A stretch of DNA of 60,074 bases. It comes from Candidatus Thorarchaeota archaeon (GTDB lineage: Archaea > Asgardarchaeota > Thorarchaeia > Thorarchaeales > Thorarchaeaceae). Below are positions 1-60,074 of the stretch, one piece after another. The translations under genes and the position numbers were made by a program. Position 1 is the first letter of the stretch. The number at the start of each line of letters is the position of its first letter. Below the pieces are notes generated by a model. It did no database searches, was not told where the DNA came from, and saw nothing but the letters and a program-made list of their open reading frames with translations. The stretch is taken from the NCBI GenBank assembly GCA_048882325.1, contig JBHLRS010000019.1, positions 1 to 60,074 on the forward strand, read 5' to 3'.

Positions 1-3000
1 GTAACAGCTACCTTGACTATCACTATGGCTGATACAAGACTCTATCGTGCACCAAATTCATACGTCTTTAACATCCAGATTCTCGCACATGGCACATCAA
101 TGACGGTCACTGGTGTTACAACGACACCGTATGGCAATCAGACATATCTGACAGTCGCTCTGACGGATTTAGAAACTGGTGGGCCTGTTCCTTTTGGGTC
201 AGTTGCAAGCATTGAACTACAACATGCTTTTGGTACAGACAGCGGATTCACTAGCTTTGACTACGTTTTGGACACTAGTGCATGGCCTGTGGGAACTCAC
301 ACAGTCACAGTAGTTCTTACAATACTTGGTGGAGAACCTTACAACAATCCATCAAACTATCAATTTCAAATAACGATTCGGAGCATGTCTACAGTTATGT
401 ATCATGATCCATCCCCATTAAACTTCCCATTAGGAGCAGACTTCTCTGTGGACCTACGTCTCAATGTCAGCGAACCTGGACCTAACTATGGGAATCCAAT
501 AACCGGCAGAATAGCTGGTGAGTTCTCTGTTCCTGGATACGTTATCTCTATTGGCACGACCGAGCAAGCGGTTGGCCGTTACAAACTATCAATCAGTGCG
601 TCCTATTTCACAGGAGGAACCTATCAGATCATCGTATTCTTCACATCTGCAGACAATGTGTATGCAAACACATTCGTTGTGATTCAATTCCTCTATCGAG
701 AAGTAGACAGCACCTTAACCTCACCTAACTATCCACAAGTAACAACGCCGTATCAACTAGATGTGAAGATTGTACTCAATTACACTGACATTGACTTTGG
801 CTCAGGAATTGAAGGAGCTACCATCACCTCTCCAGATCATCCAACTTGGATTGCAAATTGGAGCGATAACGGGTTCGGCATCTATGGCGTCTGGATTGAT
901 GTTTCAACACTAAGTCAAGGTATATACTATCTTAATCTTACAGCTGATAAGTCAGGTATAATCGCAAAGACTCTGGAGTTCCGGATAGTTATCAGGTCTG
1001 CGTATACTTCAGTAATACCAACTGTCGGTTCCTTAAACATTCCAATTGGTAACTCATATGTCTTCTATGCTGAGTTCACGGACACAGACAGACTCATTCC
1101 GATTGATAATAGTTCAGCACCATATACCCTTGTTAGTTCAACATGGGGGAACTTCTCTGTTGTCTATGAGTCACTATCAGATATGTATAGAATCACATTC
1201 TACACATCAGATTCTGACACAATATCCCAAAATATCGTTTACACCTTTACTTTCTCAAAAGGTGCCAACTATCAGGTTGCAGAGTTCACCATCACAGTTT
1301 CAATTCGGACTCACAACACCGATTTCCGAATAGTTAGCTCTATCGAGCCAACTAGTACAATTGGTATCTTCAACATCTCCGTCTACTATGGAGACCTCGA
1401 TAATGCTATAGGAGTCAAGTCCGCTTCAGTTGACTTCTGGGTCGAGAATGCTTCGGGTGTTGTGAGCTCAAGTTATGCTTATGACTTGATTCTAGGTGAT
1501 GGATTCTATATCATCCAGGTACCTGCAGCTCAGTTTGGACTAGGGCTACAAACTCTCACAGTCCATGCAGACTGGACTGGAGTTGTAGCGATATATCAAG
1601 ACAAGTCATTTGTCACAACTGCGAATGTAGTCGGTCGAGAATCTGCCCTCACACTTCTTGTTGGTTCCGCGCCGACTCCATACAATGAAGACATGGCATA
1701 CACGTTCTTGTACAGTGACTTGTTCAGCAGTGTTGGCATTGACAACCTGACAGGGAATGTCTTCATCTATGTTAGTTTCACAGGTGAATCAGTCAGTCCG
1801 GATGATGTCGTGATTGTTGACCTATCATTAACTGAGGCTGGTAACTACTCTATTCAATTCAATACTGGAATCTTTAGTAGAACTGGACTCATATACATGA
1901 ATGTCTTCGTCAACTGGTCAAAGGGAGTGTCTCCTTATTATGCAAACAGGACTGATGTGGTTTCCCTTACTGTTTTACGAAGGGACACATTACTCTCTAT
2001 TTCACCACCATCTGCAACCAGTTACAATGAGAATGCTACCTTCACACTCACCTTTGAGGACATTGGTACTAGTACTCTCATTACAGGTCTCACAAAAGAT
2101 CAGATTGCTCTGAACATCTCCTTCTCATTAACTGAAACAGCAGGCGTTTACACAATTTCGTTTAACACAAATCAGTATCCTAGTTTAGGAACCAAAGCTA
2201 TCCGCATTGATGTGACATGGACGGGCGCTCCATTCTATGCCAGTCGGATTGGTAGAATAACCTACATCAATATCATCTATCGCGAAACCTACTTTGAATA
2301 TCTTACTCCGCCACCCACACCCTATGGTGACCAGGTTATATTCAATGTGACATGGACTGATATAACAAGCGGAGCTTCTGACCCAATCACATCTGCGACT
2401 CTAGAATTAAGGGAAGGATCCACTCCGATTAATCTGGCTGAGTATTCCTATTTCGAAATCGCTCCAGGAATCTATCAAGTGACCTTGAACACAACCTATG
2501 TGATGGGTCCCGGTACTGATACTCTGCGCATAATTATTTCAGCTGGAGTATTTTACATAGCTGACAGGACTGTGGACCGACTGTTCACAGTTGATTATCG
2601 TTTGACAGTGGTTGCAGCCAATCCAGTAGTTGATGTTCCTTACAACTCTTCAATTCTAATCACCCTCAATTATCTTGACCAGTTTACAGGTCAATCTATT
2701 ACAAACGATTCTGCTCATGTTACAATCTTGGTGACAGCACCCTCCGGAGCGGTCTTCACTTCATCTTGGATTGTCCAAAGTCAGGAGTATGAACTCGTAA
2801 TTCATTGGAATCCAAGCTGGAGCCCAATTCTTTGGGCTCCGGGAACTGTGCATGACTTTACAGTTGAGATGAGCTACGACTCTATAGCTCCTTTTTATGA
2901 TGCTGACACAGTATCAGGTACTTTCAAGATAAGGATTCGAGACTCGACACTTGCTCTAGACACAGAACCTGAAACAACTCCCTACCTAGATGATGCTATC

Positions 3001-6000
3001 TTCATTTTAGATTATACGGATGATGATGCAAGTGGTACTGGAATCGAAGGTGCCCTTGTAAACATATTAGACAATAATTCAATTCCTCTGAACCAAGGTG
3101 TCGATTACATAGTTTCCGATGCTGGAGGTTTTTACACCATAACGGTCCATTCAACAGCACTCGGTACTCTCGGTACTCATACATTGAGGGTTCAACTCAA
3201 TTGGTCAGGCGCTCCATATCATGAGAATGTGACTCGGAATGTCAATGTCCTAGTTCGCCAGAGGGAAACTAATCTTGACATTACTGTGCCTCCATCGCAA
3301 ACATTGTACTTCGATGATGTTTCCTTCACTTTCCAATACCTCGACGTTGATGCAGACATTCAGATAACAACCATCACTTCGACAAACATACGTCTCAGGT
3401 GGCCAAATAGCACAGTGATCAATTCTATCCTCTACACTGTGAACCAAGTCGGAGGATTATATGAAATCATAATCTCATCAACAGTGTTATCCACTAGCAC
3501 TGTTTCTGGATTGTCTCTTCGCGTAGAAATCGATTGGGATGGCGGAACAGCACCATATTACAAGGATGACAGCACGATTGTAAAAATCACAATTACAAGA
3601 AGAACTATGCTTGTTGAAACCAGTCAGATTGAGAGAACTCCCAAGGGTGACCTTCTCAACATCTCAGTACTAATCACAGATCTTGACAGTGAATTACCTG
3701 TAGACAACGCTATAATCCTCTTCAGCTGTCGATTCAACCCAAGCATGAGTTACTCAAGTGCAACTGGGTTCGGATATTACAACTTCACAATTGACACATC
3801 AACTCTGTTAGGTACGGGGACGTTCCTCTTTGACATTGAGATACAATGGGATCCTACTCGTGCACCGTTCTATGCTAACCGCTCCGTCATAACACTAACT
3901 GGCTTGGTTGATTTAGTTAGAACAACCTTCACTGTAGATATAATCACTCCCTCTTCAGTACAATACACTGGAACTGTGTCCTTACTAGTGACATGGCAAG
4001 ACCTAGATCATGGAGTGCCAATGACAGGTTATGCAGGAATCCTCAACTATAGCATCAATTATCTCGCTGGAGGAAGACCTCTACTGCTAAATGTATTCGA
4101 AACTGGGACTCTTGGCGAATATAATATCACATTCAGTACCTCTGATCGCACAATCGGAGCTCATACACTTGTTATCATTGCAGAAGTATCTCCATATTCA
4201 CCTGTAACTGTAACTCCACAGTTTAGTGTTGTTCCAATAAACACTGAATTGACGCCGATGGTAACATCAATCACAGATTATTGGAAGAATATAACTCCAA
4301 TTTCTGTCGATTATCTAGACCTGTTTAATGGCGTGCCTATATCAAGTGCTGCTAGCGTGACTTGGTCCTATGCGCCGTTAAGTCTCGGTGGTATTTTGAC
4401 CGAGGTTGGATCGACAGGAACCTATGAGGGTTTGGTTGATACGAATGCTTTCGAAGCTGGTACCTTCGTACTGACAATCACAGCCACAAAGAGTAGTTAC
4501 AGCACTGCGATAACTACGATAACACTTGTTGTACTACGGATTCCTAGTGAGATGTCTATCATATCACCCACTAAACTTGTCTATAATGTGAGCAGAGGAG
4601 ATCCGGTCTTTGTGCAAATTGAACTTATGGATCCCACAAGTGGTTTCCCGATTGGGAACACAGCTGTCCTAAATGAATCTGGCAATTATCAAGTCTATGC
4701 GGAGCTGAAAAGTGAAAGATATTACATGCTCTATGATGTTGGTAATGGATTGTGGAATGTAACAATACCTGGATCTGCTACTGTTCTTGAAGCTTTGTTG
4801 TCCTATGATGTGCAGATTTTCGCAGGTTTCAAGAATTACGATCCAGCTGTTGCTCAATTCACACTCTATATACAACAAGCATCAACGCAACTCAAAGTAA
4901 TTGGATTGCCTGATCCAACCAAACATGAAGTCTACTATCTTCAAGAGGTTACAATAGAACTCAATTTCACTGCCCCAAATCTTGACATGTTGATTGACAA
5001 CGCCAGTGTTAGATGGTTGGACTCAACACGGAACATTTCACTTGATTTCACATCCATGGGGAATGGAATTTGGAGTTTGACCTTCAATACTTCGATTCTT
5101 GGATTTGGCACTGTGGGAGTTTCATTCTATGGTTCCCCAGCCAATTCAACACTTGCTGATACTCTGACAAGTATGACATTGACTGTCAAGAAGATACCAA
5201 CTTCAATTGATGGCCCCACAGAACTCCTCAATCGTGTATGGGGTTGGCAAGGGAATATCGCACTGAATTTCAGTGACGACTATAATGACAGGAACGTTGC
5301 AGGAGCCACTGTGACTTTCAACTATGGAAATCTCGATTTTAACGCAACAGATCTCGGGAATGGTACATATGTTCTGTACATTGACACAACAATTTTGGAT
5401 TCAGGTTCACGAGAGAAGATATCAACATCATTCATTCTCGCAAACTACGAAGAGCGATCGTTTAGTTTCTACATAAATGTAGAGGAGCGTCCTACAGAGC
5501 TAATAGTTTCTTATCCTGACCAGAATCATGTTTCATTCATTGAAGATGTGATTACTCTAGAGCTTACGATGGGTGATGCTATAGACATCTCCCTATTCTA
5601 TAACGATACTAATACTATTGGTGGACTTCTTGGAGGTATCGAAGGTGCTAACTTCACCGCATACACCGAGCTCAGAGCTCCCTCTTACTTCTCTGGCTCT
5701 AGGACTGTTGTCTTCATCGATGGATTTGGTTACTATAATTTCACCTTTGACACAAATGATGTAACACTATATGATCGATATCCCGGTCCTACTATTCTCG
5801 AAGGCGACTACTTTACCTATACCATCGAGATTTTCTCTGAACACAGAGCCCTGCAGAAAATCGAGATTAGAATCAGGATCATTGAAACTCCAACAGAGAT
5901 CATATTCGATGGCGACGTTGTAGATCCGGACACTAACATTGTCTATACAATCACAAATGGTGAGGAAGTTGTCTTTGACTTCTATATCCGTGATACATGG

Positions 6001-7026
6001 CATGATGTAGGTGTACCTAGTGCAAGTTACTCCTTCACTTCTGGCGCGACCGCAATCATTAGTAGTAATACCACTCTCGGTGCTGGCAATTATCGACTTA
6101 TTATCAGAGCTGTAGATTACGGTGGAGACTCCTTGCTGACCGTCACATTAAGCACAGAATTTCATGATGATGTGGAGATGAGCTTTCTCATTCATACAGA
6201 ACCTAACGATTTCGATATTCTCTTCCGTGACTTCACGAGAATTGGACTCCCAATAAGCTTGTTTGTCATCTTATTGTTGGGTGCCTATGTCCGGGTTTGG
6301 AGTGTGCCAAAGAGAATCAGACAGATCAATGGGCAGCTCAAGGCACTTCGCAAGGGTAAAGTGCCCAAACCAATTGGTGATGTCAAGAGTCGACAACAGC
6401 TTGCAGCAGAACTCTTCAACGATACATTCTCCGAGTTCAAGATCACACGAACCGCAGCCCAGATGCCCGAGGATGCGATACCGATTGAGGTTCCTGAGAT
6501 GGGTGAACTGCTCATGCAACTTGCGATTCTCACCAATCTTAGTCAAGCAGAACTTGACGAGTTCCAGGCTGACATCAACAAGATGAAGATGAGTGAGCAA
6601 GCCGCCTTTGTGAAAGAGGTCATCATGCAAGAGGCTATCCGTGCCGCACGTCGTGATGGCAAAACCATTGAGGAGACCTTGGCTACAGTAGAACAGGAGG
6701 CCATACGTCGCCTCGGTGGAGAAGAAGAGATTGCTCCTGTTGAAGTTGTTGAACCTGAAGAGACTGAAACAGTCTTCCTGGAGGAAGGGAAAGAAGCAGA
6801 GGTCACCGAGGAGAAGTCCCTCTTACATAAGGATGAGGTCACTGAAGAGGGTCCAGAAGTAGCCTCAGAGAAAATGAGCCTATATGAGATTGAGGAGCTC
6901 CGGAGAGACCTCGAACGTAGAGGCGTACCTCCACATGAGATTGATACCATTGTCGAGCAGGCCAAAGAGCTGCCTCGGGAGCTTGTGGATGAACTCGTCA
7001 AGAGTCTAGAGGGTAAGAAGGACTAG
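1..7026 (+). CDS. Giant type-I membrane surface protein, 5'-truncated by the window; ~100-aa Ig-like beta repeats, C-terminal TM helix and cytoplasmic tail
   Basis: Frame is open from base 1 (gta aca gct acc ttg...). Recurrent TPY...D.D.G...G.Y.I..nT motifs and many N-x-S/T sequons. TM segment IGLPISLFVILLLGAYVRVW at ~6241-6300, then a charged tail. Colinear with the 7177 protein from about its residue 930 onward. Confidence 0.9.
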   Translation, partial: VTATLTITMADTRLYRAPNSYVFNIQILAHGTSMTVTGVTTTPYGNQTYLTVALTDLETGGPVPFGSVASIELQHAFGTDSGFTSFDYVLDTSAWPVGTHTVTVVLTILGGEPYNNPSNYQFQITIRSMSTVMYHDPSPLNFPLGADFSVDLRLNVSEPGPNYGNPITGRIAGEFSVPGYVISIGTTEQAVGRYKLSISASYFTGGTYQIIVFFTSADNVYANTFVVIQFLYREVDSTLTSPNYPQVTTPYQLDVKIVLNYTDIDFGSGIEGATITSPDHPTWIANWSDNGFGIYGVWIDVSTLSQGIYYLNLTADKSGIIAKTLEFRIVIRSAYTSVIPTVGSLNIPIGNSYVFYAEFTDTDRLIPIDNSSAPYTLVSSTWGNFSVVYESLSDMYRITFYTSDSDTISQNIVYTFTFSKGANYQVAEFTITVSIRTHNTDFRIVSSIEPTSTIGIFNISVYYGDLDNAIGVKSASVDFWVENASGVVSSSYAYDLILGDGFYIIQVPAAQFGLGLQTLTVHADWTGVVAIYQDKSFVTTANVVGRESALTLLVGSAPTPYNEDMAYTFLYSDLFSSVGIDNLTGNVFIYVSFTGESVSPDDVVIVDLSLTEAGNYSIQFNTGIFSRTGLIYMNVFVNWSKGVSPYYANRTDVVSLTVLRRDTLLSISPPSATSYNENATFTLTFEDIGTSTLITGLTKDQIALNISFSLTETAGVYTISFNTNQYPSLGTKAIRIDVTWTGAPFYASRIGRITYINIIYRETYFEYLTPPPTPYGDQVIFNVTWTDITSGASDPITSATLELREGSTPINLAEYSYFEIAPGIYQVTLNTTYVMGPGTDTLRIIISAGVFYIADRTVDRLFTVDYRLTVVAANPVVDVPYNSSILITLNYLDQFTGQSITNDSAHVTILVTAPSGAVFTSSWIVQSQEYELVIHWNPSWSPILWAPGTVHDFTVEMSYDSIAPFYDADTVSGTFKIRIRDSTLALDTEPETTPYLDDAIFILDYTDDDASGTGIEGALVNILDNNSIPLNQGVDYIVSDAGGFYTITVHSTALGTLGTHTLRVQLNWSGAPYHENVTRNVNVLVRQRETNLDITVPPSQTLYFDDVSFTFQYLDVDADIQITTITSTNIRLRWPNSTVINSILYTVNQVGGLYEIIISSTVLSTSTVSGLSLRVEIDWDGGTAPYYKDDSTIVKITITRRTMLVETSQIERTPKGDLLNISVLITDLDSELPVDNAIILFSCRFNPSMSYSSATGFGYYNFTIDTSTLLGTGTFLFDIEIQWDPTRAPFYANRSVITLTGLVDLVRTTFTVDIITPSSVQYTGTVSLLVTWQDLDHGVPMTGYAGILNYSINYLAGGRPLLLNVFETGTLGEYNITFSTSDRTIGAHTLVIIAEVSPYSPVTVTPQFSVVPINTELTPMVTSITDYWKNITPISVDYLDLFNGVPISSAASVTWSYAPLSLGGILTEVGSTGTYEGLVDTNAFEAGTFVLTITATKSSYSTAITTITLVVLRIPSEMSIISPTKLVYNVSRGDPVFVQIELMDPTSGFPIGNTAVLNESGNYQVYAELKSERYYMLYDVGNGLWNVTIPGSATVLEALLSYDVQIFAGFKNYDPAVAQFTLYIQQASTQLKVIGLPDPTKHEVYYLQEVTIELNFTAPNLDMLIDNASVRWLDSTRNISLDFTSMGNGIWSLTFNTSILGFGTVGVSFYGSPANSTLADTLTSMTLTVKKIPTSIDGPTELLNRVWGWQGNIALNFSDDYNDRNVAGATVTFNYGNLDFNATDLGNGTYVLYIDTTILDSGSREKISTSFILANYEERSFSFYINVEERPTELIVSYPDQNHVSFIEDVITLELTMGDAIDISLFYNDTNTIGGLLGGIEGANFTAYTELRAPSYFSGSRTVVFIDGFGYYNFTFDTNDVTLYDRYPGPTILEGDYFTYTIEIFSEHRALQKIEIRIRIIETPTEIIFDGDVVDPDTNIVYTITNGEEVVFDFYIRDTWHDVGVPSASYSFTSGATAIISSNTTLGAGNYRLIIRAVDYGGDSLLTVTLSTEFHDDVEMSFLIHTEPNDFDILFRDFTRIGLPISLFVILLLGAYVRVWSVPKRIRQINGQLKALRKGKVPKPIGDVKSRQQLAAELFNDTFSEFKITRTAAQMPEDAIPIEVPEMGELLMQLAILTNLSQAELDEFQADINKMKMSEQAAFVKEVIMQEAIRAARRDGKTIEETLATVEQEAIRRLGGEEEIAPVEVVEPEETETVFLEEGKEAEVTEEKSLLHKDEVTEEGPEVASEKMSLYEIEELRRDLERRGVPPHEIDTIVEQAKELPRELVDELVKSLEGKKD

Positions 7027-7050
7027 ACGCACCTAGTCCCTCTACCTTTT
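7020..7050 (+). terminator. Hairpin GGACTAG-ACGCAC-CTAGTCC followed by a pyrimidine/T tract
   Basis: Inverted repeat overlapping the stop codon, followed by ctctacctttt. Confidence 0.45.
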
Positions 7051-7176
7051 CTTATATTCTTCGAAAAAAAGAGAGAATTCACACGACATGTATTGATATA
7101 GATTTCAACTAATCTCATAGTTTAGTGATGAGTCTATCATTCAGGAGACGATAGACCCCTAAAAATCAGAACCACA

Positions 7177-10100
7177 ATGGTGCCGAGTATGAGGAAAAGC
7201 AGTTTTCTTTCCCTAGTCTTAATTACGTTGTTCATGTTTAGTCTTGCAGACCTGTCAGGAAATGGTACTCTGGCAACTGATACGGGACCGATACTAAACT
7301 ATCAAAATCAGGTCTCAGAGGCTGGCGGCACCTGGGTAGGCACTGGGTCTTCTCTGCCAGTTTCCTTCACTGGTACATTCACAAATAGTGATACTTGGAT
7401 AGATACTAGTACAACCCTCTCCTCTGATTTCACAGCTGGAACCTCTTTTGAAGTATCCAACTCAAGTACAGCGAAATGGACTGCTTACATTCTGGTTTCT
7501 CCACCTGCTGAGGTGGTAACTCTTAGTTTTACCGTGGACTATAATGAGACTGAGTGGCGGCCAACAACGCTCACCAATCCAGTTGGAGTTGTCATGACCT
7601 ATGCAACTGACTGGTGGTACGATGCTGGTCTTGTCTATGTAAGTGAATCTGCAGTAACAACGCATGGTGTATGGAAACTCGAATTCACAGCAATGAACCA
7701 TCTGCTTAATCTTGAGCTTGGTCTAAGCACTGGACCTTTGGGAACTACATCTAATTTCGTACTCAATAATGAGATACTGTTTCGAGGTACAAGCACTTGG
7801 ATTACTGGTTCCTCGACAGAATTTGTTCTGACAGACCCAACGGGTACTGTATGGCACTCAGCAACTAACACAACTGTAGGTTCCAATTCACATCTCCTTC
7901 AATCATTTCAATATAGGAAGGACATTACAATCGATAGGTCAAGACATCTTGGTACAAGCGTGAACAATTTCCCAGTCATGATTGATATCACAGATGCAGC
8001 CCTTCAGACACACGTACAAAGCGATGGTGATGACATCATCTTTGCTTCTGGCGGGAAAATCCTTTCACACCAGATTGAGTTCTTCGATCAGGTAACAGGT
8101 CATTTGATAGCTTGGGTCAAGACGAATCTGACTGGCTCAGTAAACACAGTCATCAGTATGTATTATGGAAATCCGCTTCTTGGTAATATGGAAAAACCAG
8201 AAGATGTCTGGACTGAGAGCTTCGCCTCTGTCTGGCATCTTGATGAGGCTGCTACAGCTGGACAAACAACATCGACTCATTATGACTCCACATCTGGAGG
8301 GTATGATGGAACGCAAAGTGGGAACTATGATGACACAGGAGCTGTCGGGAGTGGGCAGCACTTTGATGGCGTCAATGATCAGGTAGTCATTGCTGCGTCA
8401 AAGTCACTTGAGCCAACAGGTGATGTTGAGATTTCGGGTTGGTTCAAGCTTGATGTACCACACAACGCATTCTCAAGTTCAACGAAGATTCTGGTCACTA
8501 AGATGCTTGATGGTGACAATGATATGCACATTGCGCTTGTTGGGACTGACTATACAACAGCAGCGGCTTCTGATGGCAGTCTCGTTTTCAAGACTGAAAA
8601 TAGCAATGCTCAGATGTACAAATGGACCGCTCAAACAAGCTGGCAGGCTGGAGTTTGGTACTACTTTGCGTGTTTCATGGATGCCAGTACTCCAGCAAAC
8701 AACAGGATATACGTTCGAGCAATTCAAGATACTGCCGGAACAAGCGGAGGAACCACATTTGCTAATCTTTCTTTCATTGCAGATTGGGGCATTGGTGGTG
8801 GACTTATTGACCAAGTAGTAGGTAATCTTGCTTGGTTCGATGGCGTAATTGATGAGGTTCGTGTTTCCAATGTGGCAAATGGTAGGTCTGGAGCATGGAG
8901 AGCGGCTGAATGGTCCAATCTTAATGATCCCTCCACATTCTATTCAGTTGGTTCAGAGATTGAGAGAACCTCTCCTGATCCTCAGACAAAGAAGACTGTT
9001 GATGCCACAGCCATTGCTGGTTCATGGATTGTCACAGCTTACTACAATGATTCGGGTAGTTCAGTGAACTTTCGCGTAGGAATGTACGAAAGAGCCTTTA
9101 CCATTAAGCAGGCATCTAAATTGAGCCTCAATGCTCCTACCGATGCTGTCGGAGATAATATTACAGCGGCTACTATTGGTGATTCTGTCTATGTTCAAGT
9201 TGAACTCACTGATGACTTCACTTCTTCAGGGGTTATCGGTGCAACCGTAACTACCAATTGGACTATTTTTGGTACAGGAACTAACCTGCAATTCTATGAT
9301 GAGGGTGGAGGTCTTTATGGGCTAGTTCTAAATACAACCCAACTTGAGGATAACATACGATGGAGGCTTAATATAGAGTCAAATCATCCATACTATACTT
9401 ATGCAGAAATTCAACTCTTTATTGATCTCAGCCATGATACTGTTTTGGGTTTCAATAACGTAGACTCAACACCTATAGGATTTGACTTCACAGCGACACT
9501 AGTCTATGTAGATACTTATGGCGGTAGTCCAATTGCAGGTGCAACAATCACATTTGCTAATGGTACACCTGTGAATGTTGTTTCTGAACTGAATGGTCAA
9601 TACAATATCTCTCTATCAACCTCGGGACTTAGTGCTGGGGTATATACATTCAGATTCAATGCTACAAAGTCAGGTGCGCTTCTTGAGATGGCCAGTGTGG
9701 AGATTACATTCATTCTTAGACCTCACTACACTGCAGTATCAGTTTCTGGTGACCTCTTGACACCATCAGGCTTCAATACTCCCGTGACTGTAGTCCTAGT
9801 AGATTTGGATACAGGAAGCCTTGTTGACATCAGTAATGTGGCCTCGATAACATTCACGACAACAAACTATGGGTCTCCATTATTTGGAACCTTCACTCCT
9901 ACTTTGCTTACAAACTCATGGAATGTCGGTGTAGAAGATATCACAATCACTGTGAGTATGTCAAGCTCGGATTACTATGCTCCAGATGCATATGATTTCC
10001 AAGTGACCATTAGGAAACACTACACCTCTGCAACAGTCATTGGAAATTTGGTGACTCCGTTTGGTAACAACACACCTCTGACTGTGGTTTTAGTTGACCT

Positions 10101-13100
10101 TGATACTGGTGGAAGTGTGGCTGTAGCGGCTGTTGATTCCATCGAGCTAGACTCGATCATCTATCCTCTTTACTTCGATGGTTCACCCTCTAGTTTCAAT
10201 GTACTCCTACTGACAGGTGATGACTCTTGGGCTGTTGGATCCCGGACTGCGACTCTAAGAATCGTGATGTTGGTGTCATCGATATACCAAGATCCAACAG
10301 ATTACGCTTTTACCGTGACCATCAGAAGCATGGCTACGTATCTCTATAATGAACCAAGCGACCTCAGATTTCCAAATGGTGACGACTTCTACATCGCTTT
10401 AAGGTTCAATGTAAGCGAGATTGGTCCTAACTATGGTGACTATATAGCAGGTCTCACAGCTGGCGAATTCGCGATTAGCAATGGGACCTTCACTTATCCG
10501 AAGACAATCAACAATTTTGGATTTGGAATATACAATCTTACTATTGCTGCCTCTTATTTCCCTGAAGGCACCTATACAATCTATGTGACAGTTAATCCAT
10601 CTGATCCTCGCTATGCCTCAACCCAACTAGTTCTGATCTTCGACTATCGACCGACGAGAACTGATCTGACATCTAACATCTACACCATCTCGACACCTTA
10701 CGAACATGATGTTGTCGTCACATTATTCTTTGAAGACCTTGACAGGAGCCTTGGCATTACTACTGGAATAATAACATCACTGGATGCCACAATTGGATAT
10801 GTTCACACAGGCGGTGGTTACTACGATGTGACCATTGATGTTACAGGTCTAACTATCGTAGCCAGCCCTCACATAATAACTCTGACTGCTGATGCAACGG
10901 GCTATGACTCCCGCGATATCGACATTACTATTATCATTACTGAAATTCACACCGATGCTGAACCCTCGTTAATATCACTTGACATGCCTGTGGGTGACAT
11001 CAAGATATTCACAATTGACTTCAACGACCTAGATAACGGTGTCCCCATAGGTACTGCCACAGTTACCCATAACTGGACCGTTCAGCCCAATGTTGTTGTG
11101 TCTTGGACTGGAACCAACTGGCAGGTCACATTCACTACAACAGGTTCTGACCCTCTAGGTACCTATACAGTCTGGTTCAACTTTGACGAAGGTTCTGGTA
11201 ACTATCAGGATGGTTACTGTGAGATTGAGGTCATTGTAAGAAGTCATACAACTCTGTTCAACTTGGTCAGTGCAGTCGAACCAACACCGTTCAATGGTCT
11301 CGTTAATATCTCTTTGAGATACTGGGATTGGGATAACAACGTTGGTATCGATACTGACACAAATATCTCCTCCACTGTGTGGAATGGAACTGCTTGGATT
11401 CCTCACACACTTGTTAATGATCCCGCTGTAGGTTATTACACAATACAGATAGATGCGACTCAATTCAGCCAGGGTGTCCAGAACTTTGACATCTACTTCA
11501 CATGGACTGGACTTGTCCAACAATATGAGGACAAAACGACGACTGCATCGGTCAACATAATCGGAATTGACTCCCAGCTTACTTTACTACAGTCCTCGGA
11601 ACCAACTCCGTACCTTGATTCAATGTTGTATATCTTCAATTACGCTGAAACCAGCGGGCTTGGTATTACGAATTCCAGCTATGGTGGAGGAAATGTACAC
11701 ATCTCTGTTAGTTTTCAAGGTGAAACCGTCGATCTTGGACAAGTAACGATTACAGAGATTGATCCAGTCCTTCAACCTGGCGACTATTCAATCTCCTTCA
11801 GTACAACAATCTTCGGTAGGACTGGACTCATCTATATGAATGTCTACATCAATTGGTCTGCTGGTGTGGCACCATACTACACCAATCGATTTGATGTGAT
11901 ATCCGTTCGAGTGCTTCCACGCGACACTGTCCTCTCTGTTGTATCTCCAACTCCAGAATCTTATGGTGAAAACGCTACATTCTCTTTCACTTTTGAGGAT
12001 GTCACAGGTGGTGCAAGCGTTCCAATAGATGATAACCCTGCAATGAATGTGAGTCTAAGTCTGGCAGGTTACACCTTGACATGGAATGGTGGCACTCACA
12101 CATTCACTGTGTCATTCAATACAAGTCAATTTGGTGCTCCTCTAGGACAGAAGTCATTCACTCTTAGTGTAACTTGGTCCGGTACTCCTTACTATACCAA
12201 CAGAACTGGTCACACTGTCTTCATTACTGTAACTGCACGTCAGACAGTATTCGACTATCAGTCACCTGCACCAACCTCATATCTCAACAATGTGACAATC
12301 AATCTTGACTGGACTGATGTTTCCGGTGCCGCCACACGGGGGATTGAAGGAGCTACTATCACACTTCTAGAAGGTGCAATTCCAATCTCAAGTTTTTACT
12401 ACACGGTCTATGACATCGGAGGAGGCCTTTACGAAGTGGTGCTCAACACGACTGCTTTTGCTACTCCTGCAGACTATGATCTTACTATTGAGCTAACAAC
12501 TGGCTATTTCTACATCAATAATGTCAGTTCTCACCGTACTCTCAGAGTACTGTATCGACAATCACTTCTTTCCGCAGAACCTATTGGACCCACGCCATAC
12601 AATTCTTCCCTTGTCTATATCCTCGACTTCTTGGATAGAGAAACATCGGGCACGATTGGAAATGAAACCAGTCTTGTTTCTTTAAGCATCCTCAATGGAA
12701 GTGATTGGTTCTTTACAGTAGAGTGGATGTCTGGATTCGAGTACTACGAACTCACCATTTTGACCTATAACCATCCCGAGCTTGTAATTGGTGTGGAGTA
12801 TGTCCTACAGATAGAGGCTTCATTCTCCAATCAGGTGCCTTTCTATGGATCTGATGACACCTTTGTGTTCTTTGAACTCAGAACTCGCGCCTCTACAGTT
12901 TCTCTCATCGACTCGCCTGATCCAACTGCATATCTCGAAAATTCAGTGTTTAGGGTTCAATACCTTGATACAGACAGTGGTATAGGAATTACAGCAGATA
13001 GTATCTCCATTCACAGAGGTGTATTCACACTCACACCTGGAACAGATTATATCCTATCTTTTGAAGGCAACGGACTCTATTTTGTTACTTTGAATACGAC

Positions 13101-16100
13101 CGCTCTAGGCGGTATAGGCTCTACAACTATACAGGTTCGAGCTTTCTGGACAGGTGGCTCTCCATATCATGATGATGCGACATTGGATGTTAATGTATAC
13201 GTCACAAAGAGAGAGGCCAATGTCGAGATCACCACACCACCTACACAAGCAAGATATCTTGACAATGTCACCTTCCAATTTGTATATCGTGATTTGGCAA
13301 CAGCAACTGTGATTGATAGCATAACAATCAATGAAATCCAGATTTGGGCTGGTGGTATTCTACTCACTCCCCTCCAATATTCAATATCTGAAGTATCAGG
13401 GACTTTCACTGTCAGCATCAATTCAACTGTTCTGAGTGCAGGATTGGTTAGTAATTACAATGTGACTGTGTTCGCTGATTGGAATGACGCGACTGCTCCC
13501 TTCTATTTCGATGATGCCACAATAGTACGAGTGTCAACTAGAGGGAGAAGTATGTCATATTCTGTCCTACCAGCTGAAGAAACAGCGTATGGTGAGTTGC
13601 TCAATCTATCATTCTCATTACTCGATGCTGATTCAGGCAATCCAGTTAGTGACCTTCATACAGTCATCAGTTTTGACCTTCAGAGTGGCGGTCTTACTCC
13701 GGGAGTTGACTTTTGGATACTAGGGTCACCTGGTTTGTTCACCGTTCAGATTGATACCACGGCTTTAGGCAATCCTGGGACCTACCACTTTGACCTTGAT
13801 ATTAGCTGGGATGGGTCGGCTCCATACTATCTTGGTTTGGCTACTATAGATATGATCGGTATTGTAAACAAGATTGATACAATTCTAATTCCAACACAAG
13901 ATATTGTGGAGGTTCAATGGTCCGCTTCTACTTCAATCACAGTAACATACCAGAGTTTGCTTGATAGCAGTCTGATCGATGGGGCTGATGTAATTTGGGA
14001 GTCGCCATTTGAGTATGCAGGTCCTGCTGGATTTATTGGCTCAGGTCAATACCAGGCTTCAATTGACACAGCTGCATATGCTGGTCTTCATGTAGGTACC
14101 TACGTGATTACTATCACAGTAGAGAATCTTACTGCATACAAATCAGCTATTGCATACGTCACTCTTGTTATTACTGCACTTGACAGTGAGATGACTTTGA
14201 TAGATCCAGCTACACCCGTCATCAGCATTAATCGAGGTGCTGCATTACCAATCACTGTATACTTGACGGATGGTAGCTTCATTCCGATTTCTAACTCACA
14301 AGTGACTCAAGTTGTTGCTACACTGGATGATATCTATCAATTCACTCTTGCATACACTGGAACTCCTGGATATTATTCAGGTCTTCTCCCTGCGGATGAT
14401 GAAACTGCAACAAAGAGAGCTCCTGGAATTCCGTATGATGTCATTCTTTCATCGACGTTTCAAGACTATTACCCAGCAGTCTACTCATTCACGTTCCTGG
14501 TCTTGCAAACGAAAACCGCTGTCAATCTCACAGGTGACACAACTGAAGACATGACCTTTGTATATTCAGAGGCTGGATTACTAGAAGTAAATGTGGTGCT
14601 TCCAGATGCTGGTGTGCCAACCTATTTCTGGAATGGTACAGTCCAGTGGTCAATCTCTGACTTGGGTCTGAGTGGAAACTTCAGTACCGATTATGGTAAT
14701 GGGACATATTCAACACTCCTCGATACTACACTCATAGGTTATGGCATTGTACCACTAACTTTGACCTTCATTCCATGGCAAAATATGTCACTCTATGCAT
14801 CATCCATCCGTCTCATTACAGTCGCAATTACACGTATACAAACTTCAGCAACCCCACCGATTGGACGCGACTTCATATGGGGCTGGAGTGGTTATCTTGA
14901 GTTCATCTTTTGGTCAGAGTCGTTCGACACAGGAATCCCGGGTGCAAGTGTCACAGTAACCTTGCCAGGTGCTGAATTTACGTCCGCGATAGACCTCAAT
15001 AATGGGTCATACCTTATCTATCTCAACACAACCCTGCTTCGAGCCAGTTCAAGCTATTTGCCACTGACTGTGACTTTCTCTAAGGCAAATTACCTTGCAG
15101 CGAGTTCAATAATTCAAATTAGGGTCCTTGAGGTCCCCACTGAAATCTCTGTGCATTCTATTGATTACACGCCCGCATATGCAGGTGACCTGACTGACTT
15201 TCTCAATCTTCAGATTCCTCTTGGGGACTCGATGGCTATCATCTTCTGGTATAATGACACCGATATCTCTGACCTCTATGTTGGAGGTCTTTCTGGTGCC
15301 TCTGCTACACAGGATAGTTTACTGCGTGGTCCCACGATTGCTGAGCCAATTAGCGTCACTGTAATTTCACTTGGCAATGGTCTGTATCAGGTCATCTTCG
15401 ATACGATGGACCCAGACGTTAGTGCCATCGTTAGTCCTCTTAAATATCAATTATCAGTTGCACTTGAGTTTGAAAATCGAACAACATCTCAAATTCTGTT
15501 CAACATTGAAGTGATCAATACTCCCACAGAGTTATTGATTAATGGAGTAGTTCCAGATGTTTTGACAAATGGTGATTCAGTGACTATTGAGCTGCTATAT
15601 CACGACGTCTGGCATAATCTTGGGATTCCTGGAGCAACATTTTCAGCAAACGCAAGCGCAGGTTCTCCATTCACAGGCCACCTAGAGGCTGGTACAGCTC
15701 CCGGACAATACTTCCTCACGATCAGTACAGGAGGAATCATGTTTAGTCCGGGCTCTGGTACTCTAATAATAAATCTAAATGCTGAATCATACGCTCAAGG
15801 CACTACCTCAATCTTCATCGAAGTTGAACAGAGCAGCTTTGATGTTCTTGTCACTAATGGTGTGTTCTATGGATTCCCATTAATCCTAATTATCTCTCTC
15901 ATAGGTGGTGCATATCTACGAGTTTGGAGCGTACCCAAACGTCTGCGTCAAATCAATAAAATGATTAAATCTATGCGAAAGAGGAAGGTTCCCAAACCAG
16001 TTAGTGATGCAAAAAGCAGACAACAGCTCATAACCGACCTCTTCAATGATACCTATGAGGATCTTGGAATAACTCGTACCGCAGAGCAATTTACCGAGGA

Positions 16101-16683
16101 ATCAATCCCTGTTCAGGTCCCCGAGGTTGGTGAACTTCTTATACAACTCTCAATTCTTACTAACCTGAACCAGCAGGAACTCGACGAGTTCAAGGCAGAC
16201 ATTGCAAAGATGAAGATGAGCGAGCAAGCCGCCTTCGTAAAAGAGGTCATCATGCAGGAGGCCATCCGTGCAGCTCGCCGTGATGGCAAGAGCGTAGATG
16301 AGATTCTTGAGGAAGTCCAAAAGGATGCTGCTCAGAAACTCGCAGGTGAAAAAGGTAGAGATGTGCCTGAAGGAGTTGAGGTTGAAGAGGAAGAAGAGGA
16401 AGTCGAGCCAGTCTTCTTAACACCTGAAGAGACGGCACCGGTATCTGAACCAGTCGTTTCGCCTGATAAGCCAACTGAGCCTGCTCCGACAGAGGACATC
16501 AGCTTCACCAGTGAAACACTTAGTCCCTTCGAGATTGATGAACTCAGGAAGGAGCTTGTGGAGAAGGGTGTTCCCGCATCTGAGATTGACATCATCCTCA
16601 AACAGGCTGAAGAGCTTCCACGAGAACTTGTTGAAGAGCTCATACGAAGCCTTGATGCGGAGCGGCTACGAGGCGACCTCTGA
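7177..16683 (+). CDS. Giant type-I membrane surface protein (3168 aa): signal peptide, DUF2341 plus LamG/ConA-like module, Ig-like repeat stalk, TM helix, cytoplasmic tail
   Basis: MRKSSFLSLVLITLFMFSLA signal. YRKDITID..NFPVMI..DGDDIIF..LSHQIE..AWVK..MYYGNP (DUF2341-like). VWHLDE...FDGVIDEVRVS (LamG-like). TM segment GVFYGFPLILIISLIGGAYLRVW. Confidence 0.92.
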   Translation: MVPSMRKSSFLSLVLITLFMFSLADLSGNGTLATDTGPILNYQNQVSEAGGTWVGTGSSLPVSFTGTFTNSDTWIDTSTTLSSDFTAGTSFEVSNSSTAKWTAYILVSPPAEVVTLSFTVDYNETEWRPTTLTNPVGVVMTYATDWWYDAGLVYVSESAVTTHGVWKLEFTAMNHLLNLELGLSTGPLGTTSNFVLNNEILFRGTSTWITGSSTEFVLTDPTGTVWHSATNTTVGSNSHLLQSFQYRKDITIDRSRHLGTSVNNFPVMIDITDAALQTHVQSDGDDIIFASGGKILSHQIEFFDQVTGHLIAWVKTNLTGSVNTVISMYYGNPLLGNMEKPEDVWTESFASVWHLDEAATAGQTTSTHYDSTSGGYDGTQSGNYDDTGAVGSGQHFDGVNDQVVIAASKSLEPTGDVEISGWFKLDVPHNAFSSSTKILVTKMLDGDNDMHIALVGTDYTTAAASDGSLVFKTENSNAQMYKWTAQTSWQAGVWYYFACFMDASTPANNRIYVRAIQDTAGTSGGTTFANLSFIADWGIGGGLIDQVVGNLAWFDGVIDEVRVSNVANGRSGAWRAAEWSNLNDPSTFYSVGSEIERTSPDPQTKKTVDATAIAGSWIVTAYYNDSGSSVNFRVGMYERAFTIKQASKLSLNAPTDAVGDNITAATIGDSVYVQVELTDDFTSSGVIGATVTTNWTIFGTGTNLQFYDEGGGLYGLVLNTTQLEDNIRWRLNIESNHPYYTYAEIQLFIDLSHDTVLGFNNVDSTPIGFDFTATLVYVDTYGGSPIAGATITFANGTPVNVVSELNGQYNISLSTSGLSAGVYTFRFNATKSGALLEMASVEITFILRPHYTAVSVSGDLLTPSGFNTPVTVVLVDLDTGSLVDISNVASITFTTTNYGSPLFGTFTPTLLTNSWNVGVEDITITVSMSSSDYYAPDAYDFQVTIRKHYTSATVIGNLVTPFGNNTPLTVVLVDLDTGGSVAVAAVDSIELDSIIYPLYFDGSPSSFNVLLLTGDDSWAVGSRTATLRIVMLVSSIYQDPTDYAFTVTIRSMATYLYNEPSDLRFPNGDDFYIALRFNVSEIGPNYGDYIAGLTAGEFAISNGTFTYPKTINNFGFGIYNLTIAASYFPEGTYTIYVTVNPSDPRYASTQLVLIFDYRPTRTDLTSNIYTISTPYEHDVVVTLFFEDLDRSLGITTGIITSLDATIGYVHTGGGYYDVTIDVTGLTIVASPHIITLTADATGYDSRDIDITIIITEIHTDAEPSLISLDMPVGDIKIFTIDFNDLDNGVPIGTATVTHNWTVQPNVVVSWTGTNWQVTFTTTGSDPLGTYTVWFNFDEGSGNYQDGYCEIEVIVRSHTTLFNLVSAVEPTPFNGLVNISLRYWDWDNNVGIDTDTNISSTVWNGTAWIPHTLVNDPAVGYYTIQIDATQFSQGVQNFDIYFTWTGLVQQYEDKTTTASVNIIGIDSQLTLLQSSEPTPYLDSMLYIFNYAETSGLGITNSSYGGGNVHISVSFQGETVDLGQVTITEIDPVLQPGDYSISFSTTIFGRTGLIYMNVYINWSAGVAPYYTNRFDVISVRVLPRDTVLSVVSPTPESYGENATFSFTFEDVTGGASVPIDDNPAMNVSLSLAGYTLTWNGGTHTFTVSFNTSQFGAPLGQKSFTLSVTWSGTPYYTNRTGHTVFITVTARQTVFDYQSPAPTSYLNNVTINLDWTDVSGAATRGIEGATITLLEGAIPISSFYYTVYDIGGGLYEVVLNTTAFATPADYDLTIELTTGYFYINNVSSHRTLRVLYRQSLLSAEPIGPTPYNSSLVYILDFLDRETSGTIGNETSLVSLSILNGSDWFFTVEWMSGFEYYELTILTYNHPELVIGVEYVLQIEASFSNQVPFYGSDDTFVFFELRTRASTVSLIDSPDPTAYLENSVFRVQYLDTDSGIGITADSISIHRGVFTLTPGTDYILSFEGNGLYFVTLNTTALGGIGSTTIQVRAFWTGGSPYHDDATLDVNVYVTKREANVEITTPPTQARYLDNVTFQFVYRDLATATVIDSITINEIQIWAGGILLTPLQYSISEVSGTFTVSINSTVLSAGLVSNYNVTVFADWNDATAPFYFDDATIVRVSTRGRSMSYSVLPAEETAYGELLNLSFSLLDADSGNPVSDLHTVISFDLQSGGLTPGVDFWILGSPGLFTVQIDTTALGNPGTYHFDLDISWDGSAPYYLGLATIDMIGIVNKIDTILIPTQDIVEVQWSASTSITVTYQSLLDSSLIDGADVIWESPFEYAGPAGFIGSGQYQASIDTAAYAGLHVGTYVITITVENLTAYKSAIAYVTLVITALDSEMTLIDPATPVISINRGAALPITVYLTDGSFIPISNSQVTQVVATLDDIYQFTLAYTGTPGYYSGLLPADDETATKRAPGIPYDVILSSTFQDYYPAVYSFTFLVLQTKTAVNLTGDTTEDMTFVYSEAGLLEVNVVLPDAGVPTYFWNGTVQWSISDLGLSGNFSTDYGNGTYSTLLDTTLIGYGIVPLTLTFIPWQNMSLYASSIRLITVAITRIQTSATPPIGRDFIWGWSGYLEFIFWSESFDTGIPGASVTVTLPGAEFTSAIDLNNGSYLIYLNTTLLRASSSYLPLTVTFSKANYLAASSIIQIRVLEVPTEISVHSIDYTPAYAGDLTDFLNLQIPLGDSMAIIFWYNDTDISDLYVGGLSGASATQDSLLRGPTIAEPISVTVISLGNGLYQVIFDTMDPDVSAIVSPLKYQLSVALEFENRTTSQILFNIEVINTPTELLINGVVPDVLTNGDSVTIELLYHDVWHNLGIPGATFSANASAGSPFTGHLEAGTAPGQYFLTISTGGIMFSPGSGTLIINLNAESYAQGTTSIFIEVEQSSFDVLVTNGVFYGFPLILIISLIGGAYLRVWSVPKRLRQINKMIKSMRKRKVPKPVSDAKSRQQLITDLFNDTYEDLGITRTAEQFTEESIPVQVPEVGELLIQLSILTNLNQQELDEFKADIAKMKMSEQAAFVKEVIMQEAIRAARRDGKSVDEILEEVQKDAAQKLAGEKGRDVPEGVEVEEEEEEVEPVFLTPEETAPVSEPVVSPDKPTEPAPTEDISFTSETLSPFEIDELRKELVEKGVPASEIDIILKQAEELPRELVEELIRSLDAERLRGDL

Positions 16684-16685
16684 GT

Positions 16686-17462
16686 CTAGTCCTCTTCTGT
16701 CCTCTCCTCTTTTCTGAGGAAGTAAGAGAGAGGTAGAGTTGTTCCAGAGGAAACAGTCTTTGTTCGATTGGTCCTCCTGACCGGATATTGAGGATGTTTA
16801 GCGAGTGTGTAGGTTCGACGTGACTTGGACTCGGACACCTTGATGTGAATCTGAGCAGAACCTGAAAGAGTCTTCCCGCCCTCAGGAAGACTCGGATTCC
16901 TCTTTGAGACCGGAGCTGACAACAGCGTGAAGATTCCTCTCCTGAGAGTGAGTGCTGAGATCTTCGATGCCATGTGTGATATCTCCTGCATCCCCTCTCC
17001 CTTGAGCCCCTCCTCTAGATACAGCTGTGGAAGTCCAGTCACCATGAGAACTCGAGCTGGAATCATGTCAAGAAATCCTTCAAGTTGGGCCATAACAAGA
17101 TCGTAGGTCTGTGATGCATTGAACGCCCGAGAGATGTAGATTCTATCCATCACAATCTCGGGTTCAAGTTCATACTCATATGCGAGTTCCGTGAACCTCT
17201 CCATCTTGATGATGTTCGCGCTGTCTATAATAATGGTTGGACTCTCTAGTCCTCCACGCTCTTTGGGAGTCTGCATCTTTACTGCAATACGATGGAAGTC
17301 ATCGTGAAGCGAACGGTCGCCGTAGAAGAGATGGATCAACCCCGACTCGATTCCACCACCCAGGAGACTGTCAAGTGCCACAATGCCTGACTCGACTTTA
17401 ACACTTAGGAATTCATCTGCTGTGCGAAATCCCTGTTTTAATGGAATCTCTGGCTGTTTCAT
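16686..17462 (-). CDS. RadA/Rad51-family paralogue with degenerate Walker A and B motifs
   Basis: SGIVALDSLLGGGIESGLIHLFYG, MDRIYISRAFN and PEGGKTLSGSAQIHI match the RadA core. P-loop reads GDRSLHDD. Start moved to ATG 17462 (MKQPEIP). Confidence 0.8.
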   Translation of the reverse strand: MKQPEIPLKQGFRTADEFLSVKVESGIVALDSLLGGGIESGLIHLFYGDRSLHDDFHRIAVKMQTPKERGGLESPTIIIDSANIIKMERFTELAYEYELEPEIVMDRIYISRAFNASQTYDLVMAQLEGFLDMIPARVLMVTGLPQLYLEEGLKGEGMQEISHMASKISALTLRRGIFTLLSAPVSKRNPSLPEGGKTLSGSAQIHIKVSESKSRRTYTLAKHPQYPVRRTNRTKTVSSGTTLPLSYFLRKEERTEED

Positions 17463-17563
17463 CTCAGATGTAAGTGTAGCATCAGTCCCATATAACCACC
17501 CCCAGAAGGCCAAAACATAGGTTTCCGATTCTGGCAATTGTTAAAAGGGACCGACGAAGATGT

Positions 17564-17803
17564 ATGGTACTTACGCCGGGAGGATGCAATATAGCCGTGA
17601 GGAAGATTCGAGTCTGCCCAAAATGTGGCTCTGACAAAATCAGAGACGCCAAGACTTCTGTGAGTGGTTGGCTTGTTCCAACCACTTATTATTGTGGGGA
17701 GGAGGACTGTGATTATACAGGCTCGCTCTATGTCGAGGTGGATGTAGAAGAAGCTGAGCAGTTAAAGCGGGCAATGAATGGAGATACTAGCGAAAGTACA
17801 TAA
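17564..17803 (+). CDS. Small zinc-ribbon protein
   Basis: CPKCGS...YYCGEEDCDY; the real start may be GTG 17597. Confidence 0.65.
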   Translation: MVLTPGGCNIAVRKIRVCPKCGSDKIRDAKTSVSGWLVPTTYYCGEEDCDYTGSLYVEVDVEEAEQLKRAMNGDTSEST

Positions 17804-17885
17804 AATTCATAAATCGGAAACAAATCCACCCAGAGCAAATGCCTTAAGTAGGCGTCAAGCAGACAAAGGGTAGGGTGACTACACC

Positions 17886-18311
17886 ATGGTAACACACGAG
17901 GGTTTCGATTTCCCTGATGATCTATACTATACTGAAGACCAGATCTGGGTCAAGAAAGAAGATGGCAAGGTCAGACTTGGCTTCACCACCTTCGGCATGG
18001 ACCTGGCTGGTAAAATCAAGTTTGTCAGACTGAGACCAGCAGGCAAGGCTATCGCCGCGGGGCGAAGCATTGGCACTCTGGAATCAGGAAAGTGGACTGG
18101 ACCTGTCAAGGCTCCTGTTGGTGGTACAATCGTTGAGGTCAACGATGCACTGAAGGACAATCCTGGGATTCTGAATGAGGATCCCTATGGGGCTGGTTGG
18201 GTCGCAGTTCTTGAGCCTGACAACTTGGATGCAGACCTAGCAAATCTTCAAGGTGCAGACGGACTAGAAGACTGGATCAAGAAGGAATTTGCAGAAAAGA
18301 AAGCTGCATAA
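17886..18311 (+). CDS. gcvH: Glycine cleavage system H (lipoyl-carrier) protein
   Basis: FPDDLYYT..WV, lipoyl-lysine motif ESGKW, APVGGTIVEVN, NEDPYGAGW. Confidence 0.93.
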   Translation: MVTHEGFDFPDDLYYTEDQIWVKKEDGKVRLGFTTFGMDLAGKIKFVRLRPAGKAIAAGRSIGTLESGKWTGPVKAPVGGTIVEVNDALKDNPGILNEDPYGAGWVAVLEPDNLDADLANLQGADGLEDWIKKEFAEKKAA

Positions 18312-18325
18312 TCAATGGAATGAGA

Positions 18326-18341
18326 GGCCGGATTTCCGGCC
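18326..18341. terminator. Hairpin between convergent gcvH and cdc6-like genes
   Basis: Perfect inverted repeat GGCCGGA-TT-TCCGGCC. Confidence 0.55.
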
Positions 18342-18356
18342 ACCATCCATCTTCTT

Positions 18357-19499
18357 TTACTTCCTACGAGCGAGTTCCCGTCTCAGACCAATCGCTGCAT
18401 CGTAGATGATTTCAGGTGGTGCAAGCACATAGAGTAAGTTTCTTGAATAACCAGACTCGAAGATGATGCTCTGGAAGATGAGTGTCTGCAGGCTCTTCTC
18501 AATGTCATCTGGCGCATATCTTACTCCTAGCTCCTCAGTCTTCACCTCGACCAGTTCATTGAGCGTCTGTCTATCAATGTAGGTCTCGGTCTTGTACCGC
18601 ATCAGATGTTCACACATCGCCTCAAGGACCAAGAGAGTCATGTAGTCGTTCATGCTGATGGTTTCAATGAGGTCCATGTAGTCATTGTCATGGGCGAATG
18701 ATGTTATGTTCATAGTTGCATTCCTAATCGCATCCGAGTCAATCTCTTGACCACTTGAAGCTAAGGGCCAGAGTGCCTTTAGAGCCTCAATAGTGGTCTT
18801 TGGCTTTGATGCATCAAACTCCACGACAAGGTCGGTTATATAGCGTACGACCTCTTCTGTGAGCTGATGAGGGAAAGTGTCTTCAACTCTCATCCTGACA
18901 ATGTCATAGAGCTGTGACTGCGTGTAGGTGTCGAGAGGGATTTCGAAGTCATAGCTCATGTGTGTAGCTGGGAGTTTAGTGAGTAATCTGTAATCATGGC
19001 TGTTAAGTACACCAATTGTACTGGCATTGATCTCCTTAGAGAGGCGAGCCACCTTTGTGTAGACATCCTCATTGGTCTCATCGATGTTGTCGATGACAAA
19101 GATGGTTCTCTTGTCAGTTGCAGTAGCAGTCCGTTTGAACTGCATCCAGAGAACATCAAGATCGAAAGCTACAGTGATGGGTCTGTTGGTTTCCCAGTGT
19201 ATCTTATCATTCAACTCGGAAACAATCTCAAGGGTGTCCTTGTGCCTTGCGTCTACATATACCGTGTGAGAGTCAAACTGTTTAGGCACAAGCTTGGTGA
19301 GGAAGTAACGAGAGAATACTGTCATCCCCACTCCAGATATGCCATGCACAAGACAGTTGACCCCGTACTCTTCCTCCACGGAGTCACGATACATCCCATT
19401 TACTTGATCAAGCTCCCTGTCCCGATGAAGAAGTCTTTTCGGGACATAGTAGGGGTCGAATAGACCTTTCGGGCTACGGTTAGAGCGTACCATTCTCAT
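18357..19499 (-). CDS. Cdc6/Orc1-family AAA+ protein with degenerate ATPase motifs
   Basis: FDPYYVPKRLLHRDREL and YTQSQLYDIVRMRV are typical Cdc6 segments. Walker A reads GISGVGMT and Walker B reads VIDNID. C-terminus is winged-helix-like. Confidence 0.85.
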   Translation of the reverse strand: MRMVRSNRSPKGLFDPYYVPKRLLHRDRELDQVNGMYRDSVEEEYGVNCLVHGISGVGMTVFSRYFLTKLVPKQFDSHTVYVDARHKDTLEIVSELNDKIHWETNRPITVAFDLDVLWMQFKRTATATDKRTIFVIDNIDETNEDVYTKVARLSKEINASTIGVLNSHDYRLLTKLPATHMSYDFEIPLDTYTQSQLYDIVRMRVEDTFPHQLTEEVVRYITDLVVEFDASKPKTTIEALKALWPLASSGQEIDSDAIRNATMNITSFAHDNDYMDLIETISMNDYMTLLVLEAMCEHLMRYKTETYIDRQTLNELVEVKTEELGVRYAPDDIEKSLQTLIFQSIIFESGYSRNLLYVLAPPEIIYDAAIGLRRELARRK

Positions 19500-19522
19500 C
19501 GTAGGGAAGTCCCTTTGGTAGG

Positions 19523-19530
19523 TATATAAA
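19523..19530 (-). promoter_or_regulatory. TATA box of the cdc6-like gene (probably a leaderless transcript)
   Basis: TTTATATA on the minus strand about 24 nt upstream of ATG 19499. Confidence 0.6.
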
Positions 19531-19741
19531 CCCCCTAAGAGACATGCCCGAAAGTATCCAGAGTCCGAAATGGCGTTAGAGTTTAATGGAATCTATTAGC
19601 GATTTTTCAAACGATAGATATAACGCTAGGACTGAAAGTATTCGATTTGGAAATGGGTCAAGAACTCACTTTCACTAGATGCTTGGACCAATTTATGAAA
19701 TCTCATCATGGTGCTCTGATCATATCTGGTTCGATTTTTCA

Positions 19742-20014
19742 TCAGTTATTTAACCGCTTTATCATACTCACTGATTGATTCAGCTCTATATGCAGATTCT
19801 CAATCAAAAACGGATTCTCTTCGGAGCCGTCACCATCAAATGTGCTCCATAATAGATCATCATTGCCTATTATTGTGATTGGATCTGAATCAATTCTCTC
19901 GATGGATAGGCTGAATGATGAATCAGGAATCCCATATCTGATTTCAGTGAAGTTTCCCTGAAACAATAATGTAAAACTAAATAACAATAGAAAGATAATG
20001 ATCCCTTTTTTCAC
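19742..20014 (-). pseudogene. Truncated N-terminal fragment of a secreted NosD/parallel beta-helix-type surface protein
   Basis: Signal peptide plus DPITIIGNDDL..FDGDGSEENPFLIENLHI, a motif that normally precedes beta-helix repeats; the ORF stops about 12 codons later, in AT-rich DNA. Confidence 0.6.
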
Positions 20015-20418
20015 CGAAAATCCCCTAGAAATCTGATATTCAAGGTTCTATTAAACTCTTTTACAACATGATTGCCTTGAATTGGCAGTTGATCAAGTTT
20101 GATAGACATACTAATTTACGTGTTGAATAAAACAGCCATAATTGCTGAAACTCAAGAAGCTTGAATGAAGAATCATCCATTAATCGGACTCGTCTAGTTT
20201 TCAGTTTACATAAAATCCTGAAACAAAGCCTTCAAGCTGTATCCTGCAAGTATGAAATTTCAATACACAAAGATTGCCATTTTTATATCGAATGGACGAG
20301 CACTTGATGTTAAAACCCGAAACAACTCGCGAATGGAACTGCTTACAGTTATACGTCATCAATGTTGAACCATAATCATTATACATTCGAGATTTCACTA
20401 CTCCTATTCGTGGTTTCA

Positions 20419-20922
20419 ATGACTATTGTTATACTGGCAATGCACGGAGCTCCACCAACTGACTATCCCCGGTCTGACCTGATGGAGTTCTTCAGACTTC
20501 ACACGGTCCTTGAACATGGTGTCTCAGGATTCCCGAAGGCTATGCACCATAAACACGATGAGCTCGAGAAGAAGATTCGCGAGTGGCCTCGCACAGCAGA
20601 GAATGATCCTTTCTGGGATGCATCACACAAACTCGCTGAAGAACTTGGTAGAATTACTGGGCATGATGTTATTGTGGGCTTCAATGAGTTCTGTAGTCCT
20701 AGTATTGATGAGGCATTGGAGGAAGCAATCGGAAGTGGGGCGGACGACATCATTGTCATTACACCAATGATGACTCCCGGTGGAGAACACTCAGAGGATG
20801 ACATACCCCAGTCAATTGAGAGAATGAGGGAGCGGCACACTCATGTGTCAATACGATACGCCTGGCCCTTTGACAGGACCGCTGTCGCATCCTTTCTCGC
20901 TGAGCAGCTCTCAAATCATTGA
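20419..20922 (+). CDS. CbiX/SirB-family chelatase-like protein
   Basis: IVILAMHG, VGFNEFCSPSIDEAL, PMMTPGGEHSEDDIP, YAWPF; start moved to ATG 20419. Confidence 0.85.
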   Translation: MTIVILAMHGAPPTDYPRSDLMEFFRLHTVLEHGVSGFPKAMHHKHDELEKKIREWPRTAENDPFWDASHKLAEELGRITGHDVIVGFNEFCSPSIDEALEEAIGSGADDIIVITPMMTPGGEHSEDDIPQSIERMRERHTHVSIRYAWPFDRTAVASFLAEQLSNH

Positions 20923-20956
20923 GCTGAACGTCTAGTACTCCAAGGACCAAAGGTCT

Positions 20957-21472
20957 TCAGTCAAGTCTCTTAATGAAGGGAATCATCTTGAAGCCCCACT
21001 TTGTCTTCAGACGTTCGCCAGTATCCCTGAATCCCATCTTTATCCAGAAATCGTAAGAAATCCATGGCACCCCTTCAGCATTCTCGGTTGTTTCGGTTTC
21101 AATAAGTGCAAGCCCACTCTCGATAGCCAATCTCTCTGCATATTCAACAAGAGCTGTTCCGATGCCCTTCCTCTGCTCAGACTTCCTGATATGCGCCATG
21201 TCAATATACAGGAACTCTCGTTCTCGCTTAATCACAAGAAATCCAACTATCTGTGCTTTCCCTTCTGCAACAAAGACCTCGTAAATCCCGTCCTCATCCT
21301 CCAGTCTGTTTCCTGTTGTCCATATCCCCCTCAATTTCTCGATATCTCGAAACGTACCCCACTCAGGTGCAGTATAACCAATCATCTCTTCCTCAGTGGA
21401 GGCTGCCCGGCAAGTGTCAACGATAGAAGGTATGTCCTCTCTATGTGCTTCTCGAATTGTTATCGCGTTCAC
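20957..21472 (-). CDS. GNAT-family N-acetyltransferase
   Basis: TIREAHREDIP, acetyl-CoA motif QRKGIGTALV, FWIKMGF. Confidence 0.88.
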   Translation of the reverse strand: MNAITIREAHREDIPSIVDTCRAASTEEEMIGYTAPEWGTFRDIEKLRGIWTTGNRLEDEDGIYEVFVAEGKAQIVGFLVIKREREFLYIDMAHIRKSEQRKGIGTALVEYAERLAIESGLALIETETTENAEGVPWISYDFWIKMGFRDTGERLKTKWGFKMIPFIKRLD

Positions 21473-21513
21473 ATTGAATGAGACGTGCTTGTTTCACTTA
21501 TGCTTTGCAGTCC

Positions 21514-22851
21514 TTAAACCATTGAGCTGAGCACATCAGCGCACTCTGGTGCTAAGAGGAATGGATTGAATCCTTCACCAATGACCTGTCTTATTTCATC
21601 TAGCCGCTTCTTCTTGTCTGCATCAGAGAACGGCCACTTGTGCTCTGGCTTGGGTGTGACACCCAGCTCCTCGCACTTGTCAACAATGGCTAAGACTGTG
21701 TTGAGTAGTTCCTGTCCGGTCTTGCCCTCAGGTCTGATCTCCCTTGAGTGCAGAATGAGTCCGTAGGTAGGTGTGTTGTCACCCAAGTACCACTTACTTG
21801 GTCCGTGTCCGTACTTTGCAAATGGAGTCATGCCATGATTAAGAAGCAGTGCGTCAATCTCATCTAGACTGTCCTGCAGCTTCAGCAGGTTGTCATTATG
21901 GAACCCATACCCCTCGAAGAGGGCGAATTGCACTCCCTCATTGGGATTGCGTTTGGGAAGTTTGATTCGAATATCCTTCATCCGGGCTAGTTCTGAGGTA
22001 TCGAGTGGTTTGAAGTCTGTGATGTCTTTGATGTCTCCCTCGTTCTCCTCCGGAAACTCGAGGATGAGCAATGGTGGATTAAAACCCTCACGAACATCCT
22101 CATGGGCTATAGTGATTGCCTCTCCATATCGTATAGGACTGTTCCTCGCAATCATATCCGTTAAGACCATTCCTAGAGCATTACAATCTGGAAACTCAAC
22201 AAGACCACCAACCAGTTTCTCTGTTAAGGTAGGCCTGATGAGGAGTCGCATCTCTGAAATGAATCCGAGAGTCCCATGTGAGCTTGCCACGTCATGAAGC
22301 GTGACGCCAATCTTGTTGAGTCGCTCCTCGAGGTTTGCATCATTACTCTTGACTCCCTCGTTGTCAACTGTCAACAGACGACCATCATAGAGGACCATCT
22401 TCACACGAATGGTGTTGTCCCTCATTGTCCCATTTACCCATGTGTCATTCCCTCCACCGTCAGTACTAAGGATCCCACCAACAGTGGCGATATCTCTGCT
22501 ACTTGGGGCTACATAGAAGTGCATGTCCATGGGCGCAAGAAAATCATTGATCTGATTGGGATTGATGCCCGGTTGCACATCGATGTATCCTTGATCTTTC
22601 GATACCGAGAGGATCTCCTTCATCTGAAGACTACTAATCATGACTCGTTCATCATCCCCTCCTGTACAAGCGCCGCTCAGTCCGGAACCTCCACCCTTAG
22701 GAGTGACGGTGAAACTATTGGTTTGGGCATGCTTGACTGCAGCAACGACTTCCTGTGTGTTTCGGGGATAGTAAACACCCTTGATCTTTCGGAAATTGAG
22801 CTTGTAGTACATACTCGCATTAGCACCAATAACAACATCTCTGATCCGCAC
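21514..22851 (-). CDS. FAD-binding oxidoreductase (GlcD/D-2-hydroxyacid dehydrogenase-like)
   Basis: YPRNTQEV, PKGGGSGLSG, VQPGI, ATVGGILSTDGGG, SHGTLGFISE. Confidence 0.85.
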   Translation of the reverse strand: MRIRDVVIGANASMYYKLNFRKIKGVYYPRNTQEVVAAVKHAQTNSFTVTPKGGGSGLSGACTGGDDERVMISSLQMKEILSVSKDQGYIDVQPGINPNQINDFLAPMDMHFYVAPSSRDIATVGGILSTDGGGNDTWVNGTMRDNTIRVKMVLYDGRLLTVDNEGVKSNDANLEERLNKIGVTLHDVASSHGTLGFISEMRLLIRPTLTEKLVGGLVEFPDCNALGMVLTDMIARNSPIRYGEAITIAHEDVREGFNPPLLILEFPEENEGDIKDITDFKPLDTSELARMKDIRIKLPKRNPNEGVQFALFEGYGFHNDNLLKLQDSLDEIDALLLNHGMTPFAKYGHGPSKWYLGDNTPTYGLILHSREIRPEGKTGQELLNTVLAIVDKCEELGVTPKPEHKWPFSDADKKKRLDEIRQVIGEGFNPFLLAPECADVLSSMV

Positions 22852-24009
22852 TCAATCAGCACCTCCTTGAAGTGACGATGATAGGAGTTCAACAATGTCC
22901 TTTGTCTTCAGGTCTTGTCCAAGCAGTTGTTCCCTGCATGAGGGGCATGCTGTGATCACAGTCGTTTTCTTTACACCCTCTCGGGCAGCTCGCAACTGCA
23001 TCACCTTATCACTGAGGTTCGGATCTGTCATCCTAAGGAGCCCACCTCCACCACAACAACTAAGGTCCATCTCTTTGAACTTAATACCCATCTTGTTGAT
23101 GACAGACCTCGGTTCTGTCTTTATCCCCAAAATCCTATGAAGCTCGCAAGGGTCGTGATATGAGAACTCTTCCGTCTGATTGTATTGAGGAATGGTCTCA
23201 AGTGTCCTATCAAAGAACTGAGTGTGATGAAGTGCTTCCACATTTTCCAAATTATGATGTTCTCTGAGTTGCATCAAACAACCCGGACAGCAAGTAATGA
23301 TTTTCTTTGCTTGAGCCGCCTCAACAACACTTTTGTTGTGTTCTCTTAGCATCTGTGCTCCGTCGTCATCTCCCATTAGATAGAGAGGATGTCCACAGCA
23401 GAACTCCTCAGACCCCATTACCAGATAATCGACTTCAAGCCTTTCTAGAGTCTTTAATAGCGACCTCAGTACATCGATTTGGCTTCCTCTAAACGACATA
23501 AGACAGCCAAGAAACACCATGACCTCTGCTGTCTTGCCCTTCTCGTATACTCGATTCGCCAATCCCGGGATTTCATCCTCCAGCTCATCAAGCCAATAGA
23601 TAGCTCTGTCTTCAGCTGGAAGACCATAGATGTTCTTCACATTGGACAGTGCATGCTTGAGAGGTTCCAGGTATTCAAACTCCTCAGGTGCTGTTTCTAT
23701 CGCTCTGGCCCTCTGTTCATGCCAAATCTTTAGCAAGTCCACCCCTGAAGAGCACGTTTCTTCACAGCGCCCACATAATGAACACTGAAAGAGAAGGCGT
23801 CTGAACTCCTTTCCAAGTTCTTCATCCGATTCTATCTGGTCCATGATCTGTAGCAGATAGATCTTGCCCCGTGGTGAGTACTGTTCCTCGCCTGTTGCAT
23901 CAAACATAGGGCAAAACATTAGACACGAACCGCATCTGACGCATTTATCATAGGACATGTTTGTTTCTCCGGGATTTCTAGGAGTGGCTACATATTTCCA
24001 AGTGCCCAC
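22852..24009 (-). CDS. (Fe-S)-binding protein with 2x[4Fe-4S] and CCG domains (GlcF/HdrD-like)
   Basis: CVRCGSCLMFCP, CSLCGRCEETC, EFCCGHP, YHDPC, CCGGGG, TACPSC. Confidence 0.88.
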   Translation of the reverse strand: MGTWKYVATPRNPGETNMSYDKCVRCGSCLMFCPMFDATGEEQYSPRGKIYLLQIMDQIESDEELGKEFRRLLFQCSLCGRCEETCSSGVDLLKIWHEQRARAIETAPEEFEYLEPLKHALSNVKNIYGLPAEDRAIYWLDELEDEIPGLANRVYEKGKTAEVMVFLGCLMSFRGSQIDVLRSLLKTLERLEVDYLVMGSEEFCCGHPLYLMGDDDGAQMLREHNKSVVEAAQAKKIITCCPGCLMQLREHHNLENVEALHHTQFFDRTLETIPQYNQTEEFSYHDPCELHRILGIKTEPRSVINKMGIKFKEMDLSCCGGGGLLRMTDPNLSDKVMQLRAAREGVKKTTVITACPSCREQLLGQDLKTKDIVELLSSSLQGGAD

Positions 24010-24113
24010 TTAGCTCAGCGGGTGGGACATACTCTTCTTAATAATGTAGTGCAATGGAATATCTTGATTGAGATATAATACACAAAACGATTGAGGCAAA
24101 AGATAAGGGAGCG

Positions 24114-24134
24114 CCTCCCTGATATGCAGGGAGG
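24114..24134 (-). terminator. Hairpin downstream of the malic enzyme gene
   Basis: CCTCCCTG-ATATG-CAGGGAGG, followed on the minus strand by a T-rich tract. Confidence 0.5.
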
Positions 24135-24148
24135 TTCCTGATGGAGTT

Positions 24149-25507
24149 TTATATGGGTGCCTTCGGAATGAAGCCTTTCTCATAGAGAACTTCTGAAGCT
24201 CCACGTGCACGCTTGATGACCTTCTCAGCATGCTTGTAGAGTTCTTTCTCCTCCCATTCTTTCTTAGCAATCCCCTGCTCGATTGCTTTCATACCAACTG
24301 CTGTTGCCTCCAGTGGATACAATTCCCACTGGTCCATGGTTGGTATAACCTTTCGCTCACTGGCTTCCTTTGCGCCAAGGTCAGCAAGAGCCTGAGCCGC
24401 CGCGATGCACATCTCATCAGTGATTGTGGTCGCACGTACATCGAGGGTGCCACGGAAGATTCCTGGGAAACCAAGTGAGTTATTGATCTGGTTGTCAAAG
24501 TCACTACGACCTGTTCCTACAATTCGAGCACCAGCATCCTTTGCGTCCCAAGGCCAGATCTCTGGTAGCGGATTCGCGCAGGCATAGACAATTGAATCAC
24601 TTGCCATCTTCGCGACCCACTCTTTCTTCACAGTATCGGGAACTGGTCGTGATGCAGTGATGAGCACATCGATTCCTTCAATGATCTCGCCAAGATTTCC
24701 AGTCATTCTCTCAGGGTTGGTCTTCTGGGCCAAGTCATACTTGAAGGTGTCGTAGTCCTTATCCTTCACGATGTCCTCACGGTCTGCATAGATTGCACCC
24801 TTGCTGTCCACCATGATAATATTCTTTGGATCAACTCCAGCTGCTATGAGGAGATAAGCTGTTCGTGTGTTAGCTGCACCAACACCCAACATAGCCACTG
24901 TGACATTCTCAATATCTTTCTTTACGACATTCAGACCACCGATAACACCAGCCAGCACAACAGTTGCTGTGCCCTGAGCATCGTCATGCCACACGGGGAT
25001 GTTGACATCTGGGTCATTTCTCAGCTCTTCCAAAACCTTGTAGCATTTTGGCTTTGAAATGTCCTCAAGGTTGATACCTCCAAAGGATGGCTGGAGAAGT
25101 TTCACAAATTCGATGATCTTGTCAGGATCCTTTGTGTCAACGCAGACAGGCCATGCATCAACACCACCGAGGTACTTGAAGAGGATTGACTTTCCCTCCA
25201 TGACAGGACCTGCAGCGAGTGGGCCAATGTCACCGAGACCAAGCACACGGGTTCCGTCACTTACGACAGCGACCATGTTTCCCTTGTTCAGATGTTCATA
25301 AGCCATCTCAGGATTATCTTTAATGTCCAAGCATGGTTTTGCCACACCTGGGGTATACCAAATAGCAAAGTCCGAGAAGTCACGAACAGGTGCTTTACCA
25401 ATACTCATGATCTTGCCCTGGTAAAAAGGATGAAGGACCATAGCGTCCTTTCCTGGTTTCTCAGCCTTTTTCTTCAACTCTTCGACAGAGAGCTTTTTTT
25501 CAGACAT
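24149..25507 (-). CDS. NAD(P)-dependent malic enzyme
   Basis: YTPGVA, VSDGTRVLGLGDIGP, PVMEGK, GGINLEDI, WHDDAQGTA, ANPLPEI, GTGRSDFDNQINN; start moved to ATG 25507. Confidence 0.95.
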   Translation of the reverse strand: MSEKKLSVEELKKKAEKPGKDAMVLHPFYQGKIMSIGKAPVRDFSDFAIWYTPGVAKPCLDIKDNPEMAYEHLNKGNMVAVVSDGTRVLGLGDIGPLAAGPVMEGKSILFKYLGGVDAWPVCVDTKDPDKIIEFVKLLQPSFGGINLEDISKPKCYKVLEELRNDPDVNIPVWHDDAQGTATVVLAGVIGGLNVVKKDIENVTVAMLGVGAANTRTAYLLIAAGVDPKNIIMVDSKGAIYADREDIVKDKDYDTFKYDLAQKTNPERMTGNLGEIIEGIDVLITASRPVPDTVKKEWVAKMASDSIVYACANPLPEIWPWDAKDAGARIVGTGRSDFDNQINNSLGFPGIFRGTLDVRATTITDEMCIAAAQALADLGAKEASERKVIPTMDQWELYPLEATAVGMKAIEQGIAKKEWEEKELYKHAEKVIKRARGASEVLYEKGFIPKAPI

Positions 25508-25647
25508 TATGTGAGCTCCTTTGTCTCCTTCAGACGAGCTGTATATACCCGTCAAGCACGTGTCGCAGCTCAAATGACCGGTTTAAGTGTATCCGTCTGA
25601 CACAGTTAGGAGAGGTTGTGGAAACATAACCACATCATCGCATTGAT

Positions 25648-26406
25648 ATGATTAGAGATTCATTGACAGGTATGCCCGGAGTCGGTGATGAATTTCACTC
25701 TGCAACCAAATATGAACGAGGAAAGCTGCCCGGACATCGATTGGACTGGAGTACAAAGCCCTCGGTATACAAGAAATACCCTGATGCCACGAAGATCGAT
25801 CTTCCTCCTCCAGTTGTTCAGGGAGGACCTGGACTCTGGGAGGTGTTGAGGACTCGAAGGAGTGTACGGGCGTATACTCAAGATGCAATGAGTCTGGGAA
25901 ACCTCTCACAGATTCTTTGGGCAACCCAGGGAATCACTGCTTCAATTGGGAATCATAGACTCAGAACAGCGCCTTCTGCAGGAGCACTGTATCCTATTGA
26001 AACCTACCTTCTTGTCAACCGAGTTGATGGTTTAGAACCCGGAATCTATCATTTCGATGTTGAAGCATTTCAACTTGACATTCTCAGGTTGGGTGATTTC
26101 TCAAGAGAGGTGAAGACAGGAGCCCTTGACCAACAGATTGCAGAGCGTGCATCGGTTGTGTTCATCTGGAGTGCAATATTCCAGAGGTCAAAGTGGAAAT
26201 ACCTTCAGAGAGCATATCGATACATCTTCTTGGATGCAGCACATATTGCACAGAACCTAGCTCTTGCAGCAGAGGGACTCAGCCTAGGGAGTTGCCAGAT
26301 TGGAGCCCTCTATGATGACTACCTCAATGAACTCCTGGGATTAAATGACAATGAAGAGAGTGTTATCTATTTGAGCAGTATCGGTAGACCAAGTAAGTTA
26401 GGATAG
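25648..26406 (+). CDS. SagB/ThcOx-family nitroreductase-like flavoprotein
   Basis: RRSVRAY, RTAPSAGALYPIE, YLQRAYRY..DAAHIAQN. Confidence 0.9.
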   Translation: MIRDSLTGMPGVGDEFHSATKYERGKLPGHRLDWSTKPSVYKKYPDATKIDLPPPVVQGGPGLWEVLRTRRSVRAYTQDAMSLGNLSQILWATQGITASIGNHRLRTAPSAGALYPIETYLLVNRVDGLEPGIYHFDVEAFQLDILRLGDFSREVKTGALDQQIAERASVVFIWSAIFQRSKWKYLQRAYRYIFLDAAHIAQNLALAAEGLSLGSCQIGALYDDYLNELLGLNDNEESVIYLSSIGRPSKLG

Positions 26407-26411
26407 GAACA

Positions 26412-26885
26412 CTACAGCTTCAATCCCCAGAAGTCTACTAGTTGTTCCGCATGCTTCTTTGACCGGACCTTGTCCGTTCCTTCAGAGCCACCAAAGATGC
26501 CCTCGATCTTACCATTCTCATCAATAAGATACGTTATTCGTTTTGTACCTGCTCCTAAGATGTTCAACCGACTCTTAGCATTGTACAGCTCCGCAATTTT
26601 GAAGTCCTCATCAAGAAGGATGTTGAATTGAAGTTTGTGTTTTCCTCTGAATTTTTGATGGAGTTCTGCAGAGCCCCCGGATATTCCAAAGATTGGGATT
26701 CCTGCACTTTCAAAGAGCTGATAGTTGTCCCTTAGGGAACAGGCCTCAGCTGTGCAACCAGGTGTGAAGTCTTTAGGGTAGAAGTACAATGCTATCTTCT
26801 TACCTCTGTAATTGCTTAACTTAAACACCCTACCTTCGTCGTCTTCGGTTTCGAAATCTGGAGCTTCGTCTCCTACTTTGAGCAT
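26412..26885 (-). CDS. bcp: Peroxiredoxin Bcp/PrxQ (copy 1)
   Basis: GDEAPDF, YFYPKDFTPGCTAEAC, RITYLID. Confidence 0.92.
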   Translation of the reverse strand: MLKVGDEAPDFETEDDEGRVFKLSNYRGKKIALYFYPKDFTPGCTAEACSLRDNYQLFESAGIPIFGISGGSAELHQKFRGKHKLQFNILLDEDFKIAELYNAKSRLNILGAGTKRITYLIDENGKIEGIFGGSEGTDKVRSKKHAEQLVDFWGLKL

Positions 26886-26896
26886 AACAAGTCCCC

Positions 26897-27379
26897 CTAC
26901 AATTTGAGGTCCCAGAACTTGATGACTTGGTCCGCATGTTCCTTGGTCTTGACCTTCTCGATACCTTCTGGACCACCAAAGATCCCCTTAATTTTACCTG
27001 TTTCATCGATAAGGAATGTCGTTCTTTCAATACCCATGTACTCCTTCCCGTACATACTTTTCTTCTTATAGACGTCATAGAGCCTAGCTATTTCAAACTC
27101 CTCATCCATCAGAAGTGGAAATGGTAGATTGTTTTTCTCCTTGAAATTCTGGTGTGACTTCTCAGTACCCCCTGAAACTCCAAAGACTGGAATATCTGAT
27201 TTCTCAAACACCTCAAAGTTATCGCGAATGGAACAAGCCTCAGCTTGACACCCCGGAGTGTTGTCCTTTGGATAGAAATAGAGGAAGACCTTCTTCCCCT
27301 TGAAACTACTGAGCTTTATTGTTTCCCCACTCTCAGTGGTTGTCGTGAACTCAGGTGCCTTATCGCCTATTTGTAGCAT
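26897..27379 (-). CDS. bcp: Peroxiredoxin Bcp/PrxQ (copy 2)
   Basis: GDKAPEF, YFYPKDNTPGCQAEAC, MYGKEYMGIERTTF; start moved to ATG 27379. Confidence 0.93.
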   Translation of the reverse strand: MLQIGDKAPEFTTTTESGETIKLSSFKGKKVFLYFYPKDNTPGCQAEACSIRDNFEVFEKSDIPVFGVSGGTEKSHQNFKEKNNLPFPLLMDEEFEIARLYDVYKKKSMYGKEYMGIERTTFLIDETGKIKGIFGGPEGIEKVKTKEHADQVIKFWDLKL

Positions 27380-27516
27380 GATTGTCATCTCCAAGATAAA
27401 ATTAACAATAATTAATACAAACCAGCGTTATCGAGTAATAAGGATTTGCATCTATCCTTGTTCATTAGCAATCCTTAAAGAGCAAGTCGCACGCAGTCCC
27501 TTTAGATTTAGGCGGA

Positions 27517-28536
27517 GTGAAGATGGCGCAGCGCATCGTGACTTACAAGCCTTTGGCAACAGTTTTCGCATTGATAGTCATTGGAACTTTCTTGTTCCTA
27601 GTGGCTGGCTACTATGTCGCAGATTTCTTTCTTCCTACTGAAACATGGAACTGGGCAAACATTCTGCTATTCTTCATTGGTCTACCTGTCCTGGTTGCAG
27701 CTCTTGGGTTTTATATCGGTTGGTACGGAAAAAGAAATGCTGTGGAGTACACTGATCCGACCTGGACAGTTGCACCGGTTCAGATGACAATTGACGACGC
27801 AGAAGCTCTAGTCAAACGTCACCGGCGGCGATATTGGAGACTTGTGTCAAACAGCAATTATTGGACATTTTTCATTCCCATCGGTTTACTGCTGTTTATG
27901 GCTGCTCTGCCAGTTTATCTCGTCATCGAGCAGCCGACTCTCAATGGACTTGACTATTGGATGTTTGCAGTTTCTCTTGCATTAGTCTACGCAGTTGCAT
28001 CCATCGGTTCATTGCTTGCTACATCAAATGATGCCTCCGAAGATTTCAACATGCTCCTAGTACGAGAGGCAATCACACTTGCCAAGGCACAAGAACAGAT
28101 TCCTGGACTCTCTCAAGTTCGAGTTGTGTTTGATAAGGGGGAGATTGATAGTTACGAGATGTATGAGAGTCCTAGAGTGGTGTCTCGAATTGTTGGAATT
28201 GAAAAGGATGCATACATCGAGTCTTGGGCTGAGGACCTACATGCTGTCAATCGAGTCCTCTGCAGACTTCGTGAATCTGATGGTACGCCTCAGGTTGTTT
28301 GGTGGTGGGTTTCTACTGATCGAAACTTCCGTAAGTTTGTGGGCACGGATGAAAAGGGCTACTATGTTCAGCTCCCAGTTAAGTCCAAAGTGAAACGTCT
28401 TGGTGTCAAAGACATTGTAGCTGTGTTTCAAAATGCAGTGGCGATAACCATCTTGGAGTGGCTACGTATTCACGGTGAGAAAGAGGAGCTATTTGAGATT
28501 CTTATGCAGCTTAACGCTGTACCTCCTGAGGGATAA
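27517..28536 (+). CDS. Uncharacterised 4-TM membrane protein with C-terminal soluble domain (paralogue A)
   Basis: Two hydrophobic hairpins separated by a P-x-W linker; similar to the next two ORFs. Confidence 0.75.
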   Translation: MKMAQRIVTYKPLATVFALIVIGTFLFLVAGYYVADFFLPTETWNWANILLFFIGLPVLVAALGFYIGWYGKRNAVEYTDPTWTVAPVQMTIDDAEALVKRHRRRYWRLVSNSNYWTFFIPIGLLLFMAALPVYLVIEQPTLNGLDYWMFAVSLALVYAVASIGSLLATSNDASEDFNMLLVREAITLAKAQEQIPGLSQVRVVFDKGEIDSYEMYESPRVVSRIVGIEKDAYIESWAEDLHAVNRVLCRLRESDGTPQVVWWWVSTDRNFRKFVGTDEKGYYVQLPVKSKVKRLGVKDIVAVFQNAVAITILEWLRIHGEKEELFEILMQLNAVPPEG

Positions 28537-28539
28537 GAA

Positions 28540-29478
28540 TTGACCGAAGGTCCTGTTCGAATTGGATCTTTCCTTAGCTATCAGATTGCAATTTTCCTCC
28601 TCGTTTTCATCTGGACCATCATTGGTTTTCAAGTTGCTCAAATTCATTTAGTTCCACTCTATGAAGATCCACTCAGATGGATTACATGGTCAGCATTTGT
28701 GTTTGTAAGCATCATCCCTATCATCACTCCTGTAACTTGGAGAATGAAGACTCAGGTGGTTTTCATAGAACCTGTATGGGATTTTCGCAAGAGAGAAGTC
28801 ACCCTGCAAGAGTATGAAAATATGATGAACCAGTATAGAAGTGAGTATCGTAATTATCTCTCAGTGATTGACATCAGACTTTTACTTATCGCTTGTATCA
28901 TTCCATTCTTCGCCATGTTTGCACCATTTCTTCTCATGAGATCAACCATTCTTCTTATCGCAGCAACGCCTATCATTTTCGGTGTCTTCGTTTTGCTTTT
29001 TGGTCTGGTCTATAGTGCTATGATTTTCAAGTTCATCCCAAATGAGGCGACTCCCCACTTTCCGATTACTTCCTCGAACAAACTTGACCCTGTGGTTGAG
29101 ATATTACAGCAGACTCCTGGCATCTCATGGGTAGGAATAAGTGTGAAACTAGGCGAAGCCTCAGGATTCTACACCATAAGGGATACAACACCGGTATCAA
29201 GGATTGAAGGAATCGAAAGCGTAGGAATGCTCCGTGGAGAGTATGATGATTTGGGCGAAATCTCACGAGTTGTCGCATCTCTGATTTTGGATGACACAAA
29301 ATCTCCGAAAGTCACAGGGGAATCTTCTGACTTGACTTCTGTCAAACGAATGTCTGAATTGGTTCTGGCAACCTTGGAGGAGTATATTGAGATGAAGGGT
29401 GAAGATGAGCTTCTTGATGAGGTCATTGAGGAGGTCACTCACTTCATGAAACGTTTTGAAAACAAGGACGAAATCTGA
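28540..29478 (+). CDS. Uncharacterised 4-TM membrane protein (paralogue B)
   Basis: Same architecture and motifs as its neighbours; starts 3 nt after the upstream stop. Confidence 0.75.
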   Translation: MTEGPVRIGSFLSYQIAIFLLVFIWTIIGFQVAQIHLVPLYEDPLRWITWSAFVFVSIIPIITPVTWRMKTQVVFIEPVWDFRKREVTLQEYENMMNQYRSEYRNYLSVIDIRLLLIACIIPFFAMFAPFLLMRSTILLIAATPIIFGVFVLLFGLVYSAMIFKFIPNEATPHFPITSSNKLDPVVEILQQTPGISWVGISVKLGEASGFYTIRDTTPVSRIEGIESVGMLRGEYDDLGEISRVVASLILDDTKSPKVTGESSDLTSVKRMSELVLATLEEYIEMKGEDELLDEVIEEVTHFMKRFENKDEI

Positions 29479-29533
29479 CCATCGTAGAGCTTATCACTCC
29501 CTACGTTCTCAGAGTCACGTGGGATGGATTGGA

Positions 29534-30499
29534 TTGACTGAAGAGAAAATCATTGATTATAGTCGACAGAGGAACGTGAACCGAGCTTTTGCAATCATCG
29601 CAGTTCTCTTTGCTGTTTTGGGAATTGCTCTGAATTATCTTGATGCAAGCAGTCTAAACAGAGTAATCGTCTTTATTGGGATACCTGTTGCTCTCTTCCT
29701 TGTGTCACTGGGCCTAGGTGCTGGTTCAAAGAGAGCTATTGACTACATCCCAGGTGAATGGGAACGTAGAAAGACATGGGTGAGTTTCTCTGACTATGAG
29801 AGGATGGTTGACGATTATGAAGAAGCCTATGGTGAGTTGTACTCAAATCCAGGTGACACACTGACCTGTTGCTGTTCACTCATCTTTATCCTAGTGCTTG
29901 GTGGACTGATCTATGTTACTCAGTTGGCAGGTCTGGTTCTCCTTGATTCAACCTCCGATCCAATTCTCTTCATTGTTCTTGAGTGCAGTATGGTTGCTGT
30001 TATTGGATTTGTCCTGGGCTTTAGAATCCCATCAATCGATGCACAGGAGTTCTTCACACGACCTATCAAAGGTGATGTCTACAACTTCGCTAGGGAGCTA
30101 GCAGTGGTTCCAGGCATCAGAGCTGGAATGAATGTCGAAGTAGGTGTTCGCGCAGGTGTGCAAACGATAATTGATTCTGAAGTCAAGGCGTATGTTCAGA
30201 ATCTTCCTGAAACGGTGCAAATTCAAGTACAGGTTTCGCACTCTGGCTTTGCCTATCCATATCTTGTTGGGACAGCTTACAAAGGTGGTAGTGTTTCACC
30301 TCGTGAGGATACTTTCCGAATCGCTACACGGTATCCAGCTCGCTTGGAGTATTCTATGGATGACGACGTCATGGTGATAGTGGCTCGTTTCGATATTCCC
30401 TCACGCACCAGCAGTGTCCCACATATCTCGATGGGTGATTTTAGAGAGCTCGCGGCTCTACTCGCAGTGGAGTTGCAGGACAACTATAAACCTCAATAG
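29534..30499 (+). CDS. Uncharacterised 4-TM membrane protein (paralogue C)
   Basis: Same architecture; likely start TTG 29534, which removes the overlap with paralogue B. Confidence 0.7.
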   Translation: MTEEKIIDYSRQRNVNRAFAIIAVLFAVLGIALNYLDASSLNRVIVFIGIPVALFLVSLGLGAGSKRAIDYIPGEWERRKTWVSFSDYERMVDDYEEAYGELYSNPGDTLTCCCSLIFILVLGGLIYVTQLAGLVLLDSTSDPILFIVLECSMVAVIGFVLGFRIPSIDAQEFFTRPIKGDVYNFARELAVVPGIRAGMNVEVGVRAGVQTIIDSEVKAYVQNLPETVQIQVQVSHSGFAYPYLVGTAYKGGSVSPREDTFRIATRYPARLEYSMDDDVMVIVARFDIPSRTSSVPHISMGDFRELAALLAVELQDNYKPQ

Positions 30500-30574
30500 A
30501 CGGTATAGACACCTTTAATTAATGGTCAAACCGGCTGATGGTGTGACTTGAACGCACTAGGAAGTTGGTATTGA

Positions 30575-30868
30575 ATGGCTTCAGGCAATTGGACGAACAA
30601 ATGGGTGTTGATTCTCATTTTAGGGATTCTAATTCAGTTAATCATATACCCATCAGTTTGGATTCTCCAGTTATTTGCTCATGACTACTTTCTTGATGTG
30701 TTCGTCGTTTCTCTTGCTTCTCTGGTCGTTCAGATTGGAGGGTTCGTCACAATCATGACCAAGACGAGGGGAATGGACCCCGCGATTTATGGACAAGGAC
30801 GGCCCTTTCAGCACAAACTCCGTGAAGAGGACGAGGATGTGGCCACAAGAAAGCCAACCTTTGATTGA
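30575..30868 (+). CDS. Small 2-TM membrane protein
   Basis: Two hydrophobic helices and a charged tail; AT-rich promoter-like element upstream (~30514-30522). Confidence 0.65.
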   Translation: MASGNWTNKWVLILILGILIQLIIYPSVWILQLFAHDYFLDVFVVSLASLVVQIGGFVTIMTKTRGMDPAIYGQGRPFQHKLREEDEDVATRKPTFD

Positions 30869-30871
30869 GGA

Positions 30872-31735
30872 GTGGGTCAAATGGAAGAACAAAGCATAGA
30901 ACCAAGTCCAATAATGAAATTCATACAAGACTATCGAATGAAGATGTTGATTCCCGAACTACTCGTGGTGTTTGGCGTTTGGTATTTCCTACCGGTTCTA
31001 GATTCCTCCTTCAATCCTCTCTATGGCAATGTCTATCAGAACTTTGGTTTCCTTCAATATATTTTCCAACCTCTGTTCTTCTTGCCTAGCGGACTTGTCG
31101 TCTTTGCCACAGCCTTTACACTCCACGGTATCTATCCACTAGACAACTATCATGAGGGTAAAATCACCAAACTACCAAAGGTTGCCGTTCTCATGATTAT
31201 CGTTTCATTGTTCCTTTTGCCCGTATTGGTATTCTTCCAAATGGTAGGATATTATCTCACAGAGATGACAGAGTTCGTCAGCAGAAATCCATTTTGGGAA
31301 CGCATTGAGAGCTTTGGAGACCTCCTTTTCTATGCAGGACCTATGTTCTTTGTTGGTCTGCAGTGGTGGCTATTCATTCCTGTTTTCTTCCTATCTCAGG
31401 GAGTAGATGGCATTCACAAGATTGCGCATCACGAAACCTCAAGTGAAACGATCACTTGGATTTTCTACTTCCTCTGGCCGATTTCAATGCCTTTCTTCTT
31501 TGACCCCGTTGAGATTACAGCAATGGTTGCATTATCAATTCCTGCGTTTGCATTCTACTCCTACATTCGTCCATACTACACCTTTGTGACTGCAATCCAT
31601 ACATTCACTTTCGCAGTACTTCTCTTAGTGACCACGTTTCTAGTTTTACTAGCACCAATGCTACCACTGATGAATATCTGGTTCCCTAATTTCATTCCAC
31701 CTCATATTCCACCAAGAATCCCCTTGCCATTCTGA
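30872..31735 (+). CDS. Uncharacterised polytopic membrane protein
   Basis: Several Phe/Leu-rich helices and a Pro-rich C-terminus; start could be ATG 30881. Confidence 0.65.
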   Translation: MGQMEEQSIEPSPIMKFIQDYRMKMLIPELLVVFGVWYFLPVLDSSFNPLYGNVYQNFGFLQYIFQPLFFLPSGLVVFATAFTLHGIYPLDNYHEGKITKLPKVAVLMIIVSLFLLPVLVFFQMVGYYLTEMTEFVSRNPFWERIESFGDLLFYAGPMFFVGLQWWLFIPVFFLSQGVDGIHKIAHHETSSETITWIFYFLWPISMPFFFDPVEITAMVALSIPAFAFYSYIRPYYTFVTAIHTFTFAVLLLVTTFLVLLAPMLPLMNIWFPNFIPPHIPPRIPLPF

Positions 31736-31813
31736 ATATAACTATCTACGTTTCAAGTGTCTTCATAACAGTGTCCTGAAAGGCAAGCTCTTTGGGAATG
31801 TGTCCCGCTAGTA

Positions 31814-33532
31814 CTAAACATGTCGTTTCATCTGACTTCGTCTTCGAATGACCTTATTGCAAGAATGTACTGCTGGGCATCCGTCGCACAGGTCTGGGAC
31901 ATCTTCAACAGTCTGGTCTTCACCATAGAGCAAGAATTGCTCAGCTACTGAGGAGTCAACTGAAGAGGTCACTTCTTCCTCACCAGTCTTTCGTTTTACC
32001 ATACACTTGTGTTTTCTGAGTTTCTCGCTGAGATCCTCGATATCACCAGAAACGATCACCGCAGTTGGTCCAACCTTCCTTACAATCTGTGCAGTGAAAT
32101 CCGGAATCAACATCAGATCTTCGAGGTCCTGTTCATTCGTAGTTTCAAATAGAGTGACATCAGATATTGTTGTGAATGTGGTCTGTGATGTCCAATCTGT
32201 TATCGACCTGACCACATTCCGCGGAATCGGTTTGTTGCTCTCCTTCTCCAAGAAACCTAGAATGTCATCTTCTCGAAGTCCTATCTCTATAGCTTCGAAC
32301 ACTGATTTATCTGAGATCTTGAACGTACTCACCACATCTGTTTGGATGGGCTCTGTAATTAGCATTAGACGATAGAGATTCTGATACTCCATCTCACTTG
32401 TAAAAACAGTCACCTCGAAATTAGGTAGCACAAGAAAGGTATCCCTTTCTTCAGGTCTTTGGAGTGGTACTCCTTTGAGAACATTCTCGCCAACATCAGT
32501 CAACCTGACTGCGAGAAGTTTCTTCCCTCGATAGGCACCTTCAATGAGGCCTAAAAGAAGCGGGGTTTCAAGTGAGAGTTGAACTCTGTCGTCATCAACC
32601 TGTATCCATTTCAGCTGTTGATTCTCAATGAAAAGTTCACTTCTAATCCAATCTCGAAGCTCCTCAATGCTGACCCAGTCCTCACTAGTGCTCTCTCTTA
32701 ACCTGCATATTGCAAGATTCAGTGTGTATTCAGTTGGTTGGTCCGGAGTTGCCCAGATTGCTCTTGTTCTCCCAAGTTGGGATAGCAATAGACGTCGTGC
32801 TACATGACGATGCTCCCCTGCAAAAAGCACATGAATCTTTGAAGGGACTACTCTATCACCTTCTGCAACGGAGTAGGCACCCATCTTTCGAGCCATTTTT
32901 TGAACTAGTTCAAACCTTTCGTCGGTAGATTTTGACATTGGCTCTTTGATGTTGTCGATCTCTCTTCTCGGGAATTCCCATGCACTTGTCAGATGGACTT
33001 CATGTTTTGCTAAATAGGACACGAGAAGGAGCATATCGATGAGCAATGTGTCTCGTTCATTTACAATGTTCTTCACTTTCTTTGGTTTTTCAGGTTGTGG
33101 TCTTGGTTTTGCTTCAAAGAATTCTATGAGATGAGGAATGAAGAAATTCAGTATCTTAAACTCTGCAACCTCTCTTCCAAATTCTGTCAAGCGTGACATC
33201 ATTCTTCGAATTATGATACCTTTCTTCCGAAGGTCTCGCTCAGTTTGGTTAAGCTGACCATAGCTGTAAATCTTTCTGAAAGGTTTGAGTCGGTCATAAC
33301 TCATTGCTCCGCCACTCAGTGTTAGGACTCCAAGTAGGTCTCGCTCTAAAGGTGTAAAACTAGAGAAAATTCTCTTGCGTTCTTCAGGATCTCTCATCCT
33401 CTCTGCAAGCATTTTGATGAGGGATTCTCCACTGTCCTTTCCAGTGACATCTATGGACCAATACTGACATGCAACGATCAAGTCCTCTCTAAGGATATGC
33501 TCGAGTTCTTTTTCCAAGGTTTCTTTTGCCAT
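31814..33532 (-). CDS. XPB-associated protein with Helicase_C_3 domain (p52/Tfb2-like), no helicase motifs
   Basis: FLVLPNFEV...FKISDKSVFEAIEIGL..DILGFLEKESNKPIPRNVVRSITDW matches the XPB-NTD/p52 clutch fold; C-terminal CDGCPAVHSC; start moved to ATG 33532. Confidence 0.78.
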   Translation of the reverse strand: MAKETLEKELEHILREDLIVACQYWSIDVTGKDSGESLIKMLAERMRDPEERKRIFSSFTPLERDLLGVLTLSGGAMSYDRLKPFRKIYSYGQLNQTERDLRKKGIIIRRMMSRLTEFGREVAEFKILNFFIPHLIEFFEAKPRPQPEKPKKVKNIVNERDTLLIDMLLLVSYLAKHEVHLTSAWEFPRREIDNIKEPMSKSTDERFELVQKMARKMGAYSVAEGDRVVPSKIHVLFAGEHRHVARRLLLSQLGRTRAIWATPDQPTEYTLNLAICRLRESTSEDWVSIEELRDWIRSELFIENQQLKWIQVDDDRVQLSLETPLLLGLIEGAYRGKKLLAVRLTDVGENVLKGVPLQRPEERDTFLVLPNFEVTVFTSEMEYQNLYRLMLITEPIQTDVVSTFKISDKSVFEAIEIGLREDDILGFLEKESNKPIPRNVVRSITDWTSQTTFTTISDVTLFETTNEQDLEDLMLIPDFTAQIVRKVGPTAVIVSGDIEDLSEKLRKHKCMVKRKTGEEEVTSSVDSSVAEQFLLYGEDQTVEDVPDLCDGCPAVHSCNKVIRRRSQMKRHV

Positions 33533-33696
33533 AGTCATTACCGACCGAAAACTGTCAGTTGCAAACATGCGCCCAGCTTTTGAGCATTTAAGGAGCTTTT
33601 GGTTTTGTCATATTATATGCCCAAAAAGCAGAAAGCTCTGAAGGAAAAAGAAACACCCTTATCTTCACATGATATGATTCGATTCTGGGTGAAAAC

Positions 33697-34809
33697 TTGG
33701 ACCCGGTTCTTTGGAGTGTGAAATACAGACCCAAAATGTGGAGTGACTTTGTTGGTAAAGATAATACGATTAGTCAACTGAAGTCTCTTGCGGATTCTAG
33801 CGTTTTCACAAACATGATTTTCTACGGTCCAGCAGGAACAGGGAAGACAGCAGCTGCTCATATTTTCTCTAAAGAAATTCTTGGAGAGAGTTTTGGCGCT
33901 AACTTCAAGATACTGAACATCCGTGATGTGTGGGATATTCCTGTTACACAGGCAAAACGGTCAGTGCAGGATCTTGCAAAGCTAGGACGTGACAAGCGAT
34001 CCGAACTTGATGAGTATATCTCAGTTGTCTATCGAGAGGCTAAAGCGGCTAGAAAAACTCGTGGAAAATCTGGTGATCCGACAAGAAATGAACTATTATC
34101 TGAAGCAATACGCTTCTTTTCTTCAACTGCGACAGTCACTGATGAGAAGATAAAGATCTTAGTTCTCGATGAAGCAGACGCACTCACATGGAGTATGCAA
34201 CAAGCACTTCGCCGAACGATGGAGCTCTACAGTGATACTTGTAGATTCATTCTCATCACTCCTACACTCTCAGGATGGAGTCCTGCAATCATTTCACGGT
34301 CTCTCACATTGAGCTTCCCAGCAGCGCCTGATGATGCTGTTCAAAAACTGGTTGCAGAGATAGCTGCTAAAGAAAATGTCAACATTGACGATACTGCTCT
34401 CATAGCTATTGCTCGAGAATCTGAGGGAGATCTTCGTCGTGCAATCAATTTGCTTCAAATAGCCTCGACTGCGAGTGAGCATGTGACAGAGGATAGTGTC
34501 TATGAATACTCTGAAACCCAATTGACTGCGAGAGCGCGAAACATCGTGACCCTAACCTTGGATGGACAGTTTGTACCTGCGAGGAAAGAAATCAAGAACT
34601 TAGTCGCTATTGATGGTTATTCCCCTCAAGAGGTCTGCCTTGAGATCGAACGAGATTTGGTGAAACGGCCATTCACACCTGAGGTCCTCTGCAAGCTCCT
34701 CGATAGAGTCGCTGAGATGGACTATCGTCTTCTGCAAGGGAAGAACGCGTTTGTACATCTTGGTGCATTGTTGGCCTCTATTCGAGCAATCGCAGCTGAA
34801 GAAACCTAA
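33697..34809 (+). CDS. Replication factor C small subunit paralogue with an internal insertion
   Basis: WSVKYRP, GPAGTGKT, LDEADALT..QQALRRTME, IISRS, GDLRRAINLLQ. Confidence 0.88.
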   Translation: MDPVLWSVKYRPKMWSDFVGKDNTISQLKSLADSSVFTNMIFYGPAGTGKTAAAHIFSKEILGESFGANFKILNIRDVWDIPVTQAKRSVQDLAKLGRDKRSELDEYISVVYREAKAARKTRGKSGDPTRNELLSEAIRFFSSTATVTDEKIKILVLDEADALTWSMQQALRRTMELYSDTCRFILITPTLSGWSPAIISRSLTLSFPAAPDDAVQKLVAEIAAKENVNIDDTALIAIARESEGDLRRAINLLQIASTASEHVTEDSVYEYSETQLTARARNIVTLTLDGQFVPARKEIKNLVAIDGYSPQEVCLEIERDLVKRPFTPEVLCKLLDRVAEMDYRLLQGKNAFVHLGALLASIRAIAAEET

Positions 34810-35093
34810 ACCATCGGTTCGAGTGCCTTGTCCACTCTGATCTTATTTTGCAAAGCAGAAACCAGATTCGGGGGTAAATGTTGACGGTTGTAGAGAAATT
34901 CTGCTTTGAGAGTGTCCTCAGTTCTTGAGATCATTTCATTGGCTGCAGCCATAGTGAGCATTCGTCTGACCTGACTAGGTCGACAGTAGCGGCATCTAAA
35001 GGAGATGAATTCAACTGCCTCCTCAATAGACACGGTGTTCCCTCTCTTTCTGAAGAGGTGCGTAAGGATGAGAAGGAGGTCTCTCCCGTTCAT
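34806..35093 (-). CDS. DUF2240-like small archaeal protein
   Basis: LFRKRG..V...E..EFIS...PSQVRRML..A..NEMI...D.L..EF pattern; start ATG 35093 avoids overlap with the next gene. Confidence 0.55.
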   Translation of the reverse strand: MNGRDLLLILTHLFRKRGNTVSIEEAVEFISFRCRYCRPSQVRRMLTMAAANEMISRTEDTLKAEFLYNRQHLPPNLVSALQNKIRVDKALEPMV

Positions 35094-35148
35094 GATTTCG
35101 AAGACCTCCGACAGCCTTTTAGAAGTTGCCGTGTGCAGTGAATCTGAG

Positions 35149-36105
35149 ATGACGAAGCGCCAACTTTCTAGTGTACATGGTCTTTCAATCCATGAACTAG
35201 AACACATGCTTCACAAATCTTGTGAGTTACTTGATGACAGTTTGAAATTGGAGAGGGAGGTCATAGGCGGCTGGTCAAACATTAACATCAGAGGGAAGAC
35301 CACTCAGTTAGACTTCATCTTGAAATTACCTTGGCCACGAAAGCCTGATTCGTCATACTATGAGTATCTTTTTTCCACAAGCAACTTCTTTGCAAAACTG
35401 GGTATTACTGCGCCTCCCATAGCAAATGGTACACTCTCGAACGGACTTCCCTACATCATCTTTGAGTTCTTGGAAGGTGTCACGTACGACATGAATAAGA
35501 AGATCGGAGAACTGTCTGAACACGAAGTGAATCTGCTCAACCAGTGTTTGAGAAAGTTACATAGTCAGAAACCTCTAGTTCTTCGGAGCTACAATTCTCC
35601 TCTTGACTATTTACTTACATATCGAAGTATGGTCGAAACTCATCAGGGTCTTTCAAAGTGTTCAGGTGAAATATCCAATCTGATTCAATCATTTGCTGAG
35701 GTAGAGGAATCAATTCTCGAATATGCTGAACTCCTAGGATCTTGGTCCATGACTGTGATGCATGGTGATTTTTGGCTTCCAAATGTAGTGTTCCTACAGG
35801 AGAAAGCCTTCCTATTGGATTTTGAGGAATGCACCTTTGGAGAGGACAATTATGATTTGGCACGCATGCTTGAGTCTCAGTGGGAAGAAGTCGATATTCC
35901 GCCTGGTCTTTTAGAGGGATATGATGAACCAAGAATCGAGGACCTCAGACCCATCGCACTTGGTTGGATTGTGTGGTGGAACTTTGAGAGGTTATTATCA
36001 ATGGAATCTGATCTGATAGAACCAAACTTGAACAATCCTGAGATTAAGCAAGGTATAATGGACTACACTGAAGTTAAGATTAAGCGTTTGAAAGAATTGA
36101 TTTAA
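35149..36105 (+). CDS. Aminoglycoside phosphotransferase/choline kinase-family protein
   Basis: ILKLP, IIFEFLEG, MHGDFWLPNV, LLDFEE, YDLA; start moved to ATG 35149. Confidence 0.82.
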   Translation: MTKRQLSSVHGLSIHELEHMLHKSCELLDDSLKLEREVIGGWSNINIRGKTTQLDFILKLPWPRKPDSSYYEYLFSTSNFFAKLGITAPPIANGTLSNGLPYIIFEFLEGVTYDMNKKIGELSEHEVNLLNQCLRKLHSQKPLVLRSYNSPLDYLLTYRSMVETHQGLSKCSGEISNLIQSFAEVEESILEYAELLGSWSMTVMHGDFWLPNVVFLQEKAFLLDFEECTFGEDNYDLARMLESQWEEVDIPPGLLEGYDEPRIEDLRPIALGWIVWWNFERLLSMESDLIEPNLNNPEIKQGIMDYTEVKIKRLKELI

Positions 36106-37808
36106 TTGAAGAAATCCTCAGGTGGTGTTTCCCAGATTCTTTCATCCTCAGATGCAATCACATACTGATAGCCTTGTTCTGTCAGGAAAAGTTGTCTCTT
36201 TGCCGCAAAGTCCATGTCTCTGGTGTCCTTTGTGATGAGTGAATAGAATCGAGCAAAGCTTCCATCTGTCTTAGGCCTGAGGATCCTCCCAAGCCGTTGA
36301 GCCTCCTCCTGACGTGATCCAAATGTTCCTGAAACCTGAATCGCAACGTTGGCATCAGGAAGGTCCAGAGCAAAGTTCGCCACTTTAGATACAATTAGTA
36401 TCTTCTCCTCACCTTCTCGGAATGCCTCGTAGAGTCGTTGTCTCTCGTCGTTGTGTGTCTTTCCTGTGATCAATGGTGCCTCAACAGCTTCAGCAATCAG
36501 CTTCAATTGGTCAAGATACATTCCGATGACCAATACATTGTCATTAATATGATAATCGAGCAATTCCTTGATGAGGTCTATCTTCCTTGGATTCTCAGCA
36601 GCAATCCTGTATTTTTTCCTGTCCTCTGCCAAGGCATAGGACCTTCTCATATTGACGGGGAGTTCCATTCGAATCTCATAACAGATTGCTGTCGCAATCC
36701 AACCTTGATCCTCTAACTGTTTCCAGGGCATATCAAACCGCTTTGGACCGATGAGGCTGAACACATCTTCCTCTTTCTCATCCTCCCGGACTAAGGTCGC
36801 TGTTAGTCCAAGTCTTCTTGTGGCTTGAATTGTTGCTGTCACTCGAAATACTGGAGCAGGTAGCAGATGCACCTCATCATAGATAATGAGTCCCCAGTTT
36901 CTTGCCTCAAATATCTGAAAGTGTGGGAACTTGTCCTCTCGCGACTTCCTCCAGGTGAGAATCTGATATGTTGCAACTGTTACTGGTCGTATCTCCTTGT
37001 TGTCCCCAGTGTATTCTCCAATGTCTTCGGGCTTAAGTGTGGTCTTGTCAAGCAGTTCCGCAATCCATTGTCTTACTGCAACAACATTGGGACAGAGAAT
37101 GATTGTTGAGGTCTGGAGCTTGTGCATCGCTCCAATGCCCACCATTGTCTTTCCAGCACCACACGGGAGCACGACAACACCTGACCCTCCCTTTACACCA
37201 CCGCCAGCATAGAAGATTGCAACTGCATCGTCCTGATATGCTCTAAGACCCCATTCTTTCCCTTCAAGTGTTGTTTCTCGAATTTCGAAGGGTAAATGTT
37301 CACCTTCCACATATCCAGCGACATCCTCGACCGGATGTCCAATCTCCAATAATGCATGTTTCAAAAATCCCCGTTGAGCTGGGTCCACACGGATTGTGAC
37401 CCCGTCCACCCTCTCAATGAAGAATTCCTCGAGCTTCTTATTTGCCCAAATCTCATCTGCAAGGTCTTCCTCTTCAGCGAGGAGGAGAAGATCTGGACCC
37501 TCCTTATACAATGAGAGCTGACCATATCTCGACATGTAGTCAATTATCTCTCTTGCGATATTGCTGGGTATTGGATACTTTGCGAACTCCTCAAGAGCTG
37601 CAATCACCTCATTGGGGGTCATTCCCATAGCCGCAGCATTCCAGAGGCTCAGTGGTGTGACACGATAAGTATGAACATACTCTGGACTCTTCACGAGCTC
37701 AGCAAATCTTGCTAGGGAATCACGAGCATCCTCATACAGCGGATTGTCTACCTCTAAAAGAACAGACTTGTCAGACTGGACTATGAGTGGGTTGCTGGGT
37801 TTTGCCAT
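36102..37808 (-). CDS. xpb: XPB/Rad25 SF2 DNA helicase/translocase with N-terminal Helicase_C_3 domain
   Basis: NPLIVQSD...HTYRVTPLSLWNAAA N-terminal domain, LPCGAGKT, DEVH, GLTATLVRED, SRQEEAQRLGRILRPK. Confidence 0.93.
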   Translation of the reverse strand: MAKPSNPLIVQSDKSVLLEVDNPLYEDARDSLARFAELVKSPEYVHTYRVTPLSLWNAAAMGMTPNEVIAALEEFAKYPIPSNIAREIIDYMSRYGQLSLYKEGPDLLLLAEEEDLADEIWANKKLEEFFIERVDGVTIRVDPAQRGFLKHALLEIGHPVEDVAGYVEGEHLPFEIRETTLEGKEWGLRAYQDDAVAIFYAGGGVKGGSGVVVLPCGAGKTMVGIGAMHKLQTSTIILCPNVVAVRQWIAELLDKTTLKPEDIGEYTGDNKEIRPVTVATYQILTWRKSREDKFPHFQIFEARNWGLIIYDEVHLLPAPVFRVTATIQATRRLGLTATLVREDEKEEDVFSLIGPKRFDMPWKQLEDQGWIATAICYEIRMELPVNMRRSYALAEDRKKYRIAAENPRKIDLIKELLDYHINDNVLVIGMYLDQLKLIAEAVEAPLITGKTHNDERQRLYEAFREGEEKILIVSKVANFALDLPDANVAIQVSGTFGSRQEEAQRLGRILRPKTDGSFARFYSLITKDTRDMDFAAKRQLFLTEQGYQYVIASEDERIWETPPEDFFN

Positions 37809-38391
37809 AGTTCTTCATCATCCAATATTACATCATTACATGACCTATTGTCCTATCCGTATGCGGAAAGTGTAGGACGGCCGAACTTAAGAAAAATAAA
37901 TCCTTCCCTATTGACTAGTTTAATTCTCGCGGTGACCGCAACGCCTATATACTTATGACTTTGACCACCAAGTAATTGGTTAACGGAGGTGCAATGAACA
38001 CATGATTGTAATCAGAGTAGAAACTGTAGTAGATTCCTGCACCGACGTTGAGAAAGCCTAGCTGGTTTTCGCTGCTTCTGTGTTCTTGTTCATTCATTCT
38101 ACGCATCATGTATGAATGGTCATTGAGGCACAACGTTTGTTGTGGGTTTAGACTTCTTGCGGTTTGATGTGCTACTAATGTAAGATGCGTGTCGCTCAGC
38201 CGATGAGAGTGAAACAAAAAGTGTATACTAACAAACACAAAGAAAGTAGTTCGCTGAACAAAAGTAATGCGAATTTAGAAAGCAGAAGTTTGGATAAGCA
38301 GAGTCCAAAGAAGCGCAAGGCGCCACTCTTGGAACACATTCCTGGGCTATACCATGGGATCAGACTCTCACCTAGTGAGGTGGCTTAAGAT

Positions 38392-39192
38392 ATGTCACCA
38401 CCTGTAGTAGAGAAGCTGAATCCTCGAAAACCAAGTGCGCTCTCAATCAAGAGAGACGGTCAACGAGGAAACAAGAGAGGTTGGACTGTCGCAATCAATG
38501 AGATCACTCTAGATGAGGTCAGGACTGATGCTGTAAACTTTGGGTTAGCAACTGAAGTCCTTTACCAGATGAACGCTGGAAAGGAGGCATCCATCTATTT
38601 GGCAATCTGGAAAGACTTTCCACTCATCCTGAAGGCTTACAGATTCTGGCAGTCTGCACAAGCGAAGAAGGGCAAAGGGTTCTTTGCTCCAGGAAGGATG
38701 CAGGCCATAGCCGCACGGGAATACGACTTGCTTCTCGCGTGCTTCCACGCTGGAATGAATGTCCCTACTCCCATTGGCAGAGTTGGCAATTATCTCACAA
38801 TGAGATTTATTGGTGACGGGACTGAGCCTGCACCCCAACTGAGAAATGTCCAGTTGGATGAACCCGATCTCGTACTAGATGAGATTCTTGATGACTATCT
38901 AATCATGTATCGAGATGTCAATTATATCCATGGAGACCTCAGTGCTTACAACATATTGTGGTGGGAAGGTCGACCGTGGATTATCGATCTACCTCAGGCC
39001 TATCATGTTGGTCCTTGGGCAGACATGAAACAAGCAGTGGTTCTGCTGCACCGAGACATCGTGAACCTGCTCAGATACTTCAAGAAATATGGAATACGCC
39101 GAGACCCTGATGAAATAGTCAAGGTCTTTCTCTCAGAGTATGTTCCCCACAATCTGAGGAACTATGATGAGACCTTTGTTGGGGGTACTTGA
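38392..39192 (+). CDS. RIO-family atypical Ser/Thr kinase (copy 1)
   Basis: AGKEASIY, ILKAYR, VPTP, HGDLSAYNIL, IIDLPQ; GAGGTG Shine-Dalgarno-like site at 38377. Confidence 0.9.
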   Translation: MSPPVVEKLNPRKPSALSIKRDGQRGNKRGWTVAINEITLDEVRTDAVNFGLATEVLYQMNAGKEASIYLAIWKDFPLILKAYRFWQSAQAKKGKGFFAPGRMQAIAAREYDLLLACFHAGMNVPTPIGRVGNYLTMRFIGDGTEPAPQLRNVQLDEPDLVLDEILDDYLIMYRDVNYIHGDLSAYNILWWEGRPWIIDLPQAYHVGPWADMKQAVVLLHRDIVNLLRYFKKYGIRRDPDEIVKVFLSEYVPHNLRNYDETFVGGT

Positions 39193-40029
39193 ATGAGTCG
39201 AGTCGATAAGTTCAATCCCCTGGCAAAGGGCAGTGCAATCGATCAGAAACGTGATGAGATACGTGGTGGCACCTGCGGGAAGGCTGAGATTGGTGAACCA
39301 AGATTCCAAGAAATCCGTCAGGATGCAATTAATTATGGACTTGCAACCGATGTGCTTCACCCAATTAGTGCAGGCAAGGAAGCATCGATTTATCTAGCAC
39401 TTTGGAAGGAACATCCCATCATTCTGAAAGCTTACAGACTCTGGTCTACACCCCACAAGTTGTCAATGACAAAAGGGCACATCCGGGAGTCCAGTGGGAA
39501 AAAGACTCGATGGATCCTCGGGTTGATTGAGGACGTTGCAGTAGCTGAGTTCGATGTCCTCCAGAACTGCTATAGTGCGGGCGTGAGAATTCCTACTCCA
39601 ATCTCGCGTGTGGCTAATTACCTGACCATGCGTTTCATTGGAGATGGAGAGACACCAGCTCCTCAATTGAGAGATGTGGAGTTGGAGAACCCTGAGGCAG
39701 TGATGAATGAGATCCTCGATCAATACCTGAAGATGTATAGTGAGGCTCATTACACCCATGGTGACCTCAGCGCTTACAACATCCTTTGGTGGATGGACAT
39801 GCCTTGGATCATTGATGTTCCGCAGAGTGAACCAGTCAACAAATGGTCCAACATGAACAAAGTCGAACTTTTCCTTCGTCGTGACATCGAAAACGTTCTC
39901 AAGTACTTTGGCACCTACGGTATTGAACGTGACACGGAACACATCCTCAATGTGTTTCTAGATGCATATATTCCCAGCAATCTGAGGAACTACAGAGAGC
40001 TAAGGAATGAAGGGCTAGAGCTTCTTTAG
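39193..40029 (+). CDS. RIO-family atypical Ser/Thr kinase (copy 2)
   Basis: AGKEASIY, HGDLSAYNIL, IIDVPQ, RDIENVLKYF. Confidence 0.9.
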   Translation: MSRVDKFNPLAKGSAIDQKRDEIRGGTCGKAEIGEPRFQEIRQDAINYGLATDVLHPISAGKEASIYLALWKEHPIILKAYRLWSTPHKLSMTKGHIRESSGKKTRWILGLIEDVAVAEFDVLQNCYSAGVRIPTPISRVANYLTMRFIGDGETPAPQLRDVELENPEAVMNEILDQYLKMYSEAHYTHGDLSAYNILWWMDMPWIIDVPQSEPVNKWSNMNKVELFLRRDIENVLKYFGTYGIERDTEHILNVFLDAYIPSNLRNYRELRNEGLELL

Positions 40030-40116
40030 ATTCTGACGAACTCATTAGGAAGAGACTTGCCTAGAAGCTGGATTTCTGACTCTGTCTTAACAGGGACTAA
40101 AGAAAGAAAAGATAAT

Positions 40117-40141
40117 GGGCCTCAAGCTTGCGGCTGAGGCT
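40117..40141 (-). terminator. GC-rich hairpin with T-tract between convergent genes
   Basis: Minus strand GCCTCAGC-CGCAA-GCTTGAGGC followed by ccattatcttttctttcttt. Confidence 0.5.
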
Positions 40142-40221
40142 CCACATACGACATCATCAATTTGGACGGTTCGTCGGGTTAGACCTACTCTCTTGACGCC
40201 CATGAAGGGCTCCAGATTATT

Positions 40222-40638
40222 CTAGGAAACCTTTCTGAGGACCACTCTGGATACTCCAGGGATCTTCTTCAGGCTGTCTTCGAGTTCGTTGAGTGTGACC
40301 ACCAGCTGGTCTGGTATGAAGTAACACTCATAGTAGCAACGTTCACCGCGCAAGCATACACCTGTTGTGAAGATGATGTCGCTCAGCTTTGCATCGTTAA
40401 ATGCAAAGTTCAGCTGCTTCAGGAAGTTACGTGAGAGATCAGAGATCTCAATCCTGAGCAGGTAGATGTCCTCATTAGCGACGGGGAAGATCTTCACGAC
40501 GCGGTCTTTGTGGTGCATCACCACTAACCCTGCCTTCTCCCCGATGTCCGCCACAAATTCAGCCGGGAACACTACTGGTTCTCCGGGTGTTAGGTGAAGA
40601 ATGATTGCTGAGGTCGCACCCTCTTTGTCAATAACCAT
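40222..40638 (-). CDS. Putative regulator with an AbrB-like N-terminus and an ACT-like C-terminal domain
   Basis: VVFPAEF...VKIFPV followed by a beta-alpha-beta-beta-alpha-beta pattern ending LKKIPGVSRV; TATA-like TATATATAA at ~40691. Confidence 0.55.
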   Translation of the reverse strand: MVIDKEGATSAIILHLTPGEPVVFPAEFVADIGEKAGLVVMHHKDRVVKIFPVANEDIYLLRIEISDLSRNFLKQLNFAFNDAKLSDIIFTTGVCLRGERCYYECYFIPDQLVVTLNELEDSLKKIPGVSRVVLRKVS

Positions 40639-40834
40639 TAGATTGGTACACGTCCTTCAGGGTCTGTACTTCATTTACGTTCTGTCTGTCTATATATAAC
40701 TTATCCGTGTTGGATATCAAACGGCGTGTTACGTACAGAATGTATGTTTTTTCTAGAAATTCTCAATTCTGAACTCTGTTGACCAAGAATTTCATAAGTC
40801 GTAACCTATAATTGGAGTCATGTGCTCGCCATAG

Positions 40835-41563
40835 TTGAGGAGAGAGAGCGTGCACCCGCGTATCTTGCAGTTCGTTGGTTTCATTTTGATCATAGTTTCT
40901 ATAGCTATGTCATACATCGTGTATCAGAGTACCATGATGACCGCTGAGTCTGACTTGATAATTTTAATCACCTCCGGATTGGTCGCATGGGCAATCGTCG
41001 CCTTACCAGAATTGGTTCTAGGTCTCTGGCTGCTAGCTAAGGGAACTCGGGAGGCACGCATTGGTGATGTGTCAGGGGATCTCATTCCTCTTGTTCAGAA
41101 AGAGGGTAGAATCAGCGTTGATGATGCCGCACGTGAACTTGGGGTTGAACCTCAGGTTGTTGCAGATGCTGCTGAAAAGTTAGCTAAACGTCGACTCCCC
41201 CTAGTTTATTTAGACCGTCGAGCACATGAGATAGTGAGTCCAAAAGCAGTTTCCTTGAAGGAGAGTCTGCTTCATCTTCTCTATGCTCAAAGGCGAATGA
41301 CCTTTGACCAGATTCAAAAAGTCACCGAGTCCACTGATGAGCAGATAGTAGACGCTCTAAAAGAGCTATCAAAGTCTGGGAAGTTCAGGGGAGTTATTGA
41401 TGAGAACTCGAGGGTTGTGTACACTCAGGAGGCAGTCTCCCAGCTCCCGAAGGCAATAACTGTATGTCCGAATTGTGATGGTAAACTAGACGCACCAATC
41501 TTACCCGGTGAGGAAGAAACCTGTCCATACTGTGGACATATCATCACTAACAGACTGAAGTGA
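40835..41563 (+). CDS. Membrane protein with 2 TM helices, two winged-helix (PCI-like) domains and a C-terminal zinc ribbon
   Basis: GRISVDDAARELGV, MTFDQI...GKFRGVIDENSRVVY, CPNC...CPYCG. Confidence 0.72.
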   Translation: MRRESVHPRILQFVGFILIIVSIAMSYIVYQSTMMTAESDLIILITSGLVAWAIVALPELVLGLWLLAKGTREARIGDVSGDLIPLVQKEGRISVDDAARELGVEPQVVADAAEKLAKRRLPLVYLDRRAHEIVSPKAVSLKESLLHLLYAQRRMTFDQIQKVTESTDEQIVDALKELSKSGKFRGVIDENSRVVYTQEAVSQLPKAITVCPNCDGKLDAPILPGEEETCPYCGHIITNRLK

Positions 41564-41567
41564 CCAC

Positions 41568-42383
41568 TCACACTGCACAAGCGTATGCTACATTACCATT
41601 ATAGTTAGCAACTTGAGCTTCTCGTCGTCCACAGTGCAATTCTGAGAGAAACGAGCTTATCCCCTCGTTGACATCTCGATGAGCCATCTCTCTCTCAGGT
41701 TTCCGAAGTGCCAGGGGTGCGTAACTCTCCTTCAGGATTGAGGTAAAGTCCCTACGGAGTCCCATCTTATCTCCAAAAATCTCCACTCCTTGAACCTCTC
41801 CGCCAATAGAGACGATCTTACCAATCTCGTCATCTGACCATTTGAATCGACTTACATACCTCTCAAATTCGTGACCATACTGAACGTAGAGTTCACCCAA
41901 TGCACTTGTTCCAGACCTTACACCCCACTCTGAGAGAATGCTCTGTACTTTATTCCAAACGTCTTGTTGATTTCTCCCCTGTAGAATGGCTTTGCGCATT
42001 GAGATTGGAGTGTTTGTATGCAGCCATTCTCCATGTGAGTGTTCCCATCTACCTGCTTCAATACAGAACACATTCAGGTTCATATGTCCCTCAACCACAG
42101 TACTCTCTGCAACGATGCGGTCCTGCTTTCCTCCACCAAGCACTCCTTCTCCGCATCGGATTAGTGTTGGCTCTTTAGCGAAGAATCGCAGACTTGGTAC
42201 GTTGCCAGTTTCCTCGACATTCATGTTACCCATTTCAAGAGAAATCTGCGTTGAGACTATTCCATTATAGAATTCTGCACCCTCATCTATCAGCCCAGTA
42301 ACAGCGAGGTTTCCCTGTACCTGTGGCGCAGTCATCTCTGCATTCTCGATGAGCTTCAATACTTGACTTGAAGGTCCACTCAT
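41568..42383 (-). CDS. ARPP-1/DUF6569-family protein
   Basis: VEETGNVPSL, GEGVLGGGKQDRIV, VFCIEAGRW, QQDVW, GVEIFG. Confidence 0.75.
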   Translation of the reverse strand: MSGPSSQVLKLIENAEMTAPQVQGNLAVTGLIDEGAEFYNGIVSTQISLEMGNMNVEETGNVPSLRFFAKEPTLIRCGEGVLGGGKQDRIVAESTVVEGHMNLNVFCIEAGRWEHSHGEWLHTNTPISMRKAILQGRNQQDVWNKVQSILSEWGVRSGTSALGELYVQYGHEFERYVSRFKWSDDEIGKIVSIGGEVQGVEIFGDKMGLRRDFTSILKESYAPLALRKPEREMAHRDVNEGISSFLSELHCGRREAQVANYNGNVAYACAV

Positions 42384-42440
42384 ATTCCGCCCTCATATAT
42401 TGTGGACTATGGACTCTATAAAAACCGCCCAGAATATTAT

Positions 42441-43592
42441 TCACTCTAACCGTTCTCTACGAACTTTCCATTTGTCCACAACCGTATCTCCCTTTACTAC
42501 ATGAATGAATTCATAGAGATTTGCGGTAAGGCACGAATGATTTGGTAGAATTCGAACTCTATTACTATGACTGAACTCGATTGGTGTTTTGCTGCTGATT
42601 GCAATCTTCCCGTGTTCTTGAGAGAGTGATTTGATGACTGCATCATCTATTTGGCCTGCATCATAATCTCGGATTATTTTCCCGTAACCAACTTCAGGTT
42701 CAATGTGAGTTGGTCCCATGTCCTTTGATAGTGCTGTGGCACCTGCATCAATGATTACTCTGTCATCATTGGTACTTATGACGCTCGAGAGAACAGTGAG
42801 CGCACAATCAGTCACGCCACACGAACCAAGCGCAACTTGTGTGTAGTCATAGAATACATAGTTGCCCGGTCGAATCTCTGTTATCTCCTCCTGAAACGAA
42901 TCTGTAAGACGTGCAGTCGGTGTTGAACCTATACTAACTACCTCGGGTGCTAGCTCTGAATCTTCTTCTTGCAAAGTCTTGGCAAACCTGACCATCACAT
43001 CCTGCTCCATTTTAGCAATGAGTTTGATCTCCGCAACAGTTGTCGCACTATACGAATGCCCGGCATGTGTTAGTATCCCCTTAAATCTGAGGCTCGAACT
43101 CTCAGCAATCTTCTTGACCAATCTGATGGCTTCAGGAGAGGATGGGTTTACTCCGCATCTTGGGTATCCACAGTCAATTTTCACTAGCACATCGAGAATG
43201 ATATGCTTCTCTTTGCAGAATTCGCCAAGAAATTCAACGGTCGTTGGATGGTCAACGAGTACATTCAGATGTGCCATCTCTGAAATCTTATGAACCCCAT
43301 CGAATTTGTCTGAGGCAATAGGGACTGCATATGTGATGTCTGTGAATCCAGCCTCTGCAAATGCTAACGCCTCACCCAACGTGGAAACCGTAATTCCCTT
43401 TGCCCCGGACTCTAGCTGCTTCTTGCCAATCTCTATACATTTGTGTGTCTTTATGTGAGGTCGCAGATTCACGCCAAACTCTTTTGCCCTCACCGCCATC
43501 TCATTGATGTTTTTCTCTAACCGTTCCAGATCGACCAAAGCTATTGGCGTGACAAGGTCCGTAATCTCTTGCTTAGACAAGTTAGTAACCAC
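42441..43592 (-). CDS. PLP-dependent fold-type III enzyme (D-serine dehydratase DSD1/D-threonine aldolase family)
   Basis: TPIALVD, LRPHIKTHK, HAGHSY, GSTPT, EIRPGNYVFYD, DAGATALSKD, SQEHG, PNHSC. Confidence 0.9.
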   Translation of the reverse strand: MVTNLSKQEITDLVTPIALVDLERLEKNINEMAVRAKEFGVNLRPHIKTHKCIEIGKKQLESGAKGITVSTLGEALAFAEAGFTDITYAVPIASDKFDGVHKISEMAHLNVLVDHPTTVEFLGEFCKEKHIILDVLVKIDCGYPRCGVNPSSPEAIRLVKKIAESSSLRFKGILTHAGHSYSATTVAEIKLIAKMEQDVMVRFAKTLQEEDSELAPEVVSIGSTPTARLTDSFQEEITEIRPGNYVFYDYTQVALGSCGVTDCALTVLSSVISTNDDRVIIDAGATALSKDMGPTHIEPEVGYGKIIRDYDAGQIDDAVIKSLSQEHGKIAISSKTPIEFSHSNRVRILPNHSCLTANLYEFIHVVKGDTVVDKWKVRRERLE

Positions 43593-43597
43593 CCAAA

Positions 43598-45028
43598 CTA
43601 AGTGATGCCATGCTGGCCTCCACGAATTCTCCTTCTGAGGTTCAATCGTGCTTCATCAATCTTTTCGCTGATCCTGTTCTTCTTTGGCCAGTGTTCTTTG
43701 ATCTCTTCAAATCCATGAACGTCCCAGTAAAGTGGACACGCTCCGTAGCAATAGTCAAAGTGTTCACATGCTTTACACCCCTCAGGTGCAAAGTCCTTTG
43801 CTCTCCAGAACTGTGAAGCTCGATTGTACCATACTTGTTCAAAACTCTCAGTGAGTAGATTTCCCACAGGCTCACTAAAACTTGAACAGGGTAAGAGACC
43901 TCCCTCTGCATCCACCGATAGTAGTCCATCACAACAAGCACAACTCTTAGCTCCAAGACCGTGTGCAATTGGGTTGAATAGACAAACAGGGGTTGGTGCA
44001 TACCACACGAACTGAATGCCTTTCTTGTTTGCTCGTTTCTTCACACGCTTTACGATGTCTTTAATCTCGGAATACTTGACTTGGAGTTCATCTCTGAGCT
44101 TGGCTGCGGTTCCTGTATAGATTACCATATTCATACTAAAGTACGTGAGCTTGAGTTCATCAGCATGGAAGTCTACAAGTTCTTCCAACTTGTCAAGGTT
44201 TGGTCTGCAGATAGTAGTGTTGCAGTGTGTATAAATCTCAGTTTCTCGAAGATTCTTGATACCCTGGACTGTCTTTTCGAACGCCCCGGGTATGCCAACG
44301 ATGTAATCATGAGTTTCTGCATCTGGTCCCTCAATAGAAACTTGCGCACTATTCAGTCCTGCATCAACAAGCTTCTGCACATACTCCTTATCATGACAGC
44401 GAATCCCGTTCGTGATGAGGTTGACCCTAAGACCTCTGTTTCTTGCATGGGCAATCAACTCGAAGAGGTCATCGCGAAGGGTTGGTTCTCCTCCTGTAAA
44501 TGACAGACTAGGGACATGAGCATCATCGACTATGATGTCGATTACTCGTTTCACCTCTTCAGTAGTCATCTCTCCTGACTCCCTATAAGGCGAAAAGGCG
44601 TAGCAGAATCTACACTTGTTGTTGCACCTATAGGACAGGGCAATCTCACTGAGAACTGGATATTTGATTTCTCCCTCTCCGAAGGGTACTATCTTTGCTG
44701 TTTTGTAGCTATAGATATTCTGATTTCCTATGGTCATGTTTCGAAGGTCATCAACAAATGCAGCTAAGTCGTTCAGTACTGACTGTTTCTTTCCTCCTGC
44801 CTCGACGAAATAGTTGATAATATCCTCAAGAGGAACATCATCAAGAAGCATCTTGAGCATACGCATACCCGTTTCATTGAGATGCATGGTTTTGTTGGGT
44901 CGCAGTATGAGGAGGTTGTCCTGTGGTCTCACAAAGAAGAAATCTCTCACCTCATCAATGAATGTAGGAACCCATTGAAGCTCCTCCATAGTATAATCAT
45001 ATTGAGGTATAGAGTGAGGTGAGGTCAT
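43598..45028 (-). CDS. Radical SAM/SPASM peptide or protein maturase with N-terminal PqqD/RRE-like domain
   Basis: LLILRPNKTMHLNETG...DLAAFVDDL (RRE-like), CNNKCRFC, FTGGEPTLR, SPASM cysteines CACCDG..PCS..CKACEHFDYCYGAC. Confidence 0.92.
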   Translation of the reverse strand: MTSPHSIPQYDYTMEELQWVPTFIDEVRDFFFVRPQDNLLILRPNKTMHLNETGMRMLKMLLDDVPLEDIINYFVEAGGKKQSVLNDLAAFVDDLRNMTIGNQNIYSYKTAKIVPFGEGEIKYPVLSEIALSYRCNNKCRFCYAFSPYRESGEMTTEEVKRVIDIIVDDAHVPSLSFTGGEPTLRDDLFELIAHARNRGLRVNLITNGIRCHDKEYVQKLVDAGLNSAQVSIEGPDAETHDYIVGIPGAFEKTVQGIKNLRETEIYTHCNTTICRPNLDKLEELVDFHADELKLTYFSMNMVIYTGTAAKLRDELQVKYSEIKDIVKRVKKRANKKGIQFVWYAPTPVCLFNPIAHGLGAKSCACCDGLLSVDAEGGLLPCSSFSEPVGNLLTESFEQVWYNRASQFWRAKDFAPEGCKACEHFDYCYGACPLYWDVHGFEEIKEHWPKKNRISEKIDEARLNLRRRIRGGQHGIT

Positions 45029-45137
45029 TGGTTTCGAGATTTACGCGCACCATCTTAAGGCTTCGGATAGGTGGATTCATGAAAACTGGAAAGCTTATCA
45101 GTCCCCAATCTTGAGATATGAATAACATCGTCGTGGA

Positions 45138-45542
45138 GTGTGTTCGATGAGCACAAGTGAGATAAAATTACCCTACGGTACAATCCAGAAAAAGAAACTA
45201 GTCATGCACTTCAGTGCATATGACATCGACCTGCCAGTCATAGCAGCTGGTATTCGTGAGAGAATGGATGTTCTACGTGAACTAGAAGTGTTTTTTGCTG
45301 GCTTCGGAACGGAAGTGCCTCAGAATGTCACAGAGCAAACACCTGCAGTAATCAAGTGCTTCTTTGAATATGTCGGGAAAGAATCTGACGCAAGCCTCAT
45401 CCTGAAGCGAGTATATCATCTCGTGTGGAATGGCATGATAATGGAATTCCCGGATATTGTTGAGTGGGCAGCAGCAAAGGCTGACCTTTCCAACCTGACC
45501 ATCGCTCAAGCTGATGTTCTTAGAGCACAGCGAGGCGACTAA
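45138..45542 (+). CDS. Hypothetical protein upstream of, and probably co-transcribed with, the Cys-tail membrane protein
   Basis: 134-aa globular-looking ORF, 41 nt upstream of the next gene; start may be ATG 45147. Confidence 0.7.
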   Translation: MCSMSTSEIKLPYGTIQKKKLVMHFSAYDIDLPVIAAGIRERMDVLRELEVFFAGFGTEVPQNVTEQTPAVIKCFFEYVGKESDASLILKRVYHLVWNGMIMEFPDIVEWAAAKADLSNLTIAQADVLRAQRGD

Positions 45543-45583
45543 TCAAATCCTAACAAGAGCGCATTTGACAAGAGGGTCATGAA

Positions 45584-47707
45584 GTGAAAAGAAGCCTGAT
45601 GCTAATACTATTAGTTGGACTGCTGGCACTTACAGCAATTCCCCACTCCAATGCAGATTTCATCACAAGTGCCTATCCAAACCTAGACAGCGTCTATGTT
45701 GATGTTGTTGTGATGCCTAATGGTAGGATCAACGTCACTTATTGGATGACTTTTACTGCAGCTGAAGGAGGCCTTGGAGGATTTGATTTGCTTGGGATTG
45801 AGGAGGAAACTATAGATGACTCTAGTCGCGCATATGCTGAATGGGGTGGGAGTCGGTATGATCTATTGGTCACCACATACTCAAATGGCTATGGACTAGA
45901 CTGGGTTCCCCGAACTCCAGAGGGAGAAGAAGTTTTGGTTGTATTTGGATATTTCAGTACGAACAGGGTTATTGAGAAGACAACATCTGGAATGTATGGT
46001 GATCTTGGAGTCTTCAACTGGGCTCCAGTTCAGTGGGAAATACCAGTTGACTACGAGTCTGTACAGGTAATCTATCCTATTCAAATGAATTCATCATGGA
46101 TTGAGCCAACTCATGGAGTCACTGCAGAAGGTGCTGCGTACGCAGGCTATGTCGTAGATACAAATCAAGGTCTTTGGGATGGTAGTAGCTACACAAACTT
46201 CACAGAAGTAAATCTTCTCGCCTATCCATATAGTGCCTCAGCAGATCCCCGTTACTTCACAGTTAGTCTAGGTCATAACAACATCGTATCCTATGGTCAC
46301 TTTCGCGTTTTCCACTACACCAATTGGAGTTTCTATGAACCTTATCTTGAAGCTGGTGCACTTGGAGTTGATTATGTACCAATAATCAATACAGACGCAA
46401 ATACGCTCTTTGACCTTCAACTAACAGTCTTCAATTATGGTGATGCTAACTTGGAGGATGTGACAATAACAATGTCACTTCCTGAAAACATCACACTTAC
46501 TTCCGGATCCGTGATAACACATGTTGGAACCCTTTCAGGTGGGGAAACGTGGTATGAAACATACTCACTCTTCCCCGCGAACGTGCCTGCTATCCTCACA
46601 ATATCCTTCCAAGTGAGTGCCTCAAATCTGAATGTATCAGACTGGTTGACATTTCAAGTGGATGTTTATATTCAGGAATATATTCCACCATTAATTCCCA
46701 TGAGCACCTTAATTGGTGCATTTGCTATCTTTGTTTCTCTTGGTTTCATCTTCTACGGATATCGCAGAGTGACAAGAACCTATGGTGCAAAATGGGAGGC
46801 TGACGATACAACCTATGTCTACGAGAGTCCTGAGATTGCCATTCAGACCTTTGGAGAACCAGGCACAGTAGCTGAACTGGACCCAATTGAGTCTGCCTTT
46901 TTCATCAATACAACGCGGCAAAAACTTGTATCCATGATCCTCATGTCATGTGTTCGAAAAGGCGCTGTTCGAGTTCTATCAGCTGACCCATTGAAACTCT
47001 CAGTCACAGGATTACAGTTCCAAGATTTAACATATTACGAAGAGATGTTTGTCGCAGCGATAGTCGATGACGAGCTCGATTCTGATAAGATCGATGATAT
47101 GCTTGAGGAGCTAGCGGACAAAGTACAGGAGAAAGCATGGAGTGCTGACTTCGAGGCTACAAAGACCCATCACGATGAAATGGTTGATGGGGCATGGGAA
47201 GAGCTGAAGGCTTATCCTACAGTAGACGATAGAATGGATTACTATTTCAACCGCCAGTATCGCGGTGGTGGCTGGGCCTGGTATTGGCTTTACATGCATC
47301 CGAGGCATGATCATATTGGTGATGTCTTTGACACACCTGGTCCTTCGATAGCGCCACCTCAAGTACCAGATTGGTTCTCTCAACTCTCTGAAGCAACAGG
47401 TCATGCTGTACGTGGTGTTGGGCAAGTTGTCGGTGATGTCGCGACGACTACTGGACAGATTATGACCAATGTAGGGAAGACCATAGGGAGTGTCCTAGAT
47501 GGTGTGGGAAAGATTATCACCGCGCCTCTTAAACCCTTGATAGAGAGCACAAGTAGATGCGTATCTCATGATGCTTGCCACAGCGCGTGTGTTTCTCATG
47601 ATGCATGTCATAGCGCTTGTCACAGTGCCTGTCATAGTGCTTGTGTCTGTCATAGTGCTTGCCACAGTGCTTGTCATAGTGCTTGTGTGTCAGGAGGTTT
47701 TAGGTAG
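45584..47707 (+). CDS. Single-pass membrane protein (DUF2207-like architecture, extra Ig-like domain) with a Cys/His-rich repeat C-terminal tail
   Basis: Signal peptide; VDVVVMPNGRINVTY.MTF and NWAP.QW segments; NYGDANLEDVTI..SLP Ig-like domain; TM LIGAFAIFVSLGFIFYGY; LDPIESA..ILMSCVRKGAV..LTYYEEMF; terminal (CHSA)n. Confidence 0.85.
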   Translation: MKRSLMLILLVGLLALTAIPHSNADFITSAYPNLDSVYVDVVVMPNGRINVTYWMTFTAAEGGLGGFDLLGIEEETIDDSSRAYAEWGGSRYDLLVTTYSNGYGLDWVPRTPEGEEVLVVFGYFSTNRVIEKTTSGMYGDLGVFNWAPVQWEIPVDYESVQVIYPIQMNSSWIEPTHGVTAEGAAYAGYVVDTNQGLWDGSSYTNFTEVNLLAYPYSASADPRYFTVSLGHNNIVSYGHFRVFHYTNWSFYEPYLEAGALGVDYVPIINTDANTLFDLQLTVFNYGDANLEDVTITMSLPENITLTSGSVITHVGTLSGGETWYETYSLFPANVPAILTISFQVSASNLNVSDWLTFQVDVYIQEYIPPLIPMSTLIGAFAIFVSLGFIFYGYRRVTRTYGAKWEADDTTYVYESPEIAIQTFGEPGTVAELDPIESAFFINTTRQKLVSMILMSCVRKGAVRVLSADPLKLSVTGLQFQDLTYYEEMFVAAIVDDELDSDKIDDMLEELADKVQEKAWSADFEATKTHHDEMVDGAWEELKAYPTVDDRMDYYFNRQYRGGGWAWYWLYMHPRHDHIGDVFDTPGPSIAPPQVPDWFSQLSEATGHAVRGVGQVVGDVATTTGQIMTNVGKTIGSVLDGVGKIITAPLKPLIESTSRCVSHDACHSACVSHDACHSACHSACHSACVCHSACHSACHSACVSGGFR
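47558..47704 (+). repeat. Coding tandem repeat CVSHDA/CHSA (7 CHSA units, 11 Cys and 9 His in 49 aa)
   Basis: 12-nt units tgY caY agY gcN with synonymous variation. Confidence 0.95.
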
Positions 47708-47830
47708 AAATCCGACCCATTTGCCACGATTCCCATACTTATGACATTCACATCGAAGAGGCTGGCGTTAAAGCGAGCACATTAAGAGTAAACGCTTTAG
47801 GTCAGCAAATGAGTCTCTGAACTGGTCATA

Positions 47831-49051
47831 ATGAAAGTTGAAGAGAGATTTGTCAAAGTTTGTGGCGAGATTGGCAACTTCACTGAGAAGCTAACAGGGG
47901 TCAATATTGTAGATGCGTATACTGGACCAAAGGAATTTCATCCTAGCAAACAGAGCAAGCACAAATCCCCTGAAGACTTGGTGAATGAAATCCATGGGAC
48001 CTTTGATGCAATGCGTGACGAAGTCAATGATCCCCTTCGCCTTGAATACATGATGGGCGAACTTCATTCTCTGAATGTAGTCGTTGACTGGCTTTCTGGC
48101 AAGGACCTTTCCTATGCAGAATTGGTAGAGGGTCTCTTTCACACACCTCTCGAGAGGTTCCCAGAAGCAGAGATTGACAGGAATATCCAGCTCCTGGAGG
48201 AAAAAATCTCTGATTTCCCTGGAGAGAATCTACGCGACAAAGTTACGCGATTCGGTAAAGAAGGAGAAATCACTGGAGACAAACTACAGCTTCTAATTGA
48301 AACAGAGCTTCAGGAGAAATCCAAAGAGGTCGGGCTGATGTTCAAGGACCAGATCTACGCATCAATGGGAGCCTCAGTGCCTGATAATGGTGTTCAGTAT
48401 GAAGCTGTACGGAACGAACCTTGGAGTGGGTATAACTGGTATAAAGGAGGATTTCAATCCCTGAACCAGTTCAATATCGATGCAAAGTTCAACAAAGACT
48501 CGCTACTGAATGTTGTCTATCATGAGTATGAGCATCATGTTTCCAATCTTTGGCGCGAGAAAGCGTATCTCAATAGTAACAACCTGGAGCTCTCAATTGT
48601 TCTTCTTCACACTGGACGCTGTGTGATATCTGAAGGGACTGCTGACACCGCAAAGGAGTTTCTTAGAGTTATTGATGACAGTCCTAGGATGCAAGTGATG
48701 GATGTTCTCTCTGTGCTGCGGCGCATGGCTGGAATCAATGCTGCGATTATGATGAATGCTGAAGGAGCTTCAGCTGAGGACGCTGTGGAATATATTGTTG
48801 GTCGAGGATTTAGAACACATGAGTCTGCTAAACAGTCTATCAATTTCATCTCACCAAAAACAGCGGATGGGCGGATAAACTTCTTCTCACCATATATCTA
48901 CACCTACTATAAGGGTAGAACTGACTATGTACTTCCACAGTATAATAAGGCAGTCGAGAAGGACGCGTTGCCCGAGTTCTTCAAGGCAGTCTATATGAAT
49001 CCATATTCAGGTTCAAGTGTAACGTGGAACAAAGCGTTCAATTGGTTGTAG
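47831..49051 (+). CDS. DUF885-like putative zinc metallopeptidase
   Basis: EPWSGYNWYKGG, HEYEH (HExxH), downstream ISEGTA. Confidence 0.65.
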   Translation: MKVEERFVKVCGEIGNFTEKLTGVNIVDAYTGPKEFHPSKQSKHKSPEDLVNEIHGTFDAMRDEVNDPLRLEYMMGELHSLNVVVDWLSGKDLSYAELVEGLFHTPLERFPEAEIDRNIQLLEEKISDFPGENLRDKVTRFGKEGEITGDKLQLLIETELQEKSKEVGLMFKDQIYASMGASVPDNGVQYEAVRNEPWSGYNWYKGGFQSLNQFNIDAKFNKDSLLNVVYHEYEHHVSNLWREKAYLNSNNLELSIVLLHTGRCVISEGTADTAKEFLRVIDDSPRMQVMDVLSVLRRMAGINAAIMMNAEGASAEDAVEYIVGRGFRTHESAKQSINFISPKTADGRINFFSPYIYTYYKGRTDYVLPQYNKAVEKDALPEFFKAVYMNPYSGSSVTWNKAFNWL

Positions 49052-49096
49052 TTGTGAAGACGAGAACGGATCTAGGTCATCGAAATATTCCTGAAC

Positions 49097-50110
49097 TTAG
49101 ACTCTGATATCTCCATCTTTCATTACAACTCGCGTACGTCCATCTGAGTATGTTACTGTCACAGTGGGTTTGTCAACAAGGAAGTCTTGATGGGTTGCTG
49201 AGTTATTTGCTGTAACTCCAGGATAGTCCATGTTATTTCCAAACGCAACATGTATAGCTCTGCCAATCTTTTCACTCTCAAGGAACTCCTGCACGATCCT
49301 CGCCTTAGGATTGAGCCCAAAGGCGAACTCACCAATGTGCTTAGCCATCTCATCCGTGTCTTGAGTTTCTTCCACAATTCGGAGGACTTTCTTGTCCTCA
49401 CTTTCAACACGAACGACTCTTCCATCCTTGGTTTCAAGTGTGATTGGTTTTTTAATAGGTCCGACCCCTCCCACTGCTAAATCACAAACGAGTGTTCCCT
49501 GCATTGAGGTTTCCACTGGTCCGATTATCACCTCTCCAGTGGGAAGGTTCATCCACTTCATATCTTTCCAATTGAGGTAGGTGTCGCTAAACCATGTACG
49601 TCCTTTCACACTGAAACTGAAGTCGGAGCCAGAGGGAGCTGTAACGTGAACCGAGTCAACATCCTGAAGAATCGTCAATAATGACTTTGCACTATTCTGC
49701 ATCTCTGCATTCTCTTCTTTTGTGAGTGACAGGGCTCCTTCTGTTAACATGTCCATCGTAATTCCGGGACAATGACCAAGCCGTGCTTTGCCTTTCCGAG
49801 TTTCTAACTTGATGACTTTGATTCGGAAAGGAGTTTCTTCTGCTAGACCTCGAAGGATGTTGATATAGATGTCAGGAGGAGTTGGATTATTGATCATCTC
49901 GACTAGGTGCATCGGGGGGTCCTCCCGGAATTCATCTTTCTTGGTCTTTAGGATTACCAACCTTGTCCATAGGCCAAGACTCAATGCACCTTCTGCAAAT
50001 GCATGAGCAACATCCTTTCGTACATCGTCTGCTACGATGAGTACTGATTCGCCTGGCCTAGCTTCTAGAACTGTTTCGAGCGCATTAGCTGCGGCTGTCT
50101 TTGGTTCCAT
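49097..50110 (-). CDS. Aminopeptidase, thermophilic metalloprotease M29/AmpT-like
   Basis: GESVLIVAD, NLPTGEV, IGEFAFGLNP, ESEK..IHVAFGNN, HQD; start moved to ATG 50110. Confidence 0.87.
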   Translation of the reverse strand: MEPKTAAANALETVLEARPGESVLIVADDVRKDVAHAFAEGALSLGLWTRLVILKTKKDEFREDPPMHLVEMINNPTPPDIYINILRGLAEETPFRIKVIKLETRKGKARLGHCPGITMDMLTEGALSLTKEENAEMQNSAKSLLTILQDVDSVHVTAPSGSDFSFSVKGRTWFSDTYLNWKDMKWMNLPTGEVIIGPVETSMQGTLVCDLAVGGVGPIKKPITLETKDGRVVRVESEDKKVLRIVEETQDTDEMAKHIGEFAFGLNPKARIVQEFLESEKIGRAIHVAFGNNMDYPGVTANNSATHQDFLVDKPTVTVTYSDGRTRVVMKDGDIRV

Positions 50111-50184
50111 CAGAATCGCCAAGGTGCCAGAATACAATTTACTTTAGACTCTTCTGGAGTGTGTAACTTTGAAAGAAAAAGAAG

Positions 50185-50207
50185 GTGTGATGGAAAAACC
50201 ATCACAC
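50185..50207 (-). terminator. Hairpin with T-tract
   Basis: GTGTGATGG-N5-CCATCACAC, followed on the minus strand by a pyrimidine/T tract. Confidence 0.6.
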
Positions 50208-50220
50208 AATTTTCCATAGT

Positions 50221-51606
50221 TTAGTCTCTAGGTGCATTTTGAGCTCTTGAGTAGGCCCCTTCCAATTCCTGTCCCATGGAACTTGGAATTGCAGTCCTGG
50301 CATAGTCACCTTCTTTCCTTCTAATGAAGACATAGAGTAGGGTGACATAGACTATGTCAAAGGTCCGCAGAACAAGAGTACTTGGAATCGAGGCGAACAC
50401 GACGAAGACGACCGCAACCACGAGAGTCAACATGAGGTCACCTGTGTAGAACCACCCAATCAGAGCGCCTCCAAGTGCAAATCCAATGAAGAACATGAAG
50501 CCTAAGACACCAAAGCCCCACCTAACGGCTGTCTCTTTTATCATTACATCAACAAAGTTCTTCCTAACAAGACCTGCACTTCTCTTGATGCCCTCTGTTG
50601 CGCTAAGTTCCTCTGCAACCATAGCTGGAATTGTGAAGTAGTTGATGAGTGCCCATACCCATCCTATGATTCCTTCAGCCGCGTAGCCTACACCTCTCCC
50701 TATCGGATTTGATGATCTCCTCGCAATTGCCGCTATGATCATCCTGACAATAGCCACAATTACACTCATTATACTCAAGACAATGAGTCCACCAACTACA
50801 CCTAGCGAAGCTTTAACGCCATCACCAAGGCTAGGGTCTCTTCCACGCATGTAGATGTATGTTATAGCTGAAGTTGTTGAATATGCAAAGTTGTAGAAGA
50901 ATATGGTGACAAACAGGTAGACTACAACTCCTATAGCAAACGGCCATCCATTCTCTAGAGTCATCTCAACGTTTCCTAGAAGAATGTTCATTCCATCGGG
51001 AATGACAACAAGCATGATTCCACCAAAAAATAGAGCAGAAACAAGAGTGAAGACCATTGTGAGGAATGGAGGTACAAAGGTTCCTTTCTCATCTAGAGTC
51101 ACTTGACCTGTCAGCTTGATTATCTCACCCGCTCGCCTTATGTTGTTCTTCCAAACTGTGAATAACAATAATGTGATGAGGAGTGTGAAGAGACCAGGAA
51201 TCAGTATTGGCCAGGTGGTTCCCAATGAAGAAAGCGGCAACATCCCAGTGACAAGGAGAATGATGGGAATCGCCCATGTTAGGATGTTCATGATGAATGC
51301 TCCGATGTAGATGAGTGTGCCTCCTAATCTCTTCGCAGCGTATGACGCTCCTAGCGCCATAATCACACTCAACAACAATAGTGCCCCTAAACCTACTCCT
51401 AATATCCAGAGATTATCAGCCAGATATGGCCAAAATCCTGCTATAACACCAGTAATAGTCCCACCCCAGTCAGCCCAAAGCTGCATCAGGGAATATATAC
51501 CTAGAGCGATAAAGGCACCAAAGACAATCAAGAGACCTGCAATTGCACCTTTATGGCTTGGATATTCTTGTTTTTCATGATACTCGTATAAATCAGATCG
51601 TGCCAA
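50221..51606 (-). CDS. Polytopic membrane protein, choline-transporter-like (CTL/SLC44) or DUF6159-related
   Basis: About 10 TM helices; WKNNIRRAGEIIKL..V, NYFTIPAMV..LSATEGIKRSAGLVRKNF, VLRTFDIVYVTLLY. Confidence 0.6.
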   Translation of the reverse strand: MARSDLYEYHEKQEYPSHKGAIAGLLIVFGAFIALGIYSLMQLWADWGGTITGVIAGFWPYLADNLWILGVGLGALLLLSVIMALGASYAAKRLGGTLIYIGAFIMNILTWAIPIILLVTGMLPLSSLGTTWPILIPGLFTLLITLLLFTVWKNNIRRAGEIIKLTGQVTLDEKGTFVPPFLTMVFTLVSALFFGGIMLVVIPDGMNILLGNVEMTLENGWPFAIGVVVYLFVTIFFYNFAYSTTSAITYIYMRGRDPSLGDGVKASLGVVGGLIVLSIMSVIVAIVRMIIAAIARRSSNPIGRGVGYAAEGIIGWVWALINYFTIPAMVAEELSATEGIKRSAGLVRKNFVDVMIKETAVRWGFGVLGFMFFIGFALGGALIGWFYTGDLMLTLVVAVVFVVFASIPSTLVLRTFDIVYVTLLYVFIRRKEGDYARTAIPSSMGQELEGAYSRAQNAPRD

Positions 51607-51728
51607 ACAACACGCCTCCTAAGCAATCGAGTTGATCTTGTATTGTTTCTAAGCTACTCCCAAGTTAAATCTTAGTACTAAAAGGCTAAAACACAAGTTA
51701 ATTATAGTGAATGTACAATCGAAAATGT

Positions 51729-52202
51729 ATGGTAGACATTCTCTATTGTTCCCCAGGACACATCTTTTGTAGCGCTAACAAGATCATGCTTGCGATTGAT
51801 GGTAGCGAAGGGTCAGCAAAAGCGGCGACTGTTGCATTCGAAGTTGCAGAAATGACAAAATCAAAACTCTACATCATACACGTCATTCCCACTCCAGTGG
51901 CCAAGCAGTTCTCGTTAATGTCTGATGCGAATCTCGAAGATGTACTACGCAAATATGAAGAGAAAGGAGAGTCACTGCTTAATGGAACAAAAAGTGCAGC
52001 TGACGATTACAAAATTGACATCGAGTTGATACTAGAAAAGGGCTTTCCATCTGAAAGAATCATCCTTAAAGCAAAAGAACTTGGTGTCGACCTTATTGTG
52101 ATTGGTTCTAAAGGTGCTGCTGGTTCACTTAGATCCGGTGTTGGAAGTTCAGCAGAGAGAGTAGTTCTTGGTTCTGACAGTCCTGTGCTTGTTGTGAAGT
52201 AG
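51729..52202 (+). CDS. Universal stress protein (UspA family)
   Basis: KIMLAIDGSEGS, DLIVIGSKG, GSSAERVV..SDSPVLVVK. Confidence 0.92.
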   Translation: MVDILYCSPGHIFCSANKIMLAIDGSEGSAKAATVAFEVAEMTKSKLYIIHVIPTPVAKQFSLMSDANLEDVLRKYEEKGESLLNGTKSAADDYKIDIELILEKGFPSERIILKAKELGVDLIVIGSKGAAGSLRSGVGSSAERVVLGSDSPVLVVK

Positions 52203-52242
52203 CATATGTAACTAGTCCCTATGCTTATTACAGCAGTGTAGC

Positions 52243-52536
52243 TCAGAAACCGAATGGAAACATCGGGATACCTTCATCATCATCTGCTTCTCGTATCATT
52301 CTGAATATGCCACGAATTGTGAGAAGTTCCATTGCAGGCTTGGCAAAGGCGATGGCGATCTGTTTTGCATCTGCTTGAGGTATACCACTCTCTCTAAGTA
52401 CTTTATAGAATGTCTTAACACCTTTCTTTACCTCATTTCTTCCTTTTCGAAGAGACCACCAGATCTTGAACAAAAGCTTAGTTCCACTACCAAGAGCAGT
52501 AACTGTGATAGAAGCGATTGATCTCGCTCTTCCCAC
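52243..52536 (-). CDS. Small hypothetical protein (FY..L...GIP...A motif)
   Basis: FYKVLRESGIPQADAKQIA; GTG start adjacent to the upstream stop. Confidence 0.65.
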   Translation of the reverse strand: MGRARSIASITVTALGSGTKLLFKIWWSLRKGRNEVKKGVKTFYKVLRESGIPQADAKQIAIAFAKPAMELLTIRGIFRMIREADDDEGIPMFPFGF

Positions 52537-52538
52537 GT

Positions 52539-52928
52539 CTATTCATACTCCTCTTCATCATCGTAGTTGTTAGAGTGCTTTCGCCTCCTCTTTCCACCAA
52601 TTTCAAATGATGCTTCATCACCCACCATACTCATCAGTTTGGTGAAGTCGAGAGCTCCAACAAACTTCTTTGTCATGTCAAGTGCTACATCCTCTGGGAT
52701 TCCTTCTGCGATGAGATTGCTATAGAACTTCCCTATACCTGCCGCCACATTCCCTGCAGCTTCAGGACTATAGACACTTCCAATTAGACCTGATATCAGC
52801 TTTGGAATTGCATCGTTGATAGCACTGAAGAGTTCAGGCAATGCTTCAGCAACTTCTCGGAGTTCATCAGCTTCGCTCTTTCTCTCTTTGCGGCTTTTCT
52901 TTGATTCTTCTGAATGGTCTTCACTCAA
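52539..52928 (-). CDS. Small hypothetical protein (FY..L...GIP...A motif)
   Basis: GKFYSNLIAEGIPEDVALDMT; likely TTG start at 52928 below a TATA element at ~52968-52977. Confidence 0.68.
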   Translation of the reverse strand: MSEDHSEESKKSRKERKSEADELREVAEALPELFSAINDAIPKLISGLIGSVYSPEAAGNVAAGIGKFYSNLIAEGIPEDVALDMTKKFVGALDFTKLMSMVGDEASFEIGGKRRRKHSNNYDDEEEYE

Positions 52929-53001
52929 TTGATTGTTCACCAAGAGTAGCATAGGCTGGTCACTTACTATATATAAAGTGGAAAAAAGTGACCAGTCAAA
53001 A

Positions 53002-53322
53002 TCAGTCATTTTCGTTGAATGACCTGGCTGTGAATTTACCACAATCCATGCAAGCTATCTCGTAATCCCAGTATACATCTCCACTTGCAGTACTCACACT
53101 CCACTGTCCATAGATAACTTTTACATTAGAACTCTCACACACACCGCACCCTTTCATGTTGATATATTCCTTCAACGGATGTTCTTCAATAGGTACACCT
53201 GAACCGTGGTACTCTCTCGAAGTGTAATCGTTGTTATCTCTCTCAATAATTGGTTCAGAGTATTCGAGTGAACCAAGTATTGGAGAATCATTTGTTCGTT
53301 CATAAAGCACCGCTTCTTTCAC
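53002..53322 (-). CDS. Zinc-ribbon protein
   Basis: CGVCES...CMDCGK; 4-nt overlap with the upstream gene. Confidence 0.65.
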   Translation of the reverse strand: MKEAVLYERTNDSPILGSLEYSEPIIERDNNDYTSREYHGSGVPIEEHPLKEYINMKGCGVCESSNVKVIYGQWSVSTASGDVYWDYEIACMDCGKFTARSFNEND

Positions 53323-53774
53323 TCCTTAACTAATGCGAAATATCTTGCCCTCTCGTCTTCATCCTCTATTACAGTTAAAATGCCGCGAGCTACAAGTGTG
53401 TTGACTCGTTCTCTGACGATTCTACGAGAGGCTGTTCCTCTCTCAGTTCTCACTGCTGCTGTTATTTGACTAATGTTTAATGGTCTTGAAACATCGAGGA
53501 TCTGAATGATTCGCCAGCTAATGTCATCTTTCTTCAGGTCTCCAAACCGAGATTCAAGTCGTTCAGCCTTCGTGAATTTTGTCATCAACTTGACCATGCC
53601 ATCATAAAACTCGAAACCCTCGCGAATGACACGAGCTGATTGAGAGACCTCATCCAGTCCTGGTCCAACTCGTTCAATCAGCTCTTCAAGCCTTGCAAGC
53701 CTTGCAGAAATCTCATCCAACCTATCTTGCACTTCCTCGAGAGTCAAGTCCGATTTCTCTTTCTCGTCAGTCAA
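53319..53774 (-). CDS. Winged-helix transcriptional regulator with N-terminal coiled coil
   Basis: DDISWRIIQIL..PLNISQIT..VR..RGTASRRIVRERV..L..RGIL. Confidence 0.78.
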   Translation of the reverse strand: MTDEKEKSDLTLEEVQDRLDEISARLARLEELIERVGPGLDEVSQSARVIREGFEFYDGMVKLMTKFTKAERLESRFGDLKKDDISWRIIQILDVSRPLNISQITAAVRTERGTASRRIVRERVNTLVARGILTVIEDEDERARYFALVKE

Positions 53775-53877
53775 GCAAGTGTCGCCATGAGAGAATCAAT
53801 AGTAGAAAGTGATAAGTCTGACGAAGTCAGCGCAATACTCGAGGACTTAAACTAAAGTCTAATTATATTCAGCAAGA

Positions 53878-55311
53878 GTGGACAAATTGTCTAGAGAAGA
53901 TAGTGATAACACCATAGAGAGGGTGCAATCATTACGTGATTTGTTCCACTTTTCTCATTTTTCCAGATTCTATCGTTTGTATGTTCCTGTATCTATTCTT
54001 GTCGGAATTATATGCGGTCTTTTCATGGTCTTGATGCAAGTCCTCATTGACTCAGCAATCTTCGTATTTTCGATATTACCAATCTTTGTCGCTCCTATGA
54101 TTGGCGGCACTTTCTCAGGTCTACTCATCTACTTTGGTAGAACGGAGATACAAGGTAGCGGAATATCAAAAGCTATCGAAATGACACACACACCAAGCTC
54201 TCTTCGAAAAGGGACTACAATAACAAAGCTACTAGCAACCTCTGTGTCAATCGGTTCTGGAAATCCTGTCGGACGGGAAGGTCCAGCTGTTTTGATTGGT
54301 GCTGGAATTGGCAATGCAGTAGGCCACAGAATTGGTTTTAATGATGATGCTCATCTTAGAGTCTTTCACATGATGGGTTCTGCTGCAGCAACAGCTGGAA
54401 TCTACAAGGCGCCACTTGGTGGTGCACTGTTTGCTACTGAAGCTCCGTACAGAATGGATGCGCGATTGGGGTATTTCGTTCCTACAGTGCTCGCTGCTTT
54501 GAGTTCCTTTGTGGTTTTTATCGGACTCTACCCACTGATTACAGGGAATGGATCCGGACCACTGTTTACGTTTAGCGCTTCCTTTACCTTCGATATTGCT
54601 GAGATCCCTCTCTTAATTCTCTTCGGTGTCGTAGCAGGTCTGATTTCAATTCTCTTCGCGATAAGTCTAATGGCGACACGAAACTTCTTCACCGTCACCC
54701 TCCCTGATTGGGCTGATCCACTGTTTGGTTCATTACTTGCCTGTGGTGTCATCTTCGTTACATCACTATTCGTTGACCCAACGCTCACAATAGCAGGTAT
54801 GGGTTATGAGGTCATTAATACACTCGCAACTCATCCAGAGCCTGTATTGATGATTGTGATTCTATTATTTGGCAAGCTCTTTGCTTCATCTTTTGTCGTC
54901 GCTGGAAAAGTGTCGGGTGGTGTACTTGCTTCATCATTATTTGTTGGAGCTATGCTTGGCACACTTTTCGGTGAAGTCTTCTTCCCTGCCAATGTCCCAG
55001 CTTTTATGGTTCTAGGAATGGGTGCTGTTCTCGCAGCCACGACTAATACTCCAGTTGCTACAACAGTAATGATGCTTGAGATGAGTCATTCCTTTGACTT
55101 GGTGATTCCACTAGTGATTTGCATCTGTGTTTCCTATCTTGTCAGCGGGGGCACCTCACTCTACGAGGGACAAAAGGTGAGTAGAGATGATGAAACACCT
55201 GGTTTCTTTGCAAACGTCATTCCAATCAGAAAGTTCGGATATCAGAAGATTGGAGGAGCAGATCCTATACCAGAAGATGAAGACGATGAAATCAACATCT
55301 TTGAAGATTGA
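53878..55311 (+). CDS. ClC-family chloride channel/transporter (no CBS domains)
   Basis: GSGIS, GREGP, APLGGALFATE, GMGY, SGGVLASSLFVG, SLY. Confidence 0.92.
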   Translation: MDKLSREDSDNTIERVQSLRDLFHFSHFSRFYRLYVPVSILVGIICGLFMVLMQVLIDSAIFVFSILPIFVAPMIGGTFSGLLIYFGRTEIQGSGISKAIEMTHTPSSLRKGTTITKLLATSVSIGSGNPVGREGPAVLIGAGIGNAVGHRIGFNDDAHLRVFHMMGSAAATAGIYKAPLGGALFATEAPYRMDARLGYFVPTVLAALSSFVVFIGLYPLITGNGSGPLFTFSASFTFDIAEIPLLILFGVVAGLISILFAISLMATRNFFTVTLPDWADPLFGSLLACGVIFVTSLFVDPTLTIAGMGYEVINTLATHPEPVLMIVILLFGKLFASSFVVAGKVSGGVLASSLFVGAMLGTLFGEVFFPANVPAFMVLGMGAVLAATTNTPVATTVMMLEMSHSFDLVIPLVICICVSYLVSGGTSLYEGQKVSRDDETPGFFANVIPIRKFGYQKIGGADPIPEDEDDEINIFED

Positions 55312-55409
55312 ACTCATATCTACGAAAGTTAATAGGCAAACTTTGGCATACTGCTCTCTAGCAGGGAGATTGGATTCGTAGTGGTCGCTCCAATCGCTAT
55401 TCTAACTCC

Positions 55410-58070
55410 TTGGAGGATGAGTCATTGCAAAGGAAAAAAATTAGCACGCTCTTTATCTTATGTCTAGTTTTATCAAGTGTTCCTGTATTTCTCAATGTGT
55501 TACACACAGATGAGGATCAATCATCAACGACCGAATCATTTTCGATTACTCTGGATTACTCCTCATTGGCTGAGCTATATGGTGAGGTCATTCCAGTGGT
55601 TGTTGAATTCAAACAAGGTCTTACCAACCAAATCAAGAACATCATTAACTCGCTGGATCTGGAGTTTAGTCTAGGTAGTGCAAAGAAGAGTCACATAAGT
55701 TCTTGCTACCTCATGAAAGGCACCAAAGATGCTTTAGAAGCGTTGACCGGAATGGGTGTTGTTTCAAGAATTGCACCACAGACTCACGCCCAGTTTCTTG
55801 AAAGCCCAAGAGACATCTCAATCCCGGAGATTAATGCTGATAGTGTCTGGGCTATGCTTGATGATCTTAGCAGAAACATCACTGGAAAAGATATCCTGAT
55901 TGCTGACTTGGATTCCGGAGTTGATTGGCGTCATCCTGATTTATGGTTTGCAGATGGTGGGTCATACCCCTATGTCAATTCAACGTCGTCTGGCTTTGTT
56001 AATGGTACGGATGCTGTTGATTTTAATAGAGACTTTGCCCTATCTCCCAATGAAACACTCTATGCTTTGGATATGGATCGAAATGGGATATTCAACGCTA
56101 GAACAGAGTGGCTTTGGGTTGACAATATAGCTCAGAACGCATTTCCGGATTATGGAGAACTATTTTTCGTAGTTAATGACACATCTGGAAATGGTCTGCT
56201 AGACGGGGGAGAGGACCTGGTATTGTTAGGCACTCCTAAGACAAAGTACATTGTGGAAAAAGATGGCAATCCTGTTCCAAGTGTCCAGACTTGGGAACGC
56301 GGCGTAAATCTCACCGCTAGTACACATTATGATACAAGTCAATTCGGTGGAGGTCACGGAACAGCTGTTGCTGGAATACTGCTCGGTGGACAGGTTGGTT
56401 TTCGAGACTATGTGGGTGTAGCTCCCGATGCTGAACTGATGATGATACGGGTTCTGGGTGATCAATTCACGTGGTTGTCTATTGAGGAGGGATTAGCGAT
56501 TGCCAATAGCACCGGAGCTGATGTTATCCTTACAGAGATCGGCTCTTGGACGTATCACTATCTGGATGGAAGCTCACTAGCTGAATCATTCATTGATGAC
56601 CTAGTGGCACAAGGCATTCCAGTCATATCACCAAGTGGGAATTTAGGGGGGAAGGATAAGCACGCTATGGTCGCAACAGCTCCTGGGGTTCCACATCTGA
56701 TCGATTTTTCCGTACCTCCAGTTGATGGCATCTATGTTCAAGAAGACATCACTGAGGTTTACATAACAGTACTTACAGTAGACCCAACTGATTTTATTAC
56801 GAGTAACTTCAGTCTGTATATCAATGGAACCACAACTTATCTCACACCTGGAATAGGTGAGGGTCTATGGTTTCTGCAATCCAACATACTTCCTGGAGTC
56901 AATGTACAGTCTTACACCTCAATTTCAACAAGGGGAACGAAAATGCTTGCAATCTGGCTGTATGGAGTGCTTCCGACCACTCCACCATCCCCCTTCTACC
57001 AACTAAACATCACTACTCCGGATTCCGCCACAATACATGCCTACATCGCTGATGATCAGAGTAGCTGGACTGGTGGATGTGTGTGGATGATTGACCAAGT
57101 TGATAGTTATCACATCACATGGCCATCAACTGCAGACAGAGCGATAAGTGTTGCAAGTTATAGGACAAGAGATTTGGTTGCTCCAGAAACAATAGGGGGA
57201 AGAGCAAGTTTCTCTTCACGAGGACCAAGGATTGATGGATTGATTAAACAAAATGTTGCAGCACCTGGCGGCTACGATATAATTTCTGATTATTCGAATG
57301 GGACCACCTACTCAACATGGTATAATGGTTACGGAATTCTACCATTTACCAAACAATTCGGTAGTTATCGCCTATTCAGTGGTACAAGTGCATCTGGTCC
57401 GCATGTTGCAGGAGCTGCCGCCTTGTTACTTCAGGCAAACTCATCCATTGGTGACCAGATTCAACCAATAATTGAATCAACAGCTAGAAGCGATGGATTC
57501 ACTGGGGCTGTTCCAAATGCAGACTGGGGCGGGGGCAAACTAGACATAGAGGCGGCTTTGAATTCTATTAGACCCCCTCCTGATGTTGATGGTCCAGTCA
57601 TTGGCAGTCATACTAGAACTCCTTGGATTCCTACTTCGGTTCAATCACCAATCCTGAACCTCACTGTCACTGACATCTCCGGAGTAAGTACTGTCATTCT
57701 CTCATTCTGGAATGGTACAGGATGGTATAACTCAACAATGACACTGGTTGGATCGTTCTACATTGGATCAATTCCTGCCCATCCAAATGGAACTGCCATC
57801 AACTATCGATTTTATGCAAATGATACCTTAGACAACTGGTCAGTGTCAACCATATTCGGATACACAGTGAATGATAATCCCCCTATAACGACAACCACTG
57901 CGACAACGACAACCACGATAACAACCACGAGTCCTACAACAACACCAACAGGACCCACAACAACACCACCTCCGAATGAACCTGACTATCTACGATTGGC
58001 AATATTTCTCAGTGCTGTCCTTGCATTGATTATTCTGTCAGTTGTGTGTAGTCGAAGGAGAAAACGATGA
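55410..58070 (+). CDS. Membrane-anchored S8 (subtilisin-like) serine protease
   Basis: Catalytic D (DLDSGVD), H (HGTAVAG), oxyanion N (SGNLG), S (GTSASGPHVAG); Thr/Pro-rich linker, C-terminal TM helix and RRRKR. Confidence 0.92.
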   Translation: MEDESLQRKKISTLFILCLVLSSVPVFLNVLHTDEDQSSTTESFSITLDYSSLAELYGEVIPVVVEFKQGLTNQIKNIINSLDLEFSLGSAKKSHISSCYLMKGTKDALEALTGMGVVSRIAPQTHAQFLESPRDISIPEINADSVWAMLDDLSRNITGKDILIADLDSGVDWRHPDLWFADGGSYPYVNSTSSGFVNGTDAVDFNRDFALSPNETLYALDMDRNGIFNARTEWLWVDNIAQNAFPDYGELFFVVNDTSGNGLLDGGEDLVLLGTPKTKYIVEKDGNPVPSVQTWERGVNLTASTHYDTSQFGGGHGTAVAGILLGGQVGFRDYVGVAPDAELMMIRVLGDQFTWLSIEEGLAIANSTGADVILTEIGSWTYHYLDGSSLAESFIDDLVAQGIPVISPSGNLGGKDKHAMVATAPGVPHLIDFSVPPVDGIYVQEDITEVYITVLTVDPTDFITSNFSLYINGTTTYLTPGIGEGLWFLQSNILPGVNVQSYTSISTRGTKMLAIWLYGVLPTTPPSPFYQLNITTPDSATIHAYIADDQSSWTGGCVWMIDQVDSYHITWPSTADRAISVASYRTRDLVAPETIGGRASFSSRGPRIDGLIKQNVAAPGGYDIISDYSNGTTYSTWYNGYGILPFTKQFGSYRLFSGTSASGPHVAGAAALLLQANSSIGDQIQPIIESTARSDGFTGAVPNADWGGGKLDIEAALNSIRPPPDVDGPVIGSHTRTPWIPTSVQSPILNLTVTDISGVSTVILSFWNGTGWYNSTMTLVGSFYIGSIPAHPNGTAINYRFYANDTLDNWSVSTIFGYTVNDNPPITTTTATTTTTITTTSPTTTPTGPTTTPPPNEPDYLRLAIFLSAVLALIILSVVCSRRRKR

Positions 58071-58085
58071 CAAATGTGATTAAAT

Positions 58086-58107
58086 GGACACCTTTGTGTG
58101 TCCTTTT
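58086..58107 (+). terminator. Hairpin followed by TTTT
   Basis: GGACAC-CTTTGT-GTGTCC-TTTT downstream of the protease stop. Confidence 0.5.
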
Positions 58108-58190
58108 CCTATCACATGAAGTGTGAGCAGGTCTTATATGAGCTAAGTATATTGCGAATCTGACCATAATTCAGACAAAAGGTATCGACC

Positions 58191-58529
58191 ATGAAGCAAC
58201 TTGGGGAATTCACACTTGACCTTGGGCGTAAGAGACTTATGCCTGTCGAAGTCCTAGTCGATAATGACAACACCTTGATTCTCATTAACTGCAACTGTTG
58301 TGAGGAGTATCTTTCCCGGCGACTTCCAGGAGGGGTTCTCATTCCAATTGCTTCATCGCTTAAGACCTTCTTCGAAAGCCGTGGGATGAGGAACATAGAT
58401 GTTAATGTCAGTGGCGTAATGATGCGGCGGACGTATAAGGGGCTCATGGACCCAGCTGATCTGCCTGAAATGACAAAGGAGTTGGAGCAGGCAGTCTACA
58501 AGTTCACAAGAAAAAGAAAGAAAAAATAG
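58191..58529 (+). CDS. Hypothetical protein (CNCC motif)
   Basis: 112-aa ORF with globular composition and its own upstream AT-rich element. Confidence 0.7.
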   Translation: MKQLGEFTLDLGRKRLMPVEVLVDNDNTLILINCNCCEEYLSRRLPGGVLIPIASSLKTFFESRGMRNIDVNVSGVMMRRTYKGLMDPADLPEMTKELEQAVYKFTRKRKKK

Positions 58530-58556
58530 TTGGGAGAGAACAACCACTCTCCCCAA
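58530..58556. terminator. Hairpin between convergent genes
   Basis: TTGGGAGAG...CTCTCCCCAA imperfect inverted repeat. Confidence 0.45.
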
Positions 58557-58563
58557 AGCAATC

Positions 58564-59649
58564 TTATTGATTTTCAGACTGAAACTCCGTTAGGTACTCA
58601 GCGAGTTTCTTCACACCTTCTAAAGGCATGGCGTTATAGATTGAAGCTCTCATACCACCAACTGAGCGATGGCCTTTTAGACCCACCAATCCTCTCTTTG
58701 TTCCATTATCAACACATTTCTGTTCCAATTCAGGTGACGCCATTGTGAATGTGATGTTCATCAGAGATCGTGAGTCTGCCCTTGCATGACCTTTATAGAA
58801 CCCATTAGAGGCATCAATGACATCATAGAGAATTTTCGCCTTTTCGCGGTTTTTCTTCTCCATCTCTTTAACACCCCCAATCTCTTTCAGAAACTCCATA
58901 GAGAGCTTGCAGATGTAGATTGGAAAAACTGGCGGTGTGTTGAACATAGAGTCCTTCTCTGCATGGGTCTTCCATTTTTGCATGGTTGGTGAATTGTCCG
59001 ATACTCTGTCAAGCAGGTCCTCTCGAACAATGATCATTGTGACTCCTGCTGGTCCGAGGTTCTTCTGTGCTCCTGCATAGATTACTCCATAATCTCTCAC
59101 ATTTATGGGGCGGTCCATAAGGTTGGAGGACATATCACAGACAAGTGGTACATCTTTGGGTACTTTTGGTAGGTAGAACCACTCAGTTCCATAGAGTGTG
59201 TTGTTTCCTGTGATGTGTGCGAATGCAATGTCGTCACTGAATTCAACATCTTTGGGAATGTAGGTGAACTTCTCTTCTTCTGACGATGCCACAACTCTAA
59301 CTTCACCAAAGTGCTTTGCTTCTTTGATTGCTTTCGTTGACCATCCGCCAGTGTTGACATATTCCATAGCTTTTCCAGGTAGATGCAGATTAAGTGGAAC
59401 CATGAAGAATTGAGTTGATGCTCCCCCTCCAAGCCATAGAATTTTGTAGTCTGAGGGTATACCCATCAATTCTCTCGCAAGACTGTTTACTTCAACCATC
59501 GCATTACTCCACTCCTTAGATCTATGGGAAATCTCAAGTACTGACATGCCTGTACCCGCAAAGTCCAGAAACTCCTCTCTTGCCTTTTCAAGAACAGGAA
59601 GTTGTAGAGTCGCGGGACCTGCATAGAAATTAAAAACTCGTTTAGTCAT
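58564..59649 (-). CDS. serC: Phosphoserine aminotransferase
   Basis: RVFNFYAGPA, EISHRS, GGASTQF, DMSS, YAGAQKNLGPAG, NTPP, KGHRSVGGMRASIYNAMP; start moved to ATG 59649. Confidence 0.96.
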   Translation of the reverse strand: MTKRVFNFYAGPATLQLPVLEKAREEFLDFAGTGMSVLEISHRSKEWSNAMVEVNSLARELMGIPSDYKILWLGGGASTQFFMVPLNLHLPGKAMEYVNTGGWSTKAIKEAKHFGEVRVVASSEEEKFTYIPKDVEFSDDIAFAHITGNNTLYGTEWFYLPKVPKDVPLVCDMSSNLMDRPINVRDYGVIYAGAQKNLGPAGVTMIIVREDLLDRVSDNSPTMQKWKTHAEKDSMFNTPPVFPIYICKLSMEFLKEIGGVKEMEKKNREKAKILYDVIDASNGFYKGHARADSRSLMNITFTMASPELEQKCVDNGTKRGLVGLKGHRSVGGMRASIYNAMPLEGVKKLAEYLTEFQSENQ

Positions 59650-59657
59650 TTCATCAT

Positions 59658-60074
59658 CTACTCCAGTTTGTTTATCGTAAAACCTGTCCAGACCTTGGGC
59701 TGGAAGAAGGTACTTTTCTGAGGCATACACTCGAAATTCTTTGATACTGCCTCCACTTCTTCGACACGTGTGGGATTCATGAAAAAGACAGCCTGGGCTT
59801 CCTTCTGAACCGCTTTGATTGAATCATCTACAGCATCACCAATGCCTTTGATGTAAACGACATACCCACCCCCCTTCATCGTACCTTGCTCGAGCTTCAG
59901 CCTATCAATATCTAGCATTTTGTCAAGGATAAGGGTATGAAGTATGGCAACATCGAGCCTTCTAAGTTCTACCGACTTGTCAGGAAGGAGCTCGTTCATT
60001 ATTGAATCGTCATTTAACGTGAGAGCATAGAATTTTCCATCATCTATGAAGAGTCCAAAGGAATGTTTTCCTTC
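59658..60074 (-). CDS. DUF1015-family protein, C-terminal part (runs off the window)
   Basis: LDVAILH..IL, FFMNPT.VEEV, MPQKSTFFQPK; this family is commonly adjacent to serC. Confidence 0.85.
   Translation of the reverse strand, partial: EGKHSFGLFIDDGKFYALTLNDDSIMNELLPDKSVELRRLDVAILHTLILDKMLDIDRLKLEQGTMKGGGYVVYIKGIGDAVDDSIKAVQKEAQAVFFMNPTRVEEVEAVSKNFECMPQKSTFFQPKVWTGFTINKLE

Follow-up and report, generated by a model that had tools for sequence, protein, structure and literature searches.

The window analyzed here, 60,074 nucleotides of the forward strand from the start of contig C19 (JBHLRS010000019.1) of a Candidatus Thorarchaeota genome, opens with two giant genes in tandem whose products, P0001 and P0002, belong, as judged from their sequences, to a lineage-restricted and as yet unnamed family of giant type-I membrane glycoproteins in Thorarchaeota. 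The trait that sets this family apart is a folded, strongly conserved, predicted cytoplasmic domain on a giant surface protein built as an array of immunoglobulin (Ig)-like domains; in the searches that we ran, no described archaeal surface protein with a comparable folded cytoplasmic domain was found. The features of the two genes, in window coordinates, are as follows.

1..7026, + strand: upstream giant gene, P0001, 5'-truncated by the contig end, with 2341 aa kept of about 4080
91..6198, + strand: 19 Ig-like repeats of about 100 aa in P0001, residues 31-2066 (repeat HMM)
6241..6291, + strand: TM helix of P0001, about residues 2081-2097 (hydropathy peak and sequence)
6292..7023, + strand: 244-aa cytoplasmic tail of P0001 (juxtamembrane basic motif, helical block, acidic linker, terminal helical module)
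7027..7176, no strand: spacer of 150 bp between the P0001 and P0002 genes
7177..16683, + strand: downstream giant gene, P0002, a complete ORF of 3168 aa
7177..7248, + strand: signal-peptide-like N-terminus of P0002 (MVPSMRKSSFLSLVLITLFMFSLA; sequence and hydropathy, without a dedicated predictor)
8023..8208, + strand: DUF2341 of P0002, residues 283-344 (Pfam PF10102, E 2e-5, 25-26 bits)
8368..8877, + strand: Laminin_G_3/ConA-like lectin domain of P0002, residues 398-567 (Pfam PF13385, E 3.5e-8, 34.2 bits)
9136..15828, + strand: 21 Ig-like beta-sandwich repeats of P0002, residues 654-2884 (repeat HMM, AlphaFold2, Foldseek)
15862..15918, + strand: TM helix of P0002, about residues 2896-2914 (hydropathy; model helix 8-38)
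15919..16680, + strand: 254-aa cytoplasmic tail of P0002 (conservation, AlphaFold2 model, charge)
16126..16341, + strand: helical bundle of the P0002 tail, residues 2984-3055 (AlphaFold2 pLDDT mostly above 90)
16525..16671, + strand: terminal three-helix module of P0002, residues 3117-3165 (AlphaFold2)

Both genes are encoded on the + strand, and the ORF of P0001 is open at its 5' end; this gene is cut by the contig end because the window begins at base 1 of the contig. The extent of the loss can be judged from P0121 (4072 aa), the complete orthologue of P0001 from a genome of the same genus, residues 1744-4071 of which align to P0001 with 53% identity, so that about 1743 N-terminal residues are missing. 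The missing N-terminus was sought at other contig ends (C8, C57), with no match. In a BLASTP comparison, P0001 and P0002 form a single colinear alignment with 33% identity across 2000 aa, and the segment pairs RLNVSEPGPNYG/RFNVSEIGPNYG and RTGLIYMNVFVNWS/RTGLIYMNVYINWS both fall inside it; the original prediction, which quoted these pairs as a sign of two colinear paralogues with repeats in the same order, is thereby borne out. The complete protein, P0002, consists, in this order, of a signal peptide, the DUF2341 and LamG domains, 21 repeats, the TM helix and the 254-aa tail.

The genome encodes six members of the family that form three tandem pairs (contigs C19, C16, and C6); the paired ORFs abut or overlap at the other two loci, compared to the 150-bp spacer at C19. 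The long tail is present in 80 of the 85 genomes of the same taxonomic family, in the one genome of the sister family, and in none of 314 other Asgard genomes. Remote relatives from two further Asgard families retain no more than the repeats, TM helix, and juxtamembrane motif, and are encoded in arrays of three or four genes rather than in pairs. The same tandem pair, with the genes 9.6-10.3 kb apart, was identified in at least eight genomes of three genera. In the phylogenetic tree, partners group by locus: the clade of upstream C19 proteins is the sister of the clade of downstream C19 proteins and the two C16 proteins group together; the placement of the upstream and downstream C6 proteins is not resolved by the tree. 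The repeat numbers of the paired proteins are 22/21 (from complete orthologues), 23/23, and 17/17. No conserved neighboring partner gene is common to the three loci or to orthologous loci, the neighbors being housekeeping genes, namely those for a Rad51-like protein, GcvH, an AAA ATPase, and ThiI. We found no papers on this family of giant tailed Thorarchaeota surface proteins in the literature searched.

Both domains in the head of P0002 score above the respective Pfam gathering cut-offs (23.4 bits for PF10102 and 27.6 bits for PF13385). Together with the N-terminal sequence, these matches agree with the predicted signal peptide and distal DUF2341-LamG module of the complete copy, and the lectin-like tip proposed on the same occasion is represented by the ConA/LamG-type module (PF13385). 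Both matches are modest and give no pointer to the ligand. A signal peptide and two DUF2341 modules lie in the stretch of P0121 that is absent from P0001 and, therefore, both copies possess a lectin-like head. A paralogue of 6208 aa encoded on contig C6 contains seven or more DUF2341-LamG-like modules. Searches with Pfam and NCBIfam revealed no catalytic domain in the proteins or in the head of P0121. The likeness to other surface proteins with DUF2341 and Laminin_G_3 domains is limited to the head module of P0002, where these families cover only about 300 of the 3168 residues, and the stalk repeats and the tail belong to no Pfam or NCBIfam family. The homologues in databases are named "hypothetical protein", apart from some NCBI entries that are labeled "LamG domain-containing protein".

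The repeats of the stalk were counted with an iterated HMM because they have diverged too far to be found when a protein is compared to itself with BLAST. This count, 21 repeats in P0002 and 19 in P0001, matches the approximately 20 beta-rich repeats of some 100 aa noted before; complete orthologues of P0001 have 22 repeats. The number of repeats is constant inside each orthologous group (17, 21, 22, or 23), and the individual repeats are diverged, each keeping its own identity in the colinear alignment of P0001 and P0002. The AlphaFold2 model of repeats 10-12 of P0002 (pLDDT 94, pTM 0.77) consists of Ig-like domains with near-rigid links; a di-repeat alignment of paralogous repeats (A2) was out of register and was set aside, and the orthologue alignment (A3) was used. 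The top Foldseek matches of the repeats include titin Ig domains, protocadherins, two adhesins (FdeC and an RTX adhesin), and two S-layer proteins (SbsB and SbsC), and these matches and the model support the prediction that the repeats are Ig-like sandwiches. The stop-to-stop ORFs contain 50 and 46 glycosylation sequons compared to 30.3 +/- 5.2 and 22.7 +/- 4.4 in shuffled sequences, that is, the abundance of sequons claimed for these proteins exceeds the shuffled counts in both ORFs; the density per 100 aa is 1.7-2.1 in the ectodomain vs 0.4-0.8 in the tail.

The hydropathy profile contains one strongly hydrophobic segment, located close to the C-terminus. The 30 residues that follow this TM helix have a net charge of +9, compared to -3 on its N-terminal side; Thr, Ser, and Asn abound in the ectodomain, which has 1% Lys, and Glu and Lys abound in the tail. 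Under the positive-inside rule, and given this composition, the tail is predicted to be cytoplasmic, and the lengths of 244 and 254 aa, along with the charge, fit the one TM helix and cytoplasmic tail of 240-250 aa that had been proposed. By contrast, other large surface proteins of this genome terminate with a TM helix followed by just a few basic residues.

In the AlphaFold2 model (pLDDT 83.8, with 181 of the 289 residues at 90 or above), the tail comprises a basic helix next to the membrane, a bundle of helices that includes the invariant block ..KMKxSEQAAFVKEVIxQEA.., a linker that is acidic and disordered, and a terminal bundle of three helices. Identity in the tail core is higher than in the ectodomain among both paralogues (62 vs 36%) and orthologues (74-76 vs 51-52%), and 14 columns of the tail are invariant over 35 diverse members. 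The terminal module is always located at the extreme C-terminus and is present in four copies in one paralogue lineage (contig C6) and, for these reasons, behaves like a docking unit. A match between the two tail modules that would point to an internal duplication reaches a probability of only 40% in hhalign, over 21 columns, too little to establish such an origin. The original prediction was staked on repeats that fold as Ig-like sandwiches and on a tail that is cytoplasmic and conserved in homologues; given that the repeats are Ig-like and the tail is conserved, above the level of the ectodomain, and predicted to be cytoplasmic, it stands on all these points.

The helical domains of the tail have no match in Pfam, NCBIfam, PDB, or the ESM Atlas. 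The best Foldseek E-value against PDB was 0.9, a PDB profile search yielded 0.13 or worse, and the best Z in a comparison with 48,161 chains using VIA-align was 6.0, a usual value for models made of helices. The shape search of the ESM Atlas gave TM values of at most 0.31, and ESM Atlas features yielded no usable match; Pfam searches with the tails at E up to 10 produced sub-threshold noise only (MobC_2, Bap31_C, RecX_HTH1), and NCBIfam nothing meaningful. A death-domain-like match (Z 5.4) and protein-A/GA-like three-helix matches were dismissed as generic. The terminal module was also considered as a SAP or HeH-LEM domain, and this assignment was rejected: no SAP or LEM match was found with Pfam at E up to 10, and instead of the two-helix SAP/HeH-LEM fold, the model is a three-helix bundle with generic structural neighbors.

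The reading that we favor, and consider somewhat probable, is that these proteins are long-stalk, lectin-tipped surface receptors or tethers with a partner-docking tail. They would be exported via the Sec pathway, N-glycosylated, and extended to tens of nanometres from the membrane, the stalk measuring about 80 nm if fully extended (by our own estimate of roughly 4 nm per Ig-like domain). The lectin-like tip may bind glycans, be they on particles, partner cells, or the envelope of the cell itself, and the folded tail may dock a cytoplasmic partner, a role proposed solely because of its fold, its conservation and the repetition of the module. A protein of this kind would span the membrane as a tether or receptor and couple the cell surface with the interior, and the tandem partners probably act together. 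A role in cell-cell contact, which we purely infer, is conceivable; we know of no cultured Thorarchaeon.

The main alternative, to which we assign a smaller but appreciable likelihood, is that the family forms a colossal S-layer or envelope canopy, with the Ig-like stalks as pillars, the N-terminal heads arranged in a lattice at a fixed height above the membrane, and a tail that only organizes or anchors the pillars. The closest precedent is PySLP of Pyrobaculum arsenaticum, in which a signal peptide and 19 Ig-like domains precede a C-terminal TM helix and a conserved basic stretch; PySLP extends 37 nm from the membrane and has homologues with a short basic tail (bioRxiv 10.64898/2026.08.21.746120). 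Elements of the same kinds, from the signal peptide to the basic stretch, are present in the Thorarchaeota proteins and, given that PySLP is a TM-anchored Ig-like S-layer protein, ectodomain architecture alone cannot part an adhesin from a lattice. The earlier statement that S-layer proteins normally lack large cytoplasmic domains is thus upheld in part: the PySLP tail is indeed short and basic, but an Ig-like array with a TM anchor is compatible with an S-layer. A lattice is also suggested by the presence of SbsB and SbsC among the Foldseek matches, by the near-universality of the family in its lineage, and by the fixed number of individually kept repeats, which suits a defined height better than an adhesin of variable repeat number. 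Nevertheless, six paralogues in three stalk classes (17, 21-22, and 23 domains) in one genome would be unusual for a single lattice, the folded tail of 244-254 aa is without a counterpart in described S-layer proteins, and several other large proteins of the genome with a TM helix and a short basic tail could equally form the envelope.

An obligate heterodimer of the tandem partners, similar to the alpha and beta subunits of integrins, would be compatible with either the receptor or the S-layer reading, and appears unlikely; the heterodimer raised as a possibility in the original prediction gained no positive support here, pairing being no more than suggested by tandem order and repeat numbers. 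The same-strand tandem order is kept across at least three genera, the abutting or overlapping ORFs at two of the three loci suggest co-transcription, and the repeat numbers of the partners are near-equal; however, equal numbers may simply be inherited through tandem duplication, and the genes of the remote branch come in arrays of three or four, not in pairs. Because the tree groups partners by locus, the subunits do not fall into universal alpha and beta types, and no integrin-type FG-GAP propeller, beta-I, or VWA domain was found with Pfam (for the propeller and beta-I, at E up to 0.1 in both proteins and up to 0.01 in the P0121 head). Co-folding of P0001:1849-2245 with P0002:2676-3070, with own alignments and without controls, gave a score of 0.00, which carries no weight either way. 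Modules of the LamG/ConA-like type are frequent in proteins that bind or degrade glycans, and this, along with the seven or more such modules of the 6208-aa paralogue, would fit secreted or shed glycan-binding proteins for polymer foraging, with the TM helix and tail as a transient anchor. We consider this reading highly improbable: no catalytic domain was detected, and an anchor that can be discarded would hardly be expected to be conserved better than all other parts of the protein, as the tail is.

A bolder form of the tether or receptor reading, which we consider quite unlikely, is that the tail is an adaptor dock that ties a lectin-tipped stalk of fixed length to the Asgard cytoskeleton or membrane-remodeling machinery (actin, ESCRT, small GTPases), with the stalk classes (17, 21-22, and 23 domains) serving as rulers of the contact distance to partner cells. 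If such a link exists, prokaryotes would have evolved, independently, a counterpart of the adhesion receptors of eukaryotes. Among known prokaryotes, Asgard archaea are the closest relatives of eukaryotes, and contact of Asgard cells with partners and coupling of their surface to the interior are of direct relevance to models of eukaryogenesis. Nearly all Thorarchaeota encode the family, in multiple copies and with 7 to 19 kb per gene, and yet it is unannotated. The small, soluble tail domain could serve as an expressible bait for interior-side partners, and the fixed repeat numbers predict surface densities at discrete heights in cryo-ET.

Among known systems, cadherins, protocadherins, Ig-CAMs, and integrins share with the Thorarchaeota proteins a glycosylated beta-sandwich array, one TM helix and a conserved cytoplasmic tail, which in eukaryotic adhesion receptors binds adaptors. 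Protocadherin EC1-4 and NCAM Ig1-3 are among the top structural neighbors of the repeats (Foldseek, E about 1e-9 to 6e-10). There is, however, no sequence homology, none of the Pfam families Cadherin, I-set, FG-GAP, Integrin_beta, and VWA was matched, and the tail is unlike catenin-, talin-, or ankyrin-binding tails or any solved fold. The likeness to the cadherin superfamily is accordingly at the fold level only, and grouping by locus in the tree differs from the two anciently separate subunit lineages of integrins; the resemblance to eukaryotic adhesion receptors is one of design, not membership. Giant bacterial RTX and FdeC/invasin-type adhesins are similar in being rods of roughly 100-aa Ig-like extender domains with distal ligand-binding modules, and an Aeromonas RTX-adhesin tetra-repeat (6xi1) and FdeC (4e9l) are among the Foldseek matches. 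The bacterial repeat adhesins have an outer-membrane or cell-wall anchor, T1SS or T5SS export and no cytoplasmic domain, and their repeats are near-identical and variable in number, whereas the Thorarchaeota protein has the type-I membrane topology, a cytoplasmic tail, and diverged, individually conserved repeats fixed in number. PySLP, compared here by architecture and undetected in the PDB copies searched, is likewise archaeal, with a signal peptide, a non-canonical N-terminal head, about 19-21 Ig-like domains in tandem, a single C-terminal TM anchor, and a basic stretch. The Thorarchaeota family differs in having six paralogues in tandem pairs with DUF2341-LamG heads and, in place of a short basic tail directly after the TM helix, a tail of 244-254 aa, that is, about 250 additional residues with two folded helical domains.

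Two giant genes occupy the first 16.7 kb of contig C19, the entire length of which is the window, on the same strand:

1-7026, + strand, the upstream protein P0001 (2341 aa, 5' end open)
7177-16683, + strand, the downstream protein P0002 (3168 aa)

A single BLASTP alignment runs colinearly through both proteins (33% identity across 2000 residues) and spans both pairs of sequence strings on which the original prediction of colinear paralogues had drawn. The anticipated number of about 20 repeats of about 100 aa per copy was recovered with a profile that was started from a single repeat and then iterated, which identified 21 consecutive units of this length in P0002 (residues 654-2884) and 19 in the P0001 fragment; comparison of the protein with itself using BLAST did not detect the repeats because their sequences are too divergent. 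Each protein contains a single strongly hydrophobic segment near the C-terminus, with a net charge of -3 in the 30 preceding residues and +9 in the 30 that follow, where a highly basic stretch is located. At the same point, the composition shifts from Thr/Ser/Gly/Asn-rich, with 1% Lys, to a Glu/Lys-rich tail of 244 aa in P0001 and 254 aa in P0002, within or close to the predicted 240-250 aa. Together with the signal-peptide-like N-terminus of P0002, these features indicate type-I topology with cytoplasmic tails. N-x-S/T sequons, noted previously as numerous, occur at approximately 1.7-2 times the shuffled expectation and mostly in the ectodomain. The DUF2341-LamG module of P0002 corresponds to Pfam DUF2341 (residues 283-344) and Laminin_G_3 (398-567); the repeats and tails of both proteins have no match in Pfam. 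Every element of the initial observation is thus confirmed. A Rad51/RadB-like gene (16686-17537, - strand) is convergent to the P0002 gene, with no evident functional link to the giant genes; an ORF of similar size with a similar C-terminal end is found at this position in the genomes G354 and G362, the Pfam identity coming from the window copy only.

These two genomes, which belong to the same genus and have longer contigs, contain the intact pair, with upstream proteins of 4072-4105 aa and downstream proteins of 3171-3187 aa. In P0121, the 4072-aa orthologue of P0001 from G354, residues 1744-4071 are 53% identical to P0001 (identity is also 53% for the downstream proteins), and therefore about 1743 N-terminal residues are missing from P0001. 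Judging from the orthologues, the missing part includes the signal peptide, two DUF2341 modules and about three repeats; it did not turn up elsewhere in the 3.6 Mb, 93% complete assembly, where the ends of contigs C8 and C57 were searched.

Repeats 10-12 were modeled with AlphaFold2 on an alignment of orthologues, yielding three beta-sandwich domains (pLDDT 94, pTM 0.77), as the original prediction of Ig-like sandwiches implied; the high pTM indicates a defined inter-domain geometry. The Foldseek neighbors are tandem Ig-like arrays, namely titin I-band domains, protocadherin EC1-4 and NCAM, along with the adhesins FdeC and an RTX-adhesin extender and the S-layer proteins SbsB and SbsC. The predicted fold of the repeats is generic Ig-like, and by sequence they match none of the solved chains.

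The tail was modeled on a 35-sequence alignment, with pLDDT of 90 or higher for 181 of the 289 residues. Numbered from P0002 residue 2880, the model consists of the following elements:

8-38, transmembrane helix
42-55, short basic helix
69-80, helix
105-176, helical bundle
approximately 181-235, disordered acidic linker
238-286, terminal three-helix bundle

For neither helical domain was a credible relative detected among PDB structures (Foldseek, and a second method independent of it that covered 48,161 chains), in the ESM Atlas searched by shape and by features, or among PDB sequences, Pfam and NCBIfam.

Exactly six tail-bearing proteins are encoded in this genome, as three same-strand tandem pairs:

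Contig C19: P0001 (fragment) and P0002, in the window
Contig C6, 35023-65636, - strand: 6208 aa and 4011 aa
Contig C16: a protein truncated at the end of the contig (longer than 2187 aa) and one of 2573 aa

The larger C6 protein contains at least seven DUF2341-LamG-like modules, and in the smaller, downstream one the terminal tail module is present in four copies. Profiles of the three tail sub-modules match only these six ORFs, with the single exception of a membrane protein of 174 aa that has one membrane pass and hardly any ectodomain (C36:7403-7927, + strand; L030:5404-5928), is flanked by housekeeping genes and matches the juxtamembrane segment of the giant proteins (hhalign probability 94.9% over 48 columns). 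This protein may be a relative reduced to the tail, or it may use the same juxtamembrane docking motif independently of the giant family. Contig C21 encodes a 4960-aa ORF that lacks the family tail (38060-52939, - strand).

A search of 1.84 billion representative proteins with the tail retrieved only 118 clusters. In every match for which start position and protein length are both given, the tail forms the C-terminal end of a giant protein or of a piece of one; all named homologues are annotated as "hypothetical protein" or "LamG domain-containing protein", and apart from a few inconsistently labeled MAGs, all come from Candidatus Thorarchaeota. The distribution across Asgard lineages had been singled out for checking: among 400 genomes of the phylum, the tail is present in 80 of 85 from the same family, in the one genome that represents the sister family within this order, and in none of the 314 others. 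Pairs of the window type, with tails 9.6-10.3 kb apart, occur in at least 8 genomes of three genera. A second branch, traced from one remote match of the repeat profile, is represented in all 19 genomes of the Asgard family f14 (G093-G111) and on the JGI metagenome contigs L031 and L032; at NCBI, the members of f14 mostly carry the label Hermodarchaeota or Promethearchaeota. Its three or four tandem genes encode proteins of 1400-2300 aa that have the repeat type, transmembrane helix and juxtamembrane motif in common with the thorarchaeal proteins; the helical tail is clearly diverged, yet matches the thorarchaeal tails with E-values of 1e-8 to 1e-15. In the large family f22, 16 of 135 genomes (among them G151, G164, G228, G233 and G276, loci L037-L041) encode tandem proteins of about 1200 aa with the repeats and the motif (V/Y)PKx(V/I)RK(I/V)RK, followed by tails that are short or coiled-coil-like or, in one case, consist of Lys/Glu-rich repeats. 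No other part of the superfamily is conserved as widely as this motif. Given that the f14 and f22 relatives retain the repeats and the motif, the ancient core probably consisted of Ig-type repeats, a transmembrane helix and the basic juxtamembrane motif, and the 250-aa two-domain tail was likely elaborated in Thorarchaeota, the f14 branch having a diverged form of it.

Conservation is higher in the tail core than in the ectodomain, both between the paralogues (62% vs 36% identity) and between orthologues (74-76% vs 51-52%), so the tail is conserved among homologues as originally expected; the terminal module shows 74-80% identity between orthologues. Ectodomains of species within one genus are 51-53% identical, the usual rate of change for exposed proteins. 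The number of repeats is constant inside each orthologous group. Downstream-type proteins have 21 (P0002 and each of the six others that were counted), complete upstream-type proteins 22, C6-type proteins 23 and C16-type proteins 17, while other groups have 31 or 33. The repeats align in order between paralogues and are individually maintained rather than homogenized; with their fixed number, this suggests that stalk length is under selection.

In a maximum likelihood tree of the last 1780 ectodomain residues and the 150 residues that start at the juxtamembrane motif and extend into the tail, the partners cluster by locus, and therefore there are no universal alpha and beta lineages: the C16 partners group together, the C19 upstream clade is sister to the C19 downstream clade, and the C6 partners are unresolved. 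Partners may have near-equal repeat numbers simply because they arose by duplication. The ORFs abut or overlap in two of the three loci of this genome, which, with the conserved tandem linkage, suggests co-expression and no more.

The structural description of the family is close to certain. With regard to function, we lean modestly toward receptors or tethers: Sec-exported, N-glycosylated, single-pass surface proteins in which a long and fairly rigid stalk of Ig domains, defined in length, would hold the lectin-like head, and the folded tail would engage a cytoplasmic partner. Their targets would be particles bearing glycans, partner cells or the envelope of the cell itself. A role as a colossal S-layer or canopy is the main rival and seems less likely, even though the constant stalk length fits it and the ectodomain plan of PySLP, the colossal S-layer protein of Pyrobaculum arsenaticum (19 Ig-like domains, a transmembrane anchor and a height of 37 nm; bioRxiv 10.64898/2026.08.21.746120), can build an S-layer. 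Against such a role, the genome encodes six paralogues that fall into three classes of length, and PySLP homologues have no counterpart of the large folded tail. Furthermore, contigs C1, C7, C10, C14 and C45 encode several proteins of 1265-2314 aa that end in a Pro/Thr-rich linker, a transmembrane helix and a few basic residues, the classical ending of archaeal surface proteins; these could form the envelope and are alternative candidates for its main layer.

In design, the giant thorarchaeal proteins, here favored as receptors or tethers, recall both the adhesion receptors of eukaryotes and the repeat adhesins of bacteria. The Pfam and tree results speak against membership in the cadherin family (no Cadherin match in Pfam) or the integrin family (Pfam domains absent; tree organized by locus), and RTX-type adhesins are anchored and exported in other ways and have repeats that behave differently. 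The head is a member of both the DUF2341 and the Laminin_G_3 family. Literature searches found no paper on this family. Giant archaeal surface proteins built of Ig arrays are already known; what is new here is the undescribed cytoplasmic domain pair, the paired or tandem gene organization and the narrow Asgard distribution.

Follow-up and report, generated by a model that had tools for sequence, protein, structure and literature searches.

A conserved, uncatalogued cytoplasmic tail of predicted giant surface proteins in Thorarchaeota, with a juxtamembrane motif found across much of the Asgard archaea

Among the closest described counterparts of the giant proteins analysed here is PySLP, the 292-kDa S-layer protein of Pyrobaculum arsenaticum, which has homologs in Thermoproteota and, as the most abundant envelope protein, builds a hexagonal lattice (10.64898/2026.08.21.746120). 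The paper on PySLP does not mention Asgard archaea (10.64898/2026.08.21.746120). Cells of the latter show complex surface densities, and the proteins behind them are unidentified (PMC9834061). NPRL2-like longin proteins have been reported in Asgard archaea, in passages that describe no link between them and the tails of surface proteins (10.1101/2020.10.19.343400). The literature we searched, with incomplete coverage, contained neither an intracellular partner of any Asgard surface protein nor an account of the tail described below. Judged from its sequence, this tail is a real and uncatalogued module. What is new here is its three-part anatomy, its reach across Asgard archaea and its tie to a family of putative adaptors.

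The window, i.e. the whole stretch of 60,074 nucleotides that was analysed, contains two colinear giant genes, at 1-7026 and 7177-16683, separated by 150 bases. Their features are as follows.

1..7026, plus strand: 3' part of the gene for giant protein A, 2,341 residues in the window
6241..6294, plus strand: membrane helix of giant protein A, from hydropathy
6295..6444, plus strand: juxtamembrane (JM) motif of giant protein A, tail residues 1-50
6487..6657, plus strand: core three-helix unit of giant protein A, tail residues 65-121
6580..6663, plus strand: 28-residue block identical in both proteins, copy of giant protein A
6715..6864, plus strand: acidic linker of giant protein A, 19 D/E in 50 residues, predicted disordered
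6865..7023, plus strand: terminal three-helix unit of giant protein A, probably related to the core unit
7177..16683, plus strand: giant protein B, 3,168 residues
15859..15918, plus strand: membrane helix of giant protein B
15922..16071, plus strand: JM motif of giant protein B
16114..16290, plus strand: core unit of giant protein B, containing the identical block at 16207-16290
16510..16665, plus strand: terminal three-helix unit of giant protein B

Giant protein A consists of a beta-rich repeat stalk, one membrane helix and a 243-residue tail. Giant protein B begins with a hydrophobic N-terminal signal and a DUF2341 match, followed by a repeat stalk, one membrane helix and a tail of 253 residues. 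N-glycosylation sequons abound in the outer parts (44 in A and 49 in B) and are rare in the tails (2 and 1). The hydrophobic N-terminus and single late helix of B and the sequon-rich outer parts, with topology read from hydropathy, identify type I single-pass proteins. Gene A is truncated by the start of the contig, its orthologs having about 4,100 residues, and its missing 5' part probably lies, by sequence match, at the end of contig C36. Positions 29482-30921 of C36 are 59% identical to the start of the ortholog of gene A in genome G013. A start of gene A at the end of C36 suggests that C36 joins C19. Downstream of the giant genes, positions 16686-24009 carry a convergent Rad51/RadA-like gene and genes for a glycine cleavage H protein, an AAA protein and FAD-binding and CCG iron-sulfur proteins; the order is the same in a relative, with no evident tie to the giant genes. 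Assembled contigs of a public run that is possibly the source of this DNA span both tails with zero differences, which argues against an assembly artefact. The strain differences listed for contigs from two runs, at low depth, all fall in the ectodomains (window positions 2093-2511 and 15607-15771) and none in the tails.

The initial annotation had noticed that the two tails are far more similar than the ectodomains, and this is borne out: identity between A and B is 60% over the whole tail and 37% over the aligned ectodomains. By part, it amounts to 63% in the JM region, 84% in the core (6481-6666), 42% in the linker and 59% in the terminal module, whereas ectodomain windows of 62 residues reach 66% at best, with a median of 34%. 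A tail more conserved than the exposed ectodomain is common in itself, and the similarity is here inflated because A and B are sister paralogs among the six of this genome (94/94 in the tree). The 28-residue block, reported as identical in protein and different in DNA, has 9 nucleotide differences in 9 codons, all of them synonymous (pS 0.55, pN 0). The dN/dS check that had been proposed gives a dN of 0.094 and a dS of about 1.9 in the core, and synonymous sites are saturated in the JM and terminal parts. These values indicate purifying selection on all parts of the tail. In trees, tails cluster by paralog across genomes and not by genome, which makes purifying selection the main cause of the likeness. 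The earlier claim of selection without recent gene conversion thus stands on both counts, since the sequences exclude recent conversion for the block. Older events are less firmly excluded. In a comparison of 7 pairs, 46% of the synonymous codons of the block differ within genomes and 55% between genomes, so that an old conversion or a common codon bias may have contributed to the likeness of the block.

We modelled the tail of giant protein A with AlphaFold2 (mean pLDDT 82). The tail had been described as bipartite; in the model and in the profiles it has three parts, namely a 50-residue JM motif, a three-helix core, and a disordered linker with a second, related three-helix unit. The JM motif is predicted to form a helix (residues 6-19), a basic loop and another helix (33-44), and its conserved residues are P5, R9, G21, P24 and R33. 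The core has predicted helices at 69-80, 84-95 and 99-121, with an additional helix at 125-140 after it, and the identical block corresponds to the end of core helix 2 plus the long helix 3. Core residues L76, M97, S100, F105, E108, V109, Q112 and E113 are invariant in Thorarchaeia. Residues 144-188 of the linker have pLDDT under 50, and the terminal unit has helices at 196-208, 213-225 and 228-241. The core and terminal units are probably repeats of a single unit, judging by profile comparison: the Hermodarchaeia core against distant terminal units gives 96.8%, the Thorarchaeia terminal unit against the same 91.7% and the Thorarchaeia core against them 80.7%. Since the direct comparison of core and terminal unit in Thorarchaeia is weak and out of register (41%), this kinship rests on the bridging profiles.

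No Pfam or NCBIfam model reaches its curated cut-off on the tail, and the scores cover about 20-45 residues. RecX_HTH1 gives sub-threshold Pfam matches in 26 of 71 terminal units, with 18.3 bits for a cut-off of 26 and over a span of 21 residues; Pex14_N does so in 2-4 members (best E 0.001-0.015). Identity with a RecX three-helix unit, Pex14_N or a UBA-like domain is unlikely, no Pfam cut-off being reached over the domain. The match to a well-characterised domain of mundane function that the initial annotation had allowed for was therefore not found. Structure comparison with the tail model found no clear match with Foldseek (best E 0.96), TM under 0.3 in an Atlas fold search, and in VIA-align middling scores with unrelated bundles (best Z 5.7, rmsd 2.8, 59 aligned). 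These searches used the tail model as a whole, units together, and the fold could still be a known one. Feature searches of the Atlas gave no entries. PDB sequence searches returned short chance-level matches alone (polycystin-2 and the protein A of that database). A helix-hairpin-helix reading of the unit was dropped, no such Pfam family being among the matches listed, and a resemblance of the unit to a helix pair of the putative adaptor was rejected (probability 1.9%).

The tail belongs to a family. This genome encodes six giants that carry it, the longest with 6,208 residues; they are arranged as three tandem pairs (contigs C19, C6 and C16) and have tails of 186-409 residues and 1-4 copies of the terminal unit. 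The paralog with four such units (L022:524-1750, on C6) has a tail of 409 residues, and this arrangement is conserved in relatives. The core profile matches 82 of the 85 genomes of the family, and the named relatives of the tail are Thorarchaeota. Profiles of the modules, a search proposed at the outset, show conservation far beyond this genome: weak hits of a profile built from Thorarchaeia alone proved real on inspection and reached distant members. In Hermodarchaeia, giants combine the JM motif and the core with a terminal unit in one or two copies (profile match 95.8%), other distant tails have the JM motif and one unit, and many Lokiarchaeia-type tails have the JM motif alone. Beyond Thorarchaeia, an addition of two or more three-helix units to the JM motif is seen in Hermodarchaeia, Jordarchaeia and some others. 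Outside Asgard archaea, coverage is that of two protein-library searches. One, of 1.84 billion representatives, gave 134 hits, of which the named ones checked are Asgard, and the lineage-named hits of the JM profile are likewise all Asgard. The one hit among the 134 that looked non-Asgard (P0221, E 1.7e-4) was rejected as a low-complexity protein.

On profile evidence it is the JM motif, rather than the identical block, that is the most widespread part of the tail. Its profile matches 277 of 400 Asgard genomes, which belong to most Asgard lineages. Among 33 inspected hits (E up to 0.01), 31 lie directly behind a hydrophobic helix; the others are at a contig edge and behind a broken upstream frame. 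The best score in a control with reversed ORFs of this genome was E 0.12, while A and B, which both have P5, R9, the G21 region and R33 after the membrane helix, score E about 1e-17 to 1e-18 with a profile that includes A. P5, R9 and usually R33 are kept in all six paralogs and also in core-less, JM-only tails, which implies a constraint on the JM motif independent of the core. Genome G170, which we take to match the cultured Lokiarchaeum ossiferum, encodes such a protein, of 1,190 residues. Other arrangements exist. In G160 (L159, L169, L167), JM tails are continued, in the same frame, by a second hydrophobic helix and a further ectodomain, and one tail consists of repeats about 60 residues long. 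Other Thorarchaeia genera (L241, L278-L283) have a fourth kind of giant gene, which lies directly behind an adaptor gene in several of them; its JM motif is divergent where checked, no helical unit was detected in it, and it has no match in this genome at E 1e-8. Three large single-pass proteins of this genome (C8:3526-11221, C24:4647-9446 and C68:2526-7076) have a different conserved tail, with no score for the JM profile.

The neighbourhood of JM genes points to a candidate partner. Beside those of G170, G167 and G026 lies a gene for a cytoplasmic protein of about 360-420 residues. The model of the member from G026, in family f3 (pLDDT 90), has a longin-type domain and winged helices, the architecture of NPRL2/3, and Foldseek ranks GATOR1 and FLCN-complex chains first for it (E about 2e-4), with a partial match of the GATOR1 fold (TM by query 0.21-0.28). 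In GATOR1, NPRL2/3 provides GAP activity on a Rag GTPase within a complex with DEPDC5. The adaptor gene adjoins JM genes in nine families, is one gene away in a tenth (f26), and was found in 311 of 400 Asgard genomes. Its gaps are close to those of the JM motif. The JM profile found 0/31 genomes in f5, 0/12 in f14, 0/22 in f18, 1/12 in f20 and 0/5 in f32, and the adaptor profile 1/31, 0/12, 1/22, 1/12 and 0/5 respectively, counts that mean not found with these profiles, divergence being possible. The tallies run in parallel from family to family: in f20 one and the same genome has both, and in f15 the two profiles pick out an identical set of three, with the proviso that kin are not independent. 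Family f5 includes Heimdallarchaeum aukensis (G051), and the label Heimdallarchaeota is carried by G100 and G120, which list order places in f18 and f20. By these sequence profiles, both JM motif and adaptor are nearly undetected in Heimdallarchaeia, which may reflect one joint loss or divergence. In the sole f20 genome with both (L172, G119 C43), they lie side by side on one contig and score like f9 members, which suggests transfer or a binning error.

This genome encodes the adaptor twice, and both copies immediately precede a small GTPase gene. The one on C36 (13377-14543) has a 174-residue JM protein about 5 kb away, and the probable start of gene A lies at a distance of about 15 kb. The small protein (L201:7403-7927) comprises a membrane helix, the JM motif and a short helical tail, with no ectodomain, and in most of the Thorarchaeia checked its gene is conserved at a distance of 5-7 kb from those of the adaptor and GTPase; the protein might act as a decoy or as a tether dedicated to the membrane. 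The second adaptor gene, at C13:37174-38310, lies in a stretch (C13:34972-38310) where it precedes an ORF of about 600 residues that combines a small-GTPase domain with a long acidic C-terminal part. A loose order linking the adaptor/mini-JM locus to the start of gene A over 11-18 kb is found in G001, G374, G343, G388, G362 and G339, and roughly in G360, where the giant frame is broken; it was not seen in G346 or G370, and the linkage is within one family and includes unrelated metabolic genes. The adaptor is adjacent to none of the six core-bearing paralogs of this genome. In Hermodarchaeia relatives it was beside JM/core genes in 0 of 57 loci (flanks of up to 8 kb), none was adjacent in the inspected Jordarchaeia and f21 loci, and six long adaptor frames inspected for natural fusions with the JM motif had none.

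We favour, with a probability of about one half, a docking role for this tail, as the cytoplasmic end of a family of Asgard surface glycoproteins that cross the membrane once. The JM motif would dock the putative adaptor in trans and so bring a small-GTPase platform to the base of the stalks, and the helical units would gather receptors into clusters or engage a second, lineage-specific partner. In such a mechanism the basic JM motif would bind the cytoplasmic longin/two-winged-helix protein, of NPRL2/3-like fold, and the giants would tether a GTPase-regulating platform to the membrane beneath the stalks. Less firmly, the core unit, whose long helix 3 bears the identical block, might pack against the JM part and present a face that all six paralogs share and through which they could cluster or meet a second partner, and the flexibly linked terminal units might add avidity. 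The adaptor-less loci encode proteins with a core right behind the JM motif, so that the core may have replaced the adaptor and occupy the JM motif in cis. The neighbourhood evidence bears on the JM motif and says nothing on the identical block itself. The initial proposal of an unrecognised intracellular docking domain thus holds insofar as the tail is uncatalogued, predicted folded and conserved beyond this genome, docking itself being our inference. Of the partners then proposed, signalling proteins gain indirect support from the adaptor neighbourhood and the shared distribution, whereas actin and ESCRT genes were not seen beside the loci.

A different possibility, which we find unlikely if still worth pursuing, is that the JM motif and core close up into a single domain that forms oligomers with further copies of its own tail or with that of the neighbouring paralog and organises, from the cell's interior, a surface coat or stalk bundles, without need of an adaptor. 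Residues 1-140 are confidently predicted as a whole, extended segments included, the tandem pairs are kept across Thorarchaeia, core-bearing genes lack an adjacent adaptor, and core helix 3 is near-invariant among paralogs within a lineage and different between Thorarchaeia and Hermodarchaeia, all in favour of self-assembly. Giant S-layer proteins with Ig stalks also exist in Thermoproteota, yet they end in a short basic tail (10.64898/2026.08.21.746120). Moreover, the same JM residues are conserved in short core-less tails beside the adaptor, and covariation between JM motif and core is too weak to read at an effective depth of 95. We regard it as improbable that the three-helix units connect directly with Asgard actin or ESCRT-III/Vps4, as a link to the cytoskeleton or to the machinery that remodels membranes. 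In favour are the architecture, in which flexible linkers join the repeated units of a folded tail, and the actin-like filaments seen together with complex surface densities in Lokiarchaeum cells (PMC9834061). But among the genes beside the inspected loci we recognised none for actin, ESCRT or tubulin, and the tail of the L. ossiferum match has the JM motif without helical units.

The JM motif might also be a plain basic helix pair that hugs the membrane, fixing topology or binding lipid, its pairing with the adaptor reflecting shared regulation and no contact. Basic juxtamembrane tails are general, PySLP homologs have them, and the JM motif has 11 K/R and 4 D/E in 50 residues. This is nonetheless hard to reconcile with the constant spacing that P5, R9, G21 and R33 keep in distant lineages and with other large single-pass proteins of this genome, whose equally basic tails do not score, and we consider it improbable too. 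Least credible of all is a likeness left over from recent duplication or gene conversion, or an identity of the modules with a known mundane domain such as RecX helices, the Pex14 N-terminus or a UBA-like fold. The sister relationship of A and B, the somewhat lower synonymous difference of the block within the genome and the sub-threshold matches to RecX_HTH1 (26/71 terminal units) and Pex14_N (up to 4) fit such an origin. The dS of the core and saturation elsewhere, the clustering of tails by paralog and the short scores below every curated cut-off speak against it.

The docking reading can be extended, tentatively and with rather less confidence, to an ancient receptor-adaptor-GTPase module present in most Asgard archaea, where JM surface proteins would plug into an NPRL2-like adaptor and an Arf-like GTPase. 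Thorarchaeia would then have expanded the receptors to six giants and added three-helix repeats that cluster them or recruit a second partner. If true, this would be a eukaryote-style system of outside-to-GTPase signalling or adhesion in a prokaryote. Heimdallarchaeia are often placed closest to eukaryotes, and the apparent absence of the module there limits claims of direct ancestry. In practice, the tail is a short, expressible handle with a named candidate partner, and JM genes lie beside the adaptor in genomes matching the cultured Lokiarchaeum ossiferum and probably Promethearchaeum syntrophicum, which makes the module testable in living cells.

How does this tail compare with known systems? 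RecX three-helix units, the Pex14 N-terminal domain and the domains of the PDB's protein A likewise consist of three short helices with capping motifs, but their scores with the tail units are weak, partial and below cut-offs, half a unit is covered and the context differs. NPRL2/NPRL3 of GATOR1 and FLCN-type complexes have, as the candidate adaptor does, a longin domain followed by winged helices, and the adaptor genes lie beside small GTPases, although identity with the NPRL2, NPRL3 and FLCN chains is about 10-14% and TM by query under 0.3. PySLP and the Asgard giants are both very large, single-pass proteins with an N-terminal signal, an Ig-like stalk, a C-terminal membrane helix and basic residues after it; this is a likeness of layout by description, the Asgard giants being known here from their sequence. 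The difference lies in the tail, which is short, basic and ends in lysine in PySLP, whereas that of the giants has 186-409 residues and folded units. As for eukaryotic single-pass adhesion receptors with conserved tails, those of the cadherin-catenin and integrin-talin systems, we found no sequence relationship with the giants. Yet they too combine a variable outer stalk, one membrane helix, a conserved inner tail and paralog pairs, and the proposed adaptor-binding tail is in this sense an analogy of layout.

Follow-up and report, generated by a model that had tools for sequence, protein, structure and literature searches.

The window, a 60,074-nucleotide stretch of contig JBHLRS010000019.1 from a Candidatus Thorarchaeota archaeon, encodes an RRE/radical SAM/SPASM enzyme that is transcribed divergently from an operon for a small protein and a membrane protein with a Cys/His-rich tail (Table 1). 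The original prediction had placed four open reading frames at this locus, and all four were found. The small gene had been described as a 134-codon frame at a distance of 109 bp from the enzyme gene. This description holds for the GTG at 45138, from which the frame is open, but orthologues indicate a start at the ATG at 45147, which gives a protein of 131 residues and a divergent gap of 118 bp. In the intergenic DNA we found no conserved short open reading frame, in agreement with the earlier remark that no free-standing precursor lies nearby.

Table 1. Features of the enzyme/tail-protein locus (positions refer to the window)
Feature	Position	Strand	Basis
PLP enzyme, Ala_racemase_N + D-serine dehydratase domain	42441..43592	minus	Pfam, 90 and 73 bits
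RRE/radical SAM/SPASM enzyme, 476 aa	43598..45028	minus	Pfam, AF2, Foldseek
SPASM auxiliary-cluster Cys: C349, C363-x12-G376-x4-C381, C418-x2-C421-x5-C427-x3-C431	43736..43984	minus	30-sequence alignment
CxxxCxxC radical SAM cluster motif, C135/C139/C142	44603..44626	minus	30-sequence alignment
N-terminal RRE (PqqD-like winged helix), residues about 17-99	44732..44980	minus	AF2, Pfam PqqD
Intergenic DNA that separates the enzyme gene from the divergent operon of small gene and tail-protein gene	45029..45146	none	ORF map
131-aa protein, Thor-family-specific module member; ORF open from GTG at 45138	45147..45542	plus	orthologue starts
707-aa single-pass membrane protein	45584..47707	plus	domain layout by residues
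49-residue tail, proposed enzyme substrate	47558..47704	plus	codon comparison, genome pattern scan
406-aa HEYEH protein, DUF885-like lead only, lineage-specific neighbour	47831..49051	plus	HEYEH motif, language-model features

The genes that flank this pair are of local distribution. Of 400 Asgard genomes, 57 encode the 131-aa protein, and each of these belongs to family f1. In those 24 Thor-family loci in which it was clustered, its gene separates the enzyme gene from the tail gene; the protein matched nothing in Pfam, NCBIfam or PDB sequences, including a search of a profile against PDB. The 406-aa protein, whose gene begins 124 bp 3' of the tail gene, had been called peptidase-like. It does contain the HExxH motif (HEYEH), but its likeness to DUF885 comes only from language-model features (a score of 0.96 to a "putative DUF885" cluster), with no Pfam match and nothing meaningful among PDB sequences. 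This gene was seen in Thor-family loci only, and in some of these other genes lie between it and the tail gene. Judged by these distributions, the HExxH gene and the 131-aa gene are Thor-specific neighbours outside the core of the system. The gene of the PLP enzyme lies 5 bp downstream of the enzyme gene. It was not counted as a member of the module, because its synteny is confined to the Thor family and in two Thor-family loci inserted genes part it from the enzyme gene.

The 476-aa enzyme scores 101 bits with the Pfam model Radical_SAM and 25.4 bits with SPASM (cut-off 21.5), while its N-terminus matches PqqD at 22.9 bits, slightly below the cut-off of 23.4. The PqqD/RRE-like domain that had been predicted there is nevertheless borne out: despite the marginal score of the window's own sequence, PqqD is matched by 17 of 30 family members (best E 1.1e-9), and the AlphaFold2 model (pLDDT 87.8) contains a beta3-alpha3 RRE fold at residues 32-99, with strands at 32-34, 39-43 and 46-49 followed by helices at 52-62, 67-76 and 81-99. 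In an alignment of 30 homologues L50 and N51 of this domain are near-invariant, and the three radical SAM cysteines are invariant. C349 and the SPASM motifs CX9-15GX4C (C363...C381) and CX2CX5CX3C (C418...C431) are all found. The original prediction of a full SPASM set was correct except for one residue: the clade associated with CHxA tails, to which the window enzyme belongs, lacks a Cys where the most distal canonical one would align, and homologues of the (CA)n type have it. The best full-length Foldseek matches are three RiPP maturases, SuiB (aligned over 454-466 columns), SkfB and CteB, and anSME and the epimerase EpeE are also among the structural matches. The enzyme remains below every NCBIfam equivalog cut-off; its highest partial scores are to the cofactor enzymes AhbD, NirJ2 and PqqE and to Tes-like families, with thioether synthases lower.

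The 707-aa protein consists of a signal-like helix (residues 1-24), a beta-rich ectodomain (28-367), a transmembrane helix (373-399), a cytoplasmic winged-helix and helical domain (400-646) and the Cys/His tail (659-707). Because the signal-like helix is followed by a single transmembrane helix and then by RRVTR, the C-terminus should face the cytoplasm, as had been proposed; an odd number of transmembrane helices after the signal peptide places the tail on the same side in all lineages. No Pfam family was matched by this protein, including DUF2207 (PF09972/PF20990). Two Clostridia homologues reach 17.5-18.7 bits with DUF2207 against a cut-off of 24.4, language-model features relate the membrane protein to DUF2207 clusters with scores of 0.95 and 0.88, and an ESM Atlas fold search with the whole 707-aa model, which is too long for this search, returned DUF2207 clusters at a weak TM score of about 0.3. 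Classical DUF2207 proteins have Gly-rich tails without Cys repeats, and we know of no linkage between them and radical SAM enzymes. At the level of fold, Ost1/ribophorin I, with a luminal beta-sandwich ahead of one transmembrane helix and a cytosolic helical part, may be a further relative of the membrane protein. Since ectodomain, transmembrane helix and winged-helix domain are conserved across both domains of prokaryotes, the body presumably has a function of its own.

The tail itself is indeed the 49-residue Cys/His repeat of the original prediction. It is made up of two CVSHDA units, (CHSA) units and a terminal CVSGGFR, and contains 11 Cys and 9 His. Its DNA copies are just 61-82% alike and therefore do not represent a fresh slippage repeat. 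Within the 3.6 Mb genome a DNA pattern encoding (CHxA)2C occurs in this tail only, and the reversed control gave 0 matches. Among 25 Thor-family orthologues there are only 4 variants of the tail; 55% of their tail codon pairs differ synonymously and 0.6% non-synonymously, compared with a non-synonymous difference of 28% in the 40 codons before the tail. The tail is under extreme purifying selection, and the number of repeats is also fixed across the Thor family. Since every residue and the repeat number are fixed over a whole archaeal family, the tail must form something precise. Across Asgard families the His is kept in C-H-[SNAG]-A units. Overall the tails are of the type (C-H-x-A)n or (C-A)n...GGGR, and Cys with its neighbouring Ala are the only residues common to all types.

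Of 400 Asgard genomes, 141 carry a member of the enzyme clade. Among 60 Asgard neighbourhoods that were fetched, 51 contain a homologous Cys-tailed protein beside the enzyme, in four gene orders and often with overlapping stop and start codons. For the reverse test we started from the tail alone, scanning GTDB for DNA encoding (CA)4GGG, which returned at least 120 stretches from many phyla. The (CA)n tail was found in Bacillota, Chloroflexota, Planctomycetota, Thermoplasmatota and others, so that the system, which had been called archaeal, is present in both prokaryotic domains. A radical SAM homologue lies on the same strand in 56 of 78 GTDB loci, in 52 of these within 300 nt. In 26 loci 1.5 kb or more could be seen to either side of the tail, and every one of these contains a radical SAM homologue. 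Thus, both searches bear out the expected neighbourhood of enzyme and Cys-tailed protein.

Within the Thor family (86 genomes), 58 genomes contain both genes and 19 contain neither, six of the latter being at least 91% complete. The 9 discordant genomes are mostly fragmented or low-completeness assemblies, and the one inspected is explained by a scaffold gap: genome G370 seemed to have the tail protein without the enzyme on a "single contig", but this contig is a scaffold with 100-N gaps that cut the gene. Adjacent genes may be lost together with or without a functional link, and the phyletic pattern should be read with this in mind. In a tree of the enzymes, the partners of CHxA tails form one clade (SH-aLRT 100) and those of (CA)n...AGCS tails another (SH-aLRT 99); this tree comes from a quick search of 30 rows, and tail labels are common to kin. 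On these sequences, the enzyme clades track the type of tail.

Taken together, these comparisons make it probable that the tail of the neighbouring membrane protein is the substrate of the enzyme, as had been predicted in the form of a precursor fused to a large protein: the homologues co-occur with Cys tails, and no separate short precursor was found. The best explanation, which we hold to be reasonably probable as a whole, is an RRE-guided radical SAM/SPASM maturase that modifies the cytoplasmic Cys-repeat tail of the adjacent 707-aa protein in place. In the mechanism we propose, the RRE would dock either on part of the cytoplasmic domain or on the amphipathic residues that directly precede the repeats. 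The radical SAM site would then take hydrogen from acceptor carbons, to which Cys residues of the tail would be joined in thioether cross-links of the sactionine or ranthionine type. Given the tail as substrate, we put the chances of thioether formation at about even. We infer that the product is not cleaved off; it would remain attached to the membrane protein, where the cross-links would give a rigid module of precise pattern, and no peptide would be released. Tails of the (CA)n type offer no obvious acceptor beyond Ala or Gly, which counts against this explanation.

To our knowledge, nearly all cases of cross-linking by radical SAM/SPASM enzymes concern small secreted peptides. The first full-size archaeal protein cross-linked in this way was published in 2026, when experiments on Methanococcus voltae established that CrpC, an RRE-rSAM-SPASM enzyme, forms thioether (ranthionine) links in CrpA, a Cys-rich protein of 28.8 kDa, within its C-terminal Cys repeats (Dieter et al. 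2026, PMC13692751). CrpC/CrpA is the closest characterised analogue of the pair described here: the enzymes have the same architecture, the adjacent gene codes for a full-size protein with C-terminal Cys repeats, and the product is a modified protein. CrpA, however, is soluble, with an N-terminal leader-like segment and 17-residue C-x-x-Q/D repeats, whereas in the window the substrate would be a 49-residue C-x3 repeat that ends a 707-aa membrane protein on the cytoplasmic side. The window enzyme scores 44.1 bits with the CrpC family model (TIGR04463, rSAM_vs_C_rich), over the radical SAM core only, against a cut-off of 525.

Among the other relatives, CteB/SCIFF, PapB/freyrasin and SkfB share the domain order of the window enzyme, with full-length structural matches to 5WHY and 6EFN. 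Their substrates are free leader-bearing peptides of about 45-60 aa, whereas the window contains no leader-core peptide gene, and the PapB model NF047865 gives 89.7 bits against a cut-off of 340. The CSANDA repeats of freyrasin have the C-x3-D spacing used by PapB, which is shared by the two CVSHDA units of the window's tail. The CXXX-repeat (TIGR04115/TIGR04117) and ACGX-repeat (TIGR04340) systems of NCBIfam, defined in silico, also pair a short-period Cys repeat with a radical SAM/SPASM enzyme, but they are uncharacterised and have small free-standing targets. Here the window enzyme reaches 28.3 bits with TIGR04115 (cut-off 350) and 99 bits with TIGR04340 (cut-off 400); the (CHxA)n tail of a related Asgard protein (genome G159) reaches 31.3 bits with TIGR04117 (threshold 50), and the window's own tail gave no match to this model. 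QhpD/QhpC of quinohemoprotein amine dehydrogenase, named as a precedent in PMC13692751, likewise involves a radical SAM/SPASM enzyme that forms Cys thioethers in a subunit that stays functional. QhpC differs from the window protein: it is a small subunit in the periplasm whose three links go to Asp/Glu, with no repeat and no membrane protein involved. No curated Pfam or NCBIfam family was reached by the tail proteins from eight lineages of bacteria and archaea or by the enzymes of these lineages, and a literature search (DUF2207 with radical SAM, tail strings, Cys-repeat SPASM membrane protein) returned nothing on the pair. As the pair recurs across Asgard, other archaea and many anaerobic bacteria, with neither a paper nor a curated family that describes it, it is most likely the sign of an uncharacterised chemical modification on the tail of a whole protein.

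Other readings of the same data have to be weighed. The tail may be a Cys/His module that binds a metal or an iron-sulfur cluster, with the enzyme building or inserting the cluster, or drawing sulfur or a cluster from the tail, and no covalent cross-links being made within it. The content of 11 Cys and 9 His in 49 residues is in line with this idea, and the conserved His of the C-H-[SNAG]-A units is as well suited to metal binding as to our preferred explanation, against which it counts. An alternating (CA)n sequence would align all thiols on one face of a strand, and the missing last SPASM Cys of the window clade, also a point against tail cross-linking, would leave an open cluster site. The authors of the CrpA study likewise suspect a metal-related role (PMC13692751). 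On the other hand, the combination of RRE and SPASM characterises enzymes that modify peptides. Known metallochaperones have metal-binding tails whose length and sequence are free to vary, whereas here even the number of repeats is fixed. We therefore consider a purely metal-binding tail unlikely. The tail could also fill both roles, since metal might be bound after cross-linking.

Alternatively, the enzyme could carry out another radical reaction on the tail: formation of formylglycine or a thioaldehyde, dehydrogenation, epimerisation, a C-C cyclophane at the His of H-S-A triads or attachment of a lipid to Cys, with many lineages methylating next. The structural matches to anSME and EpeE, the conserved class I methyltransferase, which hints at a second step, and the poor quality of (CA)n as a classical acceptor lend this some plausibility. 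Only Cys with its neighbouring Ala is common to all tail types, however, and the characterised RRE-SPASM enzymes known to act on Cys repeats, namely CteB, PapB and CrpC (for CrpC, PMC13692751), give thioethers, so that we regard such chemistry, too, as improbable. Two candidates were set aside: a His cyclophane as the shared chemistry, since (CA)n tails contain no aromatic residue, and an anSME-type formylglycine target, since the tail has no sulfatase-type C-x-[PA]-x-R motif.

A true RiPP, in which the modified tail is cut off (in Thorarchaeota by the HExxH neighbour) and set free from a 650-residue body that serves as an oversized leader, is very unlikely. Removal of the leader is the norm in RiPP logic and the HEYEH gene is close by, but this gene is confined to the Thor family, where it is in some loci parted from the tail gene. 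No protease or exporter is conserved across lineages, the tail is cytoplasmic, and the body is conserved in both domains with a function of its own. Release by proteolysis, which had been put forward as one option, thus finds no support in the comparisons, which favour modification in place. Finally, that the enzyme acts on some other substrate (a lipid, a cofactor or a distant peptide) and adjoins the tail protein through a common membrane-associated process is hardly credible in view of the RRE, the 26 of 26 reverse-test loci, the four gene orders with their frequently overlapping codons and the match between enzyme clade and tail type, even though the top partial scores to cofactor and Tes-like families point that way and, like the Asgard families described below, count against tail modification.

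The commoner tail of the wider system reads GG(CA)n[G](CA)nGGGR, of which the (CHSA)n of the window is one variant. In lineages with (CA)n...GGGR tails a class I SAM methyltransferase is a frequent third gene; such a gene adjoins the enzyme in 23 Asgard and 17 GTDB loci. The Asgard families f12 and f27 keep enzyme and methyltransferase with no tail gene nearby, which favours another substrate, and the (CA)4 motif was absent from three f12 genomes that are 78-89% complete.

The comparative evidence, read in both directions, links an enzyme of the peptide-maturase type with the tail that a large, conserved membrane protein extends into the cytoplasm. The family of this protein is carried by Asgard archaea, Thermoplasmatota, methanogens and many anaerobic bacteria including gut Clostridia, and few sequences are as tightly constrained as this tail. 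If the proposed chemistry is true, RiPP-like enzymes would have a new class of substrate and DUF2207-like proteins a first functional handle, in a system that is directly testable thanks to cultured carriers such as Gemmiger formicilis ATCC 27749. More tentatively, the pair may belong to an ancient system of both domains that modifies the tail of a DUF2207-like, Ost1/ribophorin-I-like protein, often with a methyltransferase, to a thioether "ladder" or a metal-wiring module. A membrane protein of anaerobes would then bear a new and permanent kind of post-translational structure, which possibly couples the extracellular domain to a redox- or metal-sensitive element in the cytoplasm. In (CA)3G(CA)4, a hairpin about the central Gly would set every Cys opposite an Ala.

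The four ORFs described in the original prediction are present at 43598-49051 of the window contig (Thorarchaeota, Asgard). The second had been described as encoding 134 residues; the ORF exists, but its real start is ATG 45147, as orthologues show, and the protein has 131 residues. The radical SAM protein (hereafter the enzyme) scores 101 bits for Radical_SAM and 25.4 bits for SPASM against Pfam, and at 22.9 bits slightly misses the PqqD cut-off of 23.4. In an AlphaFold2 model computed from a 30-sequence alignment (pLDDT 87.8), residues 32-99 form three strands and three helices, the fold of a PqqD-like RiPP recognition element (RRE), and PqqD is matched by 17 of the 30 enzyme-family members (best E 1.1e-9). 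These observations confirm the predicted N-terminal RRE-like domain. Foldseek ranks SuiB, SkfB and CteB highest for this model, with a SuiB alignment that spans the full length of the enzyme including the N-terminal domain. The claim of a full SPASM cysteine set holds in part: C349 and the CX..GX4C and CX2CX5CX3C motifs are present (C363-x12-G-x4-C381 and C418-x2-C421-x5-C427-x3-C431), but at the alignment position where homologues of the (CA)n tail type carry the most distal cysteine, the clade of the window enzyme has no cysteine. All NCBIfam equivalog cut-offs exceed the scores of this protein (PapB, 89.7 vs 340; TIGR04115, 28.3 vs 350; TIGR04463, 44.1 vs 525).

Features of the window, domains of the tail protein and example genes from other loci (L, fetched locus; G, compared genome; C, contig)
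Feature	Location	Strand	Description	Basis
Enzyme	43598-45028	minus	radical SAM protein, 476 aa	ORF map
Small gene	ATG 45147		131 aa; ORF open from GTG 45138; opposite short divergent gap from enzyme	orthologue comparison
Tail protein	45584-47707		707 aa	ORF map
Tail	47558-47704		49 residues, 11 Cys and 9 His; two CVSHDA units, CHSA units, terminal CVSGGFR	
HEYEH-motif protein	47831-49051		406 aa	ORF map
PLP enzyme	42441-43592	minus	5 bp downstream of enzyme gene	
ARPP-1 domain protein	41568-42383	minus	PF20208, E 9e-39	
Winged-helix protein	40835-41563		242 aa	
Tail protein, N-terminus			signal-like helix	AlphaFold2 model
Tail protein, ectodomain	residues 33-364		beta-rich, confident	AlphaFold2 model
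Tail protein, TM helix	residues 373-399		single, then RRVTR	AlphaFold2 model
Tail protein, cytoplasmic part	residues 434-605		winged-helix plus helical domain	AlphaFold2 model
Tail protein, amphipathic helix	residues 619-644			AlphaFold2 model
Tail protein, C-terminal tail			pLDDT < 45	AlphaFold2 model
Methyltransferases	L015:5777-6535, L016:8144-8848, L078:5656-6414; also L040, L052, others			Methyltransf_11/25
Two-TM zinc-ribbon proteins	L052:3521-3907, L038:4667-5077, L014:2838-3218			
Bacillota-form enzymes	L076:3697-5088, L084:4209-5597			
Tail-protein orthologue with TAG	G018:C156:2507-4621 (L032)		same genus as window	

Behind the signal peptide, homologues of the tail protein from all lineages contain either one TM helix or three, and the tail is therefore always cytoplasmic. 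The DNA copies within the window repeat are only 61-82% alike, and the coding pattern (CHxA)2C is unique to this tail in the 3.6 Mb genome (reversed control, 0 matches). We compared 25 orthologues from the Asgard family of the window (the Thor family), the protein bodies of which are 55-84% identical to that of the window. Only four tail variants occur among them. In pairwise comparison, synonymous differences affect 55% of the tail codons and non-synonymous ones 0.6%, as compared to 28% non-synonymous differences in the 40 codons directly before the tail. The few variants and this difference in rates show very strong selection on both the residues and the number of repeats. One orthologous gene contains an in-frame TAG, which may be a sequencing error or mark a pseudogene.

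Searching 400 Asgard genomes with a threshold of E at most 1e-45 located the enzyme clade in 141 genomes and 37 of 85 genera. A homologous tail protein is encoded in 51 of 60 fetched neighbourhoods, and all these proteins fall into a single BLAST cluster. Gene order varies. Thor-family loci have the enzyme and tail genes in divergent orientation, separated by the 131-residue gene. Four families place the tail gene ahead of the enzyme gene, often with an overlap, one family has the enzyme gene first, and in two families a membrane-protein gene separates the pair. The tail is nearly invariant in the Thor family. It reads (CH[SNAG]A)n with a VSGGH, GGWG, GGGH or GGGW ending in four families with enzymes 42-47% identical to that of the window (CHxA type), and GG(CA)n[G](CA)nGGGR where this identity is 30-35% ((CA)n type). 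A quick maximum-likelihood phylogeny of 30 enzymes, where tail-type labels are shared by kin, groups the enzymes with CHxA tails in one long-stemmed clade (SH-aLRT 100) and those with (CA)n...AGCS tails in a separate clade (SH-aLRT 99). Among 86 Thor-family genomes, 58 contain both genes and 19 neither, six of the latter being at least 91% complete; joint loss of such neighbouring genes is by itself weak evidence. The nine discordant genomes are mostly fragmented or low-completeness assemblies, and in the one inspected (G370) the locus falls on a scaffold gap. Two other Asgard families (f12 and f27) are real exceptions to the pairing: they keep the enzyme and a methyltransferase with no tail gene nearby. 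Three f12 genomes contain no (CA)4 motif, and one f27 genome encodes the tail protein on a different contig.

The reverse scan looked for DNA encoding (CA)4GGG in a single genome from each GTDB species and gave at least 120 stretches. Among the matches listed, 78 loci contain an ORF with this motif and 56 of these also encode a homologue of the window enzyme, always on the same strand and in 52 cases within 300 nt. In the 22 listed loci lacking the enzyme, the tail ORF is nearly always cut by or near the edge of the fetched stretch; all 26 listed loci in which the tail ORF is complete and at least 1.5 kb can be seen on each side encode the enzyme. The predicted co-occurrence of this enzyme with Cys-tail proteins is thus borne out from both sides. 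The description of the system as archaeal is not. The matches listed include Methanomassiliicoccales, other Thermoplasmatota, Methanocella and Heimdallarchaeota, and also Bacillota (Lachnospiraceae, Oscillospiraceae, Gemmiger), Chloroflexota, Planctomycetota, Myxococcota, Zixibacteria and Hydrogenedentota. The (CA)n form is present in a cultured strain, Gemmiger formicilis ATCC 27749.

Some loci have unusual forms of either partner. In the Bacillota form (L076 and L084) the tail protein continues past the (CA)n block with GGGRAGCS.KDFY and about 20-40 further residues, making the block internal, and the enzyme no longer has the CX2CX5CX3C portion of its SPASM motif. One tail gene has two radical SAM/SPASM paralogues next to it at some loci (L014 in G025 and L051 in G176; also L129, L121 and L099), the second sharing just 20-29% identity with the window enzyme.

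Judged from sequence, the tail is quite probably the substrate of the enzyme, because the enzyme has the architecture of a RiPP maturase, because the tail is the sole Cys-rich candidate and faces the compartment in which the enzyme works, and because the pairing is recovered whichever of the two partners the search starts from and in two domains of life. If so, thioether formation would be the likeliest chemistry, with about even chances, by analogy with CteB, PapB and CrpC and since cysteine with a neighbouring alanine is all that the different tail types share. That the tail, with its many Cys and His residues, instead binds a metal or cluster seems unlikely. Equally unlikely is some other radical chemistry on the tail followed by methylation. 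A class I SAM methyltransferase, matching Methyltransf_11/25 with E values as low as 2e-21, follows the enzyme or tail gene in archaeal and bacterial (CA)n systems (23 Asgard loci and, among the matches listed, 17 GTDB loci), and none is found at Thor-family loci. A modified tail most likely stays on the protein, since the protein body shows conservation of its own and the pair has no protease or exporter conserved alongside it; release as a peptide would be distinctly improbable. Least credible is an unrelated substrate for the enzyme.

The closest characterised system to this putative enzyme-substrate pair is CrpC/CrpA of Methanococcus voltae (PMC13692751). The closest curated, uncharacterised systems are the CXXX-repeat and ACGX-repeat families of NCBIfam, and the window genes, checked against TIGR04117 as well, score under all their thresholds. 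A literature search on the enzyme/tail-protein pair found no paper.

The 131-residue protein is confined to the Thor family (57 of 400 Asgard genomes), where its gene lies beside the pair in the loci examined; no relatives of known function were detected in Pfam, NCBIfam or PDB sequences. The HEYEH protein is also Thor-specific, with other genes between it and the tail gene at some loci; language-model features alone provide a lead that it may be DUF885-like. At (CA)n Asgard loci, a small two-TM protein with a C-terminal CxxC...CxxC zinc ribbon is often encoded before the tail gene. The window has, some 2 kb past the enzyme gene, a syntenic 242-residue protein that combines winged helices and a zinc ribbon with two TM helices. 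The ARPP-1 gene is downstream of the enzyme and PLP genes on the same strand. The PLP enzyme, syntenic in the Thor family only, combines an alanine racemase N-terminal domain with a D-serine dehydratase domain; among NCBIfam families it comes closest to 3-hydroxy-D-aspartate aldolase, with 141 bits, far under the cut-off.
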